DNA from: Candidatus Nanohaloarchaea archaeon
GTDB lineage: Archaea > Nanohalarchaeota > Nanosalinia > Nanosalinales > Nanosalinaceae
Assembly (NCBI GenBank): GCA_042217575.1
Contig: JBDGSK010000014.1
Coordinates: 10,930-74,929, forward strand
Reading direction: 5' to 3'
DNA length: 64,000 nucleotides
Part shown: positions 1 through 64,000 of the stretch, one piece after another
Position numbering within the stretch: position 1 is the stretch's first letter
How the letters are laid out: the number at the start of each line of letters is the position of its first letter
Made by a program: the position numbers and the translations under genes
The notes under the pieces: generated by a model
Database searches by the model: none
Seen by the model: only the letters and a program-made list of their open reading frames with translations
What the model was told of the DNA's origin: nothing

Positions 1-34
1 CGCGGACATCCTATTTATTTTTACTTGCTGATGA

Positions 35-397
35 TTACACATCTAGCTCGGCTTCAAGCTGGTCAAGAACGCCTTCCTGAATCCCGATGAAGCGTTTTTC
101 CTGCCTGGTTCTTCGAAACTCGTCGGTCTCTATCTCGCGTCCCGACTCTCTCTTCCCTGTCTCTATCTCTTTCTTGACGACCTCAATGACCCCCTTTTCC
201 TCCAGCGACTCCACAACCGATTCCTCATCCTCTACCGGGTTCTGGTCGGCAAGTTCCTGCATTTCCTCGTTCAGCCCCTGTTCAGGCAACAGGAGAGCAG
301 AGCTCGTCAGGACATTGCGCCATTTTTCACCGTATAGTTCCCTGGTGTACCCGATGATGTTACGGAGATATCTCCTCTCTCCCGTGGAAAGGTTCAT
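35..397 (-). CDS. small acidic protein, putative winged-helix partner of 394..1122 (paralog of 35355..35678)
   Basis: This 120-aa ORF has an ATGA start/stop overlap with the upstream gene. It starts MNLS like 35355..35678. Both share ESL(E/K)xxG(V/L)(I/L) followed by a basic wing-like segment. Confidence 0.55.
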   Translation of the reverse strand: MNLSTGERRYLRNIIGYTRELYGEKWRNVLTSSALLLPEQGLNEEMQELADQNPVEDEESVVESLEEKGVIEVVKKEIETGKRESGREIETDEFRRTRQEKRFIGIQEGVLDQLEAELDV

Positions 398-1122
398 TCT
401 ATCCTCCGGAGAATTGTTTCCTCCGAGTTCTTGATAAACTCAAGGGCATTGCTGTAGGTCGAATATGAGGGGTTCATGTACTCCGATAGCTCTACATCGT
501 TCTCTTCCAGATACTGTTCGGCCGCGTCCTTGGCAAGTATTTCCTCTCTTGCCGACCGGTACCGGTCAAACCGTTCATGGAGTTCCCGGCTTTCCTCCCG
601 CGCTACAGCTCCCATCTGCTGGAAGTCCCTGTAGAGGCTCTCAAGTTCCTCGTCGAGCTCCTCTCCGGCGTACTTTTCTCTTTCACTTAAATAACGCTGT
701 TTCGCTCTGTAGAGTGCATGCAATTCCTCATTCCCTGTTTCAAGCGGTTCGACCATCCCCTCTGCAAGCCTTGCGACGAACTCGCCGTAGAGCCTTTGAT
801 TGATCGGGTTGTCCGAAGGTATCCCATCCATCCTGGCGTTAGGCTGCAACATCTGGCCGTGAACCGCCTCGTGGGCGAGCTCTGCCGGTCTGAGATCAGA
901 GGAGTAAAGCAGTTCCACTTCGCCTTCAACAACGCGTGTAGTGGCTCTCGTGTCGGAAACAGAGCCCTGATTTACTTCCTGGCCAAGTTCAGCACTTCTA
1001 GCGCTGTCAAACGAATCTCTCGCCGAGAATCCCAGGGTGTCATTAATCCGGGAAAACTCCTGCTCTCCTATACCTGAGTCCTCCAGAATTCTATCAACAT
1101 CTCCCGCAGACAACCCTCTCAT
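394..1122 (-). CDS. uncharacterized acidic protein with intact HExxH motif (copy 1 of a 4-copy paralog family)
   Basis: The track ORF is 394..1239. I trimmed it to ATG 1122 (MRGLSAGD...), where similarity to 35675..36460, 36516..37271 and 37299..38141 begins. HEAVH is encoded at 859..873. Shared blocks are LxYSxxLxxxELA, LYxEFVA and a C-terminal E/DF(I/M)xP. Confidence 0.65.
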   Translation of the reverse strand: MRGLSAGDVDRILEDSGIGEQEFSRINDTLGFSARDSFDSARSAELGQEVNQGSVSDTRATTRVVEGEVELLYSSDLRPAELAHEAVHGQMLQPNARMDGIPSDNPINQRLYGEFVARLAEGMVEPLETGNEELHALYRAKQRYLSEREKYAGEELDEELESLYRDFQQMGAVAREESRELHERFDRYRSAREEILAKDAAEQYLEENDVELSEYMNPSYSTYSNALEFIKNSEETILRRIE

Positions 1123-1184
1123 ATCTACCAGTAAGTAACAACACTTCAAAAGGTTTTTGGTTTTCCATGATGTCTGCGGCACTG

Positions 1185-1191
1185 ATTTAAG
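1185..1191 (+). promoter_or_regulatory. TATA-like box for mre11 (leaderless-type spacing)
   Basis: An ATTTAAG box lies 23-29 nt upstream of the in-frame GTG at 1214. Confidence 0.35.
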
Positions 1192-1213
1192 CTTCAGTAG
1201 CGCCAGTTTTGAC

Positions 1214-2416
1214 GTGAAAGTTTCTATAATCAGTGACACCCACTTTGGCTACAAGTGGGGCGAGGAACGCGGAGAGGATGCGTTCGAGAACGCGAAGGAG
1301 GCATTTGAAAACAGCCTTGACGCGGATCTGATAATACTGCCCGGCGACATATTCGACCGGAAGATCCCGAAGCAGGAGGTTCTTGACCGTGCCGCAGAGG
1401 TTCTTTCTGTGGCGATGGAAGGTGAAAGCGACGCTGAGCCGGATAAGGAGCTTGGGATGCACGGCAACGGGATACCTGTAGTCGCGATCCACGGGACGCA
1501 CGAGAGAAGGCCGCGCTCCTACACTAATCCGATCGAGTTGATGGACAGAACCGGCCAGCTGTACCATTTGGACAACGAAAAAGTTATCTTCGAGAAAGAT
1601 GGCGAAAAAGTTGCTGTCCACGGAATGAGCGGAGTACCTGAACGTTACGCGCCGAAGGTGCTTGAAAAGTTTGATCCGGAACCTGTTGAGGACGCTTTCA
1701 ATATTCTCGTGGTGCACCAGTCGATTGAAGGGTTCGTCTACACCAGTGATGATCACGACGTTTTATCGCTTGAAGACTTCCCTGAAGGTTTCGATCTGAT
1801 CATCGACGGCCACATCCACTGGTACAACCTGGACAGGTTCAACGACCCGGACAGAGAAGACGAGAAACCTCTCGTGCTCCCGGGGAGTACTGTAACGACG
1901 CAGATGCGAAAGGTGGAAGCGGAGAAGGACAAAGGCTTCCTGATGCTTGACACCGAAACAGAGGAACTGGACTTCCGGCCGCTTGAATCCCCGAGAGAAG
2001 TTCACTACATAGAGCTGGAAGTCGAGGGAGAGCCATGGACGGAAGTGAAGGAGCACGCGATCAATGAGTTGAAGCAGGTCGGAGGCGAGAAGCCTCTGGT
2101 CAACCTGAAGATCGACGGAGAGACTGAAGGAAGGGTGAACCCGAGAGAGCTCAAGCAGATGTTCCGCGATGAGATGTTTCTGAACGTCAACTCTTCTGTG
2201 GATCGTACAGAGATCAGCTCCGAGTCCAGTCTTGAAAGTGAGAAAGACCCGTGGACGCAGGGCAAGGAAATGCTCCGGGAGCAGGTCGAAGCCGATGACC
2301 TGGATCTGGATGAGTTCCTGCAGCTGCTTGAAAGCGGCGAGGTAGAGGGATCAATAGAAAAGCTGAAGAACACGGAATTTGAGGAGAGACAGCATGATAA
2401 CGAGGATACAGGTTGA
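1214..2416 (+). CDS. mre11: DNA double-strand break repair nuclease Mre11
   Basis: Calcineurin-like phosphoesterase motifs are present: IISDTHFG, PGDIFD, AIHGTHE, GHIHW. The track ORF starts at TTG 1157. GTG 1214 places the start just before motif I, as is usual for archaeal Mre11. The exact start is uncertain. Confidence 0.85.
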   Translation: MKVSIISDTHFGYKWGEERGEDAFENAKEAFENSLDADLIILPGDIFDRKIPKQEVLDRAAEVLSVAMEGESDAEPDKELGMHGNGIPVVAIHGTHERRPRSYTNPIELMDRTGQLYHLDNEKVIFEKDGEKVAVHGMSGVPERYAPKVLEKFDPEPVEDAFNILVVHQSIEGFVYTSDDHDVLSLEDFPEGFDLIIDGHIHWYNLDRFNDPDREDEKPLVLPGSTVTTQMRKVEAEKDKGFLMLDTETEELDFRPLESPREVHYIELEVEGEPWTEVKEHAINELKQVGGEKPLVNLKIDGETEGRVNPRELKQMFRDEMFLNVNSSVDRTEISSESSLESEKDPWTQGKEMLREQVEADDLDLDEFLQLLESGEVEGSIEKLKNTEFEERQHDNEDTG

Positions 2417-4658
2417 GAACTGGAAGTCGCACCACGAGACCGAGCTTGAGTTCGAGAGCGGTGTCAACGCCCTGATAGGGACGATGGGTAGCGGGAAGTC
2501 TTCCATTCTTGAAGCCATTGTATTCGGGTTTTTCGGGACGCTGCCCGACCTGAAGTCGCGGGAGATCCAGCTGGACGATCTTATACGTAGAACGCCTTCG
2601 AAAGCAGATGAGGCGGAAATCGAGCTGGAGTTCGAGGTTGAGGGAAAGTCTTACAGCGTCTCGAGAGAGCTTGAACGCGGCAAGGGAACGAAGAGAAGCG
2701 AGCTCCGAAAGGACGGAGAGCTTGTCGAAGCGCCCTCTACTACAGAGGTGACGGAGCAGGTAGAAAAAGTTCTCGGCCTGGACTACGAGTCTTTCGTTCG
2801 CGCAGTATACGCCGAACAGAACGAGCTTGACGTATTCCTCGACATGCGGCCCGGCCAGAGAAAGCAGCGGATCGACGAACTGCTGAAGATAGACAGGTTT
2901 GAGGAGGCGAGGAAGACGACAGTAAAGACCGAGAACAAGCTGGAGGACGAGCTTGAACAGCTCCAGGAGCAACTCGAAGAGCTTGAAGACGAGGTTGACG
3001 AGGAGGAGGTCGAAGAACTTGAAAATGATATAGAGGAAAGAAAGACAGAGTCGAAGAAAAAGAAAAAGGAAGTCGAACAGGCCAGGGAAGAGCTGAAGCA
3101 GAAAAAAGAGCAGCTCAAGCAGCTGAAGAAGGATAAGAAGGAAGCAGAAAAACTGCAGAAAAAGAAGACCAAGCTTGAGACCCGCAGAGAGTCCCTGGAA
3201 GAGAAGAGGGAAGAGTTAAGCGAGAAACTGGAAGGGATCGAGAACCCTGAGGAAGAACTTGAAAAGGCGGAAGAACAGCTCGAGGGACTGGAGGAAAGGA
3301 GGGAAAAACTGAATGAGCTTGAGAACGATCTGAAGTACCTGGAGAAGGATTCGGAAAAGCTCGGACAGGAGGTCGAAGAACTTGAGGAACAGGCGGAGAA
3401 GTACGAGAACCTGGAAAAAGTAGAGCAAAAGCTGGAGAAAGCCGATGAAAAAGAGGAGAAGCTGGGAAAGAAGATCAGCCAGGCGGAGGCCGAAGTTGAA
3501 AGGCTGGAGGAGAGCGTGGAGAAGCTTGAAGGAGCAGAAGGCAAGTGCCCTACCTGCGGAGGGGAACTGGACGAGGAGCACCGGGAGAAGATACTGGAAG
3601 AGCGGGAGGAAAGAATCCAGAAGCTGGAGCAGAAACAGGAGCAGTGGCGTGAGAAACAGGAAACGCTCGAAGAGAAGATAGAAAGGCTGAACGAGAAGAA
3701 GGAGGAACTCCTGGAGTACCGTTCAGCCGAGGAAAAACTGGAGAAGAAGCAGGAAAAACTTGGGGAAGTAGATGAGAAGATCGACCAGAAGAAGGAGAAG
3801 ATCGAGGAACTCGACGAAGAGTTCGACGAAGACGAGATCGACCGTCTCAAGGAAAGGATTGAGCGGCTTGAGTCCTACGAGCAGCTCGAAGAAGTAGAGG
3901 AAAAGCTGGAACACATAAAAGAGAACTTGGATGAAGTGAAGCAGCGGCGAGAAGAGATTGAGTTCGACGAGGAAAAGCTGGAGGTGCTGCGAGAGAAACT
4001 TAGCGACCTGAAGGAATCGAAATCGGTCCTGGAAAAGGAGGTCGAGTCCATCAGGGAGATCGTCGAGGAGAAGCAGAAGAGGCTCAAGCAGATGAAGAAA
4101 CAGGCGGATAAACGTGATGAACTGGCGGAAAAGGTCGAAGACCTGGACAGGACTCTCGACTTCGTACACGAGTTCAAGACCGGGCTGGCGAACACTCAGG
4201 TCTCCCTCCGCGAAATATTTGTAGAAAGATTGAACGAACTGATGGACGACATCTGGGGCCAGCTGTACCCTTACGACGATTACTACTCTATCCGGTTGAA
4301 TGCCGAGGAAGATTACGCTCTCGAACTTCTGGACTCGGAGAACAACTGGATCTCCGCGACCGGCGAGGTCTCAGGCGGCGAAAGACATTCCGCAGCGCTG
4401 GTGATGCGCCTCGGTCTGACGTTCGCGCTGTCGCCAAGGATACAGGTGTTGATGCTGGACGAGCCGACGCACAACATGGACTCCAGCGCAGTAGAGGAGC
4501 TTGCCGAAACACTTCGGGAGAACACTTCAAAGCTGATCGACCAGCTTTTCGTTGTCACACACGACCCTGCGCTGGAATCAGCCGCCACCGGCAGCCTTTA
4601 CCAGTTCGACAAGAAAGGTACGGACACAGGCCTGTCAGAAGTCGAAGAAGTGAAGTAG
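2394..4658 (+). CDS. rad50: DNA double-strand break repair ATPase Rad50
   Basis: It has Walker A GTMGSGKSS, a long E/K-rich coiled coil with a CPTC zinc hook (EGKCPTCGGEL), the signature SGGERHSAAL and Walker B VLMLDEPT. ATG 2394 (MITRIQVENWKSH) overlaps the mre11 end by 23 nt. Confidence 0.9.
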   Translation: MITRIQVENWKSHHETELEFESGVNALIGTMGSGKSSILEAIVFGFFGTLPDLKSREIQLDDLIRRTPSKADEAEIELEFEVEGKSYSVSRELERGKGTKRSELRKDGELVEAPSTTEVTEQVEKVLGLDYESFVRAVYAEQNELDVFLDMRPGQRKQRIDELLKIDRFEEARKTTVKTENKLEDELEQLQEQLEELEDEVDEEEVEELENDIEERKTESKKKKKEVEQAREELKQKKEQLKQLKKDKKEAEKLQKKKTKLETRRESLEEKREELSEKLEGIENPEEELEKAEEQLEGLEERREKLNELENDLKYLEKDSEKLGQEVEELEEQAEKYENLEKVEQKLEKADEKEEKLGKKISQAEAEVERLEESVEKLEGAEGKCPTCGGELDEEHREKILEEREERIQKLEQKQEQWREKQETLEEKIERLNEKKEELLEYRSAEEKLEKKQEKLGEVDEKIDQKKEKIEELDEEFDEDEIDRLKERIERLESYEQLEEVEEKLEHIKENLDEVKQRREEIEFDEEKLEVLREKLSDLKESKSVLEKEVESIREIVEEKQKRLKQMKKQADKRDELAEKVEDLDRTLDFVHEFKTGLANTQVSLREIFVERLNELMDDIWGQLYPYDDYYSIRLNAEEDYALELLDSENNWISATGEVSGGERHSAALVMRLGLTFALSPRIQVLMLDEPTHNMDSSAVEELAETLRENTSKLIDQLFVVTHDPALESAATGSLYQFDKKGTDTGLSEVEEVK

Positions 4659-4823
4659 TCAGAGATAAAAATATTTTAGAGCAATTAACCTTTGAGGTGA
4701 GAAATTAGTGCTCGATAAGATAGATGATTTTGTACAGGAAGTGAAGGATGAGATAGAGGAGAAGAGGAAGGAAAGAAAGAGGGAAGATAGAGGTACCTGG
4801 GCTTGATGCAGGTTAAATAGATT

Positions 4824-6293
4824 CTACATGAACGACTCGGCGTCTTCGTCGAGCTGTTCTTCCTCCTCTCGCCACTTATCGAGCGCTGCTTCGAGGCCTT
4901 CTCCGGTCGACGGCTCTTTCGAGCGTCTTTCACGGACGTCGATGAAAGTCGGGTGATTGACCGCTTCTCCGATCGCTATCGCCTCTCCCGTCTTCAGCCC
5001 CGGTATCTGCTGACTGACCTCGCTCGTGATGCCTTCGCTGGACTTTGCGATGTGTTCCAGGTCGTTCGGGTTCGTAACCCTGAGAATGAACTGGGTGTTG
5101 CACTGCGAGAGCGCGGTGGTTGAAAGCTTGACAGGTCGCTGTGAGACCAGTCCGAGAGAGGCATGAAACTTTCTGCCCTCGCGTGCGATCTTCTCTATTA
5201 TAGTCCGGGAAGGCGAAGGCTCTGAATCCCTTGCGAAGTTGTGCGCTTCTTCGAACAGCATCAGTACCGGCGGGATTCTTCCCTTTCTCCTTTTCTTGAA
5301 GAAGTGCCGGCTGAAGAACGCCGCTATTATCTGTTTCTTCTCGTGGTCTATGGACTCGCTGAGGTCGATAACGTTCAGTTTTCCAGGCTTTATGTCTCCG
5401 GCGCTCGGAGTGTTAGACTTTCCAAAAATGTTCATTCCCTGCAGCTTTCTCAGTTTCCGGATCAGGGCGTACCGCGTCTTGTCGTTCATCTCTTTTCGCT
5501 CGACACGACTCACCACATCATCCAGATCGTAGTCGCTGGTCTCTCCCTTGTTCAGAGCGTTGATGACCTCGTTGAGTTCCTGCCGCTGTGCGCCACTCAT
5601 GCCGTTGAAGAACCCGGCTATCTGTTCGGCACTAAGGTCTTTGACCGCTATCTGAACGTTTTTCTCGGTGAAAACCTTCACGTCGCCCATGTAGTTCTCA
5701 TCTTCCGCGAAAGAAGTGTAGTCGCCGTGCGGATCGACCGCGAGCATGCCGGGGGCGTGATCGTTTTCAAGCAGTTCTTCGAGCATGACGGAGACGGTAT
5801 AAGACTTCCCGGCCCCGGACTGTGCCAGTACCGCGAAATGTTTCTGGAGAGTGTCTGTGACGCCGAGCGTGGCAGGTATCCCCTGTTGCTGCACCTGGCC
5901 GATCGTTATTCCATCGTCCTTCAGGCCGAGAAGCTGCTTCACAACCTGTTTCTCCGCGACCTCGAGCGGTTTTCCGGGCTCCGGCGAGTCCTTGACCCTT
6001 TTCTGCATCCCGTCCTCGAACTTGCCGACGATCTCTGCTTTCCCGATAGAGACCTGCCACTCATCCACAGGAAGCCTGGTCTCCTCGCCGCCTGAAAGCG
6101 ACTCGGCCACGCTCTCAGCGTTTTCAAAGTATTCGTTCGCCTTGTAGACCTCTGCGACCCTCGCCACAACAGTCCCTTTCTTTTCGTACTGGATGTAGCT
6201 TCCCTTGCCTACCTGGCCGGTACCGGGGTCGTACACGAAGAAGAACTCGCGGGAGTTCGGCGTGTCGTCTCTCTGTACTATCGCGGCTTCCAT
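4824..6293 (-). CDS. herA: HerA-type hexameric DNA helicase/translocase (DUF87 ATPase)
   Basis: It has Walker A AQSGAGKSY and Walker B-like PVLMLFEEAH, with an N-terminal barrel-like region and a C-terminal acidic tail. It is convergent with rad50. Confidence 0.8.
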   Translation of the reverse strand: MEAAIVQRDDTPNSREFFFVYDPGTGQVGKGSYIQYEKKGTVVARVAEVYKANEYFENAESVAESLSGGEETRLPVDEWQVSIGKAEIVGKFEDGMQKRVKDSPEPGKPLEVAEKQVVKQLLGLKDDGITIGQVQQQGIPATLGVTDTLQKHFAVLAQSGAGKSYTVSVMLEELLENDHAPGMLAVDPHGDYTSFAEDENYMGDVKVFTEKNVQIAVKDLSAEQIAGFFNGMSGAQRQELNEVINALNKGETSDYDLDDVVSRVERKEMNDKTRYALIRKLRKLQGMNIFGKSNTPSAGDIKPGKLNVIDLSESIDHEKKQIIAAFFSRHFFKKRRKGRIPPVLMLFEEAHNFARDSEPSPSRTIIEKIAREGRKFHASLGLVSQRPVKLSTTALSQCNTQFILRVTNPNDLEHIAKSSEGITSEVSQQIPGLKTGEAIAIGEAVNHPTFIDVRERRSKEPSTGEGLEAALDKWREEEEQLDEDAESFM

Positions 6294-6318
6294 AGTATTT
6301 TCCTCTACCTCAACGGAT

Positions 6319-8442
6319 TTAACTCTGCAGGAAGAACGCGGCGGATGCTATCATCATCAGGATCACGAGCTGGAACGGCCCTACACCGGGAACGCTTTTC
6401 GGTCGCTGACGCCTGACAGTCCCCTCTACAGCCGTGCTGTTGATGACATCGACGGTCAGGTTGTCTTCTCCATACATCTCCGTGTTAACCGCGTCCGCCC
6501 GGACGACCAGTCTGTTATCCGAAGGCGGTGACAGTTCACCGATCCTGAGGTCGCCTCCGCTTATCTGGACGTAGAACCTCTTCGAGGAGTCCGGCATGAC
6601 TGTAGTGTTGAAGCTGTCACCGTTCTTGTCCCTGAAGCCTGCGAAAGTGTATACCGCGGAGCCTGGTTCAAGACTTACCTCGAAGGTTCTCGGTGAATCC
6701 CGGACGTTGATTATCTGGAACGCTACGTTTTCAGTGTTGCCAAGCGACACGTTCACGCTTTCCTGACTGAACACTACAGGGAACTTCTGGTACCATGCGT
6801 TGTCGAAACATGTCAGCTTCCTGAGTTCCCGGCCATCGTTTCCGGGATCGAGCGTGATCGTTTCTCCTGGCTGGTAGATCGAGCGATTCTCCACGTCTAT
6901 ACCGATGCTGTTCTGAACTACCGGGTACTTGGCGTCGTCGCCGTCGAAGATACATCCCTGCGGGTTCCCAGTTACGCCTATCACATCTCTCTTCGTGTTA
7001 CACAGCCCTGTGTTGCACTGCTGCGTGACCACGTATTCCGCTCTGTCATCTCCGCCGCAGAAACCTACAGTGGCGATCGACTTGTTGTCGCTGCCTGTAG
7101 GAACGGGCGAGAGATCGTTGTTCCACGCTGTGCTGCCCCAGCTGCGTCTCCCGGGCCTGGAGACGTTGGCGTCGAAAGGCTCGTATTTCAGCCATTTGTT
7201 CCAGTCGTCATCGATCCCTCCTATCACAGAGTAAGGATGCTCCTGGATGTACGCCCTGTCGAACCAGCGCCGGGCCGCCGAACCGTAGAGCTGGTTGACG
7301 TTACACGTGTCCTGTGTTCCATCCCGGTCGATGTCTCCCCAGTCCTGGTCGAACCACGAAGCTGTCGGATCCTGGGGTCTCTGCGCGCATACCTCTCTAT
7401 CATCCTTCAATCTTCCAGTATTCTCGTATGGCTCCCCTGCCTGCTTGTACTCTCCCCGGGGAACAATTCTCGGGTTCTCGCCAAGATGGACGCAGACGTC
7501 TCTTCTTGAAGCACAAGCGTATCTCCCGTCTTTCTTTGCGGCGTTGACACTCTCGCCTTTTTCCTCAAGCAGGAACTCTGCCTGGTCATCTCCACACATC
7601 GGCGGGTTCAGGGTCGGAACTTTTTCACCGACTGTTGCAGGATCGTTCTCTCCCTCATCGGTGACGCCGTCGCCATCATTGTCGTTGTTGTCCTTCTCTC
7701 CCTCGAAGTAGATGTCGCCGTGGACGGCTTTCCCGCCCTGTCGGAGCGTTAGATCGGCGTTGTCTCCCACGTTGAAGCCGAGCCCTGAGTCGGGGCCGGT
7801 AATGTCGATGTTGAATACTACTTTTTCCTGCCACGAACCCTTCAGTTTCGGATCAAGTCTCTTGATATCGTCAGGGTCTATCCAGACGCCATCGTTTTCC
7901 GCCACCGTGTCGCCTTTCTCGTCTTCTCCGAACCCTGCCTCTGCGACTGCTGCAAACGAGTTGGCGAACGCTTTCGCGGTCTTTGGCACTCCCCCATCTT
8001 CTACACTGGTTCTTATCGTGCCAGACCAGTCAGGGTGGTAGTATGTCCCCCTGGCACCTTCGGTGCCGTACTGACCGTACTCCTGTATCTGGTAGTTATC
8101 TATCCTTGAGTCTCCGGCAGGGCCTGGAGGAAACGGCACTCCACGGTTCGATATGACCCACTGAGTTGACTCGGTGATCGCCCACTGATCCGCATCGTCT
8201 TTAGAACCGTCAGAGTTGTTCCACATCTGATCTGAAGGATCGTAGTACTCGTCGTCGTCCTGCATCTGGTCAGATACAGATTCAAGCTTGTTCATGTACC
8301 CGTCAAACTTGTAGCTGCTCGATCTGTCGTTCCCTGTCGCGTTGAAGTCCTCATCTCTCCGCACCTGGTCGAACCCGGATGCCAGAGAGGTCAGGATCAG
8401 CACAGAGAGAGCGGCGAGAGCCAGTTTCTTTCTAGTTTCCAT
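6319..8442 (-). CDS. large secreted Cys-rich acidic surface protein with extreme C-terminal hydrophobic anchor
   Basis: ATG 8442 gives the signal-peptide-like METRKKLALAALSVLILTSLASG. The protein is 707 aa and rich in D/G/C. It ends in VPGVGPFQLVILMMIASAAFFLQS. CGDDxxE and DREVC motifs are shared with 8432..10831. Confidence 0.7.
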   Translation of the reverse strand: METRKKLALAALSVLILTSLASGFDQVRRDEDFNATGNDRSSSYKFDGYMNKLESVSDQMQDDDEYYDPSDQMWNNSDGSKDDADQWAITESTQWVISNRGVPFPPGPAGDSRIDNYQIQEYGQYGTEGARGTYYHPDWSGTIRTSVEDGGVPKTAKAFANSFAAVAEAGFGEDEKGDTVAENDGVWIDPDDIKRLDPKLKGSWQEKVVFNIDITGPDSGLGFNVGDNADLTLRQGGKAVHGDIYFEGEKDNNDNDGDGVTDEGENDPATVGEKVPTLNPPMCGDDQAEFLLEEKGESVNAAKKDGRYACASRRDVCVHLGENPRIVPRGEYKQAGEPYENTGRLKDDREVCAQRPQDPTASWFDQDWGDIDRDGTQDTCNVNQLYGSAARRWFDRAYIQEHPYSVIGGIDDDWNKWLKYEPFDANVSRPGRRSWGSTAWNNDLSPVPTGSDNKSIATVGFCGGDDRAEYVVTQQCNTGLCNTKRDVIGVTGNPQGCIFDGDDAKYPVVQNSIGIDVENRSIYQPGETITLDPGNDGRELRKLTCFDNAWYQKFPVVFSQESVNVSLGNTENVAFQIINVRDSPRTFEVSLEPGSAVYTFAGFRDKNGDSFNTTVMPDSSKRFYVQISGGDLRIGELSPPSDNRLVVRADAVNTEMYGEDNLTVDVINSTAVEGTVRRQRPKSVPGVGPFQLVILMMIASAAFFLQS

Positions 8443-10831
8443 CCTGTCCAAGCCTCGCAAGTCTTGAGAAGAAGCTGTAGAAAAGCCCCTCCTCCTCGTT
8501 GATTTTGCCGCCTACCCGGGCGTCTGTGTCGTCACAGTTGACGCCAGGGCCGCAGTCGTCTTCAAGAGCTATGCCCTCCTCCCCTCCTGTAGGGTTGTAC
8601 TCCGAGTGGTAAGGATTGGGGTTTTCGCCCCAGAAGTAGGCGATATCCTTTGCGTTTCCTGAATCGCCGCCGGTTATCAGATCGTATCCTTCATCGTTGA
8701 GGTAGTCGTTAAGCATCTCATTGTCAAGGTCGTACCATTCGCCTCCGTAGTCTTGCCCGTTTACATCGTTGCCAGTGTTGTCCCATGACTGGTATTCGCC
8801 GTCATCATCTGAAAGATCGTTTCTCATGTTGGTTCCTGTTCCATCAGGGTCGACGCAGACCTCGCGATCCGGGGACCGGTCACCTTTCTCGTAGCGATCC
8901 GCGTTCGGCGATTTGATGTTTATCACGGTTCCCTCTGCGTATGCTCTGCCCCTGTACAGGCATGCGTTCCCGTCAAGCCCTTCATTGAGGAAGCCCCTGT
9001 CCTCCTTCCAGTCAACGCATTTCTGGGCGTGCTGAAGCCGTGTCTTGACGTTCTGGTACTCTACTTCATAGCCTTCCATAACGAGAAGATGCTCCTGTGG
9101 TTCATCGCCACAGGCCTCTGAAAGCGGCGACACATCCTCGCTGCCGTCGCTTCCTCTTTCAAAGTCGCAGTCGACGACTTCTGAGTTATCGGCGTCTCCA
9201 TCGTTTTCCTCGATGTAGTTAACCATCTTGCACGCCGAGTAAGATCTGCCCAGCGAGAACGTTTCCACGTCCGCCTCTACTGCGTCGTCCATGTTGTTGC
9301 TGCTCCAGTCTGTATCGCCACCCCATGCCGGGCTTCCACGGCTTCCATCGCCCTCCTCCGTGTAGAAATCAGCGTAAGCGATACAGACATTCTTCTCCCC
9401 GGGACACGAGGCCGCGGCTTCAATCTTGTACGTGTAGTCCCTGTATTCACTGCTGTCGCCGTTGTTCAGCGTCTCCTCACGGAACCAGACACGTTCCCCG
9501 ACGCGCTGTGAACCGTCCGGACTCATCTTTCCGGTGACCTGTCCATTTTCAATTATCACGAATCCGTCTCCGTAACCTCGTGGGCCGTCAGCGTCAACTG
9601 TTCTCGTCTTGTGCGCCTGGCACCATACCTCGTTTCTCGTGTTATCCCCGAACGCCCTGTAGTCCGTCCAGGTTCCAGCAGGATCGTTGTCGGCCATCGA
9701 GTCAGTGCTCCTGCCCTCGGAGTCGCCTCCTCCATCGACAAGGTTCTCGTTGTCGCAGTTGTACTCATCGTCCGGCTCACCGTTCTTGTCCCAGGCCCGT
9801 GTCTCTGCGCTGCAGGTGTAACTAACGCTTGAACAGTAGTAACAGGTCGTCGTACATTTCTTCCCGCAGCTGCAGGTGTATGACCCCTCCTGCTGGTCGC
9901 TGCACGAAGTAGAGGTCGAACCGCCGCCCTCGCAGCTGTCCTGGTCGTAGTCCTCAGTGTTGCCGTCAGCGTTTACAAGCCAGTAGTAGTTGCTCTCATC
10001 GCTGCTGTAATCAGTTTCTCCGCAGCCGCCGATCTCGCAGCCAGCGTTTGAAGTGTATCCCTCGGTGGTGCAGTAAGGTTTGTCGTCCCTGCACTGCAGC
10101 GAGTCCTCCATGTAAGGGCTTTCAACGGCTTGTTCATCGTGAAGCCTTCCGTAGTCTTTTCTACAGTTTATGCTTGTCGAGCTATCATACGCGTCGATGC
10201 TGAAGCTTCCGAGAGTGTCCTCTCCCTCGTTGGTCTTTCCGTCGCCGCAGGTGACGCTTCCGTCAGGGTTAGGCGGGTCGACCACCCGGCCGGTCTTTTC
10301 CACCGTACCCGATGGAAAACCGCTCAGCGTCTTCTTCGCGAACTTGCCGAAGCCGAAACGATCCGTGGCCTCCGAGCCGCGATCCTTGATGTAGTACTCC
10401 GTCACTTCAGGCGTCGAGGTAGAAGTATCGGCGACCGTTATGCTGTTGTCGTCGTTTCCCTGGTGTAGCGTCGCCTGGAAGAAGACTGACTCGGTATTCC
10501 CGACCGCTGGCGTGTTGCCGCCTGCTGTCAGGCTTGTCAGGTCGGCGTCCCAGATGTTTCCTTCAATCCAGTCGTAGCTGTAAGGCTTGACACAGCCTAA
10601 GTCTGTATCATCCAGTCCGTCTTTCGACTGGTCGGTATCGTTGTCACCGCTATCGGTGCACATCGGGGTGGAAACAGTCGAGGGACAGGAAATGTCAGGA
10701 TCCAGGGTACACGGCGCCGAATTTACGGTTCCGTCACAGCTGCCGATACATCCCGTGTCGGTGATTGAGAAAGCTGGAGCCGCTAGGAATGCTAATGTAA
10801 CGACTATGATTGCGGCTCCGTGCGCGCGCAT
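8432..10831 (-). CDS. large secreted Cys-rich, extremely acidic protein
   Basis: ATG 10831 gives MRAHGAAIIVVTLAFLAAPAFS. The protein is 799 aa with many Cys and D/E/G/T/S-rich stretches and no C-terminal TM segment. It overlaps the downstream gene start by 11 nt. Confidence 0.7.
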   Translation of the reverse strand: MRAHGAAIIVVTLAFLAAPAFSITDTGCIGSCDGTVNSAPCTLDPDISCPSTVSTPMCTDSGDNDTDQSKDGLDDTDLGCVKPYSYDWIEGNIWDADLTSLTAGGNTPAVGNTESVFFQATLHQGNDDNSITVADTSTSTPEVTEYYIKDRGSEATDRFGFGKFAKKTLSGFPSGTVEKTGRVVDPPNPDGSVTCGDGKTNEGEDTLGSFSIDAYDSSTSINCRKDYGRLHDEQAVESPYMEDSLQCRDDKPYCTTEGYTSNAGCEIGGCGETDYSSDESNYYWLVNADGNTEDYDQDSCEGGGSTSTSCSDQQEGSYTCSCGKKCTTTCYYCSSVSYTCSAETRAWDKNGEPDDEYNCDNENLVDGGGDSEGRSTDSMADNDPAGTWTDYRAFGDNTRNEVWCQAHKTRTVDADGPRGYGDGFVIIENGQVTGKMSPDGSQRVGERVWFREETLNNGDSSEYRDYTYKIEAAASCPGEKNVCIAYADFYTEEGDGSRGSPAWGGDTDWSSNNMDDAVEADVETFSLGRSYSACKMVNYIEENDGDADNSEVVDCDFERGSDGSEDVSPLSEACGDEPQEHLLVMEGYEVEYQNVKTRLQHAQKCVDWKEDRGFLNEGLDGNACLYRGRAYAEGTVINIKSPNADRYEKGDRSPDREVCVDPDGTGTNMRNDLSDDDGEYQSWDNTGNDVNGQDYGGEWYDLDNEMLNDYLNDEGYDLITGGDSGNAKDIAYFWGENPNPYHSEYNPTGGEEGIALEDDCGPGVNCDDTDARVGGKINEEEGLFYSFFSRLARLGQDGN

Positions 10832-10872
10832 GTAGACGTTTGGAACATGTCTCAATAAAAATCCCGCGGCCT

Positions 10873-13581
10873 TCAGTTCAGGATTTCATCTCGCCTGAAG
10901 AAGTCGGAGCTTACTTTTGACTTGATCTCGGTAATGTTCTTGAGCGCGTAGTAATCAGGCACTATGAGTTTCTTGACGATCTCTGGCCACTTGCCGCTTT
11001 CCACGTTGCTCTCAACGTTGTTTACTATCTCCTGGGCGGAGTTCTGCTCTGAGAACCAGTTGTATTTCTGGAACAGTTTCCCGCCCTCGTATACTGTTCC
11101 CTTGGTGTCAGTAAGGTTCCAGGCACAGGTGAACTCTCCGGGACTGTCGGTCGGCACACCTGTTACATTCACGTTGAAGCTGTCGCCAACCTTTGCCAGT
11201 GTTTGCTGGAGCGTGGGTTCGGCGATGTCATTGTATTTCGGGGCGCTCCCGAACCTGGCAGCGCTGTCTGAAGACGCTATATTGCTCGGCCGATCGCTCG
11301 GCTGTCCTCTCCAGCACGCTCCCTCTATGCTGTCAAGCTGGTTCCCGGTCGCCCATCTGAACTTGATGAAAGACGCCGGTATAAGCTTGAAGCCTACCGT
11401 ATCGGTCGGGTTTTCCTCGACATCCGGCATCACATAGTCGAAGTAGGTCTTGTAATTTTCAGGGCGGCAACGCCACACGTAGTTAGTCTCGCCGGAGCTA
11501 TCATTGTAGTAGCCCCAGCGATTGCTTTCAGGACACTTCCCGGCGTAGCCTCCCTTGAAAAGCTCGACTCCCAGCATAACGTTGTTTTCCGTGTAGACAG
11601 GGTTTACAGACCTGATGCGCGGATTCTCCGGTGCAAGAATGTTCCCGACCGTCCAGGCGTTTGAGAGCTGGTCGGTCTGCTCTGGATCCTTGTAAGGATC
11701 CGCGTAACTCTCGGGTATCCCTTTGTCGACGTAGGACTGGTAGCGGTGAGGGCTATCCGAGTCTATCTCCTCTTCGGCGCGGGCAAGTAGCTCATATGCG
11801 AACGGATAGTAACCGGCTTCTATCGCGAACGTCTTTCCGTAGGGGATGTAGGACTCGTTCAGCTTGATCTGTGCCACAGGCATCCTGTCATCATGCTTTG
11901 AAGGTATTCTACCGGCTATAGCGTCGCAGACCTGGTTGGCCTGGTACTGCATCTTTTTCTCCACCTCGCCAGCTGAAAGGCTTGACTTCTTGATATCAGA
12001 GGTAGATACCAGCGGATGCTGGACAATGTTGCCGCTGTTGTCGCAGACGAACTCGGTCTTGTTCTTCGCCATCGCAGGGATCTCCGCCTGGAAACTGCCG
12101 TAGGTTTTTCCCGTTAGTTGGTCGGTATACTTGCTTCCCGCACCGTAGAATGCAACTTTTCGGTCTTCCAATCCTCTGTTGTTCTTAACCGTCTTTTTTA
12201 CTAGACCCACTCTTGGCTCCTTCTTACTTGACCCGATCTTCTCTGAGTGATCTCCAAGGCCGGAGCAACCACCGTCTTCTGGAAGTCCTCCAGAACCATA
12301 TACAGGTTCTGTGCCCCTGAGATCTGCGGTCCCATCCCCATCATTGTCTACGCCGTCATTGCACACAGTTACTCTTTTCCAGTTACCTGTAGCGCTGTTA
12401 CAGACAAATCTGTCCTTGCTTTTGCCTGACGGAGAATAGACGGGATTCGAACCCTTGAGCCTGAATTCTCCACACATATGGAACTTTGGAGGGTTGTAAA
12501 CACTATTGACACTCTCCACGTTCTCATTATCGCCGTATCGCCATCCTACAACTATCTCGTAAAGATTAGTGTAGGCAACATCTCTCTTCGAGGAAAAGTC
12601 CTTATTTGCAGCCTTGAAATGGCCAAGAGGACACTTTGTGCCGCAATTCTCAGTATTGACCGCATCGTCCTTATAGGTGAACGTCGTCTTGACAACTCCG
12701 CAGGGAGTGTCCTCTGAAGAAACGCAGGTCGCTTTATCACCACTTACGCTGCTCCAGTTGACATACTTGTACAGTCCATCTGCATTCGGTTCGAACACAA
12801 CCCCCATCTTGGGCGTATAATACTTTGTGCTTCCTCCGCTAATCGACAGGTCAGTCTCTGTTACCTCGATCAGGCCCGCGTTTGTATCTACACTCTTTTG
12901 GAGGACAGTAGAATTGTCGCCGGTGTCTGACTCCAAGCGAATTATCTGGAGTTCAGGAGGAGGGTTTCCCAAGATAGCTGGCGGGTTCTTCTCCATCTGT
13001 ACCTTGAGGTTTTCAGCCGTTGCCTTCGGTCTAACTATAAGCCTCTTGGTGTTAGCATCATAGGAAAAAGCGAGAGATGCTCTGTCCCAATCCGTATCCG
13101 AATCTTCCGTAAAACGTGTGAAAAGCGGACCGTAGGAGTACTTTCCTGGCTTCAAGTTGAGGTAGTTGCCGGGTATATTTGGCGCTGTGGGATAGCTGTC
13201 CCCTGCAGGACCATACCTGTTATAGTAATAATCTTTGGAACCATCGCCTGTCCAGACAACGGAATCTGTGCCGCTACTCAGGGTCACGTTAAACTTTCCC
13301 GCAACCTGAATCTTACCTCCTTGACAGGTATACCTATCCTGGTCACAGAAGGCGCCCCAGTACCCGATCTCTTCGCCCGGCCAGCTTGGCTTGTAGTCGG
13401 AAGAAGGTTTACTGCCATAGGGGTGTATGTAAAACGAGAGATATGACAGATGATGACTGCCTGTGAGCACACCTGTACCATATATACTTGTTTCCACACC
13501 CCTGTCCGGCTGTTTGGCTGCGGCAGGAATTATCAGTGCAAGCAGAAGTAGAGTTGCCGCGGCGGTTTTGACAGCGTCCAT
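10873..13581 (-). CDS. large secreted Cys-rich protein with CNDGVDNDGDG calcium/metal-binding-like motif (paralog of 13654..16503)
   Basis: The signal peptide is MDAVKTAAATLLLLALIIPAAA and the protein is 902 aa. Collinear blocks shared with the 949-aa neighbour are PPKFHMCGE, VYSPSGKSKDRFVC, CNDGVDNDGDG (12331..12363), GGYAGKCPESNRWGYY and ACWRGQPSD. Confidence 0.75.
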   Translation of the reverse strand: MDAVKTAAATLLLLALIIPAAAKQPDRGVETSIYGTGVLTGSHHLSYLSFYIHPYGSKPSSDYKPSWPGEEIGYWGAFCDQDRYTCQGGKIQVAGKFNVTLSSGTDSVVWTGDGSKDYYYNRYGPAGDSYPTAPNIPGNYLNLKPGKYSYGPLFTRFTEDSDTDWDRASLAFSYDANTKRLIVRPKATAENLKVQMEKNPPAILGNPPPELQIIRLESDTGDNSTVLQKSVDTNAGLIEVTETDLSISGGSTKYYTPKMGVVFEPNADGLYKYVNWSSVSGDKATCVSSEDTPCGVVKTTFTYKDDAVNTENCGTKCPLGHFKAANKDFSSKRDVAYTNLYEIVVGWRYGDNENVESVNSVYNPPKFHMCGEFRLKGSNPVYSPSGKSKDRFVCNSATGNWKRVTVCNDGVDNDGDGTADLRGTEPVYGSGGLPEDGGCSGLGDHSEKIGSSKKEPRVGLVKKTVKNNRGLEDRKVAFYGAGSKYTDQLTGKTYGSFQAEIPAMAKNKTEFVCDNSGNIVQHPLVSTSDIKKSSLSAGEVEKKMQYQANQVCDAIAGRIPSKHDDRMPVAQIKLNESYIPYGKTFAIEAGYYPFAYELLARAEEEIDSDSPHRYQSYVDKGIPESYADPYKDPEQTDQLSNAWTVGNILAPENPRIRSVNPVYTENNVMLGVELFKGGYAGKCPESNRWGYYNDSSGETNYVWRCRPENYKTYFDYVMPDVEENPTDTVGFKLIPASFIKFRWATGNQLDSIEGACWRGQPSDRPSNIASSDSAARFGSAPKYNDIAEPTLQQTLAKVGDSFNVNVTGVPTDSPGEFTCAWNLTDTKGTVYEGGKLFQKYNWFSEQNSAQEIVNNVESNVESGKWPEIVKKLIVPDYYALKNITEIKSKVSSDFFRRDEILN

Positions 13582-13653
13582 AGCCCTATCTTTATTCCGC
13601 TTCTTTTAATTTCATGTCATGGCTTGCCGTACATGGCAGGTATCGGACCTGTG

Positions 13654-16503
13654 TCACTGCAGCAGGTTGGTTGAGTCCTGGAATATCTTGTTAAATGTCT
13701 TGCTTTCGGCTTTTTCCTCGGAAGGTACCAGGCTTTCTTTCTGGAAGAAGTTGCTTCCTACTGTCTCCCCGAGAGTACTCATGTTTGTGAATGTGTCGCA
13801 TGGGACGTCGAAGACCCGGTAGCAGCTCCTGTAGCTCAGGTCGTTTCTCTGGGCGATGTCTTTGACGGCTTTTGATATCCTGTCCATCGCGTCTTTCTTC
13901 CGCCACCAGTTGATCCAGAGAGACCGGTCCTGGGCGACTTTCCTGCCATCTTCTGTGGTCACGGTAAAGTTGCAGGTGTAGGTGCCGCTGGTGCTGGTGT
14001 CGACCCCGCTTACCGGAAGGGTTACAAACCATCCGACCGTGTTGCCGATCGGTTGGTCGACTTTCCTGCTTCCTGAAAGGGTTGCAGGTTTGTTCGAGGG
14101 GTTGCCCTTCCAGCACGCTGTTTTTATCTTGTCGATATTGGCGTTGTAGTTGTCCTGGAGGCTTTGAAGCGTGCTTCCGGGTATCTTGACACCCACGTTT
14201 TCCGTGCCTTTCTCAATATCGGGCAGGATGTAGATATAGTTAGGCTCTCCCGAGCACCGCCATTCGCCTTTGTAGTAGCCCCAGCTTTTTCCGGGAGGGC
14301 ATTTGCCTGCGAAGCCTCCGGTGAACCTGACAGGGTTTTCAGCCGGGAGTCCTGCGAAAGTCTGGATGCTGACGCCGTTGATGCGGTCGTTGAACACCGC
14401 CAGATAGTTTCCGACCGTCCACGAGTCTTGGAGGCTGTCCTTCTGTTTCGGAGCCTCGTAGGGTTGCGAGACGGTAGCGTTCATCCCTTTGTCCTTCAGA
14501 TCCGAGGCTGTCGGGTTCCCGGTGCCGAACACTTTCTGCTCGAACTCCTGGAGTGACTGGGTTGAAATCGGCTTAAAGCCGTTTGGCGTGGCGTATTCTT
14601 TTCCGAAGGGAAGCAGGGACTGGGGTATCTGTATCTGGGCTACCGCGAGTTCTTTGCCGTGGCCGGTTACCGTTGCCGAGTTCAGGCATTTCCGCTGTGC
14701 GTAGTAGGCCACTTTGTCTCGGATATTGTTCTTTGAAAGAGAGCTCTCCCGGATAGTGCTCGAAACCGATACGTGCGGATGTGAGGCGATCTCTCCTTTA
14801 TCGGTGTTGCACATGTAAGTGTAGGCGAGCTGGTCTTCCTTGCCCTGGTTGATCACCTGGCTGATGTCAAGCGTTGAACCGTCTACCTGGAACCTGTAGT
14901 CTTTCTGGATGTTCTTGTAGCGGCAGCCTGTTATCTGATCCCTGTACTTCCCTGTCTCTGACTGAGTGTAGAGCGCTACTTTCCGGTCATTTTCTCCTAT
15001 GTTCAGGGCCTGTGCCAGGCTTATCCTTGCGACCGTGGCTTCAGGGCAGGTGTTGGTTCCCTCATTCTTTACGGAGGTGCTTCCGCATTTGGGGTCAGAT
15101 GGCATGTTCCCGATTTCCTTCTGGTACCACGAGTTAGGGGCGTCGATCTTCCCGTTTCCGTCATTGTCAACGCCGTCGTTGCACTCGGTTACGGGTATCC
15201 AGCGGCCTTTTTGGGGGCTGCAGCGGAACTGATCCTTCTTGCCTGCGCTCGGCGAATACACGACTTTTCCTTCGAGAAGTGTCAGGCCATCGCCGCATAT
15301 ATGGAACTTCGGTTTGTTATCCTTCAGGTAGAGTCCCGGGCCTCCTGCCATAGGTGTTTCAGTGTACTTGTTGCAGTTGAGACCGGTTTCGTAGCCGCTG
15401 GGGCACATATCCTTCCCGTTTCTCGGGTACTCCCAGCCGTAGATAACATCAGAGGTTGGGGCGAACAGTTTTTCAGACTCCGTCGCAGTGTAACTGCCGG
15501 AGCAGTAGGTTTCCTGGGCGTGGGCCAGCGAGCATTTGGGTCCGCAGGCAACTCCCACGTAAGGCTCTGGGAGACACACGTTCAGCGCGGTTTCGAACGT
15601 TCTCATCGCTGTGTTGCATGGCTCGTCATCGTTCTTGGTGCAGTCAACTCCGTACTTGAAAGGATCCTGGAACACGCTGTTGAAGCTTTCCGTGTCAGAG
15701 TTTAATCGGGCGCCTTTCTCCACCTTCTTGGCTATGTAGTCAACACTGAGGCTTGAGGAAAGCGGGTTCCAGTCTCCCTGCAGGACTGAGAGGCTGAACA
15801 TGTCCAGTAGATTGTCGACAGGGTTCATGTCCTGAACGACGACGTCGCCAGTCGAAACTTCTGAGGGATCGGCGTCCGGCGGCACGTCCGGGCTCATCCT
15901 GAAAGCATAAAGTTGTGGAGGCTTGTCTATCATCGGGAGAGCGTTCTGGATCGGCTCTTTCTCAGTCAAGACCTGGATGTACTTTCCTTCAGGGTGTGGG
16001 TAAAGCGTTATAGTGCCTCCTTTATCCGCCAGTTTGTACTGGCTGCCGTCCCAGTAGTAGAACTCCATCGGCCCTATCTTTCCCGGAGGACAGCTTATCG
16101 ACTTGCTGTTGCTGCCCGGGCCGTTTATTATGGGTAGGCCGCTGGGATAGCTGTTGAGGCTGAGGCTTTTCGGTTCGTAGAGGTAGTCAACGCCGTTGAC
16201 CGGGGAAGGTTTCCGCACCACTTTGACTCTCTTGCCGCAGAGTTCTATCCTCTGCCCTACTGTGTCCCACGGATCGACAAAGCTGTCAGGGTTGTCAGGA
16301 CAGTTGCCGTTACAGGGAATCGAGAAGTCGAAGTAGGTTCTGTACATCCGGTCTACGTGGCCGCCGGGCAACCTGTAGGCTCCCTGAGAGGTGTCGAGGT
16401 ACAGGAAGTCATCCATGTCTATGTTCGGAGCGGACGGGGCCGCGGCCGCGCCGGTGAAAAGGAGTAGCAGAGATGCTATTACTACTTTGCCTCGACTACT
16501 CAT
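13654..16503 (-). CDS. large secreted Cys-rich protein with CNDGVDNDGNG motif (paralog of 10873..13581)
   Basis: The track ORF runs to 16653. ATG 16503 gives the signal peptide MSSRGKVVIASLLLLFTGAAAA and avoids overlap with 16547..17809. Shared blocks are KPKFHICGD, VYSPSAGKKDQFRC, CNDGVDNDGNG (15151..15183), GGFAGKCPPGKSWGYY and ACWKGNPSN. Confidence 0.75.
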   Translation of the reverse strand: MSSRGKVVIASLLLLFTGAAAAPSAPNIDMDDFLYLDTSQGAYRLPGGHVDRMYRTYFDFSIPCNGNCPDNPDSFVDPWDTVGQRIELCGKRVKVVRKPSPVNGVDYLYEPKSLSLNSYPSGLPIINGPGSNSKSISCPPGKIGPMEFYYWDGSQYKLADKGGTITLYPHPEGKYIQVLTEKEPIQNALPMIDKPPQLYAFRMSPDVPPDADPSEVSTGDVVVQDMNPVDNLLDMFSLSVLQGDWNPLSSSLSVDYIAKKVEKGARLNSDTESFNSVFQDPFKYGVDCTKNDDEPCNTAMRTFETALNVCLPEPYVGVACGPKCSLAHAQETYCSGSYTATESEKLFAPTSDVIYGWEYPRNGKDMCPSGYETGLNCNKYTETPMAGGPGLYLKDNKPKFHICGDGLTLLEGKVVYSPSAGKKDQFRCSPQKGRWIPVTECNDGVDNDGNGKIDAPNSWYQKEIGNMPSDPKCGSTSVKNEGTNTCPEATVARISLAQALNIGENDRKVALYTQSETGKYRDQITGCRYKNIQKDYRFQVDGSTLDISQVINQGKEDQLAYTYMCNTDKGEIASHPHVSVSSTIRESSLSKNNIRDKVAYYAQRKCLNSATVTGHGKELAVAQIQIPQSLLPFGKEYATPNGFKPISTQSLQEFEQKVFGTGNPTASDLKDKGMNATVSQPYEAPKQKDSLQDSWTVGNYLAVFNDRINGVSIQTFAGLPAENPVRFTGGFAGKCPPGKSWGYYKGEWRCSGEPNYIYILPDIEKGTENVGVKIPGSTLQSLQDNYNANIDKIKTACWKGNPSNKPATLSGSRKVDQPIGNTVGWFVTLPVSGVDTSTSGTYTCNFTVTTEDGRKVAQDRSLWINWWRKKDAMDRISKAVKDIAQRNDLSYRSCYRVFDVPCDTFTNMSTLGETVGSNFFQKESLVPSEEKAESKTFNKIFQDSTNLLQ

Positions 16504-16546
16504 GTACTTAAGTACAGGTTCGCTTGTTTTTAAACCATAGAGATGC

Positions 16547-17809
16547 TCATCGAGGGATCTTCCAGAGCAGCGAGTTCTTGACCGATTCAAGTTCCGAGCT
16601 GTCTCCTCCTGGCATCGCCCCGAGAAGCCCCATGTAGGAGACTTCTTCCTCATCCTGTTCTTCGTACTCTTTCCAGTACTTTCTCAGCTTTGAGTGGACT
16701 CCCGATACCTCTTCGCGAGTGTTGCCTATACCGCAGGTGTTCCCGACGCCGACTACTGCTACTTCGCCGTCGAACTGCTCCACCAGTTCCTTGACCTTTG
16801 AGACCGCAGGTTTGTAGGCGTTGTAAATCTCCTTCTTCATCGGCTTTGAGGCTTCAGGCGCTGACTGTTTCACTATGACGCCTTCGAGCGGCAGGTCGTG
16901 TTCTGTGGCCGCTTCCTCTATCTTGGATTTTTCCACGCCCGGCCCTCCCATCATTACGCCTACGCCTTCAGAGATTGCTCCGGTATCCTCGCCTTCAAAC
17001 TTCGCTCCGGCATCGACAGTGATGACTGCTTCAAGGTCGTTCTCGTCGGCTAACTCGTCTATAGCGTTGCCGTACTTGCCGAGTCGGGCGCCGGGGCCTT
17101 CGCTCTTGAGAACGTGTACGGTATTGCCTTCTATCTCTTCCTCCGAGTGGAGGATATCCTCCGCCGCCTCCTCGGGTTCATTCTCTATCAGCTTTGCAGC
17201 CACTAGAGGCCCTATAGCATCGCCTATCGGTGCGTTGTCAAGGAATGCTCTTGTGGCCTCTTTCTGTGATTCCGCGATCTCCAGGTATATCGGCACCATC
17301 ATCTGGACAAGACCGACAAGCTGGAAGTTCCTGGTCTTCTTGATCAGCTGTCGGAAGTGGCGCATCACCTTGTAGATCTGGTGCGTACCCATCACTCCCT
17401 TGAAGGCCATGGATAGATCGGCCAGTTCTTCCTCATCTTCAGTGTCCGCGTTTTTCTCGACGAACCTTCTGAACTTGTGTTCCGAGGTGTCAAGTACGTG
17501 TTCCAGTTTGCCTACGAGACCGGAGGGATCGATACCGGTCGGTGCGGAGAACTTGAAGTCTCTTATGGTCTCGAACTTTTCTCTCAGGCCTCTGTCAACC
17601 GAGGAAGTGAGGTTGTCAAGGAACATCTTTTCAGAGGCGGCCCGGTACTCCTCAAGGTCGGCGAGCGCGCCCTTCATCTTCCTGTCGGTCTGCCATATCA
17701 TTATCCTCGGGAAGAAGAATATCAGCCCGAAGAAAAGCAGGGAGATGACTGTTTGGATTATCATGAAGATATTGCTTTCTCCGCCCATCGGTAAAAGTGG
17801 AAGTACCAT
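16547..17809 (-). CDS. DUF1512-family archaeal membrane-associated protein
   Basis: An N-terminal TM segment (IFMIIQTVISLLFFGLIFFFP) is followed by a soluble domain. The layout and N-terminal sequence resemble haloarchaeal DUF1512 proteins from memory. The start is either ATG 17809 or GTG 17830. Confidence 0.5.
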   Translation of the reverse strand: MVLPLLPMGGESNIFMIIQTVISLLFFGLIFFFPRIMIWQTDRKMKGALADLEEYRAASEKMFLDNLTSSVDRGLREKFETIRDFKFSAPTGIDPSGLVGKLEHVLDTSEHKFRRFVEKNADTEDEEELADLSMAFKGVMGTHQIYKVMRHFRQLIKKTRNFQLVGLVQMMVPIYLEIAESQKEATRAFLDNAPIGDAIGPLVAAKLIENEPEEAAEDILHSEEEIEGNTVHVLKSEGPGARLGKYGNAIDELADENDLEAVITVDAGAKFEGEDTGAISEGVGVMMGGPGVEKSKIEEAATEHDLPLEGVIVKQSAPEASKPMKKEIYNAYKPAVSKVKELVEQFDGEVAVVGVGNTCGIGNTREEVSGVHSKLRKYWKEYEEQDEEEVSYMGLLGAMPGGDSSELESVKNSLLWKIPR

Positions 17810-17862
17810 GTACTCGAAAGCGGTCTTCACTTTTTTAACGTGTAGCGTCGAGGCTTTTCCTG

Positions 17863-18417
17863 TTACTTCAGTTCTCCAAGAATCCGGTTTATCTCAGACT
17901 GTGACGGGTTAGAGGCGATTATGGCTTCGGCGGCTTTCTCTCCTGTAAGCTGCTCCAGCTTCTTCTTGGCGCCCCTGGAGATTCCCTCTCCCTGGCTTCT
18001 GCGGCTCATCGAGTGGAATATTATGGCTGCGGCGTGGCTCAGGTTCAGGGATGGATAGCTGCCTGTCTCTATATGGACAATGGCGTCGCACATTTCAAGT
18101 TCGGAGTTGGAAAGCCCTGAGCTTTCCCGGCCAAGCATTACAGAAGTCTGTTTCCGCGGCTTAAACCTTTCCAGCTGCTGTCCTCGTCCCGGCTTGGTTC
18201 CCACCACATAGTCAAGATCCTGGATCGCTTCTTTAGTTTCTTCAAATATCTCCGCCTCTCGCAGCTTCTGCTGGGCGTTCTTGGCTGTTTCTCTGGCCTC
18301 GGCCAGATTGAATCCAGGGTTGACTATTCTGAGATGGAAGTCGAAGTTGTGGGCCAGTCTTGCTATGAAACCTGTGTTTTCCGGTATCTCTGGCTCAACA
18401 AGGACTGCCTTCTTCAT
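17863..18417 (-). CDS. SpoU/TrmH-class RNA 2'-O-methyltransferase (TrmJ-like)
   Basis: SPOUT motifs are present: VEPEIPENTGFIARLAHNF, VMLGRESSGLSNSELEMCD, SLNLSHAAAIIFH. Confidence 0.7.
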   Translation of the reverse strand: MKKAVLVEPEIPENTGFIARLAHNFDFHLRIVNPGFNLAEARETAKNAQQKLREAEIFEETKEAIQDLDYVVGTKPGRGQQLERFKPRKQTSVMLGRESSGLSNSELEMCDAIVHIETGSYPSLNLSHAAAIIFHSMSRRSQGEGISRGAKKKLEQLTGEKAAEAIIASNPSQSEINRILGELK

Positions 18418-18453
18418 GTGGTTTTATATCCGGCTCAAGTTATAGAAGTCTTT

Positions 18454-19143
18454 ATGCTGGACGCGAAAATCCTTGTAGCAGTCCTTATCACACTGGCAGC
18501 CATTTCGACAGGTATGAATGGGGCGTCGGTGAAGGGCGACACTATCGCGCAGAAGGCAAAAAATATTGACACCAGTGGAAACCTTGATCTCAAGGGCATG
18601 CTTAAAAACCCTGTTTCCGGACTGAAGAAGATATTCAAGACACGCCCGGAGCCGACAAACACTGTTGAAGCGACGCTGGAGGTGGAAGACCTGAAGACTG
18701 CGAACATTTACGTGGACGGTGCAAGATTCACGGCAAGCAACTTCACATCCTTCAGCATAGACTCCAAGAAAGTCCATTCTAATGAAGAAGTGATGATATA
18801 CGGTTTCTCAGGCAGCGTCAAGCCAGGCGAGGTCAGCGAGATACAGGGAAGTGCTGACGGCTTTGTTACCAGCGGTGTAAACGTTTCCGGGGTCATGGCG
18901 ATAACTGAGGAGATCGATTCTTCAAGGATGGTGTTTGAAAGCGTTGAACGTTCGTCTCTCGCGTTTTCCTCAGTGACCGGCAAGATAAGTTCTGACAATG
19001 TTTCAACAGAGTTCGGATCGGAGAGACCTCTTGAGATAAACTCGTTCTCAGGCCGCATGGTATTGATCCCTGCGAACGACACCCTGAAGCTGGATGGGAA
19101 GGTTGACCGGCTGGAAGCTGGCAAGTTTAGTTACGGCGGTTAA
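18454..19143 (+). CDS. hypothetical secreted/membrane-anchored protein
   Basis: ATG 18454 gives the N-terminal hydrophobic segment MLDAKILVAVLITLAAISTG. The upstream part of the track ORF is antisense to the methyltransferase gene. Confidence 0.5.
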   Translation: MLDAKILVAVLITLAAISTGMNGASVKGDTIAQKAKNIDTSGNLDLKGMLKNPVSGLKKIFKTRPEPTNTVEATLEVEDLKTANIYVDGARFTASNFTSFSIDSKKVHSNEEVMIYGFSGSVKPGEVSEIQGSADGFVTSGVNVSGVMAITEEIDSSRMVFESVERSSLAFSSVTGKISSDNVSTEFGSERPLEINSFSGRMVLIPANDTLKLDGKVDRLEAGKFSYGG

Positions 19144-19601
19144 TCCTCTTCCTCGTTGACCTTGTTCAGGACTACTTCTTTTGTGCTTCCAGGATCTTCC
19201 GAGTCCTCGTCCTCACTCCCGTGGTCGATCTCGATCTGTCGCAGTTCTTGCAGCAGAGATTCGACGCCGTTGATGAAAGGTCTGAGTATGAAGACCAGTA
19301 GCCTGTACGGTATCTCGACAAGTCTGGCGGCGATCCCGTAGGCTGAGACAAGGAAGCTGTAACCCATGTAGAGAGCTGCTCCTGCGAACGAGTAGAATAT
19401 GAGTGTGTCAAGCGAGAAGCTGTAGTTGAAAAGGTAGACAAGTGATACGTAGAAACCTCCGGAGAGTATTGAGACTATCACCGTTTGCATGACCATCTCC
19501 ATCACCTTGAAGGCGATGACGAACGCTGCCACGAGCAGCCCCACGAGAACGAGCGTGGAGACCGGCTGCGGAAGCTGTGAGATAAACGGTACAGATATCA
19601 T
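19140..19601 (-). CDS. hypothetical multi-pass membrane protein with acidic C-terminal tail
   Basis: This 153-aa ORF has about 4 hydrophobic segments. It has an ATGA overlap with the 909-aa surface protein gene. Confidence 0.55.
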   Translation of the reverse strand: MISVPFISQLPQPVSTLVLVGLLVAAFVIAFKVMEMVMQTVIVSILSGGFYVSLVYLFNYSFSLDTLIFYSFAGAALYMGYSFLVSAYGIAARLVEIPYRLLVFILRPFINGVESLLQELRQIEIDHGSEDEDSEDPGSTKEVVLNKVNEEED

Positions 19602-22327
19602 CTTCCGAGCACATCGTAGAGCGGGTCGCCCTCTTCAGGTATCAGACTTGAGTAAAGTACGAAGCCGAGCAACAGCAGGATGACAACTATCACCGCTATA
19701 AGCAGGAAGGGAGTTCCTCCCGTGTCCTTATTCTGGTTGTCCTGCTGGTTGCCCTGCTGGAGCTGCGCCGCTCTCTGTCTTATCGAGTTTATAGTGGTTC
19801 TTGCCTCGCTGTAAAGGCTCTGCGCTCTCTGGTAGTTGCCTTTCCTGTACGCGGCTTTTACACTGGAGATCTTCTGCTGAACATTGTTAAGCTGTGTCTG
19901 GAGCCGCGAGTCCTGCGGTATCTTGGCATCAAGTGTAGGCATCTCGGATTCAAGCTGGGTTGCTTTCTGGACGTAGTTCGGAACAACATTTCCTGAAACA
20001 GATATCGTTCTTGAAACAGATCCGGCTGTCGTCGATGCGGTTACTGTGATCTGGCCGGATCCGGACTCCACAGATGTAAGCGTCAGCTCGACCTTTGTTC
20101 CTTCTCCCGGTGTCAGCGAAACAGAGTCAGCTTCAACGCTGTAAGTAGCCGAGGAGAAGTCAAGACTTTCAACGGTCGCCGTCCCGGTATTGTTGATAGA
20201 TACCTCGCGGGAGACATCTGAGCCTGACCGGATGTAACCGAAGTTGATGGAGTCAGTTACCTGTATCGAGACATCTCTCGGCTGAACAGTGGAATTGAGT
20301 TCCAGCTCCAGCTTCCCTGTCTCGCCGCCGGCTGAAAGAGTCAGGTTCCCTGTGAAGTATCCGGGGGTGACGACAGAATAGTTCAGCTCTACGGTTTCAG
20401 CGTCCTCAGTAGCGTTCATCAGCACTTTCGAAGGTTCGACATCAACGTACTGGGATATATTGCCTTCGACAGAGGATGTCAGGTTGACCGCCTCATCCGT
20501 TCTGCCTATGAAAAGGGTTTCAACTGTTTCGACGCGATGACCGACTTTGTCTTCATCGATCTCGGGAACAGTTCCCTGGACACATACAGGGCCGATCTTC
20601 TGGACACATACAGGGCCGTCGATCCTGACCTGGACAGTTTCGTTGTATGAGGAATCGACATCCTGTAGCTCTATCTTACTGTCGTAGCTCTGCACGTCCG
20701 TGATGTTAAGTTCCACGGTGAAGTTCGAAACTGCTCCCGCGGAAAGCGTCAGGTTGTTCCCGCTGTTGACAGTAGTGAATCCTTCTATCGCATCTCCCAC
20801 GACCGGTTTAAGTTCGAGCTGCTGCTCGGAGAGCAGGTTCCTGACCTGTAGATCGAACTCCTGGATTCCTCGTTTATCCACGGTTCTCGCCAGTTTGTCC
20901 TCGGCCCGGAAAGTTCTTGTCACGTTCGTAAGCCTGAAAGTGAACTGGCTCTGCTTGCTTTCCCCGTAGATGTTCGTGGCGTTGACCTTGACCGTCCATA
21001 TGCCCTCTTCAGCGTCGTATGGGATGTCAAGGTTCTTCGTGAACCATCCTTCCACCTGGTCGTAGACCATCTCGCTCAGCGAGTAAGTCGCGTACTGGTC
21101 TCCCGTCGGCTTCACGACTTTTACAGTGGCCGACATCCTGCTGGTGTTCAGGGGCGTAGGTGTGAAGTACTTCCTGAACTCTACGTTAAGGTAGTAGTCG
21201 CCGGCCGAGGTCACCGAGGGGCTTCGGTAGAATGTACGGAAGCTCCTGTAGTTGATGTTGTAGTAGCCGATGTCGGTTCTCTTCGGGCTTGTGGCATTGT
21301 ACTTGAACCTGAGTTCTTTCTGGTAGATTGAAGTGTCAAGATCCGGAATTGTGAAGCTTGCATGGTATGTTCCCCCGGATTTCTGCATTCTCTTGGTGGT
21401 AAGATTTTCCCAGCCTCCGGACTCGTTTATTGCCTGGAGCGTCATGTTGACGTTTTCCGCGTAAGACTTGGTTATGTTGAGCCCTACCGAGATGTTTGCT
21501 CCGCGCTCGCAGGCCCTGAAGAAGGAGTTGTTGTTGCATCCGGCGCCTGTCGACATCTCTGTGAACTCTGCCTGGATCTTGGGCAGCGTGTTTATCTCGA
21601 TCGAGGTGGAGCCGTAAGGATCGCTGTAGGAAGCTCCAGGGTATGACGCGTTTACCTGCATGACGTATCTTGCATCAGCATTATCAGGTATCTCGACCTC
21701 CGAGTTGAAGTAGTAGTCCTCGGCGTCATTGTAGTTGTCTATCTTGTAGACCTGTGACGTCCAGCTGCCGTTGGTGAACCAGAGGGTTACGTCAGCGTTC
21801 GGCTCGTGCTCGTTGTTCCAGAGGTCAGTAGCGTTTATCTTCGCCTTGAACTGCTCCCCGAACTTCATGTTGTCGTGAAGCTCATCCTTACTGTTGACGA
21901 TCTGGACCGAGAGGTTGCCGATGTCGAGTCGCCGGGTAGTATTTGTTACGATGTTGCCGGTGTCCTCCTCTCTTATCTCGTAGGTTATGCTGTTACCTGT
22001 AGAAGTGTTTACGCTGACGTTGGCGTAGTAGTAGCCGGAGTAGAGGTGGTTAAGCTCTGTCCTTGTGCCGCCAGTGGTGTTGTAGATAAAGTTGAGAGTC
22101 CTGTTGGCCTTGGTGAACTGTGAGGGGGGAACCAGGTCAACGGCCGTATCGCTATCGAAATCGCCGGTCACCGAGACTACCCTCATCGCAGTATCGGTGT
22201 CGGAGACGTTTTCCGGGTTTTGAGGCTGCGCCAGCGGGTTTATAGACCAGGCTGCGCCTGCAAGGCTGGCGGACGCGAAGAAAATGGCTATAAGAACGAT
22301 AGACTTTGCCGCAGCAGTTTCTCTCAT
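19598..22327 (-). CDS. S-layer-like surface glycoprotein candidate
   Basis: The 909-aa protein starts with the signal peptide MRETAAAKSIVLIAIFFASASLAGAAWS. I counted about 30 N-x-S/T sequons by hand. A Q-rich coiled stalk precedes a single C-terminal TM segment (PFLLIAVIVVILLLLGFVLY) and a short tail. Confidence 0.65.
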   Translation of the reverse strand: MRETAAAKSIVLIAIFFASASLAGAAWSINPLAQPQNPENVSDTDTAMRVVSVTGDFDSDTAVDLVPPSQFTKANRTLNFIYNTTGGTRTELNHLYSGYYYANVSVNTSTGNSITYEIREEDTGNIVTNTTRRLDIGNLSVQIVNSKDELHDNMKFGEQFKAKINATDLWNNEHEPNADVTLWFTNGSWTSQVYKIDNYNDAEDYYFNSEVEIPDNADARYVMQVNASYPGASYSDPYGSTSIEINTLPKIQAEFTEMSTGAGCNNNSFFRACERGANISVGLNITKSYAENVNMTLQAINESGGWENLTTKRMQKSGGTYHASFTIPDLDTSIYQKELRFKYNATSPKRTDIGYYNINYRSFRTFYRSPSVTSAGDYYLNVEFRKYFTPTPLNTSRMSATVKVVKPTGDQYATYSLSEMVYDQVEGWFTKNLDIPYDAEEGIWTVKVNATNIYGESKQSQFTFRLTNVTRTFRAEDKLARTVDKRGIQEFDLQVRNLLSEQQLELKPVVGDAIEGFTTVNSGNNLTLSAGAVSNFTVELNITDVQSYDSKIELQDVDSSYNETVQVRIDGPVCVQKIGPVCVQGTVPEIDEDKVGHRVETVETLFIGRTDEAVNLTSSVEGNISQYVDVEPSKVLMNATEDAETVELNYSVVTPGYFTGNLTLSAGGETGKLELELNSTVQPRDVSIQVTDSINFGYIRSGSDVSREVSINNTGTATVESLDFSSATYSVEADSVSLTPGEGTKVELTLTSVESGSGQITVTASTTAGSVSRTISVSGNVVPNYVQKATQLESEMPTLDAKIPQDSRLQTQLNNVQQKISSVKAAYRKGNYQRAQSLYSEARTTINSIRQRAAQLQQGNQQDNQNKDTGGTPFLLIAVIVVILLLLGFVLYSSLIPEEGDPLYDVLGR

Positions 22328-22359
22328 ACTATCGAATTTATACTGAGGGGTTAAAAAAT

Positions 22360-22875
22360 CTATTCGCCGCGCACGAGGTAGAGCGTCTCAAACCAGAGAT
22401 TTTCAGATTCAACAACTTCGTGCTTCCGGAGCAGCTCCCTGTGGTCGGATAGCGAACTTAGCAGGAAGAGAGCCTTTCCGCCCTCTTTAAGGTGTTTTCC
22501 ATAGTCCTGCAGGAACCGCTCCGTTACCTCGACCCCTCTGTCGCCACCCCTCCATTTCTCGTCGCCTTCCAGCTCTCTACCCGGCAGGTAGGGAGGGTTG
22601 AAGACGATAAGGTCGAACTTGTCTTCGACTTCTCTAAAAAGATCCGAACGAAATACATCGACTTCTACACCCGCCTCCTCAGCGGCTTCTCGCGTCGCCT
22701 CGACCGCTTCGGGATTGATGTCGACAGCCGTTACCTCCGCTCCTTTCCCCGCCATCGCCACGGAGAGAATTCCGGAGCCACAGCCGACTTCGAGCACTTC
22801 CATTCCTTCAAGTTCCAGTGATTCAAGATAGTTCTTCAGGAAGTAGGTGTCCTCTCTGGGCGGGTAGACGCTCAC
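22360..22875 (-). CDS. HemK/Mtq2-family SAM-dependent (glutamine-N5) methyltransferase
   Basis: It has SAM motif I (VLEVGCGSGILS) and the catalytic NPPY motif (VFNPPYLP). The GTG start forms a GTGA overlap with the pyrG stop. Confidence 0.65.
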   Translation of the reverse strand: MSVYPPREDTYFLKNYLESLELEGMEVLEVGCGSGILSVAMAGKGAEVTAVDINPEAVEATREAAEEAGVEVDVFRSDLFREVEDKFDLIVFNPPYLPGRELEGDEKWRGGDRGVEVTERFLQDYGKHLKEGGKALFLLSSLSDHRELLRKHEVVESENLWFETLYLVRGE

Positions 22876-24440
22876 TGGGCCGACCTCAGGAATTCAAGGT
22901 ATAGCGGGTTCGGTTCCAGGAGCGATGTGTTGAACTCGGGATGCGCCTGCGTCCCGATAAAGAAGTTCTTCTCCGGCAGGTTGACGTATTCCGCCAGTTC
23001 GCCGCCTTTCGTGGTTCCCTCCACTTCCAGCCCGTTCATCTCAAGTTCTTCATGGTAACCCGGGTCGACCTCGTAGCGGTGCCTGTGACGCTCTGTAGCG
23101 GTTTCCGCGCCGTAGATTTCCGCGATGTCTCCTTTGATATTCGCGGTGTAGCTTCCCAGCCGCATCGTACCGCCCATCGCTTCCACGTCTTTCTGCTCCG
23201 GCATCTCCGCGACCACGAGATGTTCCTCGCCCTGCTCGAACTCTTCCGAGGAGGCTTCAAGCCCGAGTACGTTGCGAGAGAACTCGATGACCATGAGCTG
23301 GAGGCCGTAGCAGAGACCCAGCAGCGGGATACCCTCTTCACGGCAGTATTCTATGGCATCAATCTTGCCCTCCACGCCGCGCGAGCCGAAGCCGCCCGGG
23401 ATTATAACGCCGTCGTATTCTTCAAGTTTTTCAGGCTCCAGCTCCTCGGTGTCATGGTAAGTTATCTTTATGGAGCCTCCGAGTTCTGCAGCCGCATTCT
23501 TGAGCGCTTCCTCCACCGAGGCGTATGAGTCGTCCATCTCCGTGTACTTGCCGCAGATGGCGATTTCTGCGACAGGTTCCGAGCGCAGCGCCTCGACTCT
23601 TTCCCTCCATTCTTCTAGACTGCCGCCGCGCGGCGGCAGCTCCATTTTTTCGGCTATTATCCTGTCAACGTCCTGCCGGTCGAATATGAGCGGGAGGGCG
23701 TAGATGCAGTCAGTGTTCGGGTCGGAGATGACTTCGCGTTCCTCCACGTCGCAGAAAAGGGCTATCTTCTCGACAGCGCTCCCCTCCAGTTCTTCCTGGC
23801 TCCGCCCGACAATCATGTCCGGCTCCAGGCCGGCTTCCCTCAGCTCTTTCACCGAGTGCTGCGTCGGCTTGGTCTTCTGCTCGCCCGTGGTTTCAAGGTA
23901 AGGGACGAGCGTGGTGTGGACAAGATAGGTCTCTTCCTCAGGAAGTTCTCCGCGCATCTGCCGGGCTGCTTCAAGGTAGAGCATGTTTTCGATATCGCCG
24001 ACAGTGCCGCCGATTTCGATTATTACAACGTCCGCGTCTTCCGTCTCTGCGACTGTTTTCCAGTCCTGCTTGATTTCGTCGGTGACGTGCGGCACCATCT
24101 GGACGGTCTGTCCGAGGTATTCCCCTTCGCGCTCCTTCTCGATGACGTTCTGGAAGACTTTTCCCGAGGTCAGGTTCCAGTCGCCTTTGCCCGAGACGCC
24201 GAGAAACCGCTCGTAGTGGCCGAAGTCCATGTCGACCTCTGTCCCGTCTTCGAGCACGTAGACCTCGCCGTGTTCGTGCGGGTTCATGGTTCCGGGGTCA
24301 AAGTTGAGATAGCCGTCGCACTTGACAGGAACTACGTCAAGGTCGCGCTGCTGGAGAAGTTTTGAGATGCTTGCTGAAACGAGTCCTTTGCCGAGACCGG
24401 AAAGAACTCCCCCTGTAACGAATATCCACTTCGTCGGCAT
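22872..24440 (-). CDS. pyrG: CTP synthase
   Basis: ATG 24440 gives MPTKWIFVTGGVLSGLGKG. The C-terminal glutamine amidotransferase domain has GLCYGLQ and HPEF. Confidence 0.95.
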   Translation of the reverse strand: MPTKWIFVTGGVLSGLGKGLVSASISKLLQQRDLDVVPVKCDGYLNFDPGTMNPHEHGEVYVLEDGTEVDMDFGHYERFLGVSGKGDWNLTSGKVFQNVIEKEREGEYLGQTVQMVPHVTDEIKQDWKTVAETEDADVVIIEIGGTVGDIENMLYLEAARQMRGELPEEETYLVHTTLVPYLETTGEQKTKPTQHSVKELREAGLEPDMIVGRSQEELEGSAVEKIALFCDVEEREVISDPNTDCIYALPLIFDRQDVDRIIAEKMELPPRGGSLEEWRERVEALRSEPVAEIAICGKYTEMDDSYASVEEALKNAAAELGGSIKITYHDTEELEPEKLEEYDGVIIPGGFGSRGVEGKIDAIEYCREEGIPLLGLCYGLQLMVIEFSRNVLGLEASSEEFEQGEEHLVVAEMPEQKDVEAMGGTMRLGSYTANIKGDIAEIYGAETATERHRHRYEVDPGYHEELEMNGLEVEGTTKGGELAEYVNLPEKNFFIGTQAHPEFNTSLLEPNPLYLEFLRSAQ

Positions 24441-24467
24441 AATCAAATCGAGAAGGCCTCGAATAAA

Positions 24468-25265
24468 TTAGTTCAGGTCGCGGAACTTCTCCGTGACTTC
24501 TGACAGCTTCTTCACGTCCAGGTCGACGACGCGCTCCTCGCTGTGCGGCAGTTCGTCCCTGACCTCTTTTGCCTCGTCTTTGTCGATTTCAAGCATGTGG
24601 CGGGCGTCGACGAACGCGTTCCTCACCTTTTTCCTGTCGTGAGTGAACAGCGCCTTCACGACCTCAAAGAAAAGCTGCTCGTCTTCCACGCCGTGCCGCT
24701 GCTTGTTGGGGTAGAGCTTCAGTATCGAGGTTTCGACCTCTGGACGGGGGTGGTAGCTGCGCCTGGAGACATCGCGGAGCTTGACCGGTACAAAGTAGTA
24801 GTTGGCGACAACGGTGCGGTATCCGTATTTCTTTGAGCCCGGCTCCGCGACTATCTTCTCAGCAAAATCTTTCTGGACTATCAGGCTTGACTGTACCTGT
24901 TTCTCGCCGAGGAACTCCAGGACGTCCGAGGAGAGCTGGAACGGAAGGTTGGAAACACACCGCGTGTAACCCGGTATCTCTTCTTCGAGGGCGTCTCCCT
25001 CGATGACTTCAACATTTCCTGCCTCCGAGAACTTGTCCTTCAGATGTTTGAATAGCTGCCGATCTTTTTCAACCGCGTAGACCTTCTCAGCTTTTTCCGC
25101 GAGCTTCTGTGTTATGGCTCCTGTGCCCGCGCCGATTTCAAGAACCTTTTCGTGTTCTACCTCTCCGGATTCGACAAGAGCGTCTATAACCGGCTCCGAT
25201 GTGAGAAAGTGCTGGCCCTTCACGGGCTTGAGGCCTAACTGTCTTAGCTCGTTGCGGACATTCAT
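24468..25265 (-). CDS. rsmA: 16S rRNA (adenine1518/1519-N6)-dimethyltransferase KsgA/Dim1
   Basis: It has the SAM motif VLEIGAGTGAIT and the NLPFQLSS motif. It lies in the conserved archaeal context L21e-RpoF-DUF655-KsgA. Confidence 0.9.
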   Translation of the reverse strand: MNVRNELRQLGLKPVKGQHFLTSEPVIDALVESGEVEHEKVLEIGAGTGAITQKLAEKAEKVYAVEKDRQLFKHLKDKFSEAGNVEVIEGDALEEEIPGYTRCVSNLPFQLSSDVLEFLGEKQVQSSLIVQKDFAEKIVAEPGSKKYGYRTVVANYYFVPVKLRDVSRRSYHPRPEVETSILKLYPNKQRHGVEDEQLFFEVVKALFTHDRKKVRNAFVDARHMLEIDKDEAKEVRDELPHSEERVVDLDVKKLSEVTEKFRDLN

Positions 25266-25801
25266 CAGGCTGTGAAAAGCTTTTTCTTGGTCTCGCCCTC
25301 GAGTTCCTGAATTATCCGTTCACGGACGAGCTTCTTAGGTTCGGGCAGGCTTGAGATCCTTTGCTTGATGTCCTCGAAGCTCTCGAAGTCTCCTTTTTCA
25401 CGTTCGTCAAGCAGTTTCTGCATGTGCTTGCTGCCGATTCCTGGAAGAAGTTCGAACGCGTGTCTTCTCGGTGTTACAGGGGTAGCCTCGTTGAAGAACT
25501 CGACGAACTGTTCCTCCTGTTCGTCGATAACTGCGTCGAGAACATACTTGAGTTCGTTTCTCGCTGTCGCTGTAAGGTCGTCGTGGTCAAGCCTTCCTTT
25601 GATGTACTTGACTTTTTCACGGTCTCCCTCGCCTATGTAGAGTTCCTCGCCACCCTTCGGGTGTTCCCCATCCCTCATTACGACCTCTAACAGGTTGAAG
25701 TTCTCAGTTCCTATTCCTTGAGCCGTGGGTTCGTCTTTCTCCCCGGAGCGTCCGTGTTCGAGGAAGTCGAGAACCTTGATGTATTCGTCTTTGTCTGACA
25801 T
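25265..25801 (-). CDS. DUF655-family putative RNA-binding protein
   Basis: It has an N-terminal YIKVLDFLEHG OB-like segment and a C-terminal helix-hairpin-helix-like LPGIGSKHMQKLL. Its position between rpoF and ksgA is conserved, and it has an ATGA overlap with ksgA. Confidence 0.65.
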   Translation of the reverse strand: MSDKDEYIKVLDFLEHGRSGEKDEPTAQGIGTENFNLLEVVMRDGEHPKGGEELYIGEGDREKVKYIKGRLDHDDLTATARNELKYVLDAVIDEQEEQFVEFFNEATPVTPRRHAFELLPGIGSKHMQKLLDEREKGDFESFEDIKQRISSLPEPKKLVRERIIQELEGETKKKLFTA

Positions 25802-25866
25802 AGCGCTGCACCTCGGCGAGGGTAGTAGATAATAGCGGCTCTATAAGTTAAAAGCCTGTCGACCGG

Positions 25867-26199
25867 TTACTCGGTCTCGATACTCTGGCAGATGTCGAGA
25901 ATTTGCCGGATTTCGGAGTCGTCAAGTTTGACGCGTTCCTTGGAGAAGATCGATCGTACCGTCGATTCATGCTGCGGAACGACGTCCAAGAGCTTGTAGA
26001 TGTGCTTGTTCTTCAGGGATTCAACCTCTGAGAATTCTTCCCTAAGCTCTTCAAGCGTGTCCAGATCCCGTATCTTCGTGTGCCGGGAGAGGTTTTCTAG
26101 CGCGATTTTCTGCTCGTGTGTCAGTTCTTCCTCGTCTTTTTCCTCAAGCATTTCGAGGGCCTGGACAGCATGTACGTATTCTTCGTCTTTGATCTCCAT
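25867..26199 (-). CDS. rpoF: DNA-directed RNA polymerase subunit F (Rpo4/Rpb4-like)
   Basis: The 110-aa acidic helical protein lies directly downstream of rpl21e, as in most archaea. An Rpb4-like C-terminal segment is present (KLLDVVPQHESTVRSIFSKER). Confidence 0.65.
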   Translation of the reverse strand: MEIKDEEYVHAVQALEMLEEKDEEELTHEQKIALENLSRHTKIRDLDTLEELREEFSEVESLKNKHIYKLLDVVPQHESTVRSIFSKERVKLDDSEIRQILDICQSIETE

Positions 26200-26203
26200 C
26201 TTT

Positions 26204-26494
26204 TTACTCCTCCATCGACTCCAGGTGTATGGGTTTGAGAAAGAGTTCTTTCACTTTTCCGCCGTCCTTTACTTCGATTTTGTAGGCGTCTCCCCGTGTT
26301 CCTGTTACTTCTGCTGCCATACCCTGGTAACGCTGGTGAACCCTGCCTTCCTGTACGGAAGGGTTCATCTGGATACGTACTTTTTCTCCTTCCTCAAACT
26401 CTTTCAGGTGTTCGTTGATGGTCGTCCGCTCTCGGGGTCCGCGCGAGAACTTGTGACGGGTTCCGTGCCGGGAGCCGTGAGATTTCTGCGCCAT
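26204..26494 (-). CDS. rpl21e: 50S ribosomal protein L21e
   Basis: It has a basic N-terminus, MAQKSHGSRHGTRHKFSRGPRERTT, and an SH3-like core. The size is 96 aa. Confidence 0.85.
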   Translation of the reverse strand: MAQKSHGSRHGTRHKFSRGPRERTTINEHLKEFEEGEKVRIQMNPSVQEGRVHQRYQGMAAEVTGTRGDAYKIEVKDGGKVKELFLKPIHLESMEE

Positions 26495-26555
26495 TGTTTT
26501 TTAGCCTCTTACAAACATATCCACGGGTGAAATCTTTTTAATCCCTCGTGCCTCG

Positions 26556-27788
26556 CTACTTCTCGATGTCGATAACATCCAGCTCAACGCACTCCGCGCT
26601 TGTTCCCAGAAGCCCTGATACAGAAGGTTCTGTGTTTCCTTCGTCGCCCGAAATCATCTCCTTGATGTATGTTCCGGCTTCTGCCTCGACTTCAAGCTCG
26701 ATTTTCATGGCTTCAAGCTTCTCGTACTCGACACTGTAGACTTCGCGCTCCCTTGTTTTCTCAGCGCGGCGGTGCTGTACCCGGTTCGGCGTGAACTGCT
26801 CGACGGTTCCTACAAGCTCTTCAAGCACTTCAAGCTCTTCCTCATCAACGTCTTCACCGAGCTCGATTTCTGCCCTGTAAGTCTTGTCGGCGTGCTTCTG
26901 CTTGATTTCCGCGATTTCATCCTTCTCTGCGAGGCGGACGTTGAAGATTTCAACTTTTTCGGACTCGTTGACCTCTTCCCTGAGTTCTTCAAGGTCGAGG
27001 TCGCGGTTCAGCGGCTCCACAAGCTCCAGGACGAACTCTCGTTTTCCTAGACAGCGGGCGTCGACGTCTTCGCGGCCGCCTCCGTGGAACTTGGCCTCTA
27101 TAGCCTTTGTCTCACGCATGAACGGCTCCTGTATGATTTCCTGGACGCTCTCCTGGTACTGTTTGCCGGTCCAGTCGCATTCCTCGCATCCACTGCCTCT
27201 GCAGTTCCTGCAGTGCCATTCTGTCTGCGGAATCTCGCGCGAGTACTTGTTGTACTGGCCGTATATCAGCAGCGAGTTGACCTGTAGCTCGACGCGCTCT
27301 TTTCCTTCCCGCATGTCGACGACTGCGTTGATATCTGCGCGTTCAAAGTCTACCTTGATGTCCATGTCTTCCTCGATGCGCTTGCCGATGAGCCGGGACA
27401 GCTCCGTCTTGATGGGTTCAGTCCACTCGATGCCGTGCTCCTCCCACAGCTCTTCTTCCTTCTCGATTACCTCGGCTGGCGGCCTTATCCCTATGAGGAA
27501 TGTCGAAAGCTCGTACCTATCAAACGAATCCTCCACCATTTCGACCCAGCGGTCGAGTTCTTCGAATACGCCGCCGCAGTAGTCGCACTCGCTTCCTGAT
27601 TCAGCTTCTTCAGGAACGTTTTCCTCGACAAAAGATTCTTCATCGATTTCCTCGACTTCCCGGCAGATTGCGCCGCGCTCGTAGTTTTCGAGTCCGTGGC
27701 CGAGCTTGGCGAACTGTCTTCCGAGGCAGTGGTCGCAGAGCTCCTCTTCCTCGACCAGGGCGTCGCGCTTCTCCTTTACCGTTCTCAT
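26556..27788 (-). CDS. pus10: tRNA pseudouridine(54/55) synthase Pus10
   Basis: It has the N-terminal CDHCLGRQF, further CxxC clusters (CDYCGG, CRNCRGSGCEEC) and the catalytic-Asp segment GGGREDVDARCLG. The size is 410 aa. Confidence 0.8.
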   Translation of the reverse strand: MRTVKEKRDALVEEEELCDHCLGRQFAKLGHGLENYERGAICREVEEIDEESFVEENVPEEAESGSECDYCGGVFEELDRWVEMVEDSFDRYELSTFLIGIRPPAEVIEKEEELWEEHGIEWTEPIKTELSRLIGKRIEEDMDIKVDFERADINAVVDMREGKERVELQVNSLLIYGQYNKYSREIPQTEWHCRNCRGSGCEECDWTGKQYQESVQEIIQEPFMRETKAIEAKFHGGGREDVDARCLGKREFVLELVEPLNRDLDLEELREEVNESEKVEIFNVRLAEKDEIAEIKQKHADKTYRAEIELGEDVDEEELEVLEELVGTVEQFTPNRVQHRRAEKTREREVYSVEYEKLEAMKIELEVEAEAGTYIKEMISGDEGNTEPSVSGLLGTSAECVELDVIDIEK

Positions 27789-28327
27789 ACCAGTTCCAGC
27801 CTCTCTGTCCCGGTTTCAAGTTTCATGTCTTCGTCCAGAGTATGTTTCTTCACCAGCAGTTCATCTTCTTCAACTTCGAGAGTCATCATCTTGGGTTGTC
27901 CGCCGTGGTAGCTTCCGCCGCCTACGCCTGTGCAGGTTCCCGGGTTGAGCAAGATGACTTCTCCCTGGCTGTAGGCCTCCTGCTGGTGGGTGTGTCCTGT
28001 CAGAAGTACGTCAACTTCGAGCTTGTTTTGCGCGATGTCGACCAGTGTCTCGTGGTCGCCGCGTGGCGTGATTCCTGTGCCGTGATAGACGCCGAACTTA
28101 ACGCCTTCGCGTTCAAATGTTTCCGAGTTGGGAAGGTCGAAGAAGTCGCAGTTGCCTTTTACTGCGTGAAGTTCTTCTGCCTGTTCCTCCAGATCTTCGT
28201 AGACTTCTTCAGTCGCGAAGTCTCCACAGTGAACCGCCACGTCCGCCTCTCTCAACTTCTCAATGAATTCTTCTGCTATCCCTGGCGAGCGGTTGGGAAC
28301 GTGCGAGTCTGAGAGCACTGCGAGCAT
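27785..28327 (-). CDS. MJ0936/YfcE-family metallophosphoesterase
   Basis: Motifs LSDSHVP, HCGDF, KGNCD and TGHTH are present. It has an ATGA overlap with pus10. Confidence 0.8.
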   Translation of the reverse strand: MLAVLSDSHVPNRSPGIAEEFIEKLREADVAVHCGDFATEEVYEDLEEQAEELHAVKGNCDFFDLPNSETFEREGVKFGVYHGTGITPRGDHETLVDIAQNKLEVDVLLTGHTHQQEAYSQGEVILLNPGTCTGVGGGSYHGGQPKMMTLEVEEDELLVKKHTLDEDMKLETGTERLELV

Positions 28328-28350
28328 AGGTTTGAAAGCTGCTCTAACAT

Positions 28351-28358
28351 TTATATAT
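28351..28358 (-). promoter_or_regulatory. TATA box in divergent intergenic region
   Basis: TTATATAT lies 24-31 nt upstream of ATG 28327 on the minus strand, in the 87-nt gap between divergent genes. Confidence 0.4.
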
Positions 28359-28414
28359 GAGGTTCTGAGAACTTTACCTGAGGGGCTCAGAGGGGGAGTA
28401 ACGCGAGACCCGAG

Positions 28415-28714
28415 ATGCGGAAAACAAGGATAAAGAAGGTGGCTTACCAGAACACTCTTTTGGCCCTCTTAGGCGTTACCAGAGCCTTTGCGAAGGCTGA
28501 TGTCCATATACCTACGAAGTGGCTTGCCTTTCTTGACAGTCTGAGAGCGTCTTCTGAGATGCTGCACATGAAGCTTTCCGCGATAGATGAAGATGTCGAG
28601 GACGAATTCATATGGAGGGAGGAGATGATTGAGAAACGTCTGGGCGTGGAGCCTTTCTACAGCGAGGAAGAGCTCGAAGAGCTCAAGGAGAACCGGGAAA
28701 GGATCAAGGTCTGA
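28415..28714 (+). CDS. hypothetical protein
   Basis: This 99-aa ORF has an ATG start and an acidic C-terminal half. I recognise no motif. Confidence 0.45.
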   Translation: MRKTRIKKVAYQNTLLALLGVTRAFAKADVHIPTKWLAFLDSLRASSEMLHMKLSAIDEDVEDEFIWREEMIEKRLGVEPFYSEEELEELKENRERIKV

Positions 28715-28717
28715 GAT

Positions 28718-30010
28718 TTACAGTCCCATGCCCCGGAGCATCTCCTGCATGTTGCCGCGCTTCATCGACTTCTCGTCGAACTTGTCAACCATGTTCTTCG
28801 TCTGTCGATAATGCTTTATCAGGTCACGAACCTCGCTGCGGGTTGTTCCGGATCCTTCAGCGATTCTTCCTGCACGAGACTTTCCTATGATCGAGGGGTC
28901 CTGGCGCTCCTCGACAGTCATCGAGTCCATTATGACCGAGTACTTTTCGACTTTTTCTTCTGTCATCTGCGAGAGATTGTCGGGAACCTTATTGCCGCCG
29001 AACGGCAGCTGATCCATAAGGTCTTCCATCATTCCTGAACCGGTTACTGACTCTATCTGGTTCCTGAAGTCTTCCAGTGTGAAGTCTCCTTCCAGGATCT
29101 CTTCCGGGTCGGTTTCCATCTCCTCGACTTTTTCCAGCAGCGATTCAAGGTCTTTCTGGCCCAGCATCTCTCCAACGAAGTCGACCGGGTCGTAGAGTTC
29201 CAGGTCGTCCATCTTTTCGCCGGTTCCAATGAACTTGATGCGGGCGCCGGAACGCTGGCATGCGACCAGGGCTCCGCCTCCCTTCGCTGACGAGTCCATC
29301 TTGGTGACTACTACACCAGTTATACCGACAGCTTCATCGAACTTTTCCGCCTGTTCCGAGGCGCTCTGTCCGATGTCTGCCGGCATCACGAGATATTTTT
29401 CCTCCGGTTCGAACACCCGGTCGATCTCCGCGAGTTCTTCCTGAAGTTCGTCGTCCAGCGAGTCTCTGCCCGCAGAGTCAACTATAGTTACATCGGCGTC
29501 AATCTTCTCCATGCCGTTCTTTACGACCCTGGCAGGATCTTCCGCGTCTTTCTCGCCGTAGAACTCAGCCTCGACATCTTCTGCAACCTGTTCCAGCTGG
29601 TCGTAAGCCGCGGGCCTGTCGGTGTCGGCGCAGATCACGCCTACCTTCATCCCGCGCTTTCTGTAGTAGTCGGCAATTTTTCCGGCTGTAGTCGTTTTAC
29701 CTGCACCGTAGAGTCCGCACAGAAGTACGTTCTTCGGTTCGACTTCTTCCTCGGCGGCTTCGCCGAGCAGTTCTTCAAGTTTCTCGTATACTATCTGGAG
29801 AACGTGTTCCTTCCGTGTGACGCCGCTGGGTTTATCATCTTTCAGCGCTTCCTCCCTGATCTCGTCGCTGAGTTCGGAGACTAACGCCACGTCTACGTCG
29901 GCGCGGATAAGGTCGCGCTGGATGTCGTTGACAAGCTGTTCTACTGCCTCTTCATCCGCGACGCTCTTCGAGGAGAACTTCTGCACTGACTCCCTGATTT
30001 TGTCGAACAT
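28718..30010 (-). CDS. srp54: signal recognition particle protein SRP54
   Basis: It has an N domain, G-domain motifs GLYGAGKTT, DTDRPAA and DSAGR, and a Met-rich M domain. Confidence 0.95.
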   Translation of the reverse strand: MFDKIRESVQKFSSKSVADEEAVEQLVNDIQRDLIRADVDVALVSELSDEIREEALKDDKPSGVTRKEHVLQIVYEKLEELLGEAAEEEVEPKNVLLCGLYGAGKTTTAGKIADYYRKRGMKVGVICADTDRPAAYDQLEQVAEDVEAEFYGEKDAEDPARVVKNGMEKIDADVTIVDSAGRDSLDDELQEELAEIDRVFEPEEKYLVMPADIGQSASEQAEKFDEAVGITGVVVTKMDSSAKGGGALVACQRSGARIKFIGTGEKMDDLELYDPVDFVGEMLGQKDLESLLEKVEEMETDPEEILEGDFTLEDFRNQIESVTGSGMMEDLMDQLPFGGNKVPDNLSQMTEEKVEKYSVIMDSMTVEERQDPSIIGKSRAGRIAEGSGTTRSEVRDLIKHYRQTKNMVDKFDEKSMKRGNMQEMLRGMGL

Positions 30011-30050
30011 ACTCTGTCTTTCACCTCGAACGGTTAAAACGGCTTTGGAA

Positions 30051-30380
30051 TCAGAACCTCCAGTAAGCGTTGAACGTCAGTCCCGCGGCAACACCTAATA
30101 ACAGCCCTCCTCCCGCGAAAACTCCTGAGCTGTAGAAGTCAAGTCCGAGCAACGCTCCGAGCACGAACCCGACGGCTGCGAACTGTACTCCGGCTGCGAA
30201 CGGGTTTTTCAGGAGGGATAAGCTTTTCCACAGTCTTTCGCCGTCCATCGCGTAGTAGGAAATCCCGAGCGTCAAAGCAGTAGCGGCTGCCGCGGTTACA
30301 GCCCCGGAAGCAGTGTAGCTTCTCGCCGCGACGATTAAGGTTGCGACGGAGACCATGGTTTTAGTCTTTCTGTCGTCCAT
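30051..30380 (-). CDS. hypothetical small membrane protein
   Basis: The 109-aa protein is Gly/Ala-rich with about 4 hydrophobic segments. Confidence 0.5.
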   Translation of the reverse strand: MDDRKTKTMVSVATLIVAARSYTASGAVTAAAATALTLGISYYAMDGERLWKSLSLLKNPFAAGVQFAAVGFVLGALLGLDFYSSGVFAGGGLLLGVAAGLTFNAYWRF

Positions 30381-30436
30381 GGAACCGGTTGAAGGGTCAA
30401 AGGGATAAAAGAGTTTCAGTTCCTTTCTCTGTTTGT

Positions 30437-31291
30437 ATGGAGTTCTCCCTGCGAAGAGTCGGAGAGGAAAATATCTACTACTATGACTCGGGGCGTGAGT
30501 CGTCGCTCCAGCTTGTCTTCCTCCCCGGCAGTCTCAACCCGGGGCTCTGGAAGCACCAGCTCCGGTATTTTTCGAAGAAGTACCGGACTATCAGCTTCAG
30601 GCCGACGGAAAGCAGCAGGGACTTCGCAGGCGAAAAAGAAGCACTTGAAAACGTTCTATCGCAGAAGGATGTGGATAACGTGGTGCTTGTCTCCAACGTT
30701 TTCGGGAATCCTCTTGCACAGGAGTTCGAGTCGCACGAAAAAGTCATGTCGACAGTGCTGACCGGAGCACTCCGCGGCGATACGATGCTTGTCTCAAAAA
30801 GCTTCTACCGGGTTTTCAGAGGCGTCATAGTTAAGAAGCCCAAGCTGCTGAAAAAGCTTCTTTTCTCGGACTCGACCGATTACAGGATTGTCAAGGAGTT
30901 CGCGCAGGAGCTTGAAGCCCCGGATTTCAGCGATCTCATGAGTTTTGCGGAGCGTTACAGTGTCAGCCCGCCTTCCAAGAACTCGATGATAGTGTACTCG
31001 GAAAACGACCCTCTCTCATCTATCCCGTTCTCAGCGAAGACGGACAAGACCTCGCTCAGTTACATCAAGCGAGCAGGAACTTTCAGCTTCTACGAGAAGC
31101 CGCAGGAGTACAACAAGGCGTTGCACGATTTCCTCACGCGGCTGGAAGGCCTGGTCGAGGAAGAGGAGATCGAGAAGGCAAGAAAGAGGAACCGTTCCCT
31201 GCTGGAGTTTGAAGAAGAGGATAAGTCCTCCACGGACTCCGGGCAGAAAATGTTATCGGAAAAAGATAGGGAAAAGGTGAAGATCAGATGA
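30437..31291 (+). CDS. alpha/beta-hydrolase-fold protein
   Basis: ATG 30437 (MEFSLRR...) replaces the track start at TTG 30389. An LVFLPGSLNPGLW oxyanion-loop-like segment is typical of abhydrolases. There is no clear GxSxG nucleophile elbow (VSNVFGN at the expected place), so catalytic status is unclear. Confidence 0.55.
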   Translation: MEFSLRRVGEENIYYYDSGRESSLQLVFLPGSLNPGLWKHQLRYFSKKYRTISFRPTESSRDFAGEKEALENVLSQKDVDNVVLVSNVFGNPLAQEFESHEKVMSTVLTGALRGDTMLVSKSFYRVFRGVIVKKPKLLKKLLFSDSTDYRIVKEFAQELEAPDFSDLMSFAERYSVSPPSKNSMIVYSENDPLSSIPFSAKTDKTSLSYIKRAGTFSFYEKPQEYNKALHDFLTRLEGLVEEEEIEKARKRNRSLLEFEEEDKSSTDSGQKMLSEKDREKVKIR

Positions 31292-31818
31292 TAGCAGGCC
31301 TGGTACTCAGCGATTCCGAAGAGGTCGAATCAGCCCTGGCCTTCTTCGGCGAAGACAGCGTGGAAACCTTTTCGGTACTTGAAACAGAGAAGATCGTAGA
31401 CGAAATCTGTGAGCGGGAGCCGGACGTTCTCGCGGTCGATACCGGTGCAGAGGTCCGGAAAGACCTGACGGAGAACGAGGAGGAACTGAAGGAGGAAGGT
31501 TTCATGTTTACACCGTCTTCCATGGAGAAAAAGAAGGTGAAGCGTTTCCAGGCAATCCAGAGGACTGTAAATCACAGGACAGGAACCGGCGTGGAGTTTA
31601 TCCGTTTCGACCCGCATATTTCCTCGGAGGAACTTGCCGCAGACACAGAGGATGCACTGGAGTCGTACGGGGTCGACACGTCAACTCTTGACTCCTCACG
31701 GGAGTTCGATGCACTTCTTGGCGCGGTCACCGCGCGGTTCTACCAGCAGGGAGACGTCCGCGACTTCGGCATTATAGTCCCCGGAGAGACCGGTGAGGAC
31801 GACACCAAAAAAGCTTAA
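31288..31818 (+). CDS. hypothetical acidic protein
   Basis: This 176-aa ORF has an ATGA overlap with the upstream gene. It shows a faint resemblance to DUF429/COG2410 RNase-H-fold proteins (PDVLAVDTGAE), which I could not verify. Confidence 0.5.
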   Translation: MIAGLVLSDSEEVESALAFFGEDSVETFSVLETEKIVDEICEREPDVLAVDTGAEVRKDLTENEEELKEEGFMFTPSSMEKKKVKRFQAIQRTVNHRTGTGVEFIRFDPHISSEELAADTEDALESYGVDTSTLDSSREFDALLGAVTARFYQQGDVRDFGIIVPGETGEDDTKKA

Positions 31819-31857
31819 AAGAGTTTTACGAGCAATTGGTGAATACAGGTTCTGGAA

Positions 31858-32199
31858 ATGGGCATGGAAAAATTCTACAGGACGGTACGGAAGACCTTCG
31901 GGATCGAAAAAGAGCAGATGAAGGAAGAGGTAAAAGAGGAAGTCACGGAAGAACTGCAGGAAGAGTTCGCCGAGGAGATCTCGTACATCGAGGCCCAGAT
32001 GAAGGAGTACGAGCAGTTCGTCGCCGAGATCAATCACATGTTGTCCAAGATGCGGAAGGAACGCATCAAGTCGACAAACACTTCAGGACAGGTCAAGATG
32101 GATCAGTTTGACGACGATCTCGCCCCGCTGAAGTCCAAGCTGAAAGAGCTTGAAGAGTCCATGGAGAAGAGACTCGAAGAGCAGAAAGCCTACAGCTGA
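31858..32199 (+). CDS. hypothetical coiled-coil protein
   Basis: The 113-aa protein is E/K-rich with heptad-like composition. Confidence 0.45.
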   Translation: MGMEKFYRTVRKTFGIEKEQMKEEVKEEVTEELQEEFAEEISYIEAQMKEYEQFVAEINHMLSKMRKERIKSTNTSGQVKMDQFDDDLAPLKSKLKELEESMEKRLEEQKAYS

Positions 32200-32202
32200 A
32201 GG

Positions 32203-33093
32203 TCAATCCAGGAGCTGGGCGACAAACTTTTCCGCGTCAAACTCTTTCAGGTCGCTGTAGTCCTGCCCGGTTCCGAGGTAGGCGACAGGCTTCCCAGACT
32301 TTTTTGCTATCGAGACAGTGGCACCGCCTTTTTCATCCACGTCAGTCTTGGCGACTATAACCGCGTCAAACATGCCTTCATAAGCCTCTGCCTGTTCTAC
32401 AACATCGTTGCCGGCAAGTGCGTCGACAACGAGAAACGTAACATCAGGTTCGTTGACACGTATCATCTTTTCCAGCTCGTCCATCAGGTTGGTATCGCTG
32501 TGTGAACGTCCAGCGGTGTCAACGACAGCGGTTTTTCCCTCATTCCCGGCGTGTTCCACCGCGTCGTACGCGACCGCTGCAGGGTCGCTCTCGTATTCGT
32601 GGGCTATGACCTCTACGTCAAGTGCTTCGCCGTGTTCCTGTAACTGTTCGATCGATGCGGCCCGGAACGTATCTCCTGCACCGAGAACAGTTTCACGGCC
32701 GTTTTCTTCGAGCTTCCTGGCAAGTTTGGCGGCCGTCGTAGTCTTTCCGCTGCCGTTGAAACCTATCAGGAACACGACCGGCGGCTCTTCAGCGGCTTCA
32801 AGCTCTTCTTCAAGCTTAAAGCTGTCGTCGAGTATGTCGAGTAGAACCTGTTCGACCGCCTCATCTACAGCTTGCTCGACGCGGCCTCTCCGTACTTTCT
32901 CCCCTGCCAGTCTTTCAGTAACCTGTTCCTCTATCTGTTCCGCGGCTTCAAGCGAGACGTTGCTCTTCAGAAGTTTTAGCCTTAATTTTTCGGTCAGTGG
33001 CGCCAGAGTTTCCTCGTCAAGCTCTTTCTCTGCTACGGTCGACTTTACGTCTTCAGAAAAATCTTTTACAGCGTCCCTGAAGCTGTCGAACAT
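32203..33093 (-). CDS. ftsY: signal recognition particle receptor FtsY
   Basis: G-domain motifs GFNGSGKTTTAAKLA, GDTFRAASIEQL and DTAGR are present. Confidence 0.9.
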   Translation of the reverse strand: MFDSFRDAVKDFSEDVKSTVAEKELDEETLAPLTEKLRLKLLKSNVSLEAAEQIEEQVTERLAGEKVRRGRVEQAVDEAVEQVLLDILDDSFKLEEELEAAEEPPVVFLIGFNGSGKTTTAAKLARKLEENGRETVLGAGDTFRAASIEQLQEHGEALDVEVIAHEYESDPAAVAYDAVEHAGNEGKTAVVDTAGRSHSDTNLMDELEKMIRVNEPDVTFLVVDALAGNDVVEQAEAYEGMFDAVIVAKTDVDEKGGATVSIAKKSGKPVAYLGTGQDYSDLKEFDAEKFVAQLLD

Positions 33094-33096
33094 CTG

Positions 33097-33504
33097 TCAA
33101 CCCTGACGGGCCTGCTGGAGTTTTTGCTGCAGTTCCTGCATTTCGCCCTGAAGATCCTGGATCGTGTCCTGCAGCTGGTCGCGAGTATCCTCCATATCTT
33201 CCTTCCTCTCTCCGAGAACTCGTTCCGCTTCTTCGAGCGTCTTCTTCTCGTAGGATTCCGCGCCTATGTTGGTGACGACTTTCTCGTTTTCCTTGAGCTC
33301 CGCCACCGCGAAAACTCCTGAGCCGATCGGAACCAGTGTTTCGCTGCCGACTTCCTGATCCTCTAGGTCTCCTACAGCGCCTTTCGTCTCCTCGAGTTCT
33401 TCTATATTGTCCTGGACGCGCTGAATGTACTCCTGCACCTGTTCCATCTGCTGCTGGATCTGCTGGTATTTCTGCATTGCTTCGCGCTGTTCCTGCTCGT
33501 CCAT
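33097..33504 (-). CDS. pfdA: prefoldin alpha subunit
   Basis: The layout is coiled coil, beta hairpins, coiled coil. Its position between rplX and ftsY is conserved. Confidence 0.8.
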   Translation of the reverse strand: MDEQEQREAMQKYQQIQQQMEQVQEYIQRVQDNIEELEETKGAVGDLEDQEVGSETLVPIGSGVFAVAELKENEKVVTNIGAESYEKKTLEEAERVLGERKEDMEDTRDQLQDTIQDLQGEMQELQQKLQQARQG

Positions 33505-33680
33505 CAGACTTCACCGCTTTCCTCTATCTCGACTCTGCTCCTGTTTACAGAATGTTCGCTGCAGAGCTGAGAGTAGAGCTTGTCTTCCGCGTGTTTCTCG
33601 GATTCGGCCTCGATCTCTCTTTCGAAAGGCTGTACGCCTTTCCCGAGGCTGATTTTGCCGGCGAAACTGTATGTTGTCAT
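33504..33680 (-). CDS. rplX: 50S ribosomal protein LX (L18Ae/L20A family)
   Basis: ATG 33680 gives the 58-aa MTTYSFAGKISLGKGVQPFEREIEAESEKHAEDKLYSQLCSEHSVNRSRVEIEE, which matches the LX pattern. It has an ATGA overlap with pfdA and lies downstream of eif6. Confidence 0.65.
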   Translation of the reverse strand: MTTYSFAGKISLGKGVQPFEREIEAESEKHAEDKLYSQLCSEHSVNRSRVEIEESGEV

Positions 33681-33720
33681 AGGTTTACCGGCGCGGTTGA
33701 AGCTTTTAAACCCAACGAAT

Positions 33721-34362
33721 TCAGTGGTCGACCAGTACACGGTCTATGCGGCCGAGTTCTGGGCCTGTAGTGTCGCCTCCCATGAGAATCGTGGAGTTGT
33801 TGCCGACTATCCCGGTGCCGATGTAGGGCGAACCCATGTTGACTGTTCCGATATCAGCTTTTTCCACATCGAGCGCGTTCCTGATCGTCTCCGCCTCTTC
33901 CCCGGCGGCATCTCTGTGGAGGAGAACGCCGCTGGAGTTCGCGAAACCGCATGCGCCCGGGTTCGTTATACCTGCAACAGAAGCGATCTTGACCGGTACT
34001 TCGAGGGCCTCGCTGATCTCCTCCCTCTTTCCGGAAAGTTTCTCGCTGACGATGGCGCCGTTCTCGTTGGCAAGGATCAGGTTTCCAAGCGCGTTCTCAC
34101 GGGCTTCAATAATGTGGTATTCGACACCAGCGTCCCCAAGTTTTTCGAGTTCACGTTCCTTGGCGGAGTCAGGCACAAGAAGGCAGTTAGAATTTCCGGC
34201 GGTGAAAAGTCCTACGAGGCGCGTGCCAGCGATCCTGGTCTCGACCTGTTCAACCTCTGTCTCTGCCTTGAAGTCTATCGGCACAGCAGCGTAGGAGTCG
34301 GTGAGTGTGGCGTAGAGACCTATATTGATGTCTCCACGGTAGTTGTATCGTTCTACGTTCAT
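33721..34362 (-). CDS. eif6: translation initiation factor 6 (aIF6)
   Basis: The 213-aa protein has a pentein-like repeat and GSPYIGTGIVGNNSTILMG. It lies in the conserved r-protein neighbourhood. Confidence 0.9.
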   Translation of the reverse strand: MNVERYNYRGDINIGLYATLTDSYAAVPIDFKAETEVEQVETRIAGTRLVGLFTAGNSNCLLVPDSAKERELEKLGDAGVEYHIIEARENALGNLILANENGAIVSEKLSGKREEISEALEVPVKIASVAGITNPGACGFANSSGVLLHRDAAGEEAETIRNALDVEKADIGTVNMGSPYIGTGIVGNNSTILMGGDTTGPELGRIDRVLVDH

Positions 34363-34384
34363 CTTATCGAGAAGGAGGAAATAG

Positions 34385-34558
34385 TTACTCGTCCGTATCG
34401 TTGCGTCTCCAGTGCCTGCTCTTCCGCGGCTTTATCGACTTCTTGCGTGCCTTGTCGATTCCGTAGGCCTTGATCGATACCCATCTTGGCGCGGATTTCG
34501 CGGTCTTGTTGGCCTTTGCAAGCCTCTTCTTCTTTCCCTTGGACTTGTTCGAACTCAT
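34385..34558 (-). CDS. rpl39e: 50S ribosomal protein L39e
   Basis: This gene is not in the ORF track because it is under 60 aa. My manual translation gives MSSNKSKGKKKRLAKANKTAKSAPRWVSIKAYGIDKARKKSIKPRKSRHWRRNDTDE (57 aa). That is an L39e-like basic protein in the expected position. Confidence 0.8.
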   Translation of the reverse strand: MSSNKSKGKKKRLAKANKTAKSAPRWVSIKAYGIDKARKKSIKPRKSRHWRRNDTDE

Positions 34559-34567
34559 GTTTCCTTC

Positions 34568-34894
34568 TCACCTCCTGAACTTTATATCGGGTTCGCTTCC
34601 TTTCTGATCCTGAACCGATTTCAGTATGCTTTTCATCTGTTCCTCATCAACTTTTTCGATCCGACCGGATTTTCCAAGCGTTGCTATCTGGCGTGCGACC
34701 GCGAGCGCCAGTCTCTCGTTCGCCGCTTTTACGTTTGCGAGCCGCGACTTTGCGTCCGGTGACATATACTGCTTGGCCTGGCTCCAGACCTGGTTTTTTC
34801 TCTCCTCCGCCCGGGTCTCCTGATCCTCTTCGCCTTCCTGTATCTCGCGGAGTTTTTCCTCTTTCAGCTTCTCTATCTCGTCTTCGTCAGGCAT
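34568..34894 (-). CDS. PDCD5/TFAR19-like double-stranded DNA-binding protein
   Basis: It has an acidic N-terminus followed by RLANVKAANERLALAVARQIATL. Its position between rps19e and rpl39e is conserved. Confidence 0.75.
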   Translation of the reverse strand: MPDEDEIEKLKEEKLREIQEGEEDQETRAEERKNQVWSQAKQYMSPDAKSRLANVKAANERLALAVARQIATLGKSGRIEKVDEEQMKSILKSVQDQKGSEPDIKFRR

Positions 34895-34900
34895 GAGTCT

Positions 34901-35311
34901 TTAAGCGAGGACGTCTTCGGCTTTTTGGTCAAGGAAGCTCTTTCCTTCTTCCGTAACCGTTCTGCCTTCGCCTTCCTCCAGCTCAAGGTATCCTGCCTCT
35001 TCGAGCTTCTGGAGCGCTGTTCTGATGACTTTGCCTGAAGCATCTTGATGATGTTCAGGGCCGTGGCCATTGTTCTTCCTGCCCCCGTATATTGTTCTGA
35101 GGCGGGATACTCCGAGCGGGCCGTCAATGTAGACCTTGCGGAGTACTGCGGCGCAACGGATGAAGTACCAGTCTTCCTGTTCAGGTGGTCGCTCCTTGTG
35201 CGAGCCAGTCTTTACGAAGTCAGTCCATTCAGGTTCCTCAATCTCATCTTTCAGTTCTTCTGCGACTTCCTTGATCAGCGGCTCGGCTTTTACGTCGTAT
35301 ACCGTTGTCAT
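34901..35311 (-). CDS. rps19e: 30S ribosomal protein S19e
   Basis: ATG 35311 gives [21 protein letters not shown]... It also has [30 protein letters not shown]. Confidence 0.9.
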
Positions 35312-35354
35312 ACACACTGAAAGTAGGTCAAAAACTTTTAAATGAACTTGAGGG

Positions 35355-35678
35355 TTACCGGTTTCGCATCCAGTCCAGAAGCTCCCTGCTGAACCTCAGG
35401 TATCTGACCTTTTCCTTGCGGAAGCCGTAAGAGTTTTCATCAGTCACTGTCCTTTTCTCAGTCCGTTCTTCCTCGTCCAGAAGCCCGCGCTGCTTCAGGG
35501 ACTCAAGTTCGGTTTCGACCGCCAGTCCCGACCTCTGCTTCACCGTATCCATCGCCTCCTCGGGGAAACCTTCCTCTTCCAGCATCTCTACAGGGTCAGA
35601 ATCGTCGATCCGGGCGAGCTCCTCCGCGTATTCAAGCATCGCTTCCAGCAGGTCTTCTTCTCTACCGGACAGGTTCAT
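35355..35678 (-). CDS. small acidic protein, putative winged-helix partner (paralog of 35..397)
   Basis: This 107-aa ORF starts MNLS and has an ATGA overlap with 35675..36460. [11 protein letters not shown] followed by a basic segment resembles a wHTH recognition helix plus wing. Confidence 0.55.
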
Positions 35679-36460
35679 CTTTTCTCAAACTTTGCTTCTT
35701 CGACGTCGTTGATGAACTGCATGGTTTCGCCGTACTTTATGACGCCGGGCAGCATGAAATCGCTTATAGGCGCTCCAGGGTAAAGTTCGTTAAACCTCTT
35801 CGCGGCTATCTTCGACAGGGTCTTTTCCCGCTGCTCCTGGTAGCGGTTCAGCGCGGAGATGTAGTTCTGTTTGAGACCAGGTTTCACCGGTTTTTCCGAG
35901 GCCACTTCTCTTTTCGTGAGAAGCCGTCTCCGGCCAGGATAGCTTGGAAGACTTTCCTCGATTTCCTTCTCGAATGCTTCCTCCATGTCCTGGTAATCGC
36001 GCCAGGCGTTCGCGAACTGGGCTTTTTCCTGTCCCGAGATGTCGATGCCGTCAATCTTCTCCCGCGGCAGTTGCAGCGCGAACTGTTTGTAGGTCTTGCG
36101 TTCAAAACCGTCGTCGTTAGGCAGAACACCTCCCATCTCCTGCTGGAGTTTCAGCATCTTCCCATGCATCAGCAGTGAGGCCAGTTCTCCGGCTGTCATG
36201 CCCTCTGAGTAGGCAAGCACCACAGGTTCTTTGCCTGGATCCGTGATCCCTGCTTCCCGGAAAACCCGGTTCGCGGGCTGGTCATCGATCTCTGCTCTTC
36301 TTATCTTGTCCGCGCTATTCTCCAGGCCGGTGCCGAGAACGCGTTCGATCCCTTCAACATCCATCGACGTCAGATCGAATTCTTCCTCGAGAATTTTCTT
36401 CGACTCAGCATTCCAGCCTTTTCCGCGTTCAGAATCGTGGAGGACGGGCGCGTCTTCCAT
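35675..36460 (-). CDS. uncharacterized acidic protein, paralog family copy 2 (HExxH position degenerate)
   Basis: The 261-aa protein aligns with the other copies at WNAESKKILEEEFDLTS, VVLAYSEGMTAGELASLLMHGKM, TYKQFALQL and SDFMLPGVIKYGETMQFI. Confidence 0.65.
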   Translation of the reverse strand: MEDAPVLHDSERGKGWNAESKKILEEEFDLTSMDVEGIERVLGTGLENSADKIRRAEIDDQPANRVFREAGITDPGKEPVVLAYSEGMTAGELASLLMHGKMLKLQQEMGGVLPNDDGFERKTYKQFALQLPREKIDGIDISGQEKAQFANAWRDYQDMEEAFEKEIEESLPSYPGRRRLLTKREVASEKPVKPGLKQNYISALNRYQEQREKTLSKIAAKRFNELYPGAPISDFMLPGVIKYGETMQFINDVEEAKFEKR

Positions 36461-36515
36461 GTCGTTACATCCGGCTCGTAAAAATAAATAGGTTGTGGAG
36501 GAGAATAGAGTTTTT

Positions 36516-37271
36516 TCAGCGCCTGTCCTGGTTTCTCAGCGAGAACTTGAGGTCTTCGAAGCCCTTCATGTAGTAGAGCGCGTCCTTCGTGTCGTCTTCC
36601 TCCGGTACTATGAAGTCTGCGGCGCGGTAGCCCGGGAAGACTTCAAGGTTTCGGGCCGCTTTCCGCGTCAGTGTTTCGCGTCGGGCGCGGTGCTTGTCGA
36701 GTATCCTGTTTCGAAGCTTTTCCCGCGCCTCATCCTTTACTATGCGGGAGTTTTCTTCGTCAGTCTCCACGAACTCCTGGTAGAGGTTGTCAAAGCTTCG
36801 CGGGAAGCCATAGGTATGTGCTTTCTGCTTCGCGCCTTCGTACTTTGAAATGGCGTTGACTATGCGTTTTCGATGCGATGAGTTGAACTCTACGTCCTCG
36901 ACAGTGTCTCGAGCGACGAAGCCGACAAAGTCAAGGTAGAGCTGTGTGTCCCAGGGGTTCATGCCTGCGAGGAACGTTCCTACGCGGCCGTTCATCGAGT
37001 AGTTCATCGACTTGGCGATCGCTGCCTGGTGGGCGAGGTCGCCCTCCGAAAGTTCTCCGGAATAGGTCAGCGTAATCCTTCCATCGGAGCCGAGTTCCGT
37101 CCTTGCGGTAGTATAGTCTTTCTCCGTATCCTCGTTTATCGCGCCGAAAGTACCGTGCATCGACGTGCCTAACTCCTCTTCTATGTGTGATACCTGCTCC
37201 TCGGAGAAGTTGAGTGTATCGATAATCATCTGGCGAGAGTTCTCGTTCCACCCAAAGTCATCGGCAGCCAT
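36516..37271 (-). CDS. uncharacterized acidic protein, paralog family copy 3 (HExxH position degenerate)
   Basis: The 251-aa protein has GWNENSRQMIIDTLNFSEEQV, ITLTYSGELSEGDLAHQAAIAKSM, LYLDFVGFVA and ADFIVPEEDDTKDALYYM. Confidence 0.65.
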   Translation of the reverse strand: MAADDFGWNENSRQMIIDTLNFSEEQVSHIEEELGTSMHGTFGAINEDTEKDYTTARTELGSDGRITLTYSGELSEGDLAHQAAIAKSMNYSMNGRVGTFLAGMNPWDTQLYLDFVGFVARDTVEDVEFNSSHRKRIVNAISKYEGAKQKAHTYGFPRSFDNLYQEFVETDEENSRIVKDEAREKLRNRILDKHRARRETLTRKAARNLEVFPGYRAADFIVPEEDDTKDALYYMKGFEDLKFSLRNQDRR

Positions 37272-37298
37272 GTTGTTACTTCAAGCTCACAAGATTAT

Positions 37299-38141
37299 TT
37301 AACTGTTTCGGCTCCTGTTGAGCTGCCGCTTGTTCTCAAAGTCAGCGATTACTGAGTCCATGTAGTCGATTGTGTCGTGGAACAGCTGTTCGCTCGGGAC
37401 TATGAACTCGGAGATCTCGTAGTCTTCCTCGATGTGGTGGTACTTCTTCGCAGCTATCGGTGCTGCGCAGCCCTCAATCGCGTTGAGATAGTTCTTGATT
37501 GAGCTCTGGAACTCCCTGAGAACTTCTTTGTCAACTACTGTTTCCTTGGATATATCATATTCAAGCCAGAGTTGACTTCCCTGGTACTCCCCCGAGTTCT
37601 TCAGCTCGAGAATATCGTTTGAAGGCATTCCGTGGTCGGCTGCTTCTTTCCGCTTCTCCATGTACTCGTCGCGGGCGTCAAGTAAGTCGTAGCGAGCCCC
37701 CGCTGAAAGGAACGAGTTGGCGCTTATCTTGTCTTTTTCTTCTTCCGCGAAGTAGTTGTTAACATCGAAACGTGCAAGGTTGGCGACAAACTCCGTGTAA
37801 AGCCGTTTCGAAAAGCGGTCAGGGACAGGAAACATCTTCCCGAAGTCACGGAAATCAAAACGTTTAATCTGGCCTTTAACAGCAAGATAGGCCAAGTCCG
37901 ACGGAGAAAGCTCATCCGAGTACTGTAGAACCATCTTGTCGTCGCTGGACAGCCAGCCCATCTGGTTTACAACTCTTCCCGGTACTTCTTCATCCTCAAC
38001 TTTTACAGCGTCGTCAAACACTTCGACGCTCATGCCGAGAACTTCTTCGACTTGTGAAACTGTGGTCTCTGAGAAGTCCAAAGTATCCTTTATGACCTCA
38101 GTAGAGTCCTCATCCCAGGAACCTTGTCCAGTTGCCGCCAT
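37299..38141 (-). CDS. uncharacterized acidic protein, paralog family copy 4 (HExxH position degenerate)
   Basis: The 280-aa protein has SWDEDSTEVIKDTLDFSETTV, MVLQYSDELSPSDLAYLAVKGQI, LYTEFVANLA and SEFIVPSEQLFHDTIDYM. Confidence 0.65.
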   Translation of the reverse strand: MAATGQGSWDEDSTEVIKDTLDFSETTVSQVEEVLGMSVEVFDDAVKVEDEEVPGRVVNQMGWLSSDDKMVLQYSDELSPSDLAYLAVKGQIKRFDFRDFGKMFPVPDRFSKRLYTEFVANLARFDVNNYFAEEEKDKISANSFLSAGARYDLLDARDEYMEKRKEAADHGMPSNDILELKNSGEYQGSQLWLEYDISKETVVDKEVLREFQSSIKNYLNAIEGCAAPIAAKKYHHIEEDYEISEFIVPSEQLFHDTIDYMDSVIADFENKRQLNRSRNS

Positions 38142-38196
38142 GTCACTACATTAAGATGACGAAAGGCTAAAAGTTTTGCGGCCTTAGAGATGCCAG

Positions 38197-38205
38197 ATTT
38201 TTAAG
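38197..38205 (+). promoter_or_regulatory. TATA-like box upstream of the 49-aa ORF
   Basis: ATTTTTAAG lies 23-31 nt upstream of ATG 38228. Confidence 0.35.
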
Positions 38206-38227
38206 TGAACAGTCTAATCGAAGATAC

Positions 38228-38377
38228 ATGGGCAAAGACGACGGATCCTACGAGCACCAGCAACCTGGAAGAGTCAAATCCTCTGGAAAGTACAACTCTA
38301 CTGTCGAGAACGTCAAGCAGTACGTCAGGGAGAACCCGTCCTCCGTCATCAACAGAGTGAAGAACAAGCTCAAGTGA
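38228..38377 (+). CDS. small basic ORF (49 aa) immediately upstream of the AsnB-like gene
   Basis: My manual translation gives MGKDDGSYEHQQPGRVKSSGKYNSTVENVKQYVRENPSSVINRVKNKLK. It has a TATA-like box at leaderless spacing, and its stop lies 12 nt before ATG 38390. There is no homology support. Confidence 0.35.
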   Translation: MGKDDGSYEHQQPGRVKSSGKYNSTVENVKQYVRENPSSVINRVKNKLK

Positions 38378-38389
38378 TAGATAACCGAG

Positions 38390-40141
38390 ATGGGCTTGGC
38401 AGGTCAGAAAGGAGACAGAGATAACTCCAGCGAACTTTTAGCAGTCTTCGAAGAGCTCACTGACAGCAGGAGCGACCCAGGCCGCCTTAACGGCGACGGT
38501 TCAGATATACTCTACACCACTTCGAGGGATATCGTCAGCGCTTTCGAAGGAGAGAAGTTTAAAGCGGTCCTCCACGGCCGCATCGACAACGAAGCCAGTC
38601 TCCGAGAAGAGTTTGGAGTTTCAGAGGAGATTTCGCGAGCAGAGCTGATAGTTGAGATTTACAGAGAGGAAGGCGAGAAGTTTCAGGAAGAACTCTTGGG
38701 CAGTTACACGTTTGTAATATACGACTTGAGGTCAGAGAAACTCCTGCTCGGGAGAGACGCCACCGGTCTTCAATCGCTCTACTACTCAGTTAAAGAGGAC
38801 CTTGTCATCTTCTCCACCGAAATCTCCGCTCTGATTGAACACGAAGACTTAAGCTGTGGAACTAACAGGGAAGCAGTCGCCAGTTATCTGAAAGGCGAGA
38901 TGGATAGAAGAGAGGAGACTTTCTACCAGGATATCAAACGTCTGCCTCCTGACTCAACACTTGTAATCGATGAAGAGGTCCGCCTTTTGGAACACTGTAG
39001 TCTGAAGGATGAGTTCAGAGGAAACAGTACAGAATCCGCTAAAAGTCTCCGTGAAGTCCTCGAGGAACCAGTCAAGGACCGCTTAGAAGACCGCAAAAAA
39101 GTCGGTGTTCTTATGAGCGGAGGCCTCGACTCTACAGCTGTAGCGAGCATAGCTTACTCCTTCGACAGAGACGTAGAAGCATTATCGATGCTCTTCGACA
39201 GGTTCGAGGAAGCCGACGAGCGGGAAAGAATCAGCGACGCTGCAGAAGAAATAGGTCTGGACGTTAGAAAGCATAGAGGCGACGAGGAAACTCCTTCAAT
39301 CAATGACGAACTTCTCGGAGATCTGATGCGGAACGGACCCTGCGTCAATCCCAACTCAAGAGCCAGCCACAAAAGCTACGTAGAAGCCTCAGAGAACGGT
39401 TTTGACATACTTCTATCCGGGGGCGGAGGCAATATCCTTGACGGCAGCCGGCTCGCGTACGCCGACATGCTCAGAAACGGAGAACTTGAAAAGTTCGTCC
39501 GCACCGCCAGAAATGACTCTCTTTCAAACCGTCAAATCATAGGCTGGTGCGGGCTAGCGCCGCTTTTCCCGCGGTTAGCAAGTCTTATAGTCTCAGAAAA
39601 GAGCGAAGTACATCAAGAACTACTCGCCGAAGAGTACCTGGATAGAGAGGTTGAAGACATAGGAGCAGAAGTCAAAAGACTGGAGGCCGAACAGATGCTT
39701 GGAAGTATTCTCTCACCTGAAGTCGATATACAGATGGACATAGGCCGTAAACTGGCCCTGAAAGAAGGCATCGAGCTTAGATACCCCTACATGGATGAAA
39801 GGGTTCTAAGATTTGTAGCCCACACCGAAACCGGCACGCTCTTCGGAGAAAACGGGCATAAAACCGCTTTCCGCCAGGCATTCAGTGAAGACCTACCTGA
39901 ATCCATAATAGATTACGACGGAAACGAGACGCTTGAACCATTAATAAGACACTCGCTCTGTGAAGCCGAGTCAGATGAAATAAAGTCAGAACTGGACTCC
40001 TCTATTTTAGAGAAAAAAGGGATTGTCAAGAAGGGCGCATCAAAAACCCTCTACAAGAGATACAGAAAGGGAGAGGTATCTACCTCAGTCTTCTGGAGAT
40101 ACCTCTCCACTGAAATCTGGCTATCCAACCGGTTTAACTGA
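38390..40141 (+). CDS. asparagine synthetase B-like ATP-dependent amidotransferase/amide synthetase lacking the N-terminal Cys nucleophile
   Basis: The PP-loop [10 protein letters not shown] is present, with an Ntn/GATase-II-like N-domain ([32 protein letters not shown]). The protein begins MGLAG instead of MCG. The NGE position reads HGR. Confidence 0.8.
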
Positions 40142-42059
40142 GGAAGTCCGGCTCCAAACGCTTCTCTTCGACCTCTTCTTCGAGGTGTTCGCGGAACTCC
40201 TCGACAGAGAAGCCGCGGTCTTCGCGTTCTTCGCGGTCACGCACTGAAACCGTCCCCTCCGCCTCTTCGTCATCGCCGAGGATGAGCATGTAGGGAACGT
40301 TATCATCGTGCGCGGCCTGGATCTTCTTGCCGACCGTCCACGAGCGATCCTCGATTTCGACCCGGAAGTCGCCGAGCTCCTGCTTCACTTCACGAGCGTA
40401 CTCAAGGCTGTCGTCGCTGACCGGAAGGATCCTGACCTGTTCCGGTGCCAGCCACGTCGGGAACTCGCCCTCGTACTGCTCGATGAGCACCATGAACATA
40501 CGCTCATAGCTGCCGTAGAGGGCTCGGTGAATCATGACAGGGCGCTGTTCCTCGTTTTTCTCGTCCGTGTAGGTCAGGTCGAACCGCTTCGGCATGTTGA
40601 AGTCGACCTGAACCGTCGGTCCGTCCTGCTCTCTTCCAAGCGCGTCCTCGAACGTGATGTCTATCTTCGGACCGTAGAAGGCTCCCTCGCCTTCTTCTAT
40701 ACCGAAGTCAAGGTCTTTCTCCTCGAGAACCTCTCTAAGCGCTTTCTCCGACTTCTCCCAGATTTCGTCACTTCCTATCGCCTTCTCAGGTTTTGTGGCG
40801 AGCATGTAGTTGGCGTCAAGTCCAAGCGTGTCTATGACTTCCTCTATCATGCCGAGAACGCTCTCAATCTCCTGCTTCACCTGATCGGGGCGACAGAACA
40901 GGTGGCCGTCATCGATGGTGAAGCCCCAGACGCGTGAAAGTCCTGAGAGCTCTCCTCGCTGCTCTTTCCTGTAGACCTTACCGTTCTCGTAGTACCGCAC
41001 CGGGAGGTCACGATAACTCCAGTTGCCGCTCTTCTTGAAGATCTGGGCGTGTCCCGGACAGTTCATCGCCTTTAGACCGTACTCCTCATCGTCGATATCA
41101 AAGAGGAACATGTCGTCCTTGTAGGCCTCGTAGTGTCCGGATTCCTTCCAGAGCTCCGCCCTGAATACGTGAGGGGTCTCAACACGCTCGTAGCCGTTGC
41201 TCAGCGTGACGCTGTCCACATAGTCGCGGAGGTTCTCAAGCACCGTCTTTCCCGCTGGATGATAGAGAGGTAATCCCGGCCCTGTGACTTCAGGAATCGA
41301 GAACAGGCCCATCTGCTGGCCTATCTTCCGGTGGTCTCTCTTCTCTCGTTCTCTACGCTGCTCCATGAACTCTTCGAGCTCTTCTTCGGAGGGGAAGGCG
41401 GTTCCGTAGACCCGTGTCAGCATCTCGTTCTCCTCATCGCCGCGCCAGTAAGCTCCCGCGATTTCAAGCAGCTTGAATCCGCCGACTTCACCGGTGCTGT
41501 CAACGTGAGGGCCTTTGCAGAGGTCGCTGAACTCGCCCTGCGTGTAGAACGAAACCTGGTCGCCTCCCGCGGCTTCGTCTTCGAGAATCTCTTGCTTGTA
41601 CTCGTTATCCTCGAAGAACTCCTCCGCTTCTTCGCGGGAAAGCATCTCGCGCTCGATGTCGAGGTCTTCCTCGACGATTTCCTCCATCTCTTCCTCGATC
41701 TCCTCGAAGTCCTCCTCATCGAGGTCTACTCCGTCGATATCGTAGTAGAAGCCTTCGTCGTTCCAGGGGCCGATAGTCAGTTTTACCTCGTCGCCGTAGA
41801 TACGTTTCAGTGCCTGTGCGAAGACGTGCGCCGCGGAGTGCCGCAGAACCTCGATGTATTCGTCAGAGTCCTCGGTGACAATCTCGACTTTGTCGCCGTC
41901 GCTGACCTCTTCCTCTTTAGCTACGAGGTCACCGTCGATTTTTCCGGCGACGGTGTCGTTGCCGAGTCCTTCTCCGATTTCATACGCTACGTCTTCCACT
42001 GTCGAGCCTTCCGGCACGTCAAGCTCTGAGCCGTCAGGCAGTTCTACGGTGATGCTCAT
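40134..42059 (-). CDS. thrS: threonine--tRNA ligase (bacterial/eukaryal-type with TGS and HxxxH editing domain)
   Basis: It has an N-terminal TGS domain ([13 protein letters not shown]), the second additional domain ([13 protein letters not shown]), a class II core and a C-terminal anticodon-binding domain. The size is 641 aa. Confidence 0.95.
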
Positions 42060-42083
42060 GCAGAAGACCTTCGGGCAGAATAG

Positions 42084-42089
42084 TTTAAA
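42084..42089 (-). promoter_or_regulatory. TATA-like box for thrS
   Basis: TTTAAA lies 25-30 nt upstream of ATG 42059. Confidence 0.35.
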
Positions 42090-42183
42090 CGGTTTTGAAT
42101 ACGGCTGTCACTGCCGGAGAACTTGGAAATGCATCGGGGTAAAGTGTCCACCCTTCATTGTAACGCAAGTTTCTGCAGCAGCT

Positions 42184-42190
42184 CTTAAAT
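42184..42190 (+). promoter_or_regulatory. TATA-like box for trm56
   Basis: CTTAAAT lies 24-30 nt upstream of ATG 42214. Confidence 0.35.
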
Positions 42191-42213
42191 CTCTGTTGCC
42201 CGCAGCCTTTCCC

Positions 42214-42729
42214 ATGCTGAAAGTGCTGAGGCTCGGCCACCGCGCCGGAAGAGACGACAGGATTTCCACGCACGTGGGACTGACCGCGAGGCAGTGGGGA
42301 GCCGACGAAGTAGTTTTCTCCGGCGAGAAAGACGATTCAATGCTGGAAAGTCAGCGCGACATTATTGCTCGTTGGGGTGGAGACACGAGCGTCCGTTACG
42401 AAGAGAGCTGGAAGCAGGAAATCAGGGAGTTCAACGGCGTTAAAGTCCACCTGACGATGTACGGCGAGCGTATCGACGAGAAGATGGGTGAGATAGAAGA
42501 GAAAGTAGAAGATGAGGAAAACCTCCTCGTCATCGTGGGCGCGGAGAAGGTCCCCCGCTGGGTCTACACGCACGTCGACTACAACATTTCAGTCGGGAAC
42601 CAGCCCCACTCGGAAATCGCGGCGCTCTCAGTCTTTCTCGACCGTTTGAGAGGGCTTGAGGAAGAGTTCCCCGGCGCTGACATCGAAGTCGTCCCGAGTG
42701 AGGACAGGAAGCTGACAGAGGAGAAGTAG
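42214..42729 (+). CDS. trm56: tRNA (cytidine56-2'-O)-methyltransferase aTrm56
   Basis: ATG 42214 gives MLKVLRLGHRAGRDDRISTHVGLTARQWGA, with a SPOUT C-terminal segment (NQPHSEIAALSVFLDRL). The upstream part of the track ORF is antisense to thrS. Confidence 0.75.
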   Translation: MLKVLRLGHRAGRDDRISTHVGLTARQWGADEVVFSGEKDDSMLESQRDIIARWGGDTSVRYEESWKQEIREFNGVKVHLTMYGERIDEKMGEIEEKVEDEENLLVIVGAEKVPRWVYTHVDYNISVGNQPHSEIAALSVFLDRLRGLEEEFPGADIEVVPSEDRKLTEEK

Positions 42730-43116
42730 CTACTCCAAGTCGCTCATCTTGTTGGCGACGTCGCTGGCGTAACCTCTCAGCTGTTCGGAGTAGCCGAGCA
42801 TCGTCATCTCCTGTACGTCTTCCTCGTACTCAAGTACGGTGTCGCGGGTCGCGTCGTGCTCAAGCATCTCATCGACAAGCGTCAGGCCTACCAGCTGCAT
42901 CGCCGCAGTGTTTGTCCTGTAAGTATCGGACACGGGCTCTGCGGCTTCGCCAGGGTCGAGCAGGTAGTCAAGCCATCGCTCCGGCTCGTACATGTCGTCA
43001 AACATTGCTTCTTCGCCGGGAGAGGTAAATCCTACAAGGGTTTCATCTTCATCTTCCACTATCTCAAAGTCAGGGCTCCAGGAAATATCGACTCTGTCAG
43101 GGTAATCCTCGGCCAT
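42730..43116 (-). CDS. hypothetical acidic protein
   Basis: This 128-aa ORF has an ATG start and proteome-typical acidic composition. I recognise no motif. Confidence 0.5.
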   Translation of the reverse strand: MAEDYPDRVDISWSPDFEIVEDEDETLVGFTSPGEEAMFDDMYEPERWLDYLLDPGEAAEPVSDTYRTNTAAMQLVGLTLVDEMLEHDATRDTVLEYEEDVQEMTMLGYSEQLRGYASDVANKMSDLE

Positions 43117-43143
43117 AGCTTTCCAGTTCCGAGAAAACTTTAA

Positions 43144-44052
43144 CTACTTTTCCGGGCGAGGGGGGTCGATTTCGAACTTCTTGCCGTCTTCTCCCATATA
43201 AGTCTCCTCGAACACTTCGCGCGCCTCATCCAGAAGCTTCTGCTCTTCGTTCCTGAACCGGCGCGAGATGTGTGTTAACACAAGCTGTTCTACATCGGCT
43301 TTCCCGGCGATTTCCGCGGCCTGACGTGCCGAGGTATGACCTTTCCGGTCTTCAATCATGTCGTGCGTTACAGTTGCCTCGTGAATCAGGAGGTCGGCGT
43401 TCTTCGCGTTCTCGATCATCGCTTTACATTTCGCGGTGTCGCCGGAGTATACCATCTTCCTGCCGGGAACTTCTTCGACTATATCCTCCGGCTCAATCGT
43501 CTTCCCGTTATGCTCGACTGTCTCTCCTTCCTTCAGCTTTCCCACCTTGGGCGAGGAGCCTATCCCGAGCTCCTCCATCTTCTGCTTGTTCGCCTTCTTC
43601 TGGTCGTCCTCCTCGAAAACGTAGCCGAAAGCGTTGACGCCGTGATCGACCTCGAAAGGCCGTACCTCGTAGCCTTCGCCTACTATCGCGTCGCCTTCTA
43701 CGATGTCCTCGGCGTAGATGTCGTAGCTTCTGTTGAAGTAGCCGGTGTCAAGTATGCGCTCTGTGAACTCTTCAGTCCTCGGCGGGCCGTAGATGTAGAG
43801 CGGGTGCTCCCTGCCCTCCATCTCCAGCGTCTGGATAAGTCCGAGCAGCCCTGAGAAGTGGTCGGCGTGCCAGTGAGAGATGAATACCCGGTTAATCTTC
43901 ATCAGGCCGAGCTTGTCCATCATCAGCCTTCTCTGGGTTCCCTCGCCGCAGTCGAAAAGGATGCGCTCGCCGTTGAAGTTCACAAGATTTGCTGCAAGAC
44001 CTCTCTCGCGCGTGGGTACTGCGCTGGAAGTCCCGACCGTCCAGACGTCCAT
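43144..44052 (-). CDS. rnz: ribonuclease Z (tRNA 3' endonuclease)
   Basis: It has the metallo-beta-lactamase HxHxDH motif (ISHWHADHFSG) and is 302 aa, with a typical RNase Z N-terminus (GTSSAVPTRERGL). Confidence 0.9.
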   Translation of the reverse strand: MDVWTVGTSSAVPTRERGLAANLVNFNGERILFDCGEGTQRRLMMDKLGLMKINRVFISHWHADHFSGLLGLIQTLEMEGREHPLYIYGPPRTEEFTERILDTGYFNRSYDIYAEDIVEGDAIVGEGYEVRPFEVDHGVNAFGYVFEEDDQKKANKQKMEELGIGSSPKVGKLKEGETVEHNGKTIEPEDIVEEVPGRKMVYSGDTAKCKAMIENAKNADLLIHEATVTHDMIEDRKGHTSARQAAEIAGKADVEQLVLTHISRRFRNEEQKLLDEAREVFEETYMGEDGKKFEIDPPRPEK

Positions 44053-44128
44053 GGCGAATGATTGACGCGTGAGCTTTTAACTTGTTGAGACGGTCGAGGT
44101 TAAAACAGTTGCCAGCCAAGAATCACCC

Positions 44129-44668
44129 ATGACAGACGAAAACGTTCCCAGCAGCGGCTACGGAGACGTGTACGATGCGATGGGGGTCGAAAGCCCTTTC
44201 CACGCACTGGATGAAGAACCCGCGGACTCTGAAAGCTACGCCGGCGAAATAGCTGCGTACCGGGAGCGCCAGGACTACGAGGCTGCGGAACAGCTCTGCC
44301 GGGACCTTGAGGACATCTTCGAGGCGACGGATTACTTCCCGATTCTGATGGTGGACGGCGAAGGCGTTATGCCGGTGGCACTCGGCCGTTATGAAGAGTC
44401 CTCGCAGGTGCATCCGGACTTCTACCTCGACGCGACGGAGACCAACTTGGACGCGGTTGACCTTGTCTTCGAGGAGTCGGACTACAGGGGTGAGATGATG
44501 GACCTCTTCGAGGAAACCGTTGAAGAAGTCCCTGACCTGACGCTTGAGCACAGGAAGCCGTTCAGCGACACCGGAATCTTACAGGGAGCGTGGCTGGCGC
44601 CCGGGATAGAACACCTCTACAACCTGGAAGAGATAGAGGAGGAAAGAGCTGAGACAGGCTTCTTCTGA
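44129..44668 (+). CDS. hypothetical acidic protein
   Basis: This 179-aa ORF has an ATG start and a TATA-like GTTAAAAC about 25-30 nt upstream. Confidence 0.5.
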   Translation: MTDENVPSSGYGDVYDAMGVESPFHALDEEPADSESYAGEIAAYRERQDYEAAEQLCRDLEDIFEATDYFPILMVDGEGVMPVALGRYEESSQVHPDFYLDATETNLDAVDLVFEESDYRGEMMDLFEETVEEVPDLTLEHRKPFSDTGILQGAWLAPGIEHLYNLEEIEEERAETGFF

Positions 44669-44671
44669 AGT

Positions 44672-45577
44672 TCAGAGCCTGTAAATGTAGCGTGTCAGGT
44701 TCTTGTGGACGTATACCTCGAACTCCGGCTCTCCCAAATCTTCAGAGTTGGACATGAAAACAACGGTTTCCGCGAGCTCTCCCGCCTTCTCTACGAATTC
44801 CTCGACAGCCTCGTTCTCCTTCTTTGAGGCGCGTCCGTACGGTAAATCGGTCACGACCGCGTCGAAATCGATGTCCTCGAAAGTTTCGCCGAGTTCCGAG
44901 AACTCTGCCTCGCGGATGTCATGCCGGATGACTCCGTACTCCTCCAGGTTCTTCCTCGCGCCTTCAACCATCTCCTGCTGCATGTCCGCGCCGTAGACGT
45001 CGACACCGCAGAGGCCGGCCTCGATCAGTATTCCGCCGGTGCCGCAGAACGGGTCGAGCAGTTTCTCTCCCGGTTTGACGCCGGAAAGATTGACCAGGAC
45101 GCGGGCCAGCACCGGGTCAAGCGAGACCGGGGAAGAGAACGGCCGTTCCTGGTTCTTCCGCTGGTTGAACAGGCTGCGGTCGATATCCTCCACGAGCCTT
45201 CCAACTATGTGTTCGTCTTCGAGCGCGTAGACCCGGATTACCTCTTCCGGGTTCTCAAGGTCCACCTCGTTTTCCTCAGTTGAAAGCTGTTCTCCAAGCT
45301 GTTTTTCGATTCCAGAGACTTCTGCGCCGAGGTCTTCGGCACGGACAGCGTAAGAGCCTTCCGGCCGATAACTAGTTTCAAGCTCGCCGCGGGCCAGGAC
45401 CTCAACGACTTCATGGGTCAGCCCGAGGCGCCTCAGCTGGGACGGTTCCGCGTCCGTTAAGGCGACACGCTCCAACTGTTCCGGATCCTCCTTGATTCCA
45501 TGCGACCGGAGGAATCCTTCCAGGTCAGCTTCCGCAAGTTCAAGGTCTTCTCCCGCGAACAGGTAAGCGTAGCTCAC
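44672..45577 (-). CDS. THUMP-domain tRNA (guanine-N2)-methyltransferase (aTrm11/Trm-G10-like)
   Basis: The C-terminal Rossmann MTase has LDPFCGTGGILIEAG and the DLPYG motif. There is an N-terminal THUMP-like region. The start is GTG. Confidence 0.65.
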   Translation of the reverse strand: MSYAYLFAGEDLELAEADLEGFLRSHGIKEDPEQLERVALTDAEPSQLRRLGLTHEVVEVLARGELETSYRPEGSYAVRAEDLGAEVSGIEKQLGEQLSTEENEVDLENPEEVIRVYALEDEHIVGRLVEDIDRSLFNQRKNQERPFSSPVSLDPVLARVLVNLSGVKPGEKLLDPFCGTGGILIEAGLCGVDVYGADMQQEMVEGARKNLEEYGVIRHDIREAEFSELGETFEDIDFDAVVTDLPYGRASKKENEAVEEFVEKAGELAETVVFMSNSEDLGEPEFEVYVHKNLTRYIYRL

Positions 45578-46575
45578 ATCAGGTCACCGTTTCCAAGGGA
45601 GTTGAGGGCGGCGTAGCCGATGATTATCCCCGGCCAGTAGGTCGTCAGCCGGAACAGGATAGCGGCTATGAGACCTACAGCGAACGTCACCGGGAAGAAG
45701 ATGTTGGCGACACCTGCCATGACCGCTTCAAACGTTCCGGAGCCGCCGGGTGTCGGTGAAAAGTTGGCCAGCCCCGAGATTACGACTACGAAGTATATCG
45801 GTGTGAAGTCGACGTTGTAACCGAGCGACAGCATTATGAAGTATAGGCAGCCGACCTGGAACAGGAAGCCGATATGAGCAACTATCGCGGTCTCAAACAG
45901 GTAGCGCGGGTGTTCTCCGATGTCGCGGAACGCCTCTTCCACGTCTTCAAGCCGTTCTTCGAGACCCTCCAGCTTGTCCCTGAACAGTCCTGTAGCATTC
46001 ACAAACTTTTCCGCTGCCCCGAGAATCGCTCCTTCTATCGTACCTGACTCGAACCAGAGCAGGTAGACCAGGATCCCTCCTATCGCGGTGGCAAGGAAGG
46101 CGGCGTAGACGGCCTGGAGAACTACATCTTTCAGTGCGCCGAAAATCAGCAGGTAGATCGCGCCGCCGAGCACGAATGTGACCATAGGTATCCCGTTAAT
46201 TATGTCCGCTGAGAAAACACTGGAGATACTCTTTTCGTAGTTTGCGTCCGAGTTTTTCGACACAAGGTACGCCATCACCGGCTCTCCTCCGAACTGTCCT
46301 ATCGGCGTTATCGAGTTCATGAATGTTCCTGCCATGAAGATGCGGAGCGACTTCATGTAGTCCATGTATATCCCGGCCTTGCTGAAGACACGGTACCAGG
46401 TATAGGCCCAGGCCGGGAACACAGCCAGGCCGAAGAAGAAGGCTGGAGCCAGAAGCAGCAGATCCGCGGTTCGGAGGGCTTCCAGAAACTTGTCAAGATC
46501 AGCAAGGTATACCAGCGAAGATATTATGGCGGTTGAGACGCCGAACCACAGGAACCTTTTAGTTCTTGAATCCAT
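45574..46575 (-). CDS. multi-pass membrane protein, flippase-like / UPF0104 (LPG-synthase TM-region-like)
   Basis: The 333-aa protein has about 8 TM segments. A central amphipathic loop and a GGSG-like PTPGGSGTFE segment are typical of this family. This call is from memory and unverified. Confidence 0.45.
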   Translation of the reverse strand: MDSRTKRFLWFGVSTAIISSLVYLADLDKFLEALRTADLLLLAPAFFFGLAVFPAWAYTWYRVFSKAGIYMDYMKSLRIFMAGTFMNSITPIGQFGGEPVMAYLVSKNSDANYEKSISSVFSADIINGIPMVTFVLGGAIYLLIFGALKDVVLQAVYAAFLATAIGGILVYLLWFESGTIEGAILGAAEKFVNATGLFRDKLEGLEERLEDVEEAFRDIGEHPRYLFETAIVAHIGFLFQVGCLYFIMLSLGYNVDFTPIYFVVVISGLANFSPTPGGSGTFEAVMAGVANIFFPVTFAVGLIAAILFRLTTYWPGIIIGYAALNSLGNGDLM

Positions 46576-46855
46576 GTCTTTCTACCTCTCCGCAGTCCTC
46601 ACAAAGGTAATTGACAGTCGCGTTTTTTGAATCAATCCTTACAGTGCAGTTCTCGCCGGGAACCAGGAACGCTCCGCAGCTGGAACAGAACCGGTGCCTG
46701 AACTCGCGTGGAATCGAAACCTGGTGCCGCATCCCTGTCCGGCGTGCCAGTTCGACATAGCGGTCGGCAAGCTCTTTCCTGCCTTCAGAGAACTTTTCCT
46801 CCGCCAGATCGAACAGTCGACGGATTCTTTCCTCTGCGATTTCCCGCGGCTTCAT
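46559..46855 (-). CDS. rnp4: RNase P protein component 4 (Rpp21/Rpr2)
   Basis: It has an N-terminal helical AEERIRRLFDLAEE and a zinc ribbon, CSSCGAFLVPG...CEDCG. Confidence 0.75.
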   Translation of the reverse strand: MKPREIAEERIRRLFDLAEEKFSEGRKELADRYVELARRTGMRHQVSIPREFRHRFCSSCGAFLVPGENCTVRIDSKNATVNYLCEDCGEVERHGFKN

Positions 46856-46890
46856 GTTTCATAAGAGTACGAACAGGTTTTTTAGTTACC

Positions 46891-47892
46891 GTGCGAGTCA
46901 GCCACTACTTCGAATGGGAGGATTCAATCACAGGAGGCCACAGCCAGTCCGTGAAGAACCAGAGGAAGATTATGGACAGGCGCGGCATCGACTACACGAC
47001 CGAACCGGATCTCAGCGCAGATATACTCCACCTCAACAATATGGGGCCTAAATCGCTCTACTACGCACGGAAGGCAAAGGAACGCGGTGTTCCAGTGGTC
47101 ATACATACCCACCAGACCGCGGAGGATTTCAGGAACAGTTTCGCGTTCTCGAACATAATCGCAAAGCCGATGAAGCCCTACCTGAAATACGCTTACTCGC
47201 TCGCAGACCGGCTTATCTGCCCTTCAGAGTATAACCGGGAAACGCTGGAGGACTACACCGGCGTCGAAAAAACTGTTATCAGCAACGGGTTCGACCCGGA
47301 GAAGCTGGAGGGCCGTGAAGAGCTGAGGGGCGAGTACCTCGACCGCTACGATTTAGAGCCGCCGGTCGTTTTCAACGTCGGCCATGTCATCAAGAGGAAA
47401 GGCCTGGAAACCTTCGTCGAGACCGCGAGAGAGATGCCGGAGCTGGACTTTGTATGGTTCGGCTACCTGAATCCTATGGGAAGCGGGAGCACTGTCGACA
47501 GGCTTCTAAAGAGCCGGGAGACTAGAAAACTGGTTGAGAACTCCCCCGATAACTGCACCTTCACCGGCTACATCGAGGACGTGAGAGGAGCATTCGCAGC
47601 AGGAGACATCTTCTTCTTCCCGACGAGAAACGAGAACGAGGGTATCGCGCTGCTTGAAGCCATGGGATGCGGCAAACCGCCAGTTGTGCGCGACATCGAA
47701 ACGTTCGAATGGCTGGAAAACGGGAGGAACTGCCTGAAGGCCGGGGACGACTTCACGGCGGCGCTTGAAGAGATGAAGGACAGGGAACGCAGAAATGAGA
47801 TCGGGCAGGCTGCGAAAGAAAGCAGCGAAGATTTCACGCTTGAAGCGGTCGGCGACGAGCTCGTGGAACTCTACCGAGAACTTGTCGATTAA
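46891..47892 (+). CDS. glycosyltransferase family 4
   Basis: A GTG 46891 start gives VRVSHYFEWEDSITGGHSQSV, a typical GT4 N-terminus. The C-terminal segment is FFFPTRNENEGIALLEAMGCGKP. The upstream part of the track ORF is antisense to rnp4. Confidence 0.7.
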   Translation: MRVSHYFEWEDSITGGHSQSVKNQRKIMDRRGIDYTTEPDLSADILHLNNMGPKSLYYARKAKERGVPVVIHTHQTAEDFRNSFAFSNIIAKPMKPYLKYAYSLADRLICPSEYNRETLEDYTGVEKTVISNGFDPEKLEGREELRGEYLDRYDLEPPVVFNVGHVIKRKGLETFVETAREMPELDFVWFGYLNPMGSGSTVDRLLKSRETRKLVENSPDNCTFTGYIEDVRGAFAAGDIFFFPTRNENEGIALLEAMGCGKPPVVRDIETFEWLENGRNCLKAGDDFTAALEEMKDRERRNEIGQAAKESSEDFTLEAVGDELVELYRELVD

Positions 47893-47973
47893 AGGCCTTA
47901 GAGGACTCTTGAGTGACAATAAGCACTGGAAGACCGGCTGTTTAAAAGATTGTCGCGTCAATGAATTCCTAGG

Positions 47974-49020
47974 ATGAGAATCGGGTTCTTCTCGGACAGC
48001 TACTTCCCGGAGATAGACGGTGTGACGTACACATTGAAGCTCTGGAAGGAACGGCTGGAGGAGCGGGGTCATGAGGTTTACATAGTATATCCTGAAAGTA
48101 GCGACTACGAGCCCGGGGATATGGAGATACCTGTGAGATCTCTTCCAAACCCCTTCTACAGCGGCTACAGGATACCTGTTCCGGTCTCGCTTGACTTCCC
48201 TGAACTTGACATAGTCCACTGTCACAGCCCCGCCTTTATCGGGAGAGCGGGAAGGTTTTACGCCTCAAGGAATGATATTCCTTCCGTCTATACACATCAC
48301 ACGCCTTTAGAGGAGTACTTCCCACAGGCAGTTCACAGCGAGACACTGGGAAACCTCCTCGGAAAACTCTACGTTCCACTGGAGCAGCGTTTCCTGCGGA
48401 AGTTCGATGTCGTGACCTCGAACACAGATAGCGGGAGAAGAGATGTTGACCTGGAGGAGCTTCCTGTAGGTCTTGACCTGGAGTTCTTCGACCGTAGAGA
48501 GGAAAAACCAGGAGGGTTCGGAGAAAACCTTGAAGAACCTTTAGCAGGTTACAGCGGCAGGATAAGCGATGAAAAGAACGTTGAACAGCTTGTAGAGATG
48601 GCAGAGGACTTCGACGGCACGCTCTTGATCGTGGGAGAGGGTCCGCGGAAGAAGAAAGTTCAGCGCCAGGCCGGCGAGAACGTGGTTTTCCGGGACTTCC
48701 TAGACCGGGAGGAGCTGCCGAATTTTTACTCAATGCTCGACGTCTTCATCACAGCGTCCACGGGCGACACCCTCGGTCTTTCTACACTGGAGGCTAACGC
48801 ATGCGGCACACCGGTGGTCGCGCCGGACGTTCATCCTTTCAACTCGACGATTGAGAGCGGCAACGGCATGCGATACCCGGCAGGTGACGTGAATGCTCTC
48901 AGAGAGAGAACCGTGGAAGCTGCAGCCCAGGATCTCGACACGAGAAAAGCTGTCGAGAAGTATTCGCTGGAGAAAGCTGTTGACCGTGTGGAAGAGATCT
49001 ACTCGAGGTTAGAGAGATGA
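47974..49020 (+). CDS. glycosyltransferase family 4
   Basis: It has the MRIGFFSDSYFPEIDGV N-terminus and ITASTGDTLGLSTLEANACGTPVV (EX7E-type region). Confidence 0.8.
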   Translation: MRIGFFSDSYFPEIDGVTYTLKLWKERLEERGHEVYIVYPESSDYEPGDMEIPVRSLPNPFYSGYRIPVPVSLDFPELDIVHCHSPAFIGRAGRFYASRNDIPSVYTHHTPLEEYFPQAVHSETLGNLLGKLYVPLEQRFLRKFDVVTSNTDSGRRDVDLEELPVGLDLEFFDRREEKPGGFGENLEEPLAGYSGRISDEKNVEQLVEMAEDFDGTLLIVGEGPRKKKVQRQAGENVVFRDFLDREELPNFYSMLDVFITASTGDTLGLSTLEANACGTPVVAPDVHPFNSTIESGNGMRYPAGDVNALRERTVEAAAQDLDTRKAVEKYSLEKAVDRVEEIYSRLER

Positions 49021-50666
49021 CAGATAACGTGGATATCTTCAAAAAGATAGTGTTCTCGCTTCCCGGCTTCAGAAATACCTTTTCAGCCGTGATAGTTCTC
49101 GGGTTCCTCTACAGTTTCCTGACCTATCTCTCCATCCAGACGTTCACCTTCCTTGATCTCTCCCCTATCTCCATGTTCTTCCTTGCCCTGCTGGGCTTTA
49201 TCCTTCCGGCAGCGGTCTCGGGGGAACTCCTCTACAGGTTTCTCCCTGACTATCCCCGGAGATGGGGCTACTTCCTTGCGCTTTCCAACGAGACCATACT
49301 TTTTGTGTACGGATTGATCCTTTCAGGGGCGGACAGCTTCAGCAACGCCTGGCACGTGTTCTGGATAGCGCTTATCACAGTATGCCTGGCCAACTTCTTC
49401 GTCCTGCTGCTCACCATCGGCTACGACTACGTAGGCAAGATATCCACACTGAGCGCCGTCCAGCCGTTGCTGGTTCTCTGCAGCTTCCACCTCTTCATCG
49501 GCAGCTACCTGCATATCCCGCTGTACGACTACATAATCAATCTTGGGATACTCTTCGTGGCCGGCGCCGTCCTGCTTGCGGCCTTCACCATCACCGAGTA
49601 CCTTATCAGGGCCAACCTCGACAACGTCTCGGTTCTACAGCTGACTTCGGGATTGCTGCAGAAGAAACAGGAGGCGCTTGAACTCGGTTACCCTACGAAT
49701 CCGGATGTCCAGACCCTTGCGGTCTCCAACAGGGACGGCAGTGCCACCCTCGTGGTTCCGTGGATTCATCCCGGGCCGCTGGAAGGATTCGGGGGCGGAA
49801 GGATAACCTCCAACATAATCCGGGAGCTTAACGAGGAGGGCACAGGCTTTTTCCTGCACGTTCCCTCGACGCACAAATCGGATCCTACCGATCCTGAGGA
49901 CTACCGGAAGATCATGGAAGCTATCGAAGAACCGGAAAAAGTGGGAGATGCCTCCAGGCTGGTCAGGGAAAGTTACGGTTCCACCACGTTCTACGGACGG
50001 AAAGTAAACGGGAGGAAAATAGTCTTCATGGAGGCTGACGAATACGACGACTACGAACTTCCAATATTCAGGGAGTCGATCGATCCTGAAAAGACGTTGA
50101 TAGTTGACCTTCACAACCAGGACAGGGAAGAAGATAACAGGAAGGAGGCTTGGTACAATACCAAGAGTTCACGGGAGCTGAGAGAGAACTTCTCGGACTT
50201 CCTTGAGGAACTCGAGGGACAGGAAAAAGAGGATTATAGCGCCGGTTTCGCAGCCGAACCTGGAAGCACTCCTGTCTACGCGATGGTGGAAGAAGTGGAC
50301 GGTCAGAGAACCCTGCTGTTCGGGATAGAGGGCAACGGTTCCTCGGGAAAGCTGCGGGATCTAAGAGAAGAGTACCTGGAACAGTTCGACGAAGTGATGC
50401 TTTTCTCCACAGACACCCACAGGAGCATACACCAGCTCTCCTCGAAGGAAGTGGTCGACACGGACAGAGTGAGAGAGACCGTCCAGAGAGCGGTTGAAGA
50501 TGTTTCGCCGGCAAGTATCGGCTTCACGAACTCGACTGCAGCGACCATGGATCTTCTCCAGGAAGACTACTCCGGGCTTATATTCAGTATAAACATCCTC
50601 ATAAGGCTGATACTTCTTACGTTCGCGATCCTCTACCTTGTCCTTGTGGCATGGATCTGGTTCTGA
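49017..50666 (+). CDS. large archaeal membrane protein (DUF2070-like architecture)
   Basis: The 549-aa protein has about 6 N-terminal TM segments, a roughly 300-aa soluble acidic domain and a C-terminal TM segment. It has an ATGA overlap with the GT4 gene. The family assignment is from memory only. Confidence 0.45.
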   Translation: MTDNVDIFKKIVFSLPGFRNTFSAVIVLGFLYSFLTYLSIQTFTFLDLSPISMFFLALLGFILPAAVSGELLYRFLPDYPRRWGYFLALSNETILFVYGLILSGADSFSNAWHVFWIALITVCLANFFVLLLTIGYDYVGKISTLSAVQPLLVLCSFHLFIGSYLHIPLYDYIINLGILFVAGAVLLAAFTITEYLIRANLDNVSVLQLTSGLLQKKQEALELGYPTNPDVQTLAVSNRDGSATLVVPWIHPGPLEGFGGGRITSNIIRELNEEGTGFFLHVPSTHKSDPTDPEDYRKIMEAIEEPEKVGDASRLVRESYGSTTFYGRKVNGRKIVFMEADEYDDYELPIFRESIDPEKTLIVDLHNQDREEDNRKEAWYNTKSSRELRENFSDFLEELEGQEKEDYSAGFAAEPGSTPVYAMVEEVDGQRTLLFGIEGNGSSGKLRDLREEYLEQFDEVMLFSTDTHRSIHQLSSKEVVDTDRVRETVQRAVEDVSPASIGFTNSTAATMDLLQEDYSGLIFSINILIRLILLTFAILYLVLVAWIWF

Positions 50667-50700
50667 AAGCTTGAAATAAGTTGGTCGCAAACTTCTCTCT

Positions 50701-51018
50701 ATGGTTTCAGAGGAGGACGTCCGGGAACAGCTCAGGAACGTTATGGATCCTGAGCTCAACATCAACATTGTCGACCTCGGCCTGATCTATGAAGTAGAGG
50801 TAGATGAAGAAGATGATGTATACGTTCTGATGACCCTTACCACTCCGGGATGTCCTCTCCACGGCGTTTTCGACGAGATGGTCAGGAAAGAGGTCTCCAA
50901 GCTCGAAGTAGGTGATGTAGAGGTAGAACTGACTTTTGAGCCTCGCTGGAGCCCTGAAGACATGAGTGACGAGGCGCGTGACGAACTGGGAGACGTTCCC
51001 GGGATGCAGCTTTTCTAG
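50701..51018 (+). CDS. DUF59/MIP18-family Fe-S cluster assembly protein (SufT/PaaD-like)
   Basis: It has VMDPELNINIVDLGLIY and TLTTPGCPL motifs. Confidence 0.8.
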   Translation: MVSEEDVREQLRNVMDPELNINIVDLGLIYEVEVDEEDDVYVLMTLTTPGCPLHGVFDEMVRKEVSKLEVGDVEVELTFEPRWSPEDMSDEARDELGDVPGMQLF

Positions 51019-51476
51019 TCTTCAGGTCGGGAAAGATCGAGCCTTCCGTTCTCTTCGGGAGAGTCAAGCGCCACTTTTGTCTCGGTCTCGCTGATACCGT
51101 CCTTCTTCTGAAGCTGCTTCAGGAACGAGTACATCTCTTCGCGGCCAGGGAACTTGCAGATAAGAACCATGTCGGTGTCGCCGGTCACAACGTATTCAGA
51201 GATAACGCCATCCATGCCAGCGAGCTCCGGGAAGACCTTTTCCTTCATACCGGCCTCGACTCTTACATCGACAACAGCAGTAAGTTTGAATCCGATCTTC
51301 TCGTGATCCAGCACCGGCCGGAAACCTTTCACCACACCCTCTTTCTTCAGGCGGTGGAACCTGTTGCTGACAGTTGAGGGCGAGAGGTCAAGGTCCGAGG
51401 CTATCTCCCTCAGCGAGGCCCTCCCGTCCTCTTCAAGCCGTTCGATTATCTGAATATCGCGGTCATCAAGGGACAT
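51015..51476 (-). CDS. Lrp/AsnC-family transcriptional regulator
   Basis: It has an N-terminal HTH (ASLREIASDLDLSPSTVSNRFHRL) and a C-terminal RAM-like domain. Confidence 0.85.
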   Translation of the reverse strand: MSLDDRDIQIIERLEEDGRASLREIASDLDLSPSTVSNRFHRLKKEGVVKGFRPVLDHEKIGFKLTAVVDVRVEAGMKEKVFPELAGMDGVISEYVVTGDTDMVLICKFPGREEMYSFLKQLQKKDGISETETKVALDSPEENGRLDLSRPED

Positions 51477-51494
51477 GTCTACACCATACCGCTG

Positions 51495-51506
51495 AAAATA
51501 TTTAAA
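51495..51506 (-). promoter_or_regulatory. TATA box for the Lrp/AsnC gene
   Basis: TTTAAATATTTT on the minus strand is centred about 25 nt upstream of ATG 51476. Confidence 0.4.
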
Positions 51507-51706
51507 CTCGTCGAATGACTGTCCAGAAGCCAGGTATTTAAGTTAAATAATCGATCTTTCTGCCAGGTAAAAGACCTTCAATCGTTGATCGACTATGTGC
51601 GCCAACCACCGTGACTTCGAGGCGGAGTTCAACGCCGTCAGCCAGTAGAGGACTGGGATCGAACTTTTTCCGTCGAGGGATAACTGCGCCGCTCCGAAAC
51701 GTTGTT

Positions 51707-52084
51707 CTACTCTACAGGTTCCGAAAGCCTTGAGCGACCCCACTCCTTCATGGCATCGATGACTGGCTCAAGCGATTTCCCTTCATCGGTCAGGCTGTAA
51801 CGCACTCTTACCGGTTTCTCATTGACGATCTCCCGGTCGACAAGACCGTTCTCCTGGAGGTTCTCAAGGCTCTCCGACAGGACTTTGCTGGATATGCCGT
51901 CGACCTCCTCCTTGAGAGAGTTGAAGCCGAGAGAACCTTCCCTCAGCAGCCTGTCAATTATCACAGGATGCCATTTCTTTCCGATGAGCTGGGCGGTAGC
52001 GGTTATCGGGCACCAGTCTTTGCCGGCGCACCATATCTCCATCGTTTCGTCTCCAGACATGTCACCGGATTCACACCCGACCAT
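51707..52084 (-). CDS. HxlR-family winged-helix transcriptional regulator
   Basis: The CPITATAQLIGKKWHPVIIDRLL signature is present, and the wing has VRVRYSLTDEG. Confidence 0.75.
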   Translation of the reverse strand: MVGCESGDMSGDETMEIWCAGKDWCPITATAQLIGKKWHPVIIDRLLREGSLGFNSLKEEVDGISSKVLSESLENLQENGLVDREIVNEKPVRVRYSLTDEGKSLEPVIDAMKEWGRSRLSEPVE

Positions 52085-52169
52085 TAAAAAGTAACCTGTC
52101 GAAACCCAGTAACTAAAAGAAACCTGGTAACCGTAGCTTGTTTAACCGAGGCCTCAAAACGTTGAAGAC

Positions 52170-52844
52170 GTGAAAGCAGTAAAAGCTGAGAACGTGGAGA
52201 AGGCCTTCGGCGATGTTGAAGCGCTCGGAGGAGTGGACATCGAGATCGAGGAAGGCGAGATAGTAGGTGTTCTCGGCCCCAACGGAGCCGGAAAGTCAAC
52301 TCTTGTGGAGATACTTACAGGACAGCTGGAGCGCGATGCCGGCGATGTAGAAGTCCTGGGCCTTGATCCAGGCGAGAAGCCGCTGGAACTCAGGGCGCGA
52401 ACCGGAGTCCTTCCGGAACGCGAGGATCCTCCAAGTTTTTTGACAGGCGACGAATACCTCGAGTTTGTGTCAGAGATCCGTGGAGAGCCGATCAACAGCG
52501 AGGAATGGGTTAGACGGTTGAAACTGGAGGGTAAGATGGATTCGCTTACCCGCGATCTTTCAAAAGGCGAGCGACAGAAACTCATGCTTGTACAGGCGTT
52601 TTTCCACGAACCGGATCTCGTATTTATCGACGAACCTCTCATCAACCTTGACCCGATCGTACAGGAAGAGGCCAAGGAAATGTTCCAAGAGTTCAGTAAG
52701 GACTCCACAATCCTGCTGTGTACGCACGTCGTTTCACTGGCCGAGGAACTCTGTGACCGCGTATTCTTTTTGAAGGATGGAGAGGTCGTTGACGTGGTCG
52801 AAGAAGTTGAAAACTTGAAACAAAAATTCCTGGAAGAAGAATGA
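52170..52844 (+). CDS. ABC transporter ATP-binding protein
   Basis: It has Walker A GPNGAGKST, the signature LSKGERQKL and Walker B VFIDEP. The start is GTG. Confidence 0.85.
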   Translation: MKAVKAENVEKAFGDVEALGGVDIEIEEGEIVGVLGPNGAGKSTLVEILTGQLERDAGDVEVLGLDPGEKPLELRARTGVLPEREDPPSFLTGDEYLEFVSEIRGEPINSEEWVRRLKLEGKMDSLTRDLSKGERQKLMLVQAFFHEPDLVFIDEPLINLDPIVQEEAKEMFQEFSKDSTILLCTHVVSLAEELCDRVFFLKDGEVVDVVEEVENLKQKFLEEE

Positions 52845-53974
52845 TCCGTCGAATGCTGAAGGAGGAGTGGAGGATGCACTCCACCCTGTACCGCGGCCGC
52901 TCTTTCGCCACGTTTCCCCTGGTAGTGTTCGGTCTCGCGTTTGCCTCGACATTTCTCACAGTAAAGTACTCTACGCTTGAAGTTTCCGCTATCGGTTCGG
53001 CGCTTGAAGGGCTTGGACTCTTCCTCGGCCTGACTGTAGGATCCATAGGTTTTTCCTCAAGGGACGCGATGAAGAACGTGCTTGGACCGATGAATCTTCT
53101 CGTGTACTCTTCGAGGACGCTACCGGTCTCAGAGAGAAGACTGCTGCTTGACTTCATCGTAAAAGATGTTCTCTACTACACCTTTCTGTTCATCGCACCG
53201 GTAACGCTCGGGGTCGTAATCCCTACAGGAACCGCCCTGATCTCAAGCGCATTGGCAACCCCTTTCTTTTTCATCACAGGACTGGCTATCAGCCTTGCAG
53301 CCGCCCGTAGCTCTCTAAGAATTCCATCCAGACAGTCGCTCAGTTTCGAGAAGCTGCGCTCTCTCGGCCCCCTGACCTCCAAGTCAGTGCTTGACCTCTC
53401 ACGCTCCAGTGGCGGCCTTGTAAAGGTGCTCTTCTCCTTCACAGTTCTTTTCGGGTTTTACTGGTTCGCTGTGCTCTACTTCCCGGTCACAGGTCTATTC
53501 CTCACCAACCCTCTGCTCTCGTTCAGCGTTATCGTCGGAGTGCTCAATCTCAGTGTCTACAATTGGGTCAACCGTTTCGACGCGCCCTCAGACTACAGTT
53601 ACCTGCCCATAGATGCAGGCTCGCTTCTCGAGGCGAAGAAAAAAGCATACCTGGCCATATCGCTTCCTCTCGGAACAGCCTTCATCGGCGCCTCCTACAT
53701 TTTCTACCCTGGAAGCCTTCTGCTTTCAGCGGTGACAGGAGCGGTCACTAGCCTCTACACTCTTGCCCTCGCCTCCCGGTTGACCGGGCTGGCCCCGAAC
53801 GAGAAGCTTTTCAGCTCGAAAGTGTTCTCAAAGTACCTGCTGGCGAACTCTTTGGTGACCATACCCCTGCTTATCCTCTCTATCAACCACAGAGGCGGCT
53901 GGATCTTCCCCGCAGCCCTGGTAACGGTCTTCAGTGCCGCGCTGTGGATAATCCGCGGCGGAACTGCCAAATAG
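52841..53974 (+). CDS. ABC transporter permease-like multi-pass membrane protein
   Basis: The 377-aa protein has many TM segments. It has an ATGA overlap with the ATPase gene. Confidence 0.6.
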   Translation: MIRRMLKEEWRMHSTLYRGRSFATFPLVVFGLAFASTFLTVKYSTLEVSAIGSALEGLGLFLGLTVGSIGFSSRDAMKNVLGPMNLLVYSSRTLPVSERRLLLDFIVKDVLYYTFLFIAPVTLGVVIPTGTALISSALATPFFFITGLAISLAAARSSLRIPSRQSLSFEKLRSLGPLTSKSVLDLSRSSGGLVKVLFSFTVLFGFYWFAVLYFPVTGLFLTNPLLSFSVIVGVLNLSVYNWVNRFDAPSDYSYLPIDAGSLLEAKKKAYLAISLPLGTAFIGASYIFYPGSLLLSAVTGAVTSLYTLALASRLTGLAPNEKLFSSKVFSKYLLANSLVTIPLLILSINHRGGWIFPAALVTVFSAALWIIRGGTAK

Positions 53975-53995
53975 CTTGCGGAGGAAAGCCTCGAT

Positions 53996-54433
53996 ATGGA
54001 CGACCTTGAGACATTCATGCAACTGGAGAAAGGCGACAGGATACTCTTCAATGATCGAAAGGTGCCTCTCAAGGTCTCGGAAGTGAACGAACGGGTACAC
54101 GTCAAGGGCCCGCAGGGCGGCGAATACATCCTTTTCAGGGCTGAGAACCAGGAAAAGCTTCTGGTCGCGACGAAGGGCAGGAGGGAGTACGCCTCGTACC
54201 TCGAAAACCTCAGGGAAGTAGGTCGATGGGTGCGTGAAGGCGACTCCTGGAGGCATTCGAAGACGGGGGAGACTGTCAGGCTGGAGAGAAACGAGATCGG
54301 CAGGTGGACGGTTAATACCTCCCTGGACGCTGATTTTGCGGCGCCGAAGTATGGCTACTCGAACAGGGAGGCAGCCCTGGAAGACGCGGAGAAGCTAGTC
54401 GATCAGCATCCGGAAGGCAAAGCTAACCGTTAA
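53996..54433 (+). CDS. hypothetical protein
   Basis: This 145-aa ORF has an ATG start. I recognise no motif. Confidence 0.5.
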   Translation: MDDLETFMQLEKGDRILFNDRKVPLKVSEVNERVHVKGPQGGEYILFRAENQEKLLVATKGRREYASYLENLREVGRWVREGDSWRHSKTGETVRLERNEIGRWTVNTSLDADFAAPKYGYSNREAALEDAEKLVDQHPEGKANR

Positions 54434-54469
54434 ATTCCGGCCCGCAAATCTTTATCTTAAGGTGATAAC

Positions 54470-55201
54470 ATGGAACTCGACGAAAAAGTTGCTATCGTAA
54501 CAGGAGCATCATCAGGTATCGGAAAAGCTATAGCAGAAAGACTCGCCTGGGAAGGAGCGGATGTAGTGATCGCAGACGTGGACGCTGAGAAGGGTAGAGA
54601 AGTAGCCGAAGAAACTGGCTGCGACTTCATGGAGTGCGATGTCTCCGAGTACAGCGAAGTAGAGAAAGTGGTGGAGGATACAGTAGAAAAGTACGGCCGG
54701 CTCGATGTCATGGTGAACAACGCAGGTATAGGATCTCAGTCAACCATCGAAGAGATGGATCTCGAAGAGTGGAGACAGATACTCGGGGTCGACCTCGACG
54801 GCGTCATGCACGGCTGCAAGGCCGCAACACCCCATCTAAAAGAGACAGAGGGCACGATCATCAACATAGCCTCGATCTACGGCCTGGTGGGTGATGTAGG
54901 CGCGACAGCCTACAACGCCGCAAAGGGAGGAGTGGTGAACCTGACCCGGTCAGTAGCTGACGATCTCGCACAGTATAACGTCCGGGTCAACTCTATCTGC
55001 CCCGGCTTCGTGGACACGCCTATGACCGAGGAAGCGCTCGAAGACGAAGAGTTCAGAGAACACGTTATAGGCGAAACACCGCTCGGCAGAGTCGCACAAC
55101 CTGAAGAAATCGCGGGCGCTGCAGCTTTCCTGGCCTCGGAAGACGCAAGCTACATAACAGGCGTCAACCTTCCTGTAGACGGCGGCTGGACCTCGCACTG
55201 A
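54470..55201 (+). CDS. short-chain dehydrogenase/reductase (FabG/glucose-1-dehydrogenase-like)
   Basis: It has TGASSGIGKA, NNAG and a catalytic YNAAK. Confidence 0.9.
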   Translation: MELDEKVAIVTGASSGIGKAIAERLAWEGADVVIADVDAEKGREVAEETGCDFMECDVSEYSEVEKVVEDTVEKYGRLDVMVNNAGIGSQSTIEEMDLEEWRQILGVDLDGVMHGCKAATPHLKETEGTIINIASIYGLVGDVGATAYNAAKGGVVNLTRSVADDLAQYNVRVNSICPGFVDTPMTEEALEDEEFREHVIGETPLGRVAQPEEIAGAAAFLASEDASYITGVNLPVDGGWTSH

Positions 55202-55226
55202 GTTGAGAAGAAATATGTAAGTTACA

Positions 55227-55258
55227 GGGCCCCTCTCAGGGCCCCGGTTTTATCTTTT
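55227..55258 (+). terminator. GC hairpin followed by T-rich tract downstream of the SDR gene
   Basis: GGGCCC-ctctca-GGGCCC is followed by cggTTTTaTCTTTT, 26 nt after the stop codon. Confidence 0.35.
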
Positions 55259-55579
55259 GAGTGTAGGTTTGCGGGTATCACCTCTTGTCCGGCATCAAGC
55301 GGTTTTGTAGCGTGACCGTCCAGAAAGGACGGGACGAAGATGAGTTGAGTGTTTTCGACCGGGCCCGTTTCTCGCCCCCTGAGTTGAGGAACGAGGTCGG
55401 TTCCCAGCCTACTCATCCTGTATCAGTTATACAGGATAAACAGGTTGGAGAAATAGGTAGAGATATTCCTCACACTCACCGATGCAGCCTTGCGAAGTCG
55501 GGTCGTGTGAGTCATACTGCGTTATTGCGAGAGCAGCTTTTTAAAAATTTGGCTCGAATAAGTTTTCTCCACCAGTTTC

Positions 55580-56188
55580 CTACTCTGTGTCGCGCCACCT
55601 GTAAGCGACTTCATCTCGCTCCGTCGGCGGCGCCCTCTGTTTTCCGTCAACGTACGTCGTGATATGTCCATCGGTCGAGCTCAGCGTCTTGGCGTAGACC
55701 ACGTCCGGCACAACAGATATTCTGGCGGCGTTGATATGTTTTGTTCCCATGCCCGAGATTGTCTCGGCCTCGTCTCTCGTAAACTCCGGCGGCTCCAGCA
55801 TGACGTTTGTGGGAAGTATCCGGCCGTTTCCGGTGACTATGACAGCGCCGTCCTGGTACGCTGCTTCCTCGAACATCTCGTAGACCTCGTCGATATCATC
55901 GTCTATATACGGGAAGTCGTCCTCTTCATCCCAGGGATTCGGATCCATGGCAAATGCGTACTCCTCGACCCCGTCGTCAGCCACCTGTACAGCGAGAAGG
56001 CCGGGGCCGTTCTCGTGCGATTCCCGCTCGCCTTCGTAGCTGTGAGAAGAGCTGAGAGTCTCCATAACGAAATCAAGCCTGTCCTCCCAATCCTGGACTC
56101 TCTCATCTTCCAGGTAGTCGAAGCTCAGCTCCGGAGACTCCTTCATGCGTTCTAATTCTTCCCGGAAAGATTTATTCTTTTCCCTCAT
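55580..56188 (-). CDS. diadenylate cyclase (DAC/DisA_N)-like domain protein with atypical RHR motif
   Basis: The C-terminal half aligns by eye with CdaA-type DAC domains. QDGAVIVTGNGRI matches HDGAVI, and GMGTKHINAARIS matches GTRHRAA. The N-terminal half is acidic. Confidence 0.5.
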   Translation of the reverse strand: MREKNKSFREELERMKESPELSFDYLEDERVQDWEDRLDFVMETLSSSHSYEGERESHENGPGLLAVQVADDGVEEYAFAMDPNPWDEEDDFPYIDDDIDEVYEMFEEAAYQDGAVIVTGNGRILPTNVMLEPPEFTRDEAETISGMGTKHINAARISVVPDVVYAKTLSSTDGHITTYVDGKQRAPPTERDEVAYRWRDTE

Positions 56189-56561
56189 CGAATTTTAGGG
56201 CGATGGAGTTGATGCAGTACCTTTTGCCTGTCGGTTCCGGGCCATCATCGAAGACATGTCCGAGATGTGAGTCGCAGTCAGCGCAGACTACTTCAGTTCT
56301 CTCCATGCCGGCGGAGCGGTCTTCTTTAAACTTCACCGCGTCTTTCCTGACGTCTTTGAATGAAGGCCAGCCGGATCCCGACTTGAACTTCTCCTTGGAG
56401 TCGAAAAGAACGTTTCCGCAGGCGGAGCAGCTGTAAAATCCTTCTTCATCTCGGTCGACGTGTTCTCCGGAGAAGCGCGGCTCTGTGCCTTTTTCCCGCA
56501 TCACCCGGTACTGCTCTTCCGTGAGTTTTTCTCTCATCTCTTCTTCGGAGACATCTGTCAT
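56172..56561 (-). CDS. msrB: peptide-methionine (R)-S-oxide reductase MsrB
   Basis: ATG 56561 gives MTDVSEEEMREKLTEEQYRVMREKGTE. It has the zinc CxxC pairs CSACGN and CADCDSHLGHVF, and the catalytic RYCINS. Confidence 0.9.
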   Translation of the reverse strand: MTDVSEEEMREKLTEEQYRVMREKGTEPRFSGEHVDRDEEGFYSCSACGNVLFDSKEKFKSGSGWPSFKDVRKDAVKFKEDRSAGMERTEVVCADCDSHLGHVFDDGPEPTGKRYCINSIALKFDEGKE

Positions 56562-56613
56562 GTCGCCTCTTTGCGCTCCAATCTTTAAATCAAGAGGTTG
56601 CACAGCTGTGGAT

Positions 56614-56919
56614 ATGTCCCTCGTAGAAGAATTTTTTGAATTCCTGAAGGAGTACAGCGTCATCGGCCTGGCGGTGGCGTTCGTGATAGGAGTCTCGGCG
56701 AAAGACCTGGTGAACGCCGTGGTCGATGACGTGGTAATGCCGGTGATAGAACTCTTCCTCCTGGGAGGGGAATGGCAGAAGTTTACCTACAGGTTCTTCG
56801 GCGCGGAACTGAAGCTCGGCCATCTCGCCGCAGCACTACTCGACTTCCTGATCATCGCCGCACTCGTGTTCCTTGTCGCGAAGTACGTGATGAAGAAGGA
56901 AGAAGTAGGAAAGCTCTGA
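56614..56919 (+). CDS. mscL: large-conductance mechanosensitive channel MscL
   Basis: ATG 56614 gives MSLVEEFFEFLKEYSVIGLAVAFVIGVSAKDLVNAVVDDVVMPVI... followed by LLDFLIIAALVFLVAKY. Confidence 0.8.
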   Translation: MSLVEEFFEFLKEYSVIGLAVAFVIGVSAKDLVNAVVDDVVMPVIELFLLGGEWQKFTYRFFGAELKLGHLAAALLDFLIIAALVFLVAKYVMKKEEVGKL

Positions 56920-56980
56920 TGCCGGAAGTAGCGGAAGACTGCTCGAACCTTTTTAACGTACTGAGAGAGGAACTTTCCGC

Positions 56981-57652
56981 ATGGCTTACAAGCTTTCACC
57001 TTCACGCATGAACCTGTTCTTCGAATGCAAGCGGTGCTTCCATCTGCGCGTCAACAAGAAGATCAAAAGGCCCAGCGGGCCCTTTCCCAGCCTCCCTGGC
57101 GGTGTCGACGACGCGGTGAAGCAGCACTTTGACTCGTTCCGGGAAAAAGGTGACGTTCCGCCCGAAATCGAGGAAAGCGACCGGAACCTGACGCTTTTCG
57201 AGGATCAGGACTTCCTGGAGAACGCTCGTTCATGGCGTACAGAGCCGAAATGGCGCGACCCGGAGACAGGCGCACTTCTGCGCGGAGGAGTCGACGACCT
57301 TCTCAGAAACGAAGACGGGGAAATCGTGGTACTGGACTACAAAACGCGGGGTTACCCGCCGAAAGAGGAGAACGGAGCCCCGGACTACTACGCGCGACAG
57401 GTCAATCTCTACAATCTCATCCTGCGGGAGAACGGTTATAGGACTGCGGACTACGGGCTTATACTCTACTTCTATCCTGACGGCTTCAAGCAGAGCGGAG
57501 AGTTCGTGTTCGAGACAGAGGTAAGGAAAGTAGACGTTGACATCGCGGAAGCAAAGCAGATGGTCAGAGACGCGGTAGAGGCACTGGAGGACGGAATACC
57601 TGAGCACGATGATGACTGTGACTACTCGGACTGGAGGCCTCAGACCGGCTGA
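56981..57652 (+). CDS. PD-(D/E)XK nuclease, Cas4/RecB-like
   Basis: It has GGVDDLL...GEIVVLDYKT (D...DxK) and a QxxxY-type YYARQVNLY. There is an N-terminal CxxC (ECKRCFH) and a single C-terminal Cys. Confidence 0.6.
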   Translation: MAYKLSPSRMNLFFECKRCFHLRVNKKIKRPSGPFPSLPGGVDDAVKQHFDSFREKGDVPPEIEESDRNLTLFEDQDFLENARSWRTEPKWRDPETGALLRGGVDDLLRNEDGEIVVLDYKTRGYPPKEENGAPDYYARQVNLYNLILRENGYRTADYGLILYFYPDGFKQSGEFVFETEVRKVDVDIAEAKQMVRDAVEALEDGIPEHDDDCDYSDWRPQTG

Positions 57653-57692
57653 GAAAGAGTTTTTAACTCGGGAACTGTAAACTGAACCTGTC

Positions 57693-57932
57693 ATGGAACT
57701 AGAGGTTATGGAAAGCCCTCGGAGGGCTGCGGTGGTCGCCGCAGTCTCGCTCTGGGTTGTGATGTACACGCTCGGCTTTCTGCACCAGGCCGGAGGCATC
57801 TATGTCCTTTTCGGCGGCGAAGCACCGGGAAGCCCCCTGCTTCACGCCACGAACGACTGGCTTTTCGGGCTTGTGCCGTTCGCAGTCACAACCGCTTTAG
57901 CCGAGGGAGTCCTGCGTTTCCGATCCAGGTAG
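57693..57932 (+). CDS. hypothetical small membrane protein
   Basis: The 79-aa protein has 2-3 hydrophobic segments. Confidence 0.4.
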   Translation: MELEVMESPRRAAVVAAVSLWVVMYTLGFLHQAGGIYVLFGGEAPGSPLLHATNDWLFGLVPFAVTTALAEGVLRFRSR

Positions 57933-58013
57933 CGAAAACCTGAGGAAGTAACCCATTAAACCTTCTTTCTTCACCGCCTGAAATTTTAAGTAGCAATTAC
58001 CGCAATCCTTTGT

Positions 58014-58397
58014 GTGAATTCCGCATTCCTCGCCGAGTTCCTCGGTTTTTACATCCTGGTGGTTTCGGCAGTCTTCCTGCTGAAGTACGAGTCTTTCGCA
58101 GAGTACGCCCGTGAGTTTGCGGAGGACAGTTCGCTGCGTTACACGGTTGCGTTCATCGAGCTGGCCGGAGGACTCGCGATAGTACTTACTCACAACGTCT
58201 GGAAGCTCGGCTATCGAGGAGTCGTAACTGTGATAGGGTGGATGATGCTGGTCGAAGCTGTCTTCCATTTCGTCGCTTCAGATGAGCAGGAGTCAAGGGT
58301 CGTGGAGGCTTTAGACAGCGAGTTCTACTTCCTCGGTTTCGGGATACTCTCTGTGCTGCTCGGCGTCTACCTCATCACGCACGGCTTTGGGATGTAA
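58014..58397 (+). CDS. hypothetical membrane protein
   Basis: The 127-aa protein has about 4 TM segments. The start is GTG. Confidence 0.5.
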   Translation: MNSAFLAEFLGFYILVVSAVFLLKYESFAEYAREFAEDSSLRYTVAFIELAGGLAIVLTHNVWKLGYRGVVTVIGWMMLVEAVFHFVASDEQESRVVEALDSEFYFLGFGILSVLLGVYLITHGFGM

Positions 58398-58399
58398 AC

Positions 58400-59155
58400 T
58401 CAGTCCCTGACCGCGCTGGAAAGCTCTTCAGCCAGTTCTTCAACGGCTTCAATCCCGCCCTCCCTGTAGGCGTCGATCAGTGCGCTGCCGACGATGACGC
58501 CGTCAGCGCCTTCCCTGATCGCTGTGGAGGCTAACTCTCCGCTGGATATTCCGAAGCCTATGCAGCGAGGCACGTCAAGCGACTCCGTCGATCCGAGGAT
58601 ATCCGCTATCTGGTCGCTGAAGCTGTCTCTCGCGCCGGTGGTTCCCTTGACTGACACAAGATATGCGAAGCCTTCAGTTTTCTCGCCGATCTTTTCCACG
58701 CGTTCCCGGGGCGTGTTCTGGGTGACGAGGAAGATGCTGTCAAGCGAGGTGTCGATATGCCCGAGTTCTTCTTCGAACTCCTCGGGGGGCATGTCCGGCA
58801 CGATCAAGCCGTTTACCCCTGCTTTTTCCGCGTCCCTCAGGAACTCTTCGTAGCCGTAGGCGTGGAGCGTGTTGGCGTACGCCATCAAAACTACCGGTGT
58901 GTCGCGGAAACGGGAGGCGAGCTCTATTGCGTCAGCCGGTTCGAAATCGTTTTCAAGCGCGTCTACATCGGCCTCCTTGATGGTGGGGCCGTCAGCCATC
59001 GGGTCGCTGAACGGCACTCCAAGCTCTATGACATCAGCGCCAGCGTTGACAAGCGTCCGGATTATCTCCTCCGAGGTCTCAAGATCAGGAAAGCCTGCCA
59101 CGGTGAACGGCATGAAAGCGTTTCCATCCTCGAACGCTTCCTCAAGTGAACTCAA
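58400..59155 (-). CDS. trpA: tryptophan synthase alpha chain
   Basis: It has [16 protein letters not shown] and GFGIS motifs. The TTG start overlaps the trpB end by 14 nt. Confidence 0.9.
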
Positions 59156-60308
59156 CTTGTTCCACCTCCGCGATAGTCTCCATGTCTTTGTCTCCTCTTC
59201 CCGAGAGGTTCACGATTATCTTGTCGTGGCTTTCCGACAGCTTCTCCGCGAGAGCTACTGCGTGGGCTGACTCCAGGGCAGGGATCACTCCCTCGGTCTC
59301 GGAAAGGTCGGTGAAGGCTTTTAACGCCTCTTCATCGGAGACAGGAGTGTACTCCGCCCTTCCCAGTTCCTCCATCCTTGAGTGGGCGGGGCCTACCGCC
59401 GGGTAGTCAAGCCCTGCGGAGACAGACTCTGTCTCCTCGACATTTCCGTGCTCGTCCTGGAGAAGGTGGGCCTTGAAGCCCTGGAAAATCCCTGGTTCGC
59501 CGTTGGAGATCGCGGCAGCGCCGTCTTCCTGTCCGCCGGCTTCTGCGCCGTGGAATTCTACATCGTCGTCCATGAAGGCATGGAAAAGCCCGATCGCGTT
59601 GCTTCCTCCTCCGACGCACGCCACGAGTGCGTCCGGTGTTCCTCCTTCGGCTTCCATGTACTGTCTTCTTGCCTCTTCGCCTATAGTTGAGTGGAAGTAG
59701 CGCACCATCTCCGGGAAAGGTTCGGGGCCGACCACAGATCCTATCAGGTAGTGCGTGCTATCGGAGCTGGAGACGTAATCCTGTAGAGCGGCTGTGACCG
59801 CGTCTTTCAGGGTTTCCGAACCGTCAGTCACAGGATTGACCTCGGCCCCGCATTTTTTCATTCGCAGAGCGTTCATCCTCTGGCGTTCCACGTCCTTTCT
59901 TCCCATGTATATCTCGACATCCATATCGAAGTAGGCGCCAGCCATTGCTGTCGCGATGCCGTGCTGTCCGGCTCCTGTTTCGGCTATCAGGCGTTCCTTA
60001 CCCATCTTCTTGGCAAGGAGTGCCTGGCCCAGCGTGTTGTTTATCTTGTGGGCGCCTCCATGCAGAAGATCCTCTCGTTTGAGGTAGATATCGGCACCGT
60101 AGCGTTCCGAAAGGTTTTCGGCGTAGTAGAGGTTTGTCGGGCGTCCGGCGAAGTTCTCGAGGTGTTCCCGGAACTCTCTGTTGAACTTCTCGCTGTCCCT
60201 TGCCTCTTCGAACTCCTGTCTGAGCTCTTCAAGCACAGGGACTAGCAATTCCGGCACGTACCTGCCGCCGAACTCTGTCCTTTCTGACTCCATAGTATCA
60301 TTAGACAT
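59142..60308 (-). CDS. trpB: tryptophan synthase beta chain
   Basis: ATG 60308 gives [20 protein letters not shown]. It has the PLP-lysine motif HGGAHKINN and GGGSNAIG. Confidence 0.95.
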
Positions 60309-61623
60309 CTTCAAGCGCCTCCTCCAGCTTTCTGTAACGCTGGTAAGCCGTCTCATAACTGTTCTCATCCTCCGGCTGGAAAGTCTCCTTCACTGAGGTC
60401 ATCTCTGCGATAGCCTCTGTAAGGTTTTCATGTACGCCTTCTGCAGCCGAGGCGATCATAGCTGCGCCCAGCGCGGACGTGTCATCAGTTTCCAGTCGTT
60501 TAAATTCTTCTCCGACCACATCAGCTCTTATCCGGTTTCGTACATGACTCTTGGCTCCCCCGCCGCTTATCCGTACTTCCTTGATCTCGAATTCTTCGAA
60601 TTCTTCCCGGAGGAAGTATGCCTCTGCTTCTATGACGGAACGTGCGATCTCGGCGATCGACGTGCCGTTTTCTATGCCTGTTATCGTTCCGGGAAGTGAG
60701 TCCAGACGGTTGCCTTTGAAGAAGGGAAGCGTGAGCGGGCCTTCTGCAGGTTTTGTCTCCTCTATCATCGAGTCGATCTCCTCATAGGTGTAGTCCTCGG
60801 CCATGTTCTGCCGGAACCATTCATAGGCAGAACCGGCTGGCTCCGCACCAAGGTAGAATCCCTTTCCATCCACGAGGTGTGACTTGTTTGCGCGTTCATC
60901 TTCCTCGGGGAGACATACCGCAGTCACTGTTGTCGAGCCGCAGATTACCATGCCTTCGCCCTCCTGTTTTATGCCGGAGCCGAGAACACTGCATATCGCG
61001 TCCCACGGAGCCACGTATACAGGGATCTCGTCCAGCCCTGTCAACTGCCGCATCTCCCGGGACAGAGTTCCAAGCGGCGTCATCGAGTCGTTTAGTGGCG
61101 GCAAAAGCTGGTCAAACCCGAGTTCCTTCCCGGCCTCCTCTACTTCCCCGGTTACTCCGAAGTCGTTTCGGCGGAGTTCGCCTGTCAGGAGGTATCCTAT
61201 GTAGTCTCTTGCGTCGACCGCGTGTTCGACTTCGCCGAAGACATCGCCCTGGCTCTGCCTGACCCACTGCAGGTTTTCGAAAAGCTGTCTCTGACCCCAG
61301 TTAAGCCCTGGAAGCTCCGTATCGACTTCCTCCGTTCTTGAGTCCATATAGGCGAGGATAGAGTTCCTGACCGGTTTTCTATCCTTGCCGAGAAATGTTA
61401 TGCCTCTGCCGAGGCCTGTAACCGCTATCGCGTCGATGTCAGAGTCAATCGTCTGAAGCAGTTCTTTTACAGCGCCCTCCCATCTTTCAGGCATCTGCTC
61501 TGCACGGCCTCCTTCAAGAACCGCGTTTTCGTAGCTCGACGTTGCACGCTCAACTTCAGTTCCGTCAGGGTTGAAGACAATCACCTTGCAACTGCCTGTT
61601 CCGAGGTCAATCGCCGCTATCAT
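60301..61623 (-). CDS. FGGY-family carbohydrate kinase (xylulokinase/ribulokinase-like)
   Basis: It has the N-terminal IDLGTGSCK and the C-terminal ISGGGAKS. It overlaps trpC by ATGA and trpB by 8 nt. Confidence 0.85.
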
Positions 61624-62372
61624 CTTCCTGCACCTGTGAACCGTTCTACGTTTTCCTTTATATCTCCGTCCATGATCGCTGTCCCTATAAGAAGTCCGTC
61701 AGCACCTGCATCAAACATCTTTTCAGCCTCCTCTTCACCGGTTATGCCGCTTTCGGCTATAACTGTCCCACTGAAATCCTCCTGATTTACTTTTTCGAAG
61801 GTCGAGAGGTCTACTTCAAGCTTTCCGAGATCCCGGTTGTTGATCCCTATTATGTCGGCGCCGGCATCTACCGCCTCGCGGAACTCTTCCGCTGTATGTG
61901 TCTCCACGAGAACCTGGAAACCCCGGCTTCTTGCGGCTTCCAGCATCTCTTCGAGGTCGTCCAGGAAGCGAACGATCAACAGTACGAGGTCGGCTTCTAC
62001 CTCGTCAAGCTGCTCCTCTTCTATTATGAAATCTTTCCGGAGTACAGGGACTTCAACGGCTTCCCTGATCTTCCTCAGGTTCTCCTTCGAGCCCCCGAAG
62101 TGTTCCTCCTCCGTAAGCACGGAAATCGCTGAAGCGCCGCCTTCAACCATCTTCTCTGCTGCCTCGACAGGGCCCCGATCGTCTTCTCCCTCGGTAGTGG
62201 GGCTTGTAGGCTTGTACTCTGCGATGACCGGTCTGCGGCCATTAGAACGCGCTTCCTGGAAGGCTTCTTCAAGCGAACGTGGATCTACTTTCAACCTGGT
62301 GTTCTCGGTGTTCGCGCCCGCTGTTTCAAGTATAGATCTTACCTCGGGCGCCAGTTCAGATCTCTCCCGCAT
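61620..62372 (-). CDS. trpC: indole-3-glycerol-phosphate synthase
   Basis: ATG 62372 gives [11 protein letters not shown]... Motifs are [34 protein letters not shown] and IGINNRDL. Confidence 0.85.
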
Positions 62373-63243
62373 TTTCCAGATACACCTCCGAAAGCTCCTC
62401 CAGCGTCTCTTCATCGTTCGCCGCGACAAGAAACGGATAGTTCTGCTCCTCATCCTTCGGAATCTTTCCCTCATCCATCAGTACTTCGCCGCCAGCCTCC
62501 TCTATTATCAGGTTCGACGCCGCCACATCGTAATCGTTTATCGCCCCGAGAACCTGTCCCTCGCCCACTCCCTCAGCAAGGAATGCACCGTCCAGGGCCG
62601 CGGCGCCTCTGCGCCTGACCTGCACGCCCTCTCTCGACTTCAGTGCATCAACGACCGGCCTCTCGACTCCCCTGACCGTGCCGCTCCTGTCACTGACCTT
62701 GGCGTAGACCACTTCCATATCTCCCTCGCCGACCGATATCTCCCGGCCGGAGAGAAACGCTCCCTCTCCTTCAAGTGCAGTGTAGAGCTTCCTGGAGTCC
62801 TCCTCTACGTACTCCGGTGCCGCGATAGCCGCAGCACGGGTCTCACCGCCCTCAATATACGCTATCGAGAAGCAGTATTCAGGGGCTCCGACCTTGAAGT
62901 TCTGCGTCCCGTCTATAGGATCGATGAGGAAGTATCCATCCGACCCGGTTTCAGATCCAAGTTCCTCGCCCGCCACCTCGTAGCCCATGCCTTCAAGGTA
63001 CTCAGTTACTTCGCGCTCTATCGATTCGTCGATCTCGGTGACTTTCTCAGTTCCTTCGCGGACACGAGATTCAAACTCTGCGTCCTGCAGCCGGGAAAGT
63101 TCCTTTCCTGCCTCGGTCGCGACATGATCCGCCAGAAGGAACTCATTCAGGTACTCGGCTCCAGAACCTGCCAGATCGTAATCCTCGCTATGGGAGAAGT
63201 CGTAATCACTCGGGCCTTCCAGATTCATGCCAAAAACGTCCAC
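62356..63243 (-). CDS. inositol monophosphatase / FBPase-family phosphatase (SuhB-like)
   Basis: It has DPIDGTQNF and [15 protein letters not shown] motifs. The start is GTG 63243 or ATG 63228. The 3' end overlaps trpC by 17 nt. Confidence 0.85.
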
Positions 63244-63310
63244 CCTGTTCTGTCAAGCCCGGATTCATTAGCCCGTTATAGAGCTCGAATTCTTATATAG
63301 CTTGAGTTGG

Positions 63311-63946
63311 CTACCGCGACCGATAGAGATAGTAAGAGTATACCGAGGCGAATAACGCTATCGCAGCCACAGGAACAACGTAGAAATAAGTGCTGTAACG
63401 TGGCAGAAAAACCGCCAGCAGCGAGACGAAAGCAGCCAGTTTCATCAACGGGGCAGTCCTATCGTGAGTCTCCCTCCAGACTTCGTCGCTGCTCAACGTC
63501 CACGGAGTTCTTATGCCGACGAACCAGTTGCGCTCCGCCCTCTCCATAATCTTCCCAGCTAAAAAGTAGGCCGAGAAGACAACAGGAACTACCATCAGAG
63601 AAGGATTGAAGCGGAACCCTGAGTTCCAGGCCACTAACGCAGCCTGGAGGTACGTGAAGATCGCCAGCAGGAAAAGCTTCAGCAGCTCGAACAGCTCCTC
63701 AAAGCTTTCATAGTTGTCGCCCAGCGGATCTATTTTCGGCAGATAACGGAATATTATAGAAGTCAAAACAGCCAGCGAGGGAAGAGCCAGCAGACCAGGC
63801 ACCATCGCCATGTATCCATCCGGTGAACCTGCAGAGCTGAAATGAACTGCTATCCTGCCAGACAGCTCCACAAAGCCGTAGACCGTGACAGCCGCCAGAA
63901 TTGCGAAAAGAGAGGCAGAAGCATAACCGTTTCTTGAAAGCTCCAT
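63311..63946 (-). CDS. SdpI/DUF1648-family membrane protein
   Basis: It has HFSSAGSPDGY, YLPKIDP and NWFVGIRTPWTLSSDEVW motifs and about 5 TM segments. The start is ATG 63946. Confidence 0.6.
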   Translation of the reverse strand: MELSRNGYASASLFAILAAVTVYGFVELSGRIAVHFSSAGSPDGYMAMVPGLLALPSLAVLTSIIFRYLPKIDPLGDNYESFEELFELLKLFLLAIFTYLQAALVAWNSGFRFNPSLMVVPVVFSAYFLAGKIMERAERNWFVGIRTPWTLSSDEVWRETHDRTAPLMKLAAFVSLLAVFLPRYSTYFYVVPVAAIALFASVYSYYLYRSR

Positions 63947-64000
63947 AGACAAATTTGCCTCCCCCTCAGCTTAAAAACTGTCCTTCCACCGGGCCACCGA

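Follow-up and report, generated by a model that had tools for sequence, protein, structure and literature searches.

A nanohaloarchaeal family of predicted gluzincin-like proteins with degenerate paralogs and winged-helix-like partner genes

In a 64,000-nt stretch of nanohaloarchaeal DNA (the whole stretch analyzed, hereafter the window), a gene whose product carries an HExxH motif lies next to mre11 and rad50, and three related tandem genes elsewhere in the window lack the motif. This raises the question of whether the motif marks a metallopeptidase and what a family with both kinds of member might do. An earlier note on this DNA, made from its letters alone, had suggested a zincin-type ancestor with catalytically dead paralogs, paired with a small DNA-binding protein. 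The HExxH gene occupies 394..1122 on the minus strand, with its start at ATG 1122 according to the translation; a longer GTG start at 1239 was rejected as spurious, since the extension would cross the mre11 promoter. Its 242-aa product, predicted from translation, conservation and AlphaFold modeling to be a gluzincin-like metallopeptidase, contains LYSSDLRPAELAHEAVHGQM. The HEAVH motif (H84 to H88) is encoded by codons 873..859, exactly where the earlier note had placed it, and the codons of E114 and E121 are at 783..781 and 762..760, respectively. The stop codon of the gene overlaps, as ATGA, the ATG of a gene for a small acidic protein of 120 aa (35..397, minus strand), which suggests translational coupling of the two. 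On the other side, and divergent from this module as had been claimed, Pfam identifies mre11 (Metallophos; plus strand, reading frame opening at 1157, probable GTG start at 1214) and rad50 (SMC_N and Rad50 zinc hook; 2379..4658, plus strand), which together span 1214..4658 and are context outside the module. The supposition that the locus may continue past the upstream edge of the window found no support: the two-gene module is complete within the window, with a stop codon at 35..37. The next gene past the module in an orthologous locus (L002) encodes prolyl-tRNA synthetase, which is unrelated, and there is no sign that the module continues beyond position 1.

Judged by the databases searched, the family is previously undescribed and found only in Nanohaloarchaea. 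Among 1.84 billion proteins the family has 29 representatives, and all of those that are named are listed as nanohaloarchaeal "hypothetical protein". No member scored above threshold in scans against Pfam, NCBIfam, PADLOC or PHROGs. The sole recurring library match was phrog_1365 (function unknown), which was found weakly (E about 0.004–0.08) in seven members, its alignment spanning the strand-plus-HExxH segment in the four members inspected individually. PDB sequence searches with full-length profiles and profiles of the 95-residue core returned coiled-coil noise only, and no description of the family was found in the literature on Nanohaloarchaea with Mre11/Rad50 or metalloprotease. A locus search with the single HExxH protein found no related loci; with a four-sequence alignment, one Ca. 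Nanohalobium locus was found.

Conservation was assessed in 33 full-length family sequences, comprising 21 HExxH members and 12 degenerate ones. The H/E/H residues, a check proposed in the earlier note, prove to be conserved across orthologs and distant relatives: H84, H88 and E114 are invariant in 21/21 HExxH members, and E85 is Glu in 20 of the 21 (95%) and Asp in one (P0010, HDxxH), while pairwise identity within this group is only 23–56%. In the 12 degenerate members, H84, E85 and H88 are lost jointly, mostly together with E114, A117 and E121 (E114 is substituted in eight). Conservation of these six residues drops to 8–33%, and L71, A83, Y112, F115, Y144, A200, A201 and P218 are still at 92–100%. 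Such loss of the catalytic set with structural residues kept is what distinguishes an active site from a folding core. The consensus around the motif is HExxH[GA]xM, followed by variable positions, and the residue following HE is small (A/S/T/G) across the family. The extended zinc-protease signature PS00142 fits 0/34 sequences; true zincins such as FtsH (HEAGH) likewise miss it. On the strength of this conservation, the HExxH of the family is not a chance motif.

The AlphaFold model of the HExxH protein (pLDDT 84.4, pTM 0.86) contains strands at residues 40–73, followed by a helix with HExxH (79–92) and a helix with E114 (106–124). The two helices have a pLDDT of 94–96 (92–94 for the motif block and 96 for the E114 helix). 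The structural check that had been proposed for the motif therefore gives HExxH on a confident helix right behind a β-sheet and the invariant E114 on the following helix, 26 residues downstream of the second His. As modeled, this topology is that of a gluzincin. With the gluzincins of clan MA(E) (thermolysin M4, M1, M61 and MATCAP), the predicted fold has in common the HExxH helix after a β-sheet, the invariant Glu on the next helix at a spacing within the known range (26 versus about 18–70), E-x-x-A on the Glu helix, and a helical C-terminal half thereafter. The family differs from them in its small size (∼240 aa, including an N-terminal three-helix segment), in A/S/T/G after HE where known gluzincins have a large hydrophobic residue, in E121 in place of the usual Asp of ExxxD, in that about a third of the members appear from their residues to be catalytically dead, and in the lack of a sequence-profile or significant structural match. 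Foldseek against the PDB found nothing at E ≤ 0.001 (best E-value 0.26, TM at most 0.34); the top matches were weak and included several gluzincins, namely MATCAP, M61, ERAP1 and aminopeptidase N. Against BFVD, one viral predicted 'Peptidase' was matched (E 2e-4, probability 1.0, TM 0.39).

Other HExxH families were rejected. For membership in M78 (ImmA/IrrE), the PF06114 (Peptidase_M78) scan of 34 members gave no match at E up to 5, and hhalign against a narrow, Rir-like COG2856 profile from Streptococcus phages only (seven sequences, i.e. phage TP-J34 Rir and six Streptococcus-phage homologs) gave probabilities of 1.4–3.2% and aligned only 12 residues of the motif. Both Pfam and profile–profile comparison thus agree with the earlier note, which saw no M78 similarity beyond the motif. 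The metzincin pattern (HExxHxxGxxH plus Met-turn) does not apply, as there is no conserved His six residues past the second His, and SprT and Wss1 (WLM) were rejected because the third His is missing and there is no such Pfam match; in the BFVD Foldseek search, SprT/WLM appeared only as an insignificant match (rank 44, E 1.6). Minigluzincins and small standalone archaeal zincins (proabylysin, projannalysin and M48-like proteins) are also small soluble archaeal proteins with HExxH and Glu. However, the present family has no sequence match to them detectable in PDB profile searches, is twice as long, and has a long helical C-terminal half and a dedicated partner gene.

The tandem genes at 35675..38141 (minus strand) encode dead paralogs A (37299..38141, 280 aa), B (36516..37271, 251 aa) and C (35675..36460, 261 aa). 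The positions aligned with the HExxH block read SDLAYLAVKGQI in copy A, GDLAHQAAIAKSM in copy B and GELASLLMHGKM in copy C, which bears out the degeneracy described for all three; the motif sites are AYLAVKG, AHQAAIA and ASLLMHG, respectively. E114 is kept in A, replaced by Asp in B and by Gln in C, and E121 is Arg in all three. When the window was searched by tblastn with the HExxH protein, two of the copies were recovered (1.7e-10 and 1e-8), and the third was assigned by profile, with its relatives outside the query profile reaching 5.5e-56. Paralog A has orthologs with the same degenerate motif (P0009 and P0014), and orthologs were also found for B (P0004 to P0007 and P0012) and C (P0011 and P0024). 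In the neighbor-joining tree, the dead copies group in a single clade (bootstrap 90), within which three subfamilies are well supported, and P0034, which lies outside this clade, is an independent loss. The dead copies occupy a conserved slot, ThrRS...S19e, in the window, L003 and L010, and a second MAG likewise has two dead paralogs along with two HExxH genes. Between the window and L003, dead-copy orthologs have a dN of 0.18–0.27 with saturated dS (0.18 for paralog A); dN/dS was computable only for copy A, at 0.07 with a near-saturated dS of 2.5. With dN well below dS, these codon comparisons indicate that the dead copies are under purifying selection. Active/inactive pairs of protease paralogs are familiar from Rpn11–Rpn8, CSN5–CSN6, MPP beta–alpha and rhomboid/iRhom. 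In common with those pairs, the family would have a catalytic member and selected paralogs that lack exactly the catalytic residues, but here the dead copies are at a separate locus with a partner gene of their own. The idea of a zincin-type ancestor with dead paralogs is supported by the H/E/H conservation in orthologs, the predicted fold and the joint loss of catalytic residues.

The small protein encoded behind the HExxH gene is predicted to be winged-helix-like. Its AlphaFold model (pLDDT 69) comprises helices 5–31, 44–52 and 58–67 and, as the wing, a long β-hairpin (71–80/97–106) with a tip pLDDT below 50. The Foldseek matches were RTP, AbfR2, MarR, PadR and TFIIE, all at E of at least 0.12, and the Pfam matches (HTH_56, HTH_27, MarR, TrmB and LexA_DNA_bind) were all sub-threshold. 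These weak matches are almost all to winged-helix families, which lends some weak support to the winged helix proposed earlier; Xre/HTH_3 gave no match. DNA binding by the partner is uncertain, as its putative recognition helix is very acidic and the model has a pLDDT of only 69. A second partner gene (35355..35678, minus strand; 107 aa, 27% identical to the first) is placed alike behind the last tandem copy, with its ATGA overlapping the stop of dead paralog C. A winged-helix-like reading frame of ∼100–135 aa is found behind 8/9 HExxH genes examined, and the family gene or array is followed, or in a single case preceded, by a partner reading frame of this length in the window, L001–L007, L009 and L010. 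The HExxH member P0017 lacks both an adjacent partner and the GTAACAA element. Numbers of partners and family genes are out of step, with three family genes to one partner (3:1) in the window array and 1:2 in Nanohalobium.

Upstream of the family genes there is a conserved promoter element. The divergent intergenic region common to the HExxH gene and mre11 (1123..1213, 91 nt) has on the family-gene side a TATA-like CTTTTGAA (∼1144–1153, minus strand) and the conserved element TGTTGTTAC (1135..1143, minus strand), 12 nt before the family ATG, and an mre11-side block at 1176..1197 holds the TATA-like TTTAAG. In the tandem array, the TATA element of paralog B, GTTAAATAA, overlaps the stop codon of copy A, and GTAACAAC (37272..37279) and GTAACGAC (36461..36468) stand directly before the ATG codons of B and C, respectively. 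GTAACAA occurs 18 times in 141 kb; nine of these sites are ≤40 nt upstream of family starts (0.09 expected), and the nine span genera whose family proteins are 30–40% identical. The form GTAACRAY has five sites in the window, three at family promoters and two intragenic. GTAACAA as a general promoter element was rejected, as both non-family GTAACRAY sites in the window are intragenic.

Taken as a whole, the explanation toward which we lean on balance is a catalytically competent gluzincin-type member and a winged-helix-like partner forming a module, with ancient pseudo-peptidase paralogs. The family would consist of ∼240-aa cytosolic gluzincin-type proteins, of which 394..1122 encodes the catalytically competent member. 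H84 and H88 would be zinc ligands and E85 the general base, all on one helix, with E114 on the following helix as the third ligand, backed by A117 and E121. Its transcript would also carry the gene of the winged-helix-like protein, with translation of the two probably coupled. In the mechanism that we find likeliest, enzyme and partner would form an autoregulated protease/regulator module in which the protease acts on the partner or the partner controls the protease. GTAACAA, which in the family operons lies after the TATA box and ahead of the start codon, would be bound by the partner or another dedicated factor. The tandem genes would be pseudo-peptidases that arose by one ancient loss of the catalytic set and subsequent duplication into three subfamilies, kept by selection in the ThrRS–S19e slot, possibly as subunits that bind or scaffold the same class of partner without catalysis. 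Zinc binding, proteolysis, the binder of the motif, the role of the dead copies and cleavage of the partner are what we infer in this account.

The ImmA/IrrE (COG2856) proteins with their Xre partners (ImmR, DdrO and Crh), to which the earlier note had likened the pair, share with the family only a logic: the HExxH...E-x-x-A protein is small and cytosolic, its gene forms a two-gene operon with that of a small putative DNA-binding protein, one subclade adjoins DNA-repair genes, and a conserved promoter element is compatible with autoregulation. They differ in that no test run detected homology, the partner is winged-helix-like rather than Xre, the protease gene comes first, the His-to-Glu spacing is 26 versus 16 in the Rir-like alignment, and the family is archaeal and chromosomally fixed rather than mobile. 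The proposed action of the protease on its partner gains from the conserved operon and the promoter motif, but loses from the solo P0017 gene and the acidic helix, and a protease acting on a DNA-binding partner is here only an analogy. We regard as rather improbable the fuller version, a non-homologous analogue of the IrrE/DdrO or ImmA/ImmR switch, in which the zincin would cleave or sequester a winged-helix repressor at GTAACAA, so that the family's own operons and, after DNA damage in mre11-linked lineages, mre11–rad50 would be de-repressed, with the pseudo-proteases as decoys or sensors tuning it.

The proposal of a competent enzyme has to be weighed against a non-proteolytic metal-binding or scaffold family, which we consider unlikely. 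Here, HExxH...E would be structural or sensing, or would block a partner without cleavage as Rir does, and protein binding would be the core job, of which dead copies are equally able. It would account for 12/33 members (more than a third) lacking the site under purifying selection, for the atypical motif with a small residue after HE, and for the absence of a significant match to a solved peptidase. It also has a precedent in non-cleaving COG2856 proteins, as Rir of phage TP-J34 blocks its repressor without cleavage (PMC6868357). However, the H-E-H-E quartet is kept across 21 divergent lineages, including the general-base Glu, which a structural site would not need, and the modeled topology is that of a zincin.

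The position next to mre11 suggests instead a DNA-repair protease that would act with Mre11–Rad50 on protein-blocked ends or crosslinks in the manner of SPRTN/Wss1, the partner being a DNA-targeting subunit and not a substrate or repressor. The divergent arrangement of mre11(-rad50) with the HExxH gene and its partner is seen in just three lineages (the window, L002 and L004), even though their family proteins are only 30–39% identical and the outer flanks differ, and the intergenic region common to mre11 and the family gene contains conserved blocks. However, the linkage is confined to one part of the family, being absent at L005, L006, L007, L009 and L020; the conserved motif adjoins the start of the family gene, some 40 nt past the TATA of mre11; Pfam shows no similarity to SprT or WLM; and the dead copies lie among translation genes. 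This role seems to us rather doubtful. A mobile module of toxin–antitoxin-like or defence type, in which a zincin toxin would be paired with an antitoxin that binds DNA, is very improbable. Its overlapping two-gene operon of an enzyme and a small putative DNA binder, the placement of P0020 (L007 and L008) among reading frames without known domains, the CBASS-like island inserted within the array in L003, and the COG2856–Xre pairs proposed as toxin–antitoxin-like modules (Makarova et al. 2009, PMC2701414) would fit, but chromosomal positions between housekeeping genes are conserved across genera (ThrRS...S19e, and mre11 at three loci), the PADLOC scan had no match, and the family is lineage-restricted and not patchy across taxa. 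A chance HExxH in an ordinary lineage-specific helical protein, expected by our own estimate in roughly 1% of proteins of like size and composition and in keeping with the lack of known family matches, is effectively refuted by its retention in 21/21 non-degenerate representatives, the invariant downstream Glu and the coordinated pattern of loss.

Nanohaloarchaeal genomes are tiny (about 1 Mb) and their bearers host-dependent, and their gene regulation and DNA-damage response are essentially unknown. The source genome has six genes for the family and its partners and the second MAG at least seven (four family genes and three partner reading frames); six or more genes in genomes of ∼1 Mb suggest an important lineage-specific function. 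If the prediction fails, these are conserved lineage-specific hypothetical proteins of modest interest. If the gluzincin-type reading with pseudo-peptidase paralogs is true, the peptidase catalogue would gain a new zincin family outside all Pfam and NCBIfam models, and archaea would offer a clean natural case of an enzyme with long-lived pseudoenzyme paralogs and a testable candidate protease/regulator circuit with a defined promoter element. Should the switch reading also be true, no protease-controlled switch for damage or stress would have been described in DPANN archaea before it.

The HExxH gene of the window occupies 394..1122 on the minus strand, with an ATG at 1122, and encodes a 242-aa protein that contains LYSSDLRPAELAHEAVHGQMLQPN; the codons for H84 to H88 lie at 873..859. 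The longest ORF obtained by mechanical calling starts at GTG 1239 (394..1239, 281 aa), and the added segment, which crosses the mre11 promoter and start, shows no protein conservation. Automated gene calling carries the family gene too far N-terminally in this manner, through intergenic DNA, in both the window and the related locus L004 (L004:1749-2582, where the member P0013 appears as a 277-aa protein); the 'LKLKSVP' similarity of these extended N-termini is conserved promoter DNA, not protein. The stop of the HExxH gene overlaps, as ATGA, the start of a small partner ORF of 120 aa (35..397, minus), which ends within the window. The opposite strand carries mre11 (Metallophos; with GTG 1214 as its probable start) and, beside it, rad50 (SMC_N and a zinc hook), followed by a convergent herA. 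A tblastn search of the window with the 242-aa protein retrieved the degenerate copies A (37299..38141, E 1.7e-10) and C (35675..36460, E 1e-8), with copy B between them (36516..37271), all on the minus strand; their motif sites read AYLAVKG (A), AHQAAIA (B), and ASLLMHG (C). The four family proteins align over their full length at 23–27% identity. A second partner ORF of 107 aa (35355..35678, minus), 27% identical to the first, shares an ATGA overlap with copy C. These checks of the translation, paralogs, and small ORFs therefore confirmed in every detail the observation of the earlier note that one copy keeps HExxH and the three tandem copies are degenerate at the same position. Elsewhere in the window, four very large ORFs of 713, 807, 902, and 999 aa follow each other at 6319..16653 (minus); the first has an N-terminal hydrophobic segment and a hydrophobic C-terminal tail, and the four are probably giant surface proteins.

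In the family alignment of 34 sequences (33 full-length and one fragment), the motif is kept in 21 proteins, among which H84, H88, E114, and A117 are invariant, position 85 is occupied by Glu in 20 of them and by Asp in P0010, and position 121 by Glu in 86% and by Gln in the remainder. The conservation of HExxH among relatives, on which the earlier note had made its reading depend, is thus borne out. In the 12 degenerate proteins, H84, E85, H88, E114, A117, and E121 are retained in only 8%, 8%, 8%, 33%, 33%, and 8%, and L71, A83, Y112, F115, Y144, A200, A201, and P218 are still present in 92–100%. This joint loss of a discontinuous set of residues from a preserved scaffold has the look of an abandoned active site.

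The AlphaFold2 model of the HExxH protein, built on a 10-sequence alignment (pLDDT 84.4, pTM 0.86), begins with three short helices and a five-stranded sheet (residues 40–73). These are followed by a helix that bears HEAVH (residues 79–92, pLDDT about 94), a loop, and a helix that bears Y112, E114, A117, and E121 (residues 106–124, pLDDT about 96), with long helices filling the rest of the model to the C-terminus. The predicted order of sheet, HExxH helix, and 'glutamate helix', with E114 located 26 residues beyond the second His, is the canonical order of gluzincins. Together, conservation and predicted topology make the proposed zincin-type ancestor with dead paralogs a well-supported reading. 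Foldseek found no significant match in the PDB (best E 0.26, TM ≤ 0.34); several of the top, insignificant matches are gluzincins (MATCAP, M61 aminopeptidase, ERAP1, and aminopeptidase N). Among predicted viral structures, one 250-aa 'Peptidase' matched (E 2e-4, probability 1.0), and the next, insignificant matches were M34, M48, IrrE-like, and SprT-like entries. The classical PS00142 signature fits no family member because the residue after HE is small; HEAGH of FtsH likewise fails this pattern. Metzincin and SprT types are excluded, since the third His is missing from the family alignment.

Of the 12 degenerate proteins, 11 group together in a neighbor-joining tree (bootstrap 90), and their clade comprises three subfamilies (bootstrap 97–100) that match copies A, B, and C; in P0034, the twelfth protein, the motif was lost in a separate event. 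The position of the array is shared by the window, its closest relative (L003), and a more distant MAG (L010): it is flanked by the threonyl-tRNA synthetase gene on one side and the S19e ribosomal cluster on the other. A comparison of the window with L003 gives dN values of 0.18–0.27 against a saturated dS, which argues that the dead copies are old, conserved pseudoenzymes rather than decaying genes. In L010, an M29 aminopeptidase gene separates two dead copies, and the same MAG carries two HExxH paralogs elsewhere in the genome. Peptidase_M29 genes adjoin family genes in two unrelated loci (L006:151-1266, divergent from the HExxH member, and L010:3423-4547). L003 holds, between copies B and C, a CBASS-like island of ∼4 kb (L003:11116-14655) that is absent from the window and contains a CBASS-type defence pair of a CD-NTase (CD_NTase_C) and a Cap15-like effector (Cap15_CD_rec), as well as six tiny ORFs. 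The asparagine synthase gene located between the synthetase gene and the array in the window (38390..40141, plus) is missing from that slot in L003 and L010 and is therefore a lineage-specific insertion or rearrangement.

Directly 3′ of the family gene, and in many cases overlapping with it, is a partner ORF of ∼100–135 aa, which occurs twice in the window and also in L001–L006 and L007/L008. In the Ca. Nanohalobium locus (L009:8620-9368), a single HExxH gene precedes two tandem partner paralogs of 134 and 115 aa, L005 starts with the same arrangement up to the contig end, and L010 has one partner after and another before its family gene. The partners form one divergent family with an N-terminal M-x-L-x-x-x-E-x-x-F-L and a central S-L-x-E-K-G-L. 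The AlphaFold model (pLDDT 69) starts with a long helix and continues with two short ones and a long hairpin whose tip is disordered, which amounts to a predicted winged-helix topology. All Foldseek matches were insignificant and mostly winged helices (RTP, AbfR2, MarR, PadR, and TFIIE), and sub-threshold Pfam matches were HTH_56, HTH_27, MarR, TrmB, LexA_DNA_bind, and RuvB_C. Given a very acidic third helix, the partner can be regarded as a plausible but putative DNA-binding protein.

A protease/regulator logic has been described for IrrE/DdrO and ImmA/ImmR as well as for Rir/Crh, which acts without cleavage (PMC6868357), and for COG2856-Xre pairs generally (PMC2701414). In agreement with the earlier note, which saw no M78 similarity beyond the motif, no family member matched Pfam Peptidase_M78 even at E 5, and hhalign against a COG2856 alignment (the TP-J34 rir gene and six phage homologs) aligned only 12 residues around HExxH (probability 1.4–3.2%). 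Both alignments have E-x-x-A on the Glu helix, but at a spacing of 16 in COG2856 and 26 in the family. M78 membership is therefore ruled out, and any resemblance to ImmA/IrrE is one of logic. An ImmA/IrrE-like protease/regulator mechanism is our preferred working model, at modest confidence. The main rivals are a non-catalytic binding role of the family and a role in Mre11-Rad50-linked repair. The latter draws on the divergence from mre11(-rad50), which recurs with different outer flanks in L002 and L004, whose family proteins share 30% and 39% identity with that of the window; however, the arrangement is absent in L005, L006, L007, L009, and L020, so the linkage described in the earlier note applies to part of the family.

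The intergenic region shared with mre11 contains two blocks conserved above the protein level. The mre11-side block, CTGAAGCTTAAATCAGTGCCGC, includes a TATA block and is identical over 22 nt (window 1176..1197, L004:1763-1784) although the flanking family proteins share just 39% identity; this block probably serves as the BRE/TATA of mre11, with a leaderless transcript. The second block, TGTTGTTAC, lies between the TATA-like element and the family start, at a distance of 12 nt in the window, L001, and L004 and 21 nt in L002. Its reverse complement, GTAAC(A/G)AC, touches the ATG of copies B and C, related forms touch family gene starts in L003, L005, L009, and L010, and in L006 the gene has a looser variant, GTAATAACAAC, upstream of it. 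Sites of this element, GTAACAAC/TGTTGTTAC, are found between TATA box and family start at 1135..1143, 36461..36468, and 37272..37279 in the window and at L001:50-58, L002:6500-6508, L004:1815-1823, L003:9993-10001, L005:591-597, L009:7887-7893, and L010:4864-4870. Across the window and 11 loci (141 kb), 9 of 18 GTAACAA heptamers lie ≤40 nt upstream of family gene starts (0.09 expected), and three of the five GTAACRAY sites in the window are at family promoters, the other two being intragenic. This enrichment makes the element a candidate operator and suggests that the family operons have a regulator of their own, for which the co-encoded winged-helix protein would be the obvious candidate. P0017, the HExxH member of L020, has no adjacent partner gene. 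It also lacks GTAACAA and has instead a perfect palindrome, CACTGTC-TGATA-GACAGTG (L020:6960-7000), between a TTTAAAAA box and the GTG start. The HExxH member P0020 (L007:351-4345 and L008) belongs to an operon-like series of ORFs of 378, 217, 398, and 201 aa, none with a Pfam domain, in which the 201-aa gene is preceded by a TGTTGTTG...GTAACAA inverted repeat. The genomic setting may be a different one here, perhaps a mobile element.

Members of the family are rare and carry no annotation. No match to any of them came from Pfam, NCBIfam, PADLOC, or PDB sequence searches. A word-indexed search of 5.8 billion proteins returned a single ortholog (P0002, 56% identity, motif HESVH), and eight proteins in total with a profile; when 1.84 billion cluster representatives were searched exhaustively with an HMMER profile, 29 proteins matched, all at E ≤ 4e-21, and there were no weaker matches. 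All named members are 'hypothetical protein' entries of Candidatus Nanohaloarchaea MAGs, which share gene order with the window, and one locus comes from Ca. Nanohalobium. The window proteome is acidic, with a pI of 4.9 even for S19e. From the shared gene order and this acidity, the window can be inferred to be almost certainly nanohaloarchaeal. From sequence and predicted structure, the family is best described as new, Nanohaloarchaea-restricted, and gluzincin-like, usually with a small winged-helix-like partner, and with a family-specific promoter element and an ancient pseudoenzyme branch. It will not surprise the field and is of moderate interest, as clean, testable archaeal 'dark matter'.

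Follow-up and report, generated by a model that had tools for sequence, protein, structure and literature searches.

Does the hydrophobic C-terminus of a large exported nanohaloarchaeal protein act as a sorting signal, and does it attach anything besides the protein that bears it? We addressed this question in a window of 64,000 nucleotides (the whole stretch of DNA that was analysed) from a Candidatus Nanohaloarchaea archaeon, in which two neighbouring genes encode proteins of 799 and 707 amino acids, here called B799 and A707.

8432..10831, minus strand: B799 gene, 799 aa from ATG; product secreted, acidic and very Cys-rich (32 Cys), without an anchor
6319..8442, minus strand: A707 gene, 707 aa from ATG; product the predicted anchored C-terminal half of a family protein
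8432..8442, minus strand: stop/start overlap, B799 stop and A707 start, 11 nt, ATGGAAACTAG

An overlapping gene pair

The overlap of the two reading frames is exactly 11 nt, as had been described. A TATA-like box is absent upstream of A707, whereas each of the three upstream genes has one, which suggests promoters of their own. Because of the overlap and this absence, the pair reads as bicistronic and translationally coupled; other lineages in which the gene is split also have a stop/start overlap. The downstream herA gene was considered as a further part of the system and rejected: it scores best against DNA-repair HerA and lies beside mre11–rad50, and its adjacency is treated as that of a neighbouring repair cluster rather than of a component.

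Each protein has a Sec-type signal peptide at its start and at least one copy of a Cys module.

10766..10831, minus strand: B799 Sec-type signal peptide, residues 1–22
8723..9121, minus strand: B799 Cys module (CGDx..E.LL..EG ... DREVC ... WYDLD), residues 571–703; hhalign
8374..8442, minus strand: A707 signal peptide, residues 1–23; missing from fused relatives
7342..7605, minus strand: A707 Cys module copy 1, residues 280–367; the best-conserved block in the family
6790..7059, minus strand: A707 Cys module copy 2, residues 462–551; profile comparison
6442..6780, minus strand: A707 Ig-like beta-sandwich stalk domain, residues ~555–667; AF2 pLDDT 75–89

The pair had been characterized as acidic and Cys-rich, which is true of B799 (D+E 20.2%; 32 Cys, or 4.0% versus a background of 0.8%) but not of A707, in which D+E amounts to 16.5% against a genome background of 16.9% and there are only 10 Cys. 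The short Cys motifs noticed in both proteins proved to belong to a homologous module, with two copies in A707 and one in B799 by profile–profile comparison. When whole alignments were compared with hhalign, A707 residues 280–367 aligned to B799 residues 571–703 (probability 73.5%, E 3e-5), and the cut-out modules aligned more strongly (probability 93%, E 3e-7); the second A707 copy, at about residues 462–551, also emerged from profile–profile comparison. Profile comparison of the module with the two large proteins encoded upstream (902 and 949 aa) revealed no similarity, and the module is therefore not common to all four.

Neither A707 nor B799 was assigned to a family in Pfam or NCBIfam, and a sequence-profile search of the PDB with the family alignment returned a chance match only. 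The AF2 model of B799 has a confident core at residues ~360–735 (pTM 0.64), for which Foldseek found no relative in the PDB (best E 0.43). The A707 model is poor overall (mean pLDDT 59.8) and usable only in the C-terminal beta region, where Foldseek matches to the Ig-like domain are generic MG/MSP/ASH-type sandwiches.

A conserved tail at the C-terminus of A707

Four large proteins are encoded between 6.3 and 16.5 kb, and a second hydrophobic segment occurs in A707 alone (residues 684–707), which agrees with the preliminary description of this protein as the only anchored one. Three parts can be distinguished at this end of the protein.

6394..6441, minus strand: variable polar linker, residues 668–683; column conservation 0.17–0.43
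6370..6393, minus strand: signature motif VPGVGPFQ, consensus [V/I]PG[I/L/V][G/T/Q]xx[Q/H]; P and G invariant in a 24-sequence alignment
6322..6369, minus strand: hydrophobic helix and two-residue polar end, LVILMMIASAAFFLQS; no basic residue

Residues P685 and G686 do not vary, and conservation remains high at V684 (0.75), G688 (0.71) and Q691 (0.75), compared with 0.17–0.43 in the adjoining linker. The same tail was found at 34 further loci. Between the Pro of the PG motif and the C-terminus lies a median distance of 23 aa, in the A family and in the other proteins that carry the tail alike.

The tail had been likened to archaeosortase-type signals such as PGF-CTERM. The likeness lies in the architecture, which is the generic layout of a sorting signal: the protein starts with a signal peptide and has, at its very C-terminal end, a motif followed by one helix. 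It does not extend to the curated models. The PGF-CTERM model (TIGR04126) matched nothing in the genome at E ≤ 10, the motif here being P-G-[I/L/V], and the VPXXXP-CTERM model (TIGR04143) left the A707 tail unmatched, its sole match in the genome lying elsewhere (E 4.8). The window tail does read V-P-x-x-x-P, but its second Pro is not conserved in relatives. A search of NCBIfam with the 53-aa tail returned nothing at E ≤ 10. The usual basic end, said to be lacking, is indeed lacking in the window copy, which ends in ..FFLQS without R or K, but R or K occurs within the last six residues of 19 of the 35 A-family tails (and of 15 of 22 other carriers). Conserved beside a variable linker, the tail is most probably an uncatalogued signal rather than a plain anchor.

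Other proteins with the same tail

A hidden Markov model of the tail recovered further carriers, including a second one in the window's own genome (G000:C82:222-2090, minus strand). The tail is present in 54 of the 70 genomes of the phylum, a set identical to the class-level set, and in 46 of the 49 genomes of the family, with one to six (mostly two) proteins per genome. Besides the A family, the carriers include VWA/CARDB proteins, LamG/PA14/C-lectin proteins, PKD proteins, OmpL47-barrel proteins and small proteins of unknown type. The tail thus ends otherwise unrelated proteins of one genome, two in that of the window and one to six in relatives. None of these other carriers matched the CTERM models. 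They do show weak similarity to A707 across the last 100–150 aa (BLASTP E 1e-4 to 0.1), and the sharing of the tail could therefore be due in part to a shuffled cassette of Ig domain plus anchor.

A small archaeosortase-family enzyme

The genome of the window contains one gene of the exosortase/archaeosortase family, the type of enzyme that had been proposed to accompany such a tail.

G000:C81, L001:1453-1947, plus strand: archaeosortase-family enzyme, 164 aa; TIGR04178, PF09721

Its product scores 48.2 bits against TIGR04178 (cut-off 23) and 33.7 bits against PF09721 (cut-off 25.7). The stretches QDCLGWKS, N..R and IH...W.WG are invariant in this enzyme and 11 genera-level relatives (12 in total), and by analogy with ArtA their conserved Cys, Arg and His are presumably catalytic. 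As to a polytopic membrane topology, a simple hydropathy scan with a strict threshold gave only two long hydrophobic stretches (residues 11–41 and 104–129). Against the models for ArtA, ArtB, ArtE, ArtF, XrtH, XrtX, XrtY, pacearchaeosortase and heimdallarchaeosortase, all scores fell below the curated cut-offs; the best was XrtX, at 44.2 bits against a cut-off of 170.

The enzyme gene is single-copy in 67 of the 70 phylum genomes. It adjoins no substrate gene, and its conserved neighbours are pilin-like genes. Enzyme (67/70) and tail (54/70; 46/49 in the main family) co-occur, but each is near-universal and the genomes, being kin, are not independent samples, so that the co-occurrence is poorly informative. 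One genome that is 92% complete (G023) has the tail and no sortase match.

A proposed sorting pathway and its alternatives

We propose that the A707 C-terminus is a tripartite sorting signal, in which [V/I]PG[I/L/V][G/T/Q]xx[Q/H] is followed by one helix and then by a very short end. The 164-aa enzyme, with its Cys, Arg and His, would most probably recognize this tail, cut off the helix and leave the protein lipid-bound; both the cleavage and the lipid anchoring are suggested by the example of ArtA and PGF-CTERM in Haloferax volcanii. Because the same signal ends one to six adhesin-like surface proteins per genome across the phylum, these proteins may constitute a small, dedicated surface-display pathway.

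Alternatively, the tail could be a permanent single-pass anchor that spreads with an Ig-domain cassette and involves no sortase, the PG-x-G..Q island being structural (a kink, helix packing or oligomerisation). In favour of such an anchor are the lack of a basic tail in the window copy, the weak similarity of A707 to other carriers over their last 100–150 aa, the sortase gene that never adjoins a carrier and the uninformative co-occurrence of two near-universal features. We nevertheless consider it unlikely, as the motif is conserved far above both the adjoining linker and the Ig-like domain, also terminates small proteins of 200–360 aa in other families of the phylum, and keeps a C-terminal spacing of about 23 aa like that of known exosortase and archaeosortase signals. 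A permanent anchor would also leave a conserved single-copy archaeosortase with intact motifs, but without a visible substrate.

Substrates of rhomboid-family intramembrane proteases typically have Pro or Gly at the outer end of the helix, as this tail does, so the tail could be a site at which the ectodomain is shed rather than a sortase signal. The window's genome has four rhomboid-family matches that could act on such helices, and nanohaloarchaeal rhomboids have been proposed to cleave S-layer glycoproteins inside membrane helices (Reva et al. 2023, PMC10266531). Rhomboids are ubiquitous, however, occurring in 14 of 14 control genomes, and they do not as a rule demand so strict a signature at a set spacing from the C-terminus. 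Shedding would moreover detach the whole protein described below and again leave the archaeosortase without substrates, and we regard this reading as improbable.

Two halves of one surface protein

In relatives, B-like and A-like parts lie in one open reading frame, joined by ..LFYSFF..G.RDEDY.. without a signal peptide, and B799 matches the N-terminal half of these fused proteins of about 1,500 aa. The protein is a single chain at about 20 of about 28 informative loci. A search of 1.84 billion representative proteins with the family profile gave only 140 matches, most of 1,450–1,650 aa, and the family occurs in Nanohaloarchaeota alone. On these sequence comparisons, B799 and A707 together make up a single surface protein specific to Nanohaloarchaeota (the B–A protein), which probably has a role in adhesion or in the envelope.

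In the family tree, the split form of the window nests with two fused forms (support 97/95), apart from the other split clade, and this placement indicates that gene fission arose at least twice. A relative that is approximately 60% identical has the same split (its two halves, P0007 and P0036, each lie on a contig of 7,960 bp, probably one and the same). We consider it very improbable that the split is artificial, through an assembly error or a frameshift, or that a fused gene has recently decayed into a pseudogene. Most relatives are indeed fused, the two frames are shifted relative to each other, and the assembly consists of 92 contigs and is 82.6% complete. However, the roughly 30 codons at the junction form a well-made signal peptide (basic n-region, hydrophobic core and A-S-G site) that is absent in fused relatives, the approximately 60%-identical relative shares the split, and a separate second clade has arrived at the same arrangement, in which stop and start overlap as well.

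In the lineage of the window, then, a single-chain gene was split and its second half acquired a Sec signal peptide of its own, while the genes probably stayed translationally coupled through the 11-nt overlap. Both products would be exported, with B799 held non-covalently on A707, the sole membrane attachment of the pair. The preliminary description suggested that A707 could tether a multi-protein extracellular assembly; the single-chain relatives favour this for the 799-aa partner, and the two large upstream proteins have only conserved synteny in common with the pair. Taken as a whole, the account of a split surface protein with a sortase-processed tail appears to us fairly probable.

Significance

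Nanohaloarchaea are obligate symbionts that need contact with their haloarchaeal hosts, and several co-cultures are available. Ca. Nanohalovita haloferacivicina, which is in cultivation, has the B–A protein family (P0010). The 'PG-[I/L/V]' signal is in none of the libraries that we searched, and most of the identified candidate substrates have adhesin-like domains. We tentatively raise a broader possibility, which is rather less likely than not to hold in full: Nanohaloarchaeota may have their own archaeosortase subfamily with this signal, its small substrate set may be an adhesin kit for gripping haloarchaeal hosts, and the universally conserved B–A protein may be the central host-contact component. 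One mini-archaeosortase and its one to six substrates per genome would provide a compact, testable starting point with few candidate attachment proteins. Independently of this, a complex of B799 and A707 is predicted from the gene fission, and the modelled core of B799, for which the PDB has no structural counterpart, merits structure determination.

Comparison with known systems

Haft, Payne and Selengut reportedly described archaeosortase A (ArtA) with its PGF-CTERM substrates in 2012. The system is reviewed for the S-layer glycoprotein of Haloferax volcanii, and archaeosortases are described there for a subset of Euryarchaeota only (PMC6098224). Our search of the literature on archaeosortases and exosortases in Nanohaloarchaea or DPANN archaea found no description of the present system, one review having turned up in the full-text search.

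The nanohaloarchaeal system resembles that of ArtA in its putative tripartite signal (Pro-Gly-hydrophobic, then one helix, closing the C-terminus of surface proteins exported by Sec), in an enzyme of the same superfamily with conserved Cys, Arg and His, and in having several unrelated candidate substrates per genome for one enzyme. It differs in the size of the enzyme, 164 aa against the 271 positions of the ArtA model, which it matches at 16.5 bits against a cut-off of 75. In the signal, the third motif residue is Ile, Leu or Val instead of Phe, a conserved Gln or His follows, and the basic end is weakly developed or missing; candidate substrates number only one to six (mostly two) per genome.

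In size and signature domain, the enzyme resembles short archaeosortases and exosortases of about 150–170 aa (ArtB with VPXXXP-CTERM, ArtE, ArtF, XrtH, XrtX and the pacearchaeosortase NF033505). Its best subfamily scores, 44 bits for XrtX, 33 for XrtH and 24 for pacearchaeosortase, are all far below cut-off. As the pacearchaeosortase model shows, mini-sortases peculiar to DPANN archaea were known before. Compared with ArtB and VPXXXP-CTERM, the second Pro of the window tail is unconserved and the model is without a match.

The gene pair itself follows the Rosetta stone principle, in that adjacent genes here correspond to one polypeptide in most relatives and their products are therefore predicted to act as one complex. 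It departs from the usual case in that fission, which occurred here at least twice, required a new signal peptide midway along an exported protein.

A conserved gene string and its anchored protein

The four large signal-peptide proteins are encoded in a same-direction gene string (source genome 982 kb, 92 contigs, 82.6% complete). Many genera retain its order, SpoU–DUF1512–(C/D-like genes)–B–A–herA, with rad50 and mre11 in convergent orientation beyond it.

Genes and promoter-like elements of the string
17863–18417, −, SpoU methylase gene
16547–17830, −, DUF1512 gene
within 16504–16560, TATA-like box GGTTTAAAAAC before the 949-aa gene
13654–16503, −, large gene, signal-peptide protein of 949 aa
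within 13582–13653, TATA-like box AAATTAAAAG before the 902-aa gene
10873–13581, −, large gene, signal-peptide protein of 902 aa
within 10832–10872, TATA-like box ATTTTTATTG before the 799-aa gene
8432–10831, −, large gene, signal-peptide protein B799 (799 aa)
6319–8442, −, large gene, signal-peptide protein A707 (707 aa)
4824–6293, −, herA, end of the string, converging on mre11–rad50

TATA-like boxes stand ~27 nt 5′ of the start codons of the 949-aa, 902-aa and 799-aa genes, pointing to transcripts with little or no leader and to separate promoters inside the string. Unlike these three, the A707 gene has no TATA-like box upstream, from which we infer that B799 and A707 share a two-gene message. 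Their overlap, put at 11 nt in the preliminary description, is exactly that (ATGGAAACTAG). Here and in related loci L003–L027, the A707-family gene is followed after 25–30 nt by a co-directional herA, which in most Nanohaloarchaea is convergent with rad50 and mre11; in Ca. Nanosalinarum J07AB56 (L031), distant herA/mre11/rad50-like matches (24–29% identity) are instead upstream of the A-family gene.

A single hydrophobic segment marks the N terminus of all four proteins, and only A707 has a second (residues 684–707), in line with the proposal that it alone has an obvious C-terminal anchor. The pair had also been called acidic and Cys-rich. This holds for B799 (D+E 20.2%; 32 Cys, 4.0% versus a background of 0.8%), but A707, with 10 Cys, is not unusually acidic (D+E 16.5% versus 16.9% in long ORFs of the genome). 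BLASTP finds only short matches between the two, whereas profile–profile comparison aligns B799 571–703 with A707 280–367 (E = 3e-5; 93% probability and E = 3e-7 for the cut-out modules) and detects a second, weaker copy at A707 ~462–551. The Cys motifs previously noted in both thus belong to a homologous module (CGD(D/E)..E.LL..(E)G, several Cys, D.EVC, W(Y/F)D.D), which profile comparison did not match in the 902-aa and 949-aa proteins.

A C-terminal signal and an archaeosortase-family enzyme

In a 24-sequence family alignment, the linker ahead of the A707 tail is variable (most-common-residue fraction 0.17–0.43), and conservation then rises sharply (P685 1.0, G686 1.0, V684 0.75, Q691 0.75, G688 0.71). 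The pattern [V/I]PG[I/L/V][G/T/Q]xx[Q/H], followed by a run of hydrophobic residues and then 0–6 more, recurs at 34 further loci; the C terminus comes a median of 23 residues after the Pro. A 34-position HMM of the tail, used in a six-frame search of 70 genomes of the phylum, matches in 54 of them (46 of 49 in the window's family), usually at two places per genome (range 1–6). Additional places are the C termini of other signal-peptide proteins, and although the A family itself supplied the tails for the HMM, matches in a second family are independent proteins.

Classes of protein carrying the tail
~800-aa proteins with VWA and CARDB domains
1,240-aa proteins with LamG, PA14 and C-type-lectin domains
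PKD and PA14/GLEYA proteins
OmpL47-barrel protein
small 200–360-aa proteins of other families of the phylum, with Arg/Lys ends more frequent

An exhaustive local search of 9,225 ORF tails of the window's genome found exactly two carriers: A707 (E = 2.8e-14) and G000:C82:222-2090(−) (E = 7e-6), which ends ..LPGIQLLQL.., helix, ..YLRL. Carriers resemble A707 weakly over the last 100–150 residues, that is, the Ig-like domain and tail (BLASTP E = 1e-4 to 0.1), so a shuffled cassette may account for some of the sharing. The tail motif is much better conserved than the adjoining Ig-like domain. Judged from these alignments, the A707 tail is a conserved signal.

The archaeosortase gene that such a signal called for is present as the genome's single exosortase/archaeosortase-family gene (164 aa, contig C81), above cut-off for PF09721 (33.7 bits) and TIGR04178 (48.2 bits). 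It falls short of every named subfamily (best XrtX, 44 bits against a cut-off of 170). Of 70 genomes of the phylum, 67 have a single copy, and QDCLGWKS, N..R and IH...W.WG, which we take to hold the superfamily's Cys, Arg and His known from ArtA work, are invariant across genera. Its conserved neighbours are Hef-like and DUF460-like genes on the 5′ side, the latter overlapping the sortase start, and one or two type-IV-pilin-like genes (start MKRKGISPLIAAVLLIAFT...) on the 3′ side. The pilin-like neighbour here (G000:C81:12434-13072, L001/L091) is cut by the contig end; others occur in at least four other genera (L092, L095, L098, L102), and complete pilin-like proteins of relatives lack a C-terminal helix.

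The tail could instead be a permanent anchor with a structural juxtamembrane motif, as an end devoid of basic residues and a sortase gene that is adjacent to no carrier would allow. We consider this unlikely given the sharp island of conservation, the fixed spacing, the spread of the tail onto small proteins of other families and a sortase that would otherwise have no substrates. Cleavage by a rhomboid, as suggested for S-layer proteins (Reva et al. 2023, PMC10266531), seems quite improbable. The genome has four rhomboid genes, but rhomboids are ubiquitous. To our knowledge, they are not known for such fixed signatures.

Split and fused forms of the protein

All relatives of these proteins come from Nanohaloarchaeota, and many A707 homologues extend N-terminally into B799-matching sequence. 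Fused homologues have the junction ..LFYSFF..G.RDEDY.., which lacks any hydrophobic stretch; the B799 of the window terminates in ..LFYSFFSRLARLGQDGN and mature A707 starts just ahead of ..RRDEDF... Among 38 related loci from species-representative genomes (~28 informative), ~20 have one continuous B–A ORF, four others are split as here (L003, L004, L008 and L009, all of them with overlapping stop and start and a second half that has its own signal peptide) and six have an Ig-like extension on the A part plus a separate B gene. The family profile matches just 140 of 1.84 billion representative proteins at E ≤ 0.001, and most full-length matches are 1,450–1,650 aa. The fused form is thus the common state and, most parsimoniously, the older one; by homology, B799 and A707 represent one gene split in two. 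A maximum-likelihood tree of the A module, read without the mistranslated rows L023 and L031, groups the window's split form with two fused forms (97/95), apart from the other split clade; at least two independent fissions are needed. An assembly artefact is highly improbable, because a close relative is split likewise (P0007 and P0036, each on a 7,960-bp contig, probably one and the same) and the four other split loci have their own signal peptides and overlaps.

Other arrangements occur. In Ca. Nanosalina sp. VS9-1 (L024, NZ_CP180230.1), several extra repeats of the B/A Cys-module region precede the anchored A module in a 3,761-aa open frame, and representative proteins of 2,500–4,600 aa have 3–8 stretches matching the family profile. 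In some genomes an additional, paralogous B-like gene precedes one for a protein with an Ig-like extension and the A707 N-domain (L040 and L009, both from MAG DAL-WCL_22_74C1R; P0031–P0034); proteins of 720–900 aa ending with this domain alone (residues ~29–255) also exist. A species-representative MAG titled 'Colwellia polaris' (L020, JBLGBK010000008.1) has a typical nanohaloarchaeal fused B–A locus; an error in the binning or in the bin's label is probable.

Predicted structure and role

AF2 models A707 poorly (mean pLDDT 59.8) outside a C-terminal β region (470–667), which matches generic Ig-like, MG or MSP sandwiches and would suit a stalk. AF2 does better with B799 (pTM 0.64), whose core at ~360–735 reaches pLDDT 93. 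Foldseek returned no PDB match for it (best E = 0.43), and the core may be an undescribed fold. Export, disulfide-rich acidic domains, phylum-wide conservation (among genomes that are related to one another and often incomplete) and the adhesin-type domains on most identifiable co-substrates make a role in the cell envelope or host adhesion the best inference. Cleavage, lipid attachment and B–A binding are all predicted.

Comparison with known systems

Archaeosortases have been described as present in a subset of Euryarchaeota (2018 cell-surface review, PMC6098224). Full-text literature searches, with one 2017 S-layer review pairing archaeosortase and Nanohaloarchaeota left unassessed, returned no description of such a nanohaloarchaeal system and nothing for exosortase with Nanohaloarchaea; two nanohaloarchaeal genome papers mention no sortase. 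In this genome the PGF-CTERM and VPXXXP-CTERM models give no relevant match, and none of the NCBIfam sorting-domain models hits a carrier. The likeness to PGF-CTERM first remarked on therefore stands for architecture but not for the signal model. By every model tested, the nanohaloarchaeal enzyme and tail fall outside the ArtA, ArtB, ArtE, ArtF and pacearchaeosortase subfamilies and their signals. The system nevertheless resembles ArtA/PGF-CTERM in architecture and presumed mechanism, and has a short enzyme in common with ArtB, ArtE, ArtF and pacearchaeosortase.

Follow-up and report, generated by a model that had tools for sequence, protein, structure and literature searches.

Two neighbouring genes of a nanohaloarchaeal chromosome, A and B, encode paralogous members of a protein family that, judging from sequence, is undescribed, fast-evolving and so far restricted to Nanohaloarchaeota, and the genes of this family occupy a fixed position between a DUF1512 gene and two genes for secreted proteins, C and D, an arrangement that is new. 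We analysed a window of 64,000 nucleotides (the whole stretch of DNA considered here), which lies on a contig of a Candidatus Nanohaloarchaea MAG and so agrees with the small-genome source supposed in an earlier note on this DNA. The two genes are placed as follows:

13654..16503, minus strand: gene B, 949 aa, 26 Cys (open reading frame; family HMM match at E 2e-142)
10873..13581, minus strand: gene A, 902 aa, 16 Cys (open reading frame; family HMM match at E 9e-144)

Both open reading frames were found on the minus strand where the earlier note had located a paralogous pair, and gene B is NCBI ABEJ98_00995 (P0002, 'hypothetical protein') in its 949-aa form exactly, with 100% identity and coverage. 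BLASTP aligns residues 5-901 of A with residues 6-926 of B at E 3e-69 and 27% identity, which rises to ~36% in the core and drops to ~25% over the N-terminal third, a similarity far above chance that identifies A and B as paralogues from end to end. All six of the matched blocks listed previously are visible in the A/B alignment, and the collinearity described for the C-terminal two thirds holds for that part but not as a limit, because the proteins can be aligned over their full length. The mention of 'dozens of cysteines' was overstated for A (16; 1.8%) and B (26; 2.7%); elsewhere the cysteine content is 4.0% in C, 1.4% in D, 2.7% in a Pus10 homologue and 0-1.1% in the other tabulated proteins of the window. 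Cysteine counts are even throughout the cluster (A 16, B 26, C 32, D 10), and A and B, with pI values of 5.3-5.6, are less acidic than C and D (4.0-4.4), which counts against the model favoured below.

The N-termini of both proteins carry the following elements:

16438..16503, minus strand: predicted signal peptide of B, residues 1-22, MSSRGKVVIASLLLLFTGAAAA, the sole hydrophobic 19-aa window
13516..13581, minus strand: predicted signal peptide of A, residues 1-22, MDAVKTAAATLLLLALIIPAAA, the sole hydrophobic 19-aa window

An n/h/c layout with small residues at -3/-1 can be read in both, the predicted mature ends beginning with KQ in A (after MDAVKTAAATLLLLALIIPAAA) and PS in B (after MSSRGKVVIASLLLLFTGAAAA), and a hydropathy scan gave a single, N-terminal hydrophobic segment in each with AxA-type sites visible. 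Neither the scan nor the sequence revealed a lipobox, a twin-arginine motif or a C-terminal anchor in A or B, so that both look exported and lack a membrane anchor by hydropathy, as had been suggested. Promoter-like elements precede B, A and C:

16527..16534, minus strand: TATA-like TTTAAAAA, -31..-24 from the ATG of B
13604..13612, minus strand: TATA-like AAATTAAAA, -31..-23 from the ATG of A
10854..10862, minus strand: TATA-like ATTTTTATT of gene C

The separate boxes reported ~25-30 nt upstream of B and A are thus present, and since all-A/T 8-mers make up 0.11% of the 8-mers of the window, the chance of one per 10-nt slot is ~1%. Because each has its own promoter-like element, B, A and C do not appear to form one obligate operon. 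A bacterial promoter/terminator scan of the window stayed at chance level, and such a scan is irrelevant to an archaeon.

Among the open reading frames of the window the family HMM matched only A and B. An exhaustive HMMER search returned 104 matches, ~50 of them proteins of 700-1100 aa, and most of these long members have a signal-peptide-like N-terminus (some are truncated), 14-26 Cys and one loop copy. All seven members that carry an organism name are nanohaloarchaeal, and every named member is annotated 'hypothetical'. We define the A-family by ten conserved Cys, W401, Y630, W643, GG677-678, a single acidic loop, a predicted signal peptide and a length of 700-1100 aa, all of which A and B possess. 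The conserved cores are:

11092..12531, minus strand: conserved core of A, residues 351-830 (column conservation)
13939..15348, minus strand: conserved core of B, residues 386-855 (alignments)

Column conservation shows the ten Cys, in A residues 370, 394, 407, 439, 513, 552, 683, 705, 756 and 819, to be kept in 98-100% of family members. B retains C486 and C527, as does P0001, and A has lost both; 96% of members have Cys in the C486 column. That the count in A is still even after this loss is consistent with a C486-C527 disulfide, and we infer that disulfides form in both A and B, the predicted pairs in A being 370-394, 407-439, 513-552, 683-705 and 756-819.

Queries with A, B, C, D and the family profiles against Pfam, NCBIfam and the sequences of the PDB assigned no family outside the loop. 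The AlphaFold model of A has a mean pLDDT of 70.5 and reaches ~80-95 over most of residues 455-895, and Foldseek searches with the models of A (PDB and BFVD) and of a typical member, P0007 (PDB), gave nothing at E<0.001, the top match of P0007 being a plant cell-wall invertase (E 0.027, probability 0.06, TM 0.08); the family thus has a confident AlphaFold core without a PDB match. The C-terminal subdomain of A (~750-830, ACW...G.(Y/F)TC) appears Ig-like, its Foldseek matches being of Ig/FN3 type and weak, and B has a weak Pfam Bact_surface_Ig-like match at residues 834-860 (E 0.0057). Matches of B to uL22 (E ~0.01) were judged to be chance. Word-indexed homologue searches retrieved a single homologue with A as query and nothing but B itself with B, their profile version was swamped by loop words, a scan of genome contigs found bacterial loop-repeat proteins only, and full-text literature searches found no paper describing the A-family or the NF033662 repeat discussed below.

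These negative results, from Pfam, NCBIfam and PDB sequences as well as from PDB/BFVD folds, bear out the earlier premise that no characterised enzyme family lies behind the pair. The family might nevertheless be a new kind of secreted enzyme, or a module that targets one (protease, glycanase or lyase), acting against the host envelope or in polymer scavenging. Such a role would accord with the B orthologue of locus L005, a protein of 1215 aa whose C-terminal extension contains HEMGHQFGLQH and matches Reprolysin_4 at E 3.8e-6; this reprolysin-like HExxHxxGxxH fusion also speaks for the surface model favoured below, since it would fit a protein that works on an external surface. An enzymatic role would also accord with a helix motif, Q-T-L-H-x-A-E-x-x-Y...H, which is present in most of the family (H600 53%, E603 94%, H612 81%) and could hold a metal or ligand. 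However, neither A and B nor any of the 45 family representatives has the HExxHxxGxxH zinc site, the L005 tail has no tblastn match in the window, and the helix motif is reduced to E603 and H612 in A and to E603 in B. The conserved residues are mainly Cys, Gly and aromatics with no catalytic-looking set, no sequence relative was found, and the fold matches are weak and non-significant. We consider an enzymatic role for A and B distinctly unlikely.

The most recognisable element of both proteins is an acidic loop closed by two Cys:

15085..15183, minus strand: acidic Cys-bounded loop of B, C441-C473, CNDGVDNDGNGKID...PSDPKC, partial match to NF033662
12265..12363, minus strand: acidic Cys-bounded loop of A, C407-C439, CNDGVDNDGDGTAD...PEDGGC, partial match to NF033662

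The motif coordinates given previously proved exact, 12331..12363 encoding C407-G417 of A and 15151..15183 encoding C441-G451 of B. A DxDxDG pattern (D412/D414/D416/G417/D420) can be read in the loop of A, and the loop columns of the family alignment show 89-100% conservation across the A-family. The best model for the loop is NF033662, which matches residues 438-454 of B (E 1.6e-4, 21.3 bits) and 404-420 of A (E 2.9e-4, 20.5 bits) over model positions 4-20 of 32, below its curated cut-off of 41 bits. The L005 B orthologue matches the same model (positions 4-20 or 4-21, within the E range of 1.6e-4 to 2.9e-4 that includes A and B), and a C-like protein of L006 matches it at E 1.3e-7. The core CxDGxDNDGDGxxD followed by D-P/G-x-C is present in A (C407 NDGVDNDGDGTAD...EDGGC439) and in B (C441 NDGVDNDGNGKID...SDPKC473). 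In bacterial surface proteins and lipoproteins, such as a 1473-aa Deltaproteobacteria protein with PPC domains (L004), NF033662 consists of tandem CxDGxDNDGDGxxDxPxDPGC units; A and B share the string C-x-D-G-x-D-N-D-G-(D/N)-G-x-x-D and the closure of the loop by a downstream D-(P/G)-x-C, but differ in that they contain one matched stretch each instead of an array (bacterial members have 3-19), carry a loop insertion of ~11 residues and are unrelated in their remaining sequence. The repeat proteins occur in bacteria. The motif of A and B is best described, at the level of sequence, as a single degenerate copy of the NCBIfam 'acidic double-disulfide repeat', and the putative Ca2+ loop known from bacteria would now extend to archaeal proteins as a lone embedded module.

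The earlier note had compared the motif with both MopE-like and thrombospondin-type-3-like repeats. The MopE-type putative metal-binding motif of PF11617 occurs in secreted proteins and is likewise an acidic string, resembling C-x-D-G-x-D-N-D-C-D-G, but A and B have Gly in place of the second Cys of its consensus. The MopE-like assignment was not upheld, since PF11617 matched neither A and B at E<=1 nor the isolated 44-aa loops at E<=10. A bacterial neighbour gene in L012 has PF11617. The thrombospondin-type-3-like comparison fared better, in that the acidic residues of the motif are those of the C-rich Ca2+ sites of teneurin-4, although Pfam TSP_3 has no match in A or B. The best PDB match to the loop peptide of A is the teneurin-4 C-rich domain 7PLP (E 0.41), in an alignment of ETACGDSKDNDGDGLVD with VTVCNDGVDNDGDGTAD in which the teneurin Ca2+ ligands D840, D843, N844, D845, D847 and D851 correspond to D409, D412, N413, D414, D416 and D420 of A, so that the acidic ligand pattern of sites I and II is reproduced residue for residue at six positions. 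This C-rich domain of an extracellular adhesion protein contains two thrombospondin-type-3-like Ca2+ sites, I and II (PMC9058538). It differs in having six Cys with a 1-3, 2-5, 4-6 pattern in 38 residues, where A and B have two Cys around a 33-residue loop, and the likeness is confined to the motif, with no homology beyond the loop; at that level it appears to be the closest solved relative. Most likely the A and B loops bind Ca2+ and rigidify the fold; against this, residues 421-434 of the loop region have pLDDT <50 in the model of A.

Downstream of A lie two further genes for secreted proteins:

8432..10831, minus strand: gene C, 799 aa, secreted, 32 Cys, one hydrophobic segment at the N-terminus, with orthologues adjoining family genes in L001, L006, L007 and L010
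10592..10660, minus strand: acidic Cys-bounded loop of C, C58-C80
6319..8442, minus strand: gene D, 707 aa, signal peptide, its ATG overlapping the end of C by 11 nt
6322..6396, minus strand: C-terminal transmembrane anchor of D, residues 683-707 (hydropathy and alignment), the sole anchor among A-D

D has no NCBIfam match to the PGF-CTERM model at E<=1, and its tail, VPGVGPFQLVILMMIASAAFFLQS, lacks a basic end. The overlap of C and D is 11 nt in the window and 14 nt in L001, and the two genes are fused in L007 (1418 aa) and L010 (1624 aa), with a shifted boundary in L008 and L009; the fusions in other genomes suggest that C and D act as a unit. No deep homology of the A-family with C or D was detected by hhalign, nor of C with D by BLASTP. 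The order DUF1512, one or two family genes, C and D is found in the window, L001, L005 and L010, and in L006 and L007 the part covered, family-C-D, has the same order. The family is present at the locus, in one or two copies, in every nanohaloarchaeal contig covering it. A cut gene upstream of P0001 in L001, tried as a B orthologue, was identified by tblastn as DUF1512, which leaves a single family copy in L001. A and B are thus not the free-standing pair of the earlier description but part of a conserved module with C and D.

Conserved gene order does not prove an association of A and B with C and D, and the pair could instead be free soluble secreted proteins (Ca2+-dependent binders or toxins), C and D being unrelated in function and their shared location historical. 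The absence of an anchor on A and B, their own promoter-like elements and the three unrelated genes that intervene between the family gene and the C-D fusion in L010 fit such proteins, but the neighbourhood is maintained even where identity falls to 72% for HerA and 62% for DUF1512, C carries the rare acidic loop of the A-family, and release into brine would presumably be costly and quickly diluted for a cell with a genome of ~1 Mb. We regard this explanation as very unlikely. A mobile-element or viral origin was rejected in view of even composition, housekeeping neighbours and conserved chromosomal gene order, and the window contains neither tRNA genes nor Rfam matches.

On the other side of the pair lies an S-layer-like glycoprotein gene (19598..22327) encoding an Ig-like domain, 31 N-glycosylation sequons and a C-terminal anchor, in an arrangement conserved in L005 and L010. 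A structural role for A and B in the nanohaloarchaeal envelope (as S-layer-associated proteins or wall scaffold), serving cell integrity with no specific host role, would explain this placement in a housekeeping region, the presence of the family in every contig covering the locus, and the Ca2+ loops and disulfides, which are typical of structural extracellular proteins. Sequons are few in A (9) and B (3), however, copy number varies from one to two, and in the closest comparison, with L005, A (37% identity) and B (41%) diverge much more than the S-layer-like protein (61%), SpoU (68%) or DUF1512 (85%). We consider a purely structural role rather unlikely. Against L001 the identities are 60% for C, 59% for D and 40% for A, and against L007 they are 72.5% for HerA, 42% for C, 39% for D and 21% for the family. 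Rapid divergence among relatives, put forward earlier as a check, is thus observed, with A and B diverging faster than every neighbouring gene, as is expected of exposed recognition proteins, though relaxed constraint, and not an arms race, could also be the cause. B and its orthologue are 52% identical in the N-terminal region and 38% in the core, and with the N-terminal region the better conserved of the two, the proteins do not divide simply into a conserved stalk and a variable tip. The clade of A is sister to that of B, whereas L007 acquired its two copies independently, which indicates that duplication in the A-family is recurrent and independent.

We tentatively favour, at somewhat less than even confidence, a model in which A and B serve as the variable subunits, stabilised by Ca2+, of a surface assembly anchored by C and D, with host contact as the most plausible role. 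A and B would be exported via Sec, stabilised by disulfides and extracellular, and one EF-hand-like or thrombospondin-type-3-like acidic loop in each (DxDxDG closed by a Cys pair) would hold Ca2+. Lacking an anchor, they would be kept on the cell surface through non-covalent association with the products of C and D, which would form a conserved membrane-bound base, and the A-family would provide the exposed, fast-evolving and duplicable subunits that confer binding specificity, most plausibly for the envelope of a haloarchaeal host. Both the physical association of A and B with C-D and their binding to a host are putative; A and B, which look exported, are probably rich in disulfides and are encoded beside genes for a membrane-anchored partner, are good but unproven candidates for the surface machinery of host contact, in line with the attachment or host-recognition role proposed earlier. 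A broader version, in which the A-family, C and D constitute a phylum-wide Ca2+-dependent surface apparatus that serves as the primary device for recognising and holding the host, with interchangeable A-family specificity determinants and, in some lineages, effector domains such as a metzincin protease, is a speculative and rather improbable extension; if true, it would describe a previously unrecognised apparatus built from folds without a solved relative.

Host recognition and attachment in DPANN archaea are still an open problem, and for Nanohaloarchaeota the debate has centred on SPEARE-type and LamG/PKD proteins, which are strain-specific or missing in some cultivated species. These SPEARE/giant surface proteins and LamG and PKD proteins are extracellular and have been proposed to attach to haloarchaea (PMC6642349, PMC10266531), and these papers do not mention the A-family. 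They share with A and B the lineage and, as predicted for the pair, an extracellular location, but SPEARE/giant proteins reach 4,000-9,400 aa against ~900 aa, and A and B lack their LamG, serine-protease and ATPase domains and transmembrane segment; a PKD domain occurs in 1 of 47 A-family members. The locus offers a new candidate, a compact set made up of one or two family genes together with C and D, at a constant chromosomal position in all nanohaloarchaeal contigs covering it. The set divides clearly into a conserved part that is anchored and an unanchored part that evolves fast, and its orthologues on contig NAR1_11 (L007, at 138..2279, 3737..6304 and 7688..11944) are one example of the concrete targets that it provides for work with existing co-cultures.

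The paired-paralogue observation of the earlier note was correct and well chosen: the products of the two adjacent genes, A and B, can be aligned along their full length (BLASTP E 3e-69, 27% identity), with ~36% of positions identical across the core (A 351-830) and ~25% over the N-terminal third. All six sequence blocks it had quoted as shared were found in this alignment, and its coordinates for the CNDGVDNDG(D/N)G motif (12331..12363 and 15151..15183) are exact.

10873..13581, minus strand: gene A, 902-aa ORF
13654..16503, minus strand: gene B, 949-aa ORF, adjacent to A
-31..-24 relative to the B start: TATA-like TTTAAAAA
-31..-23 relative to the A start: TATA-like AAATTAAAA

A longer ORF for B, reaching 16653, extends into the DUF1512 gene upstream, at its 3' end; the NCBI annotation starts B at the Met at 16503, and the 949-aa product is 100% identical to ABEJ98_00995 from a Candidatus Nanohaloarchaea archaeon MAG, so the earlier note had guessed the kind of organism correctly. 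The TATA-like boxes ascribed to both genes are real and well placed, all-A/T 8-mers making up only 0.11% of window 8-mers. Each protein has one hydrophobic stretch, N-terminal with a classical n/h/c layout and an Ala-rich cleavage region (a predicted signal peptide by hydropathy), and our sequence and hydropathy scan of A and B found no lipobox, twin-arginine motif or C-terminal anchor. Both are enriched in Cys relative to window proteins, as had been claimed, but "dozens" of cysteines was an overstatement for 16 in A and 26 in B. Elsewhere Cys content is 4.0% in C and 1.4% in D (the products of two secreted-protein genes 3' of A), 2.7% in the Pus10 homologue and 0-1.1% in the remaining tabulated window proteins; each of the cluster's four secreted proteins has an even number of Cys. 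At pI 5.3 and 5.6 (D+E ~12%, K+R ~11%), A and B fall far short of the acidity of C and D (4.05 and 4.44) and of most proteins in this halophile's window.

Word-indexed homologue searches recovered nearly nothing. When 1.84 billion representatives were searched exhaustively with an HMMER profile, 104 matches came back, in two groups. The first comprises ~50 proteins of 700-1100 aa that cover most of the query; in most of them the N-terminus resembles a signal peptide (some sequences being truncated), and most have 14-26 Cys and one CxDGxDNDGDG copy. The second comprises bacterial multi-repeat proteins whose match is confined to profile positions ~400-450. Every A-family member with an organism name is nanohaloarchaeal and annotated "hypothetical"; no window ORF other than A and B belongs to the family by HMM search, and we found no mention of it in those papers on nanohaloarchaeal surface proteins that we read. 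The conserved core spans A 350-830, the first ~350 and last ~70 residues not being conserved family-wide. In a 47-sequence alignment ten Cys (A 370, 394, 407, 439, 513, 552, 683, 705, 756 and 819) are kept in 98-100% of members, as are W401, Y630, W643 and G677-G678. Cys486 and Cys527 of B are lost in A and both present in the related protein P0001, the C486 column being Cys in 96% of members; their paired loss leaves the Cys count of A even, which is consistent with the two forming one disulfide.

The motif opens an acidic loop closed by a downstream Cys (C407...C439 and C441...C473 in A and B), which had been likened to MopE-like and thrombospondin-type-3-like repeats. The MopE comparison did not survive, since PF11617 matched neither A, B nor the isolated loops, whereas a thrombospondin-type-3-like calcium site holds at the motif level: in the nearest solved structure, the teneurin-4 C-rich domain (7PLP), Ca2+ ligands D840, D843, N844, D845, D847 and D851 align with A D409, D412, N413, D414, D416 and D420, and those teneurin residues build two thrombospondin-type-3-like Ca2+ sites (PMC9058538). 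The model that fits best is NCBIfam NF033662 ("acidic double-disulfide repeat"), which bacterial tandem-repeat proteins match strongly and A and B match partially (model positions 4-20 of 32), scoring 20.5 and 21.3 bits where the cut-off is 41. A and B share the ends of its bacterial unit, CxDGxDNDGDGxxDxPxDPGC, but their loops hold ~11 residues more. By its sequence, then, the loop is NF033662-like or thrombospondin-type-3-like, not MopE-like, and membership of none of these families is supported. In the bacterial lipoprotein-like proteins P0022, P0033, P0036 and that of a Deltaproteobacteria MAG (L004, 8393..12814), PPC (pre-peptidase C-terminal) domains alternate with CxDGxDNDGDG units in tandem, 4-19 per protein. 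Pfam lacks a model for repeats of this class, and a full-text search found none of the papers it covered to mention them.

Pfam searches left A without a match and gave B no more than an Ig-like one below threshold, only one of 47 family members has a Pfam domain (PKD), and the family profile found no relative among PDB sequences. No Foldseek match at E<0.001 was obtained for A (against PDB and BFVD) or the typical member P0007 (against PDB), modelled by AlphaFold at mean pLDDT 70.5 (most of 455-895 at ~80-95) and 71.8 respectively. Only weak FN3/Ig-type pieces came up; they agree with the ACW...G.(Y/F)TC pattern of A 756-819, which looks like an Ig-type B-F disulfide. Conserved positions are mainly Cys, Gly and aromatics. 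The sole polar cluster, a helix motif Q-T-L-H-x-A-E-x-x-Y...H at A 597-612 (window ~11746..11793; H600 53%, E603 94%, Y606 85%, H612 81%), is a possible metal or ligand site, degenerate in both proteins here, A keeping only E603 and H612 and B only E603. The earlier note had named homology to a characterised enzyme family as something that would explain the architecture otherwise; we checked for it and found none, on the strength of the Pfam, PDB and Foldseek negatives, the Cys/Gly/aromatic conservation and the degenerate helix motif. That the family is a novel enzyme or enzyme-targeting module is thus doubtful, although the B orthologue of comparison locus L005 (5579..9226, 1215 aa) is extended at its C-terminus by ~250 aa that include HEMGHQFGLQH, a metzincin pattern, and match Pfam Reprolysin_4 at E 3.8e-6. 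This reprolysin-like tail occurs neither in the window nor in 45 A-family representatives. A gene for an extra 239-aa secreted protein, absent from the window, lies directly 3' of that orthologue.

The new element of our analysis is genomic context, which places the A family beside C and D.

8432..10831, minus strand: gene C, 799 aa, predicted signal peptide, 32 Cys
6319..8442, minus strand: gene D, 707 aa, 10 Cys, predicted signal peptide, the cluster's only C-terminal transmembrane helix
10592..10660, minus strand: acidic Cys-bounded loop of C, residues C58-C80, CTDSGDNDTDQSKDGLDDTDLGC

Gene C is preceded by a TATA-like box of its own and D is not; the two genes share 11 nt. Among loci on other contigs, the order is DUF1512, A orthologue, C, D, HerA in L001; S-layer-like gene, SpoU, DUF1512, B orthologue, 239-aa gene, A orthologue in L005; A-family member, C-like gene, D in L006; two A-family members, a 1418-aa C-D fusion, HerA, Rad50, Mre11 in L007 (676-kb contig NAR1_11); and DUF1512, A-family member, three inserted genes, a 1624-aa PKD-C-D fusion in L010. 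The fusions, together with a boundary shifted in L008 and L009 so that the first ~170 residues of D are joined to C, indicate that C and D are one functional unit. Neither has a relative in Pfam, NCBIfam or PDB, and sequence and profile comparisons find the A family, C and D mutually unrelated apart from the loop, of which every C orthologue has its own copy at the mature N-terminus (that of the L006 C-like protein matches NF033662 at E 1.3e-7). D has a DNDGDGVTDE stretch (residues ~251-267), not conserved in L001. Beside these recurring gene orders, the idea that A and B are free soluble proteins unrelated to C-D, with which their unanchored C-termini would agree, appears quite improbable.

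Set against L005, L001, L007 and L010, A-family genes rank every time with the most diverged of the neighbourhood, and in the three closer comparisons they come first. Identities are 85% for DUF1512, 68% SpoU, 61% S-layer-like, ~60% small membrane proteins, 41% B and 37% A against L005; 60% C, 59% D and 40% A against L001; 72.5% HerA, 42% C, 39% D and 21% A family against L007; and 62% DUF1512, 40% C, 31% D, 26% S-layer-like and ~25% A family (over part of its length) against L010. In a neighbour-joining tree the A clade (A, P0001, P0003) is sister to the B clade (B, L005 orthologue) and the two L007 copies are each other's closest relatives, which implies tandem duplication at least twice; L001 has the A type only. 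A purely structural role for A and B in the envelope, which disulfides and Ca2+ loops would suit better than such divergence, is to our minds unlikely.

The window is otherwise ordinary chromosome of even G+C, with CTP synthase, KsgA, Pus10, SRP54, ThrRS and HerA/Rad50/Mre11 genes; the DNA-repair cluster occupies 394..6293.

394..1239, minus strand: 281-aa ORF, no Pfam match
1157..2416, plus strand: Mre11-like, converging on HerA
2379..4658, plus strand: Rad50, converging on HerA
4824..6293, minus strand: HerA, 25 nt beyond D, GAGG-like element before the gene
18334..19143, plus strand: 269-aa ORF, overlapping the start of the SpoU gene, which lies on the other strand
19598..22327, minus strand: S-layer-like protein, 909 aa, predicted signal peptide, Ig-like (HYDIN/VesB-type) domain

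The 281-aa ORF may be NurA, and the D-HerA adjacency recurs in L001 and L007. The true start of the 269-aa ORF is probably an internal Met (MLDAKILVAV...), as its L005 orthologue of 230 aa aligns from residue 41. The S-layer-like protein carries a C-terminal transmembrane helix as well as 31 N-glycosylation sequons, and TATA-like GATTTTTTAA lies upstream of its gene; the gene is conserved in L005 (61%) and L010 (26%), along with SpoU, DUF1512 and two genes for small membrane proteins.

The simplest model using all of the evidence, which we put forward tentatively from sequence, is a surface assembly in which C-D would be the conserved membrane-anchored base and A-family proteins the unanchored subunits, stabilised by Ca2+ and disulfides and rapidly diversifying; in an obligate ectosymbiont, these subunits would most plausibly touch the host envelope. 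The main value added here lies in defining a Nanohaloarchaeota-specific family that diverges exceptionally fast and has a conserved partnership with C and D. The hypothesis that A and B serve in attachment is strengthened, circumstantially, as a hypothesis.
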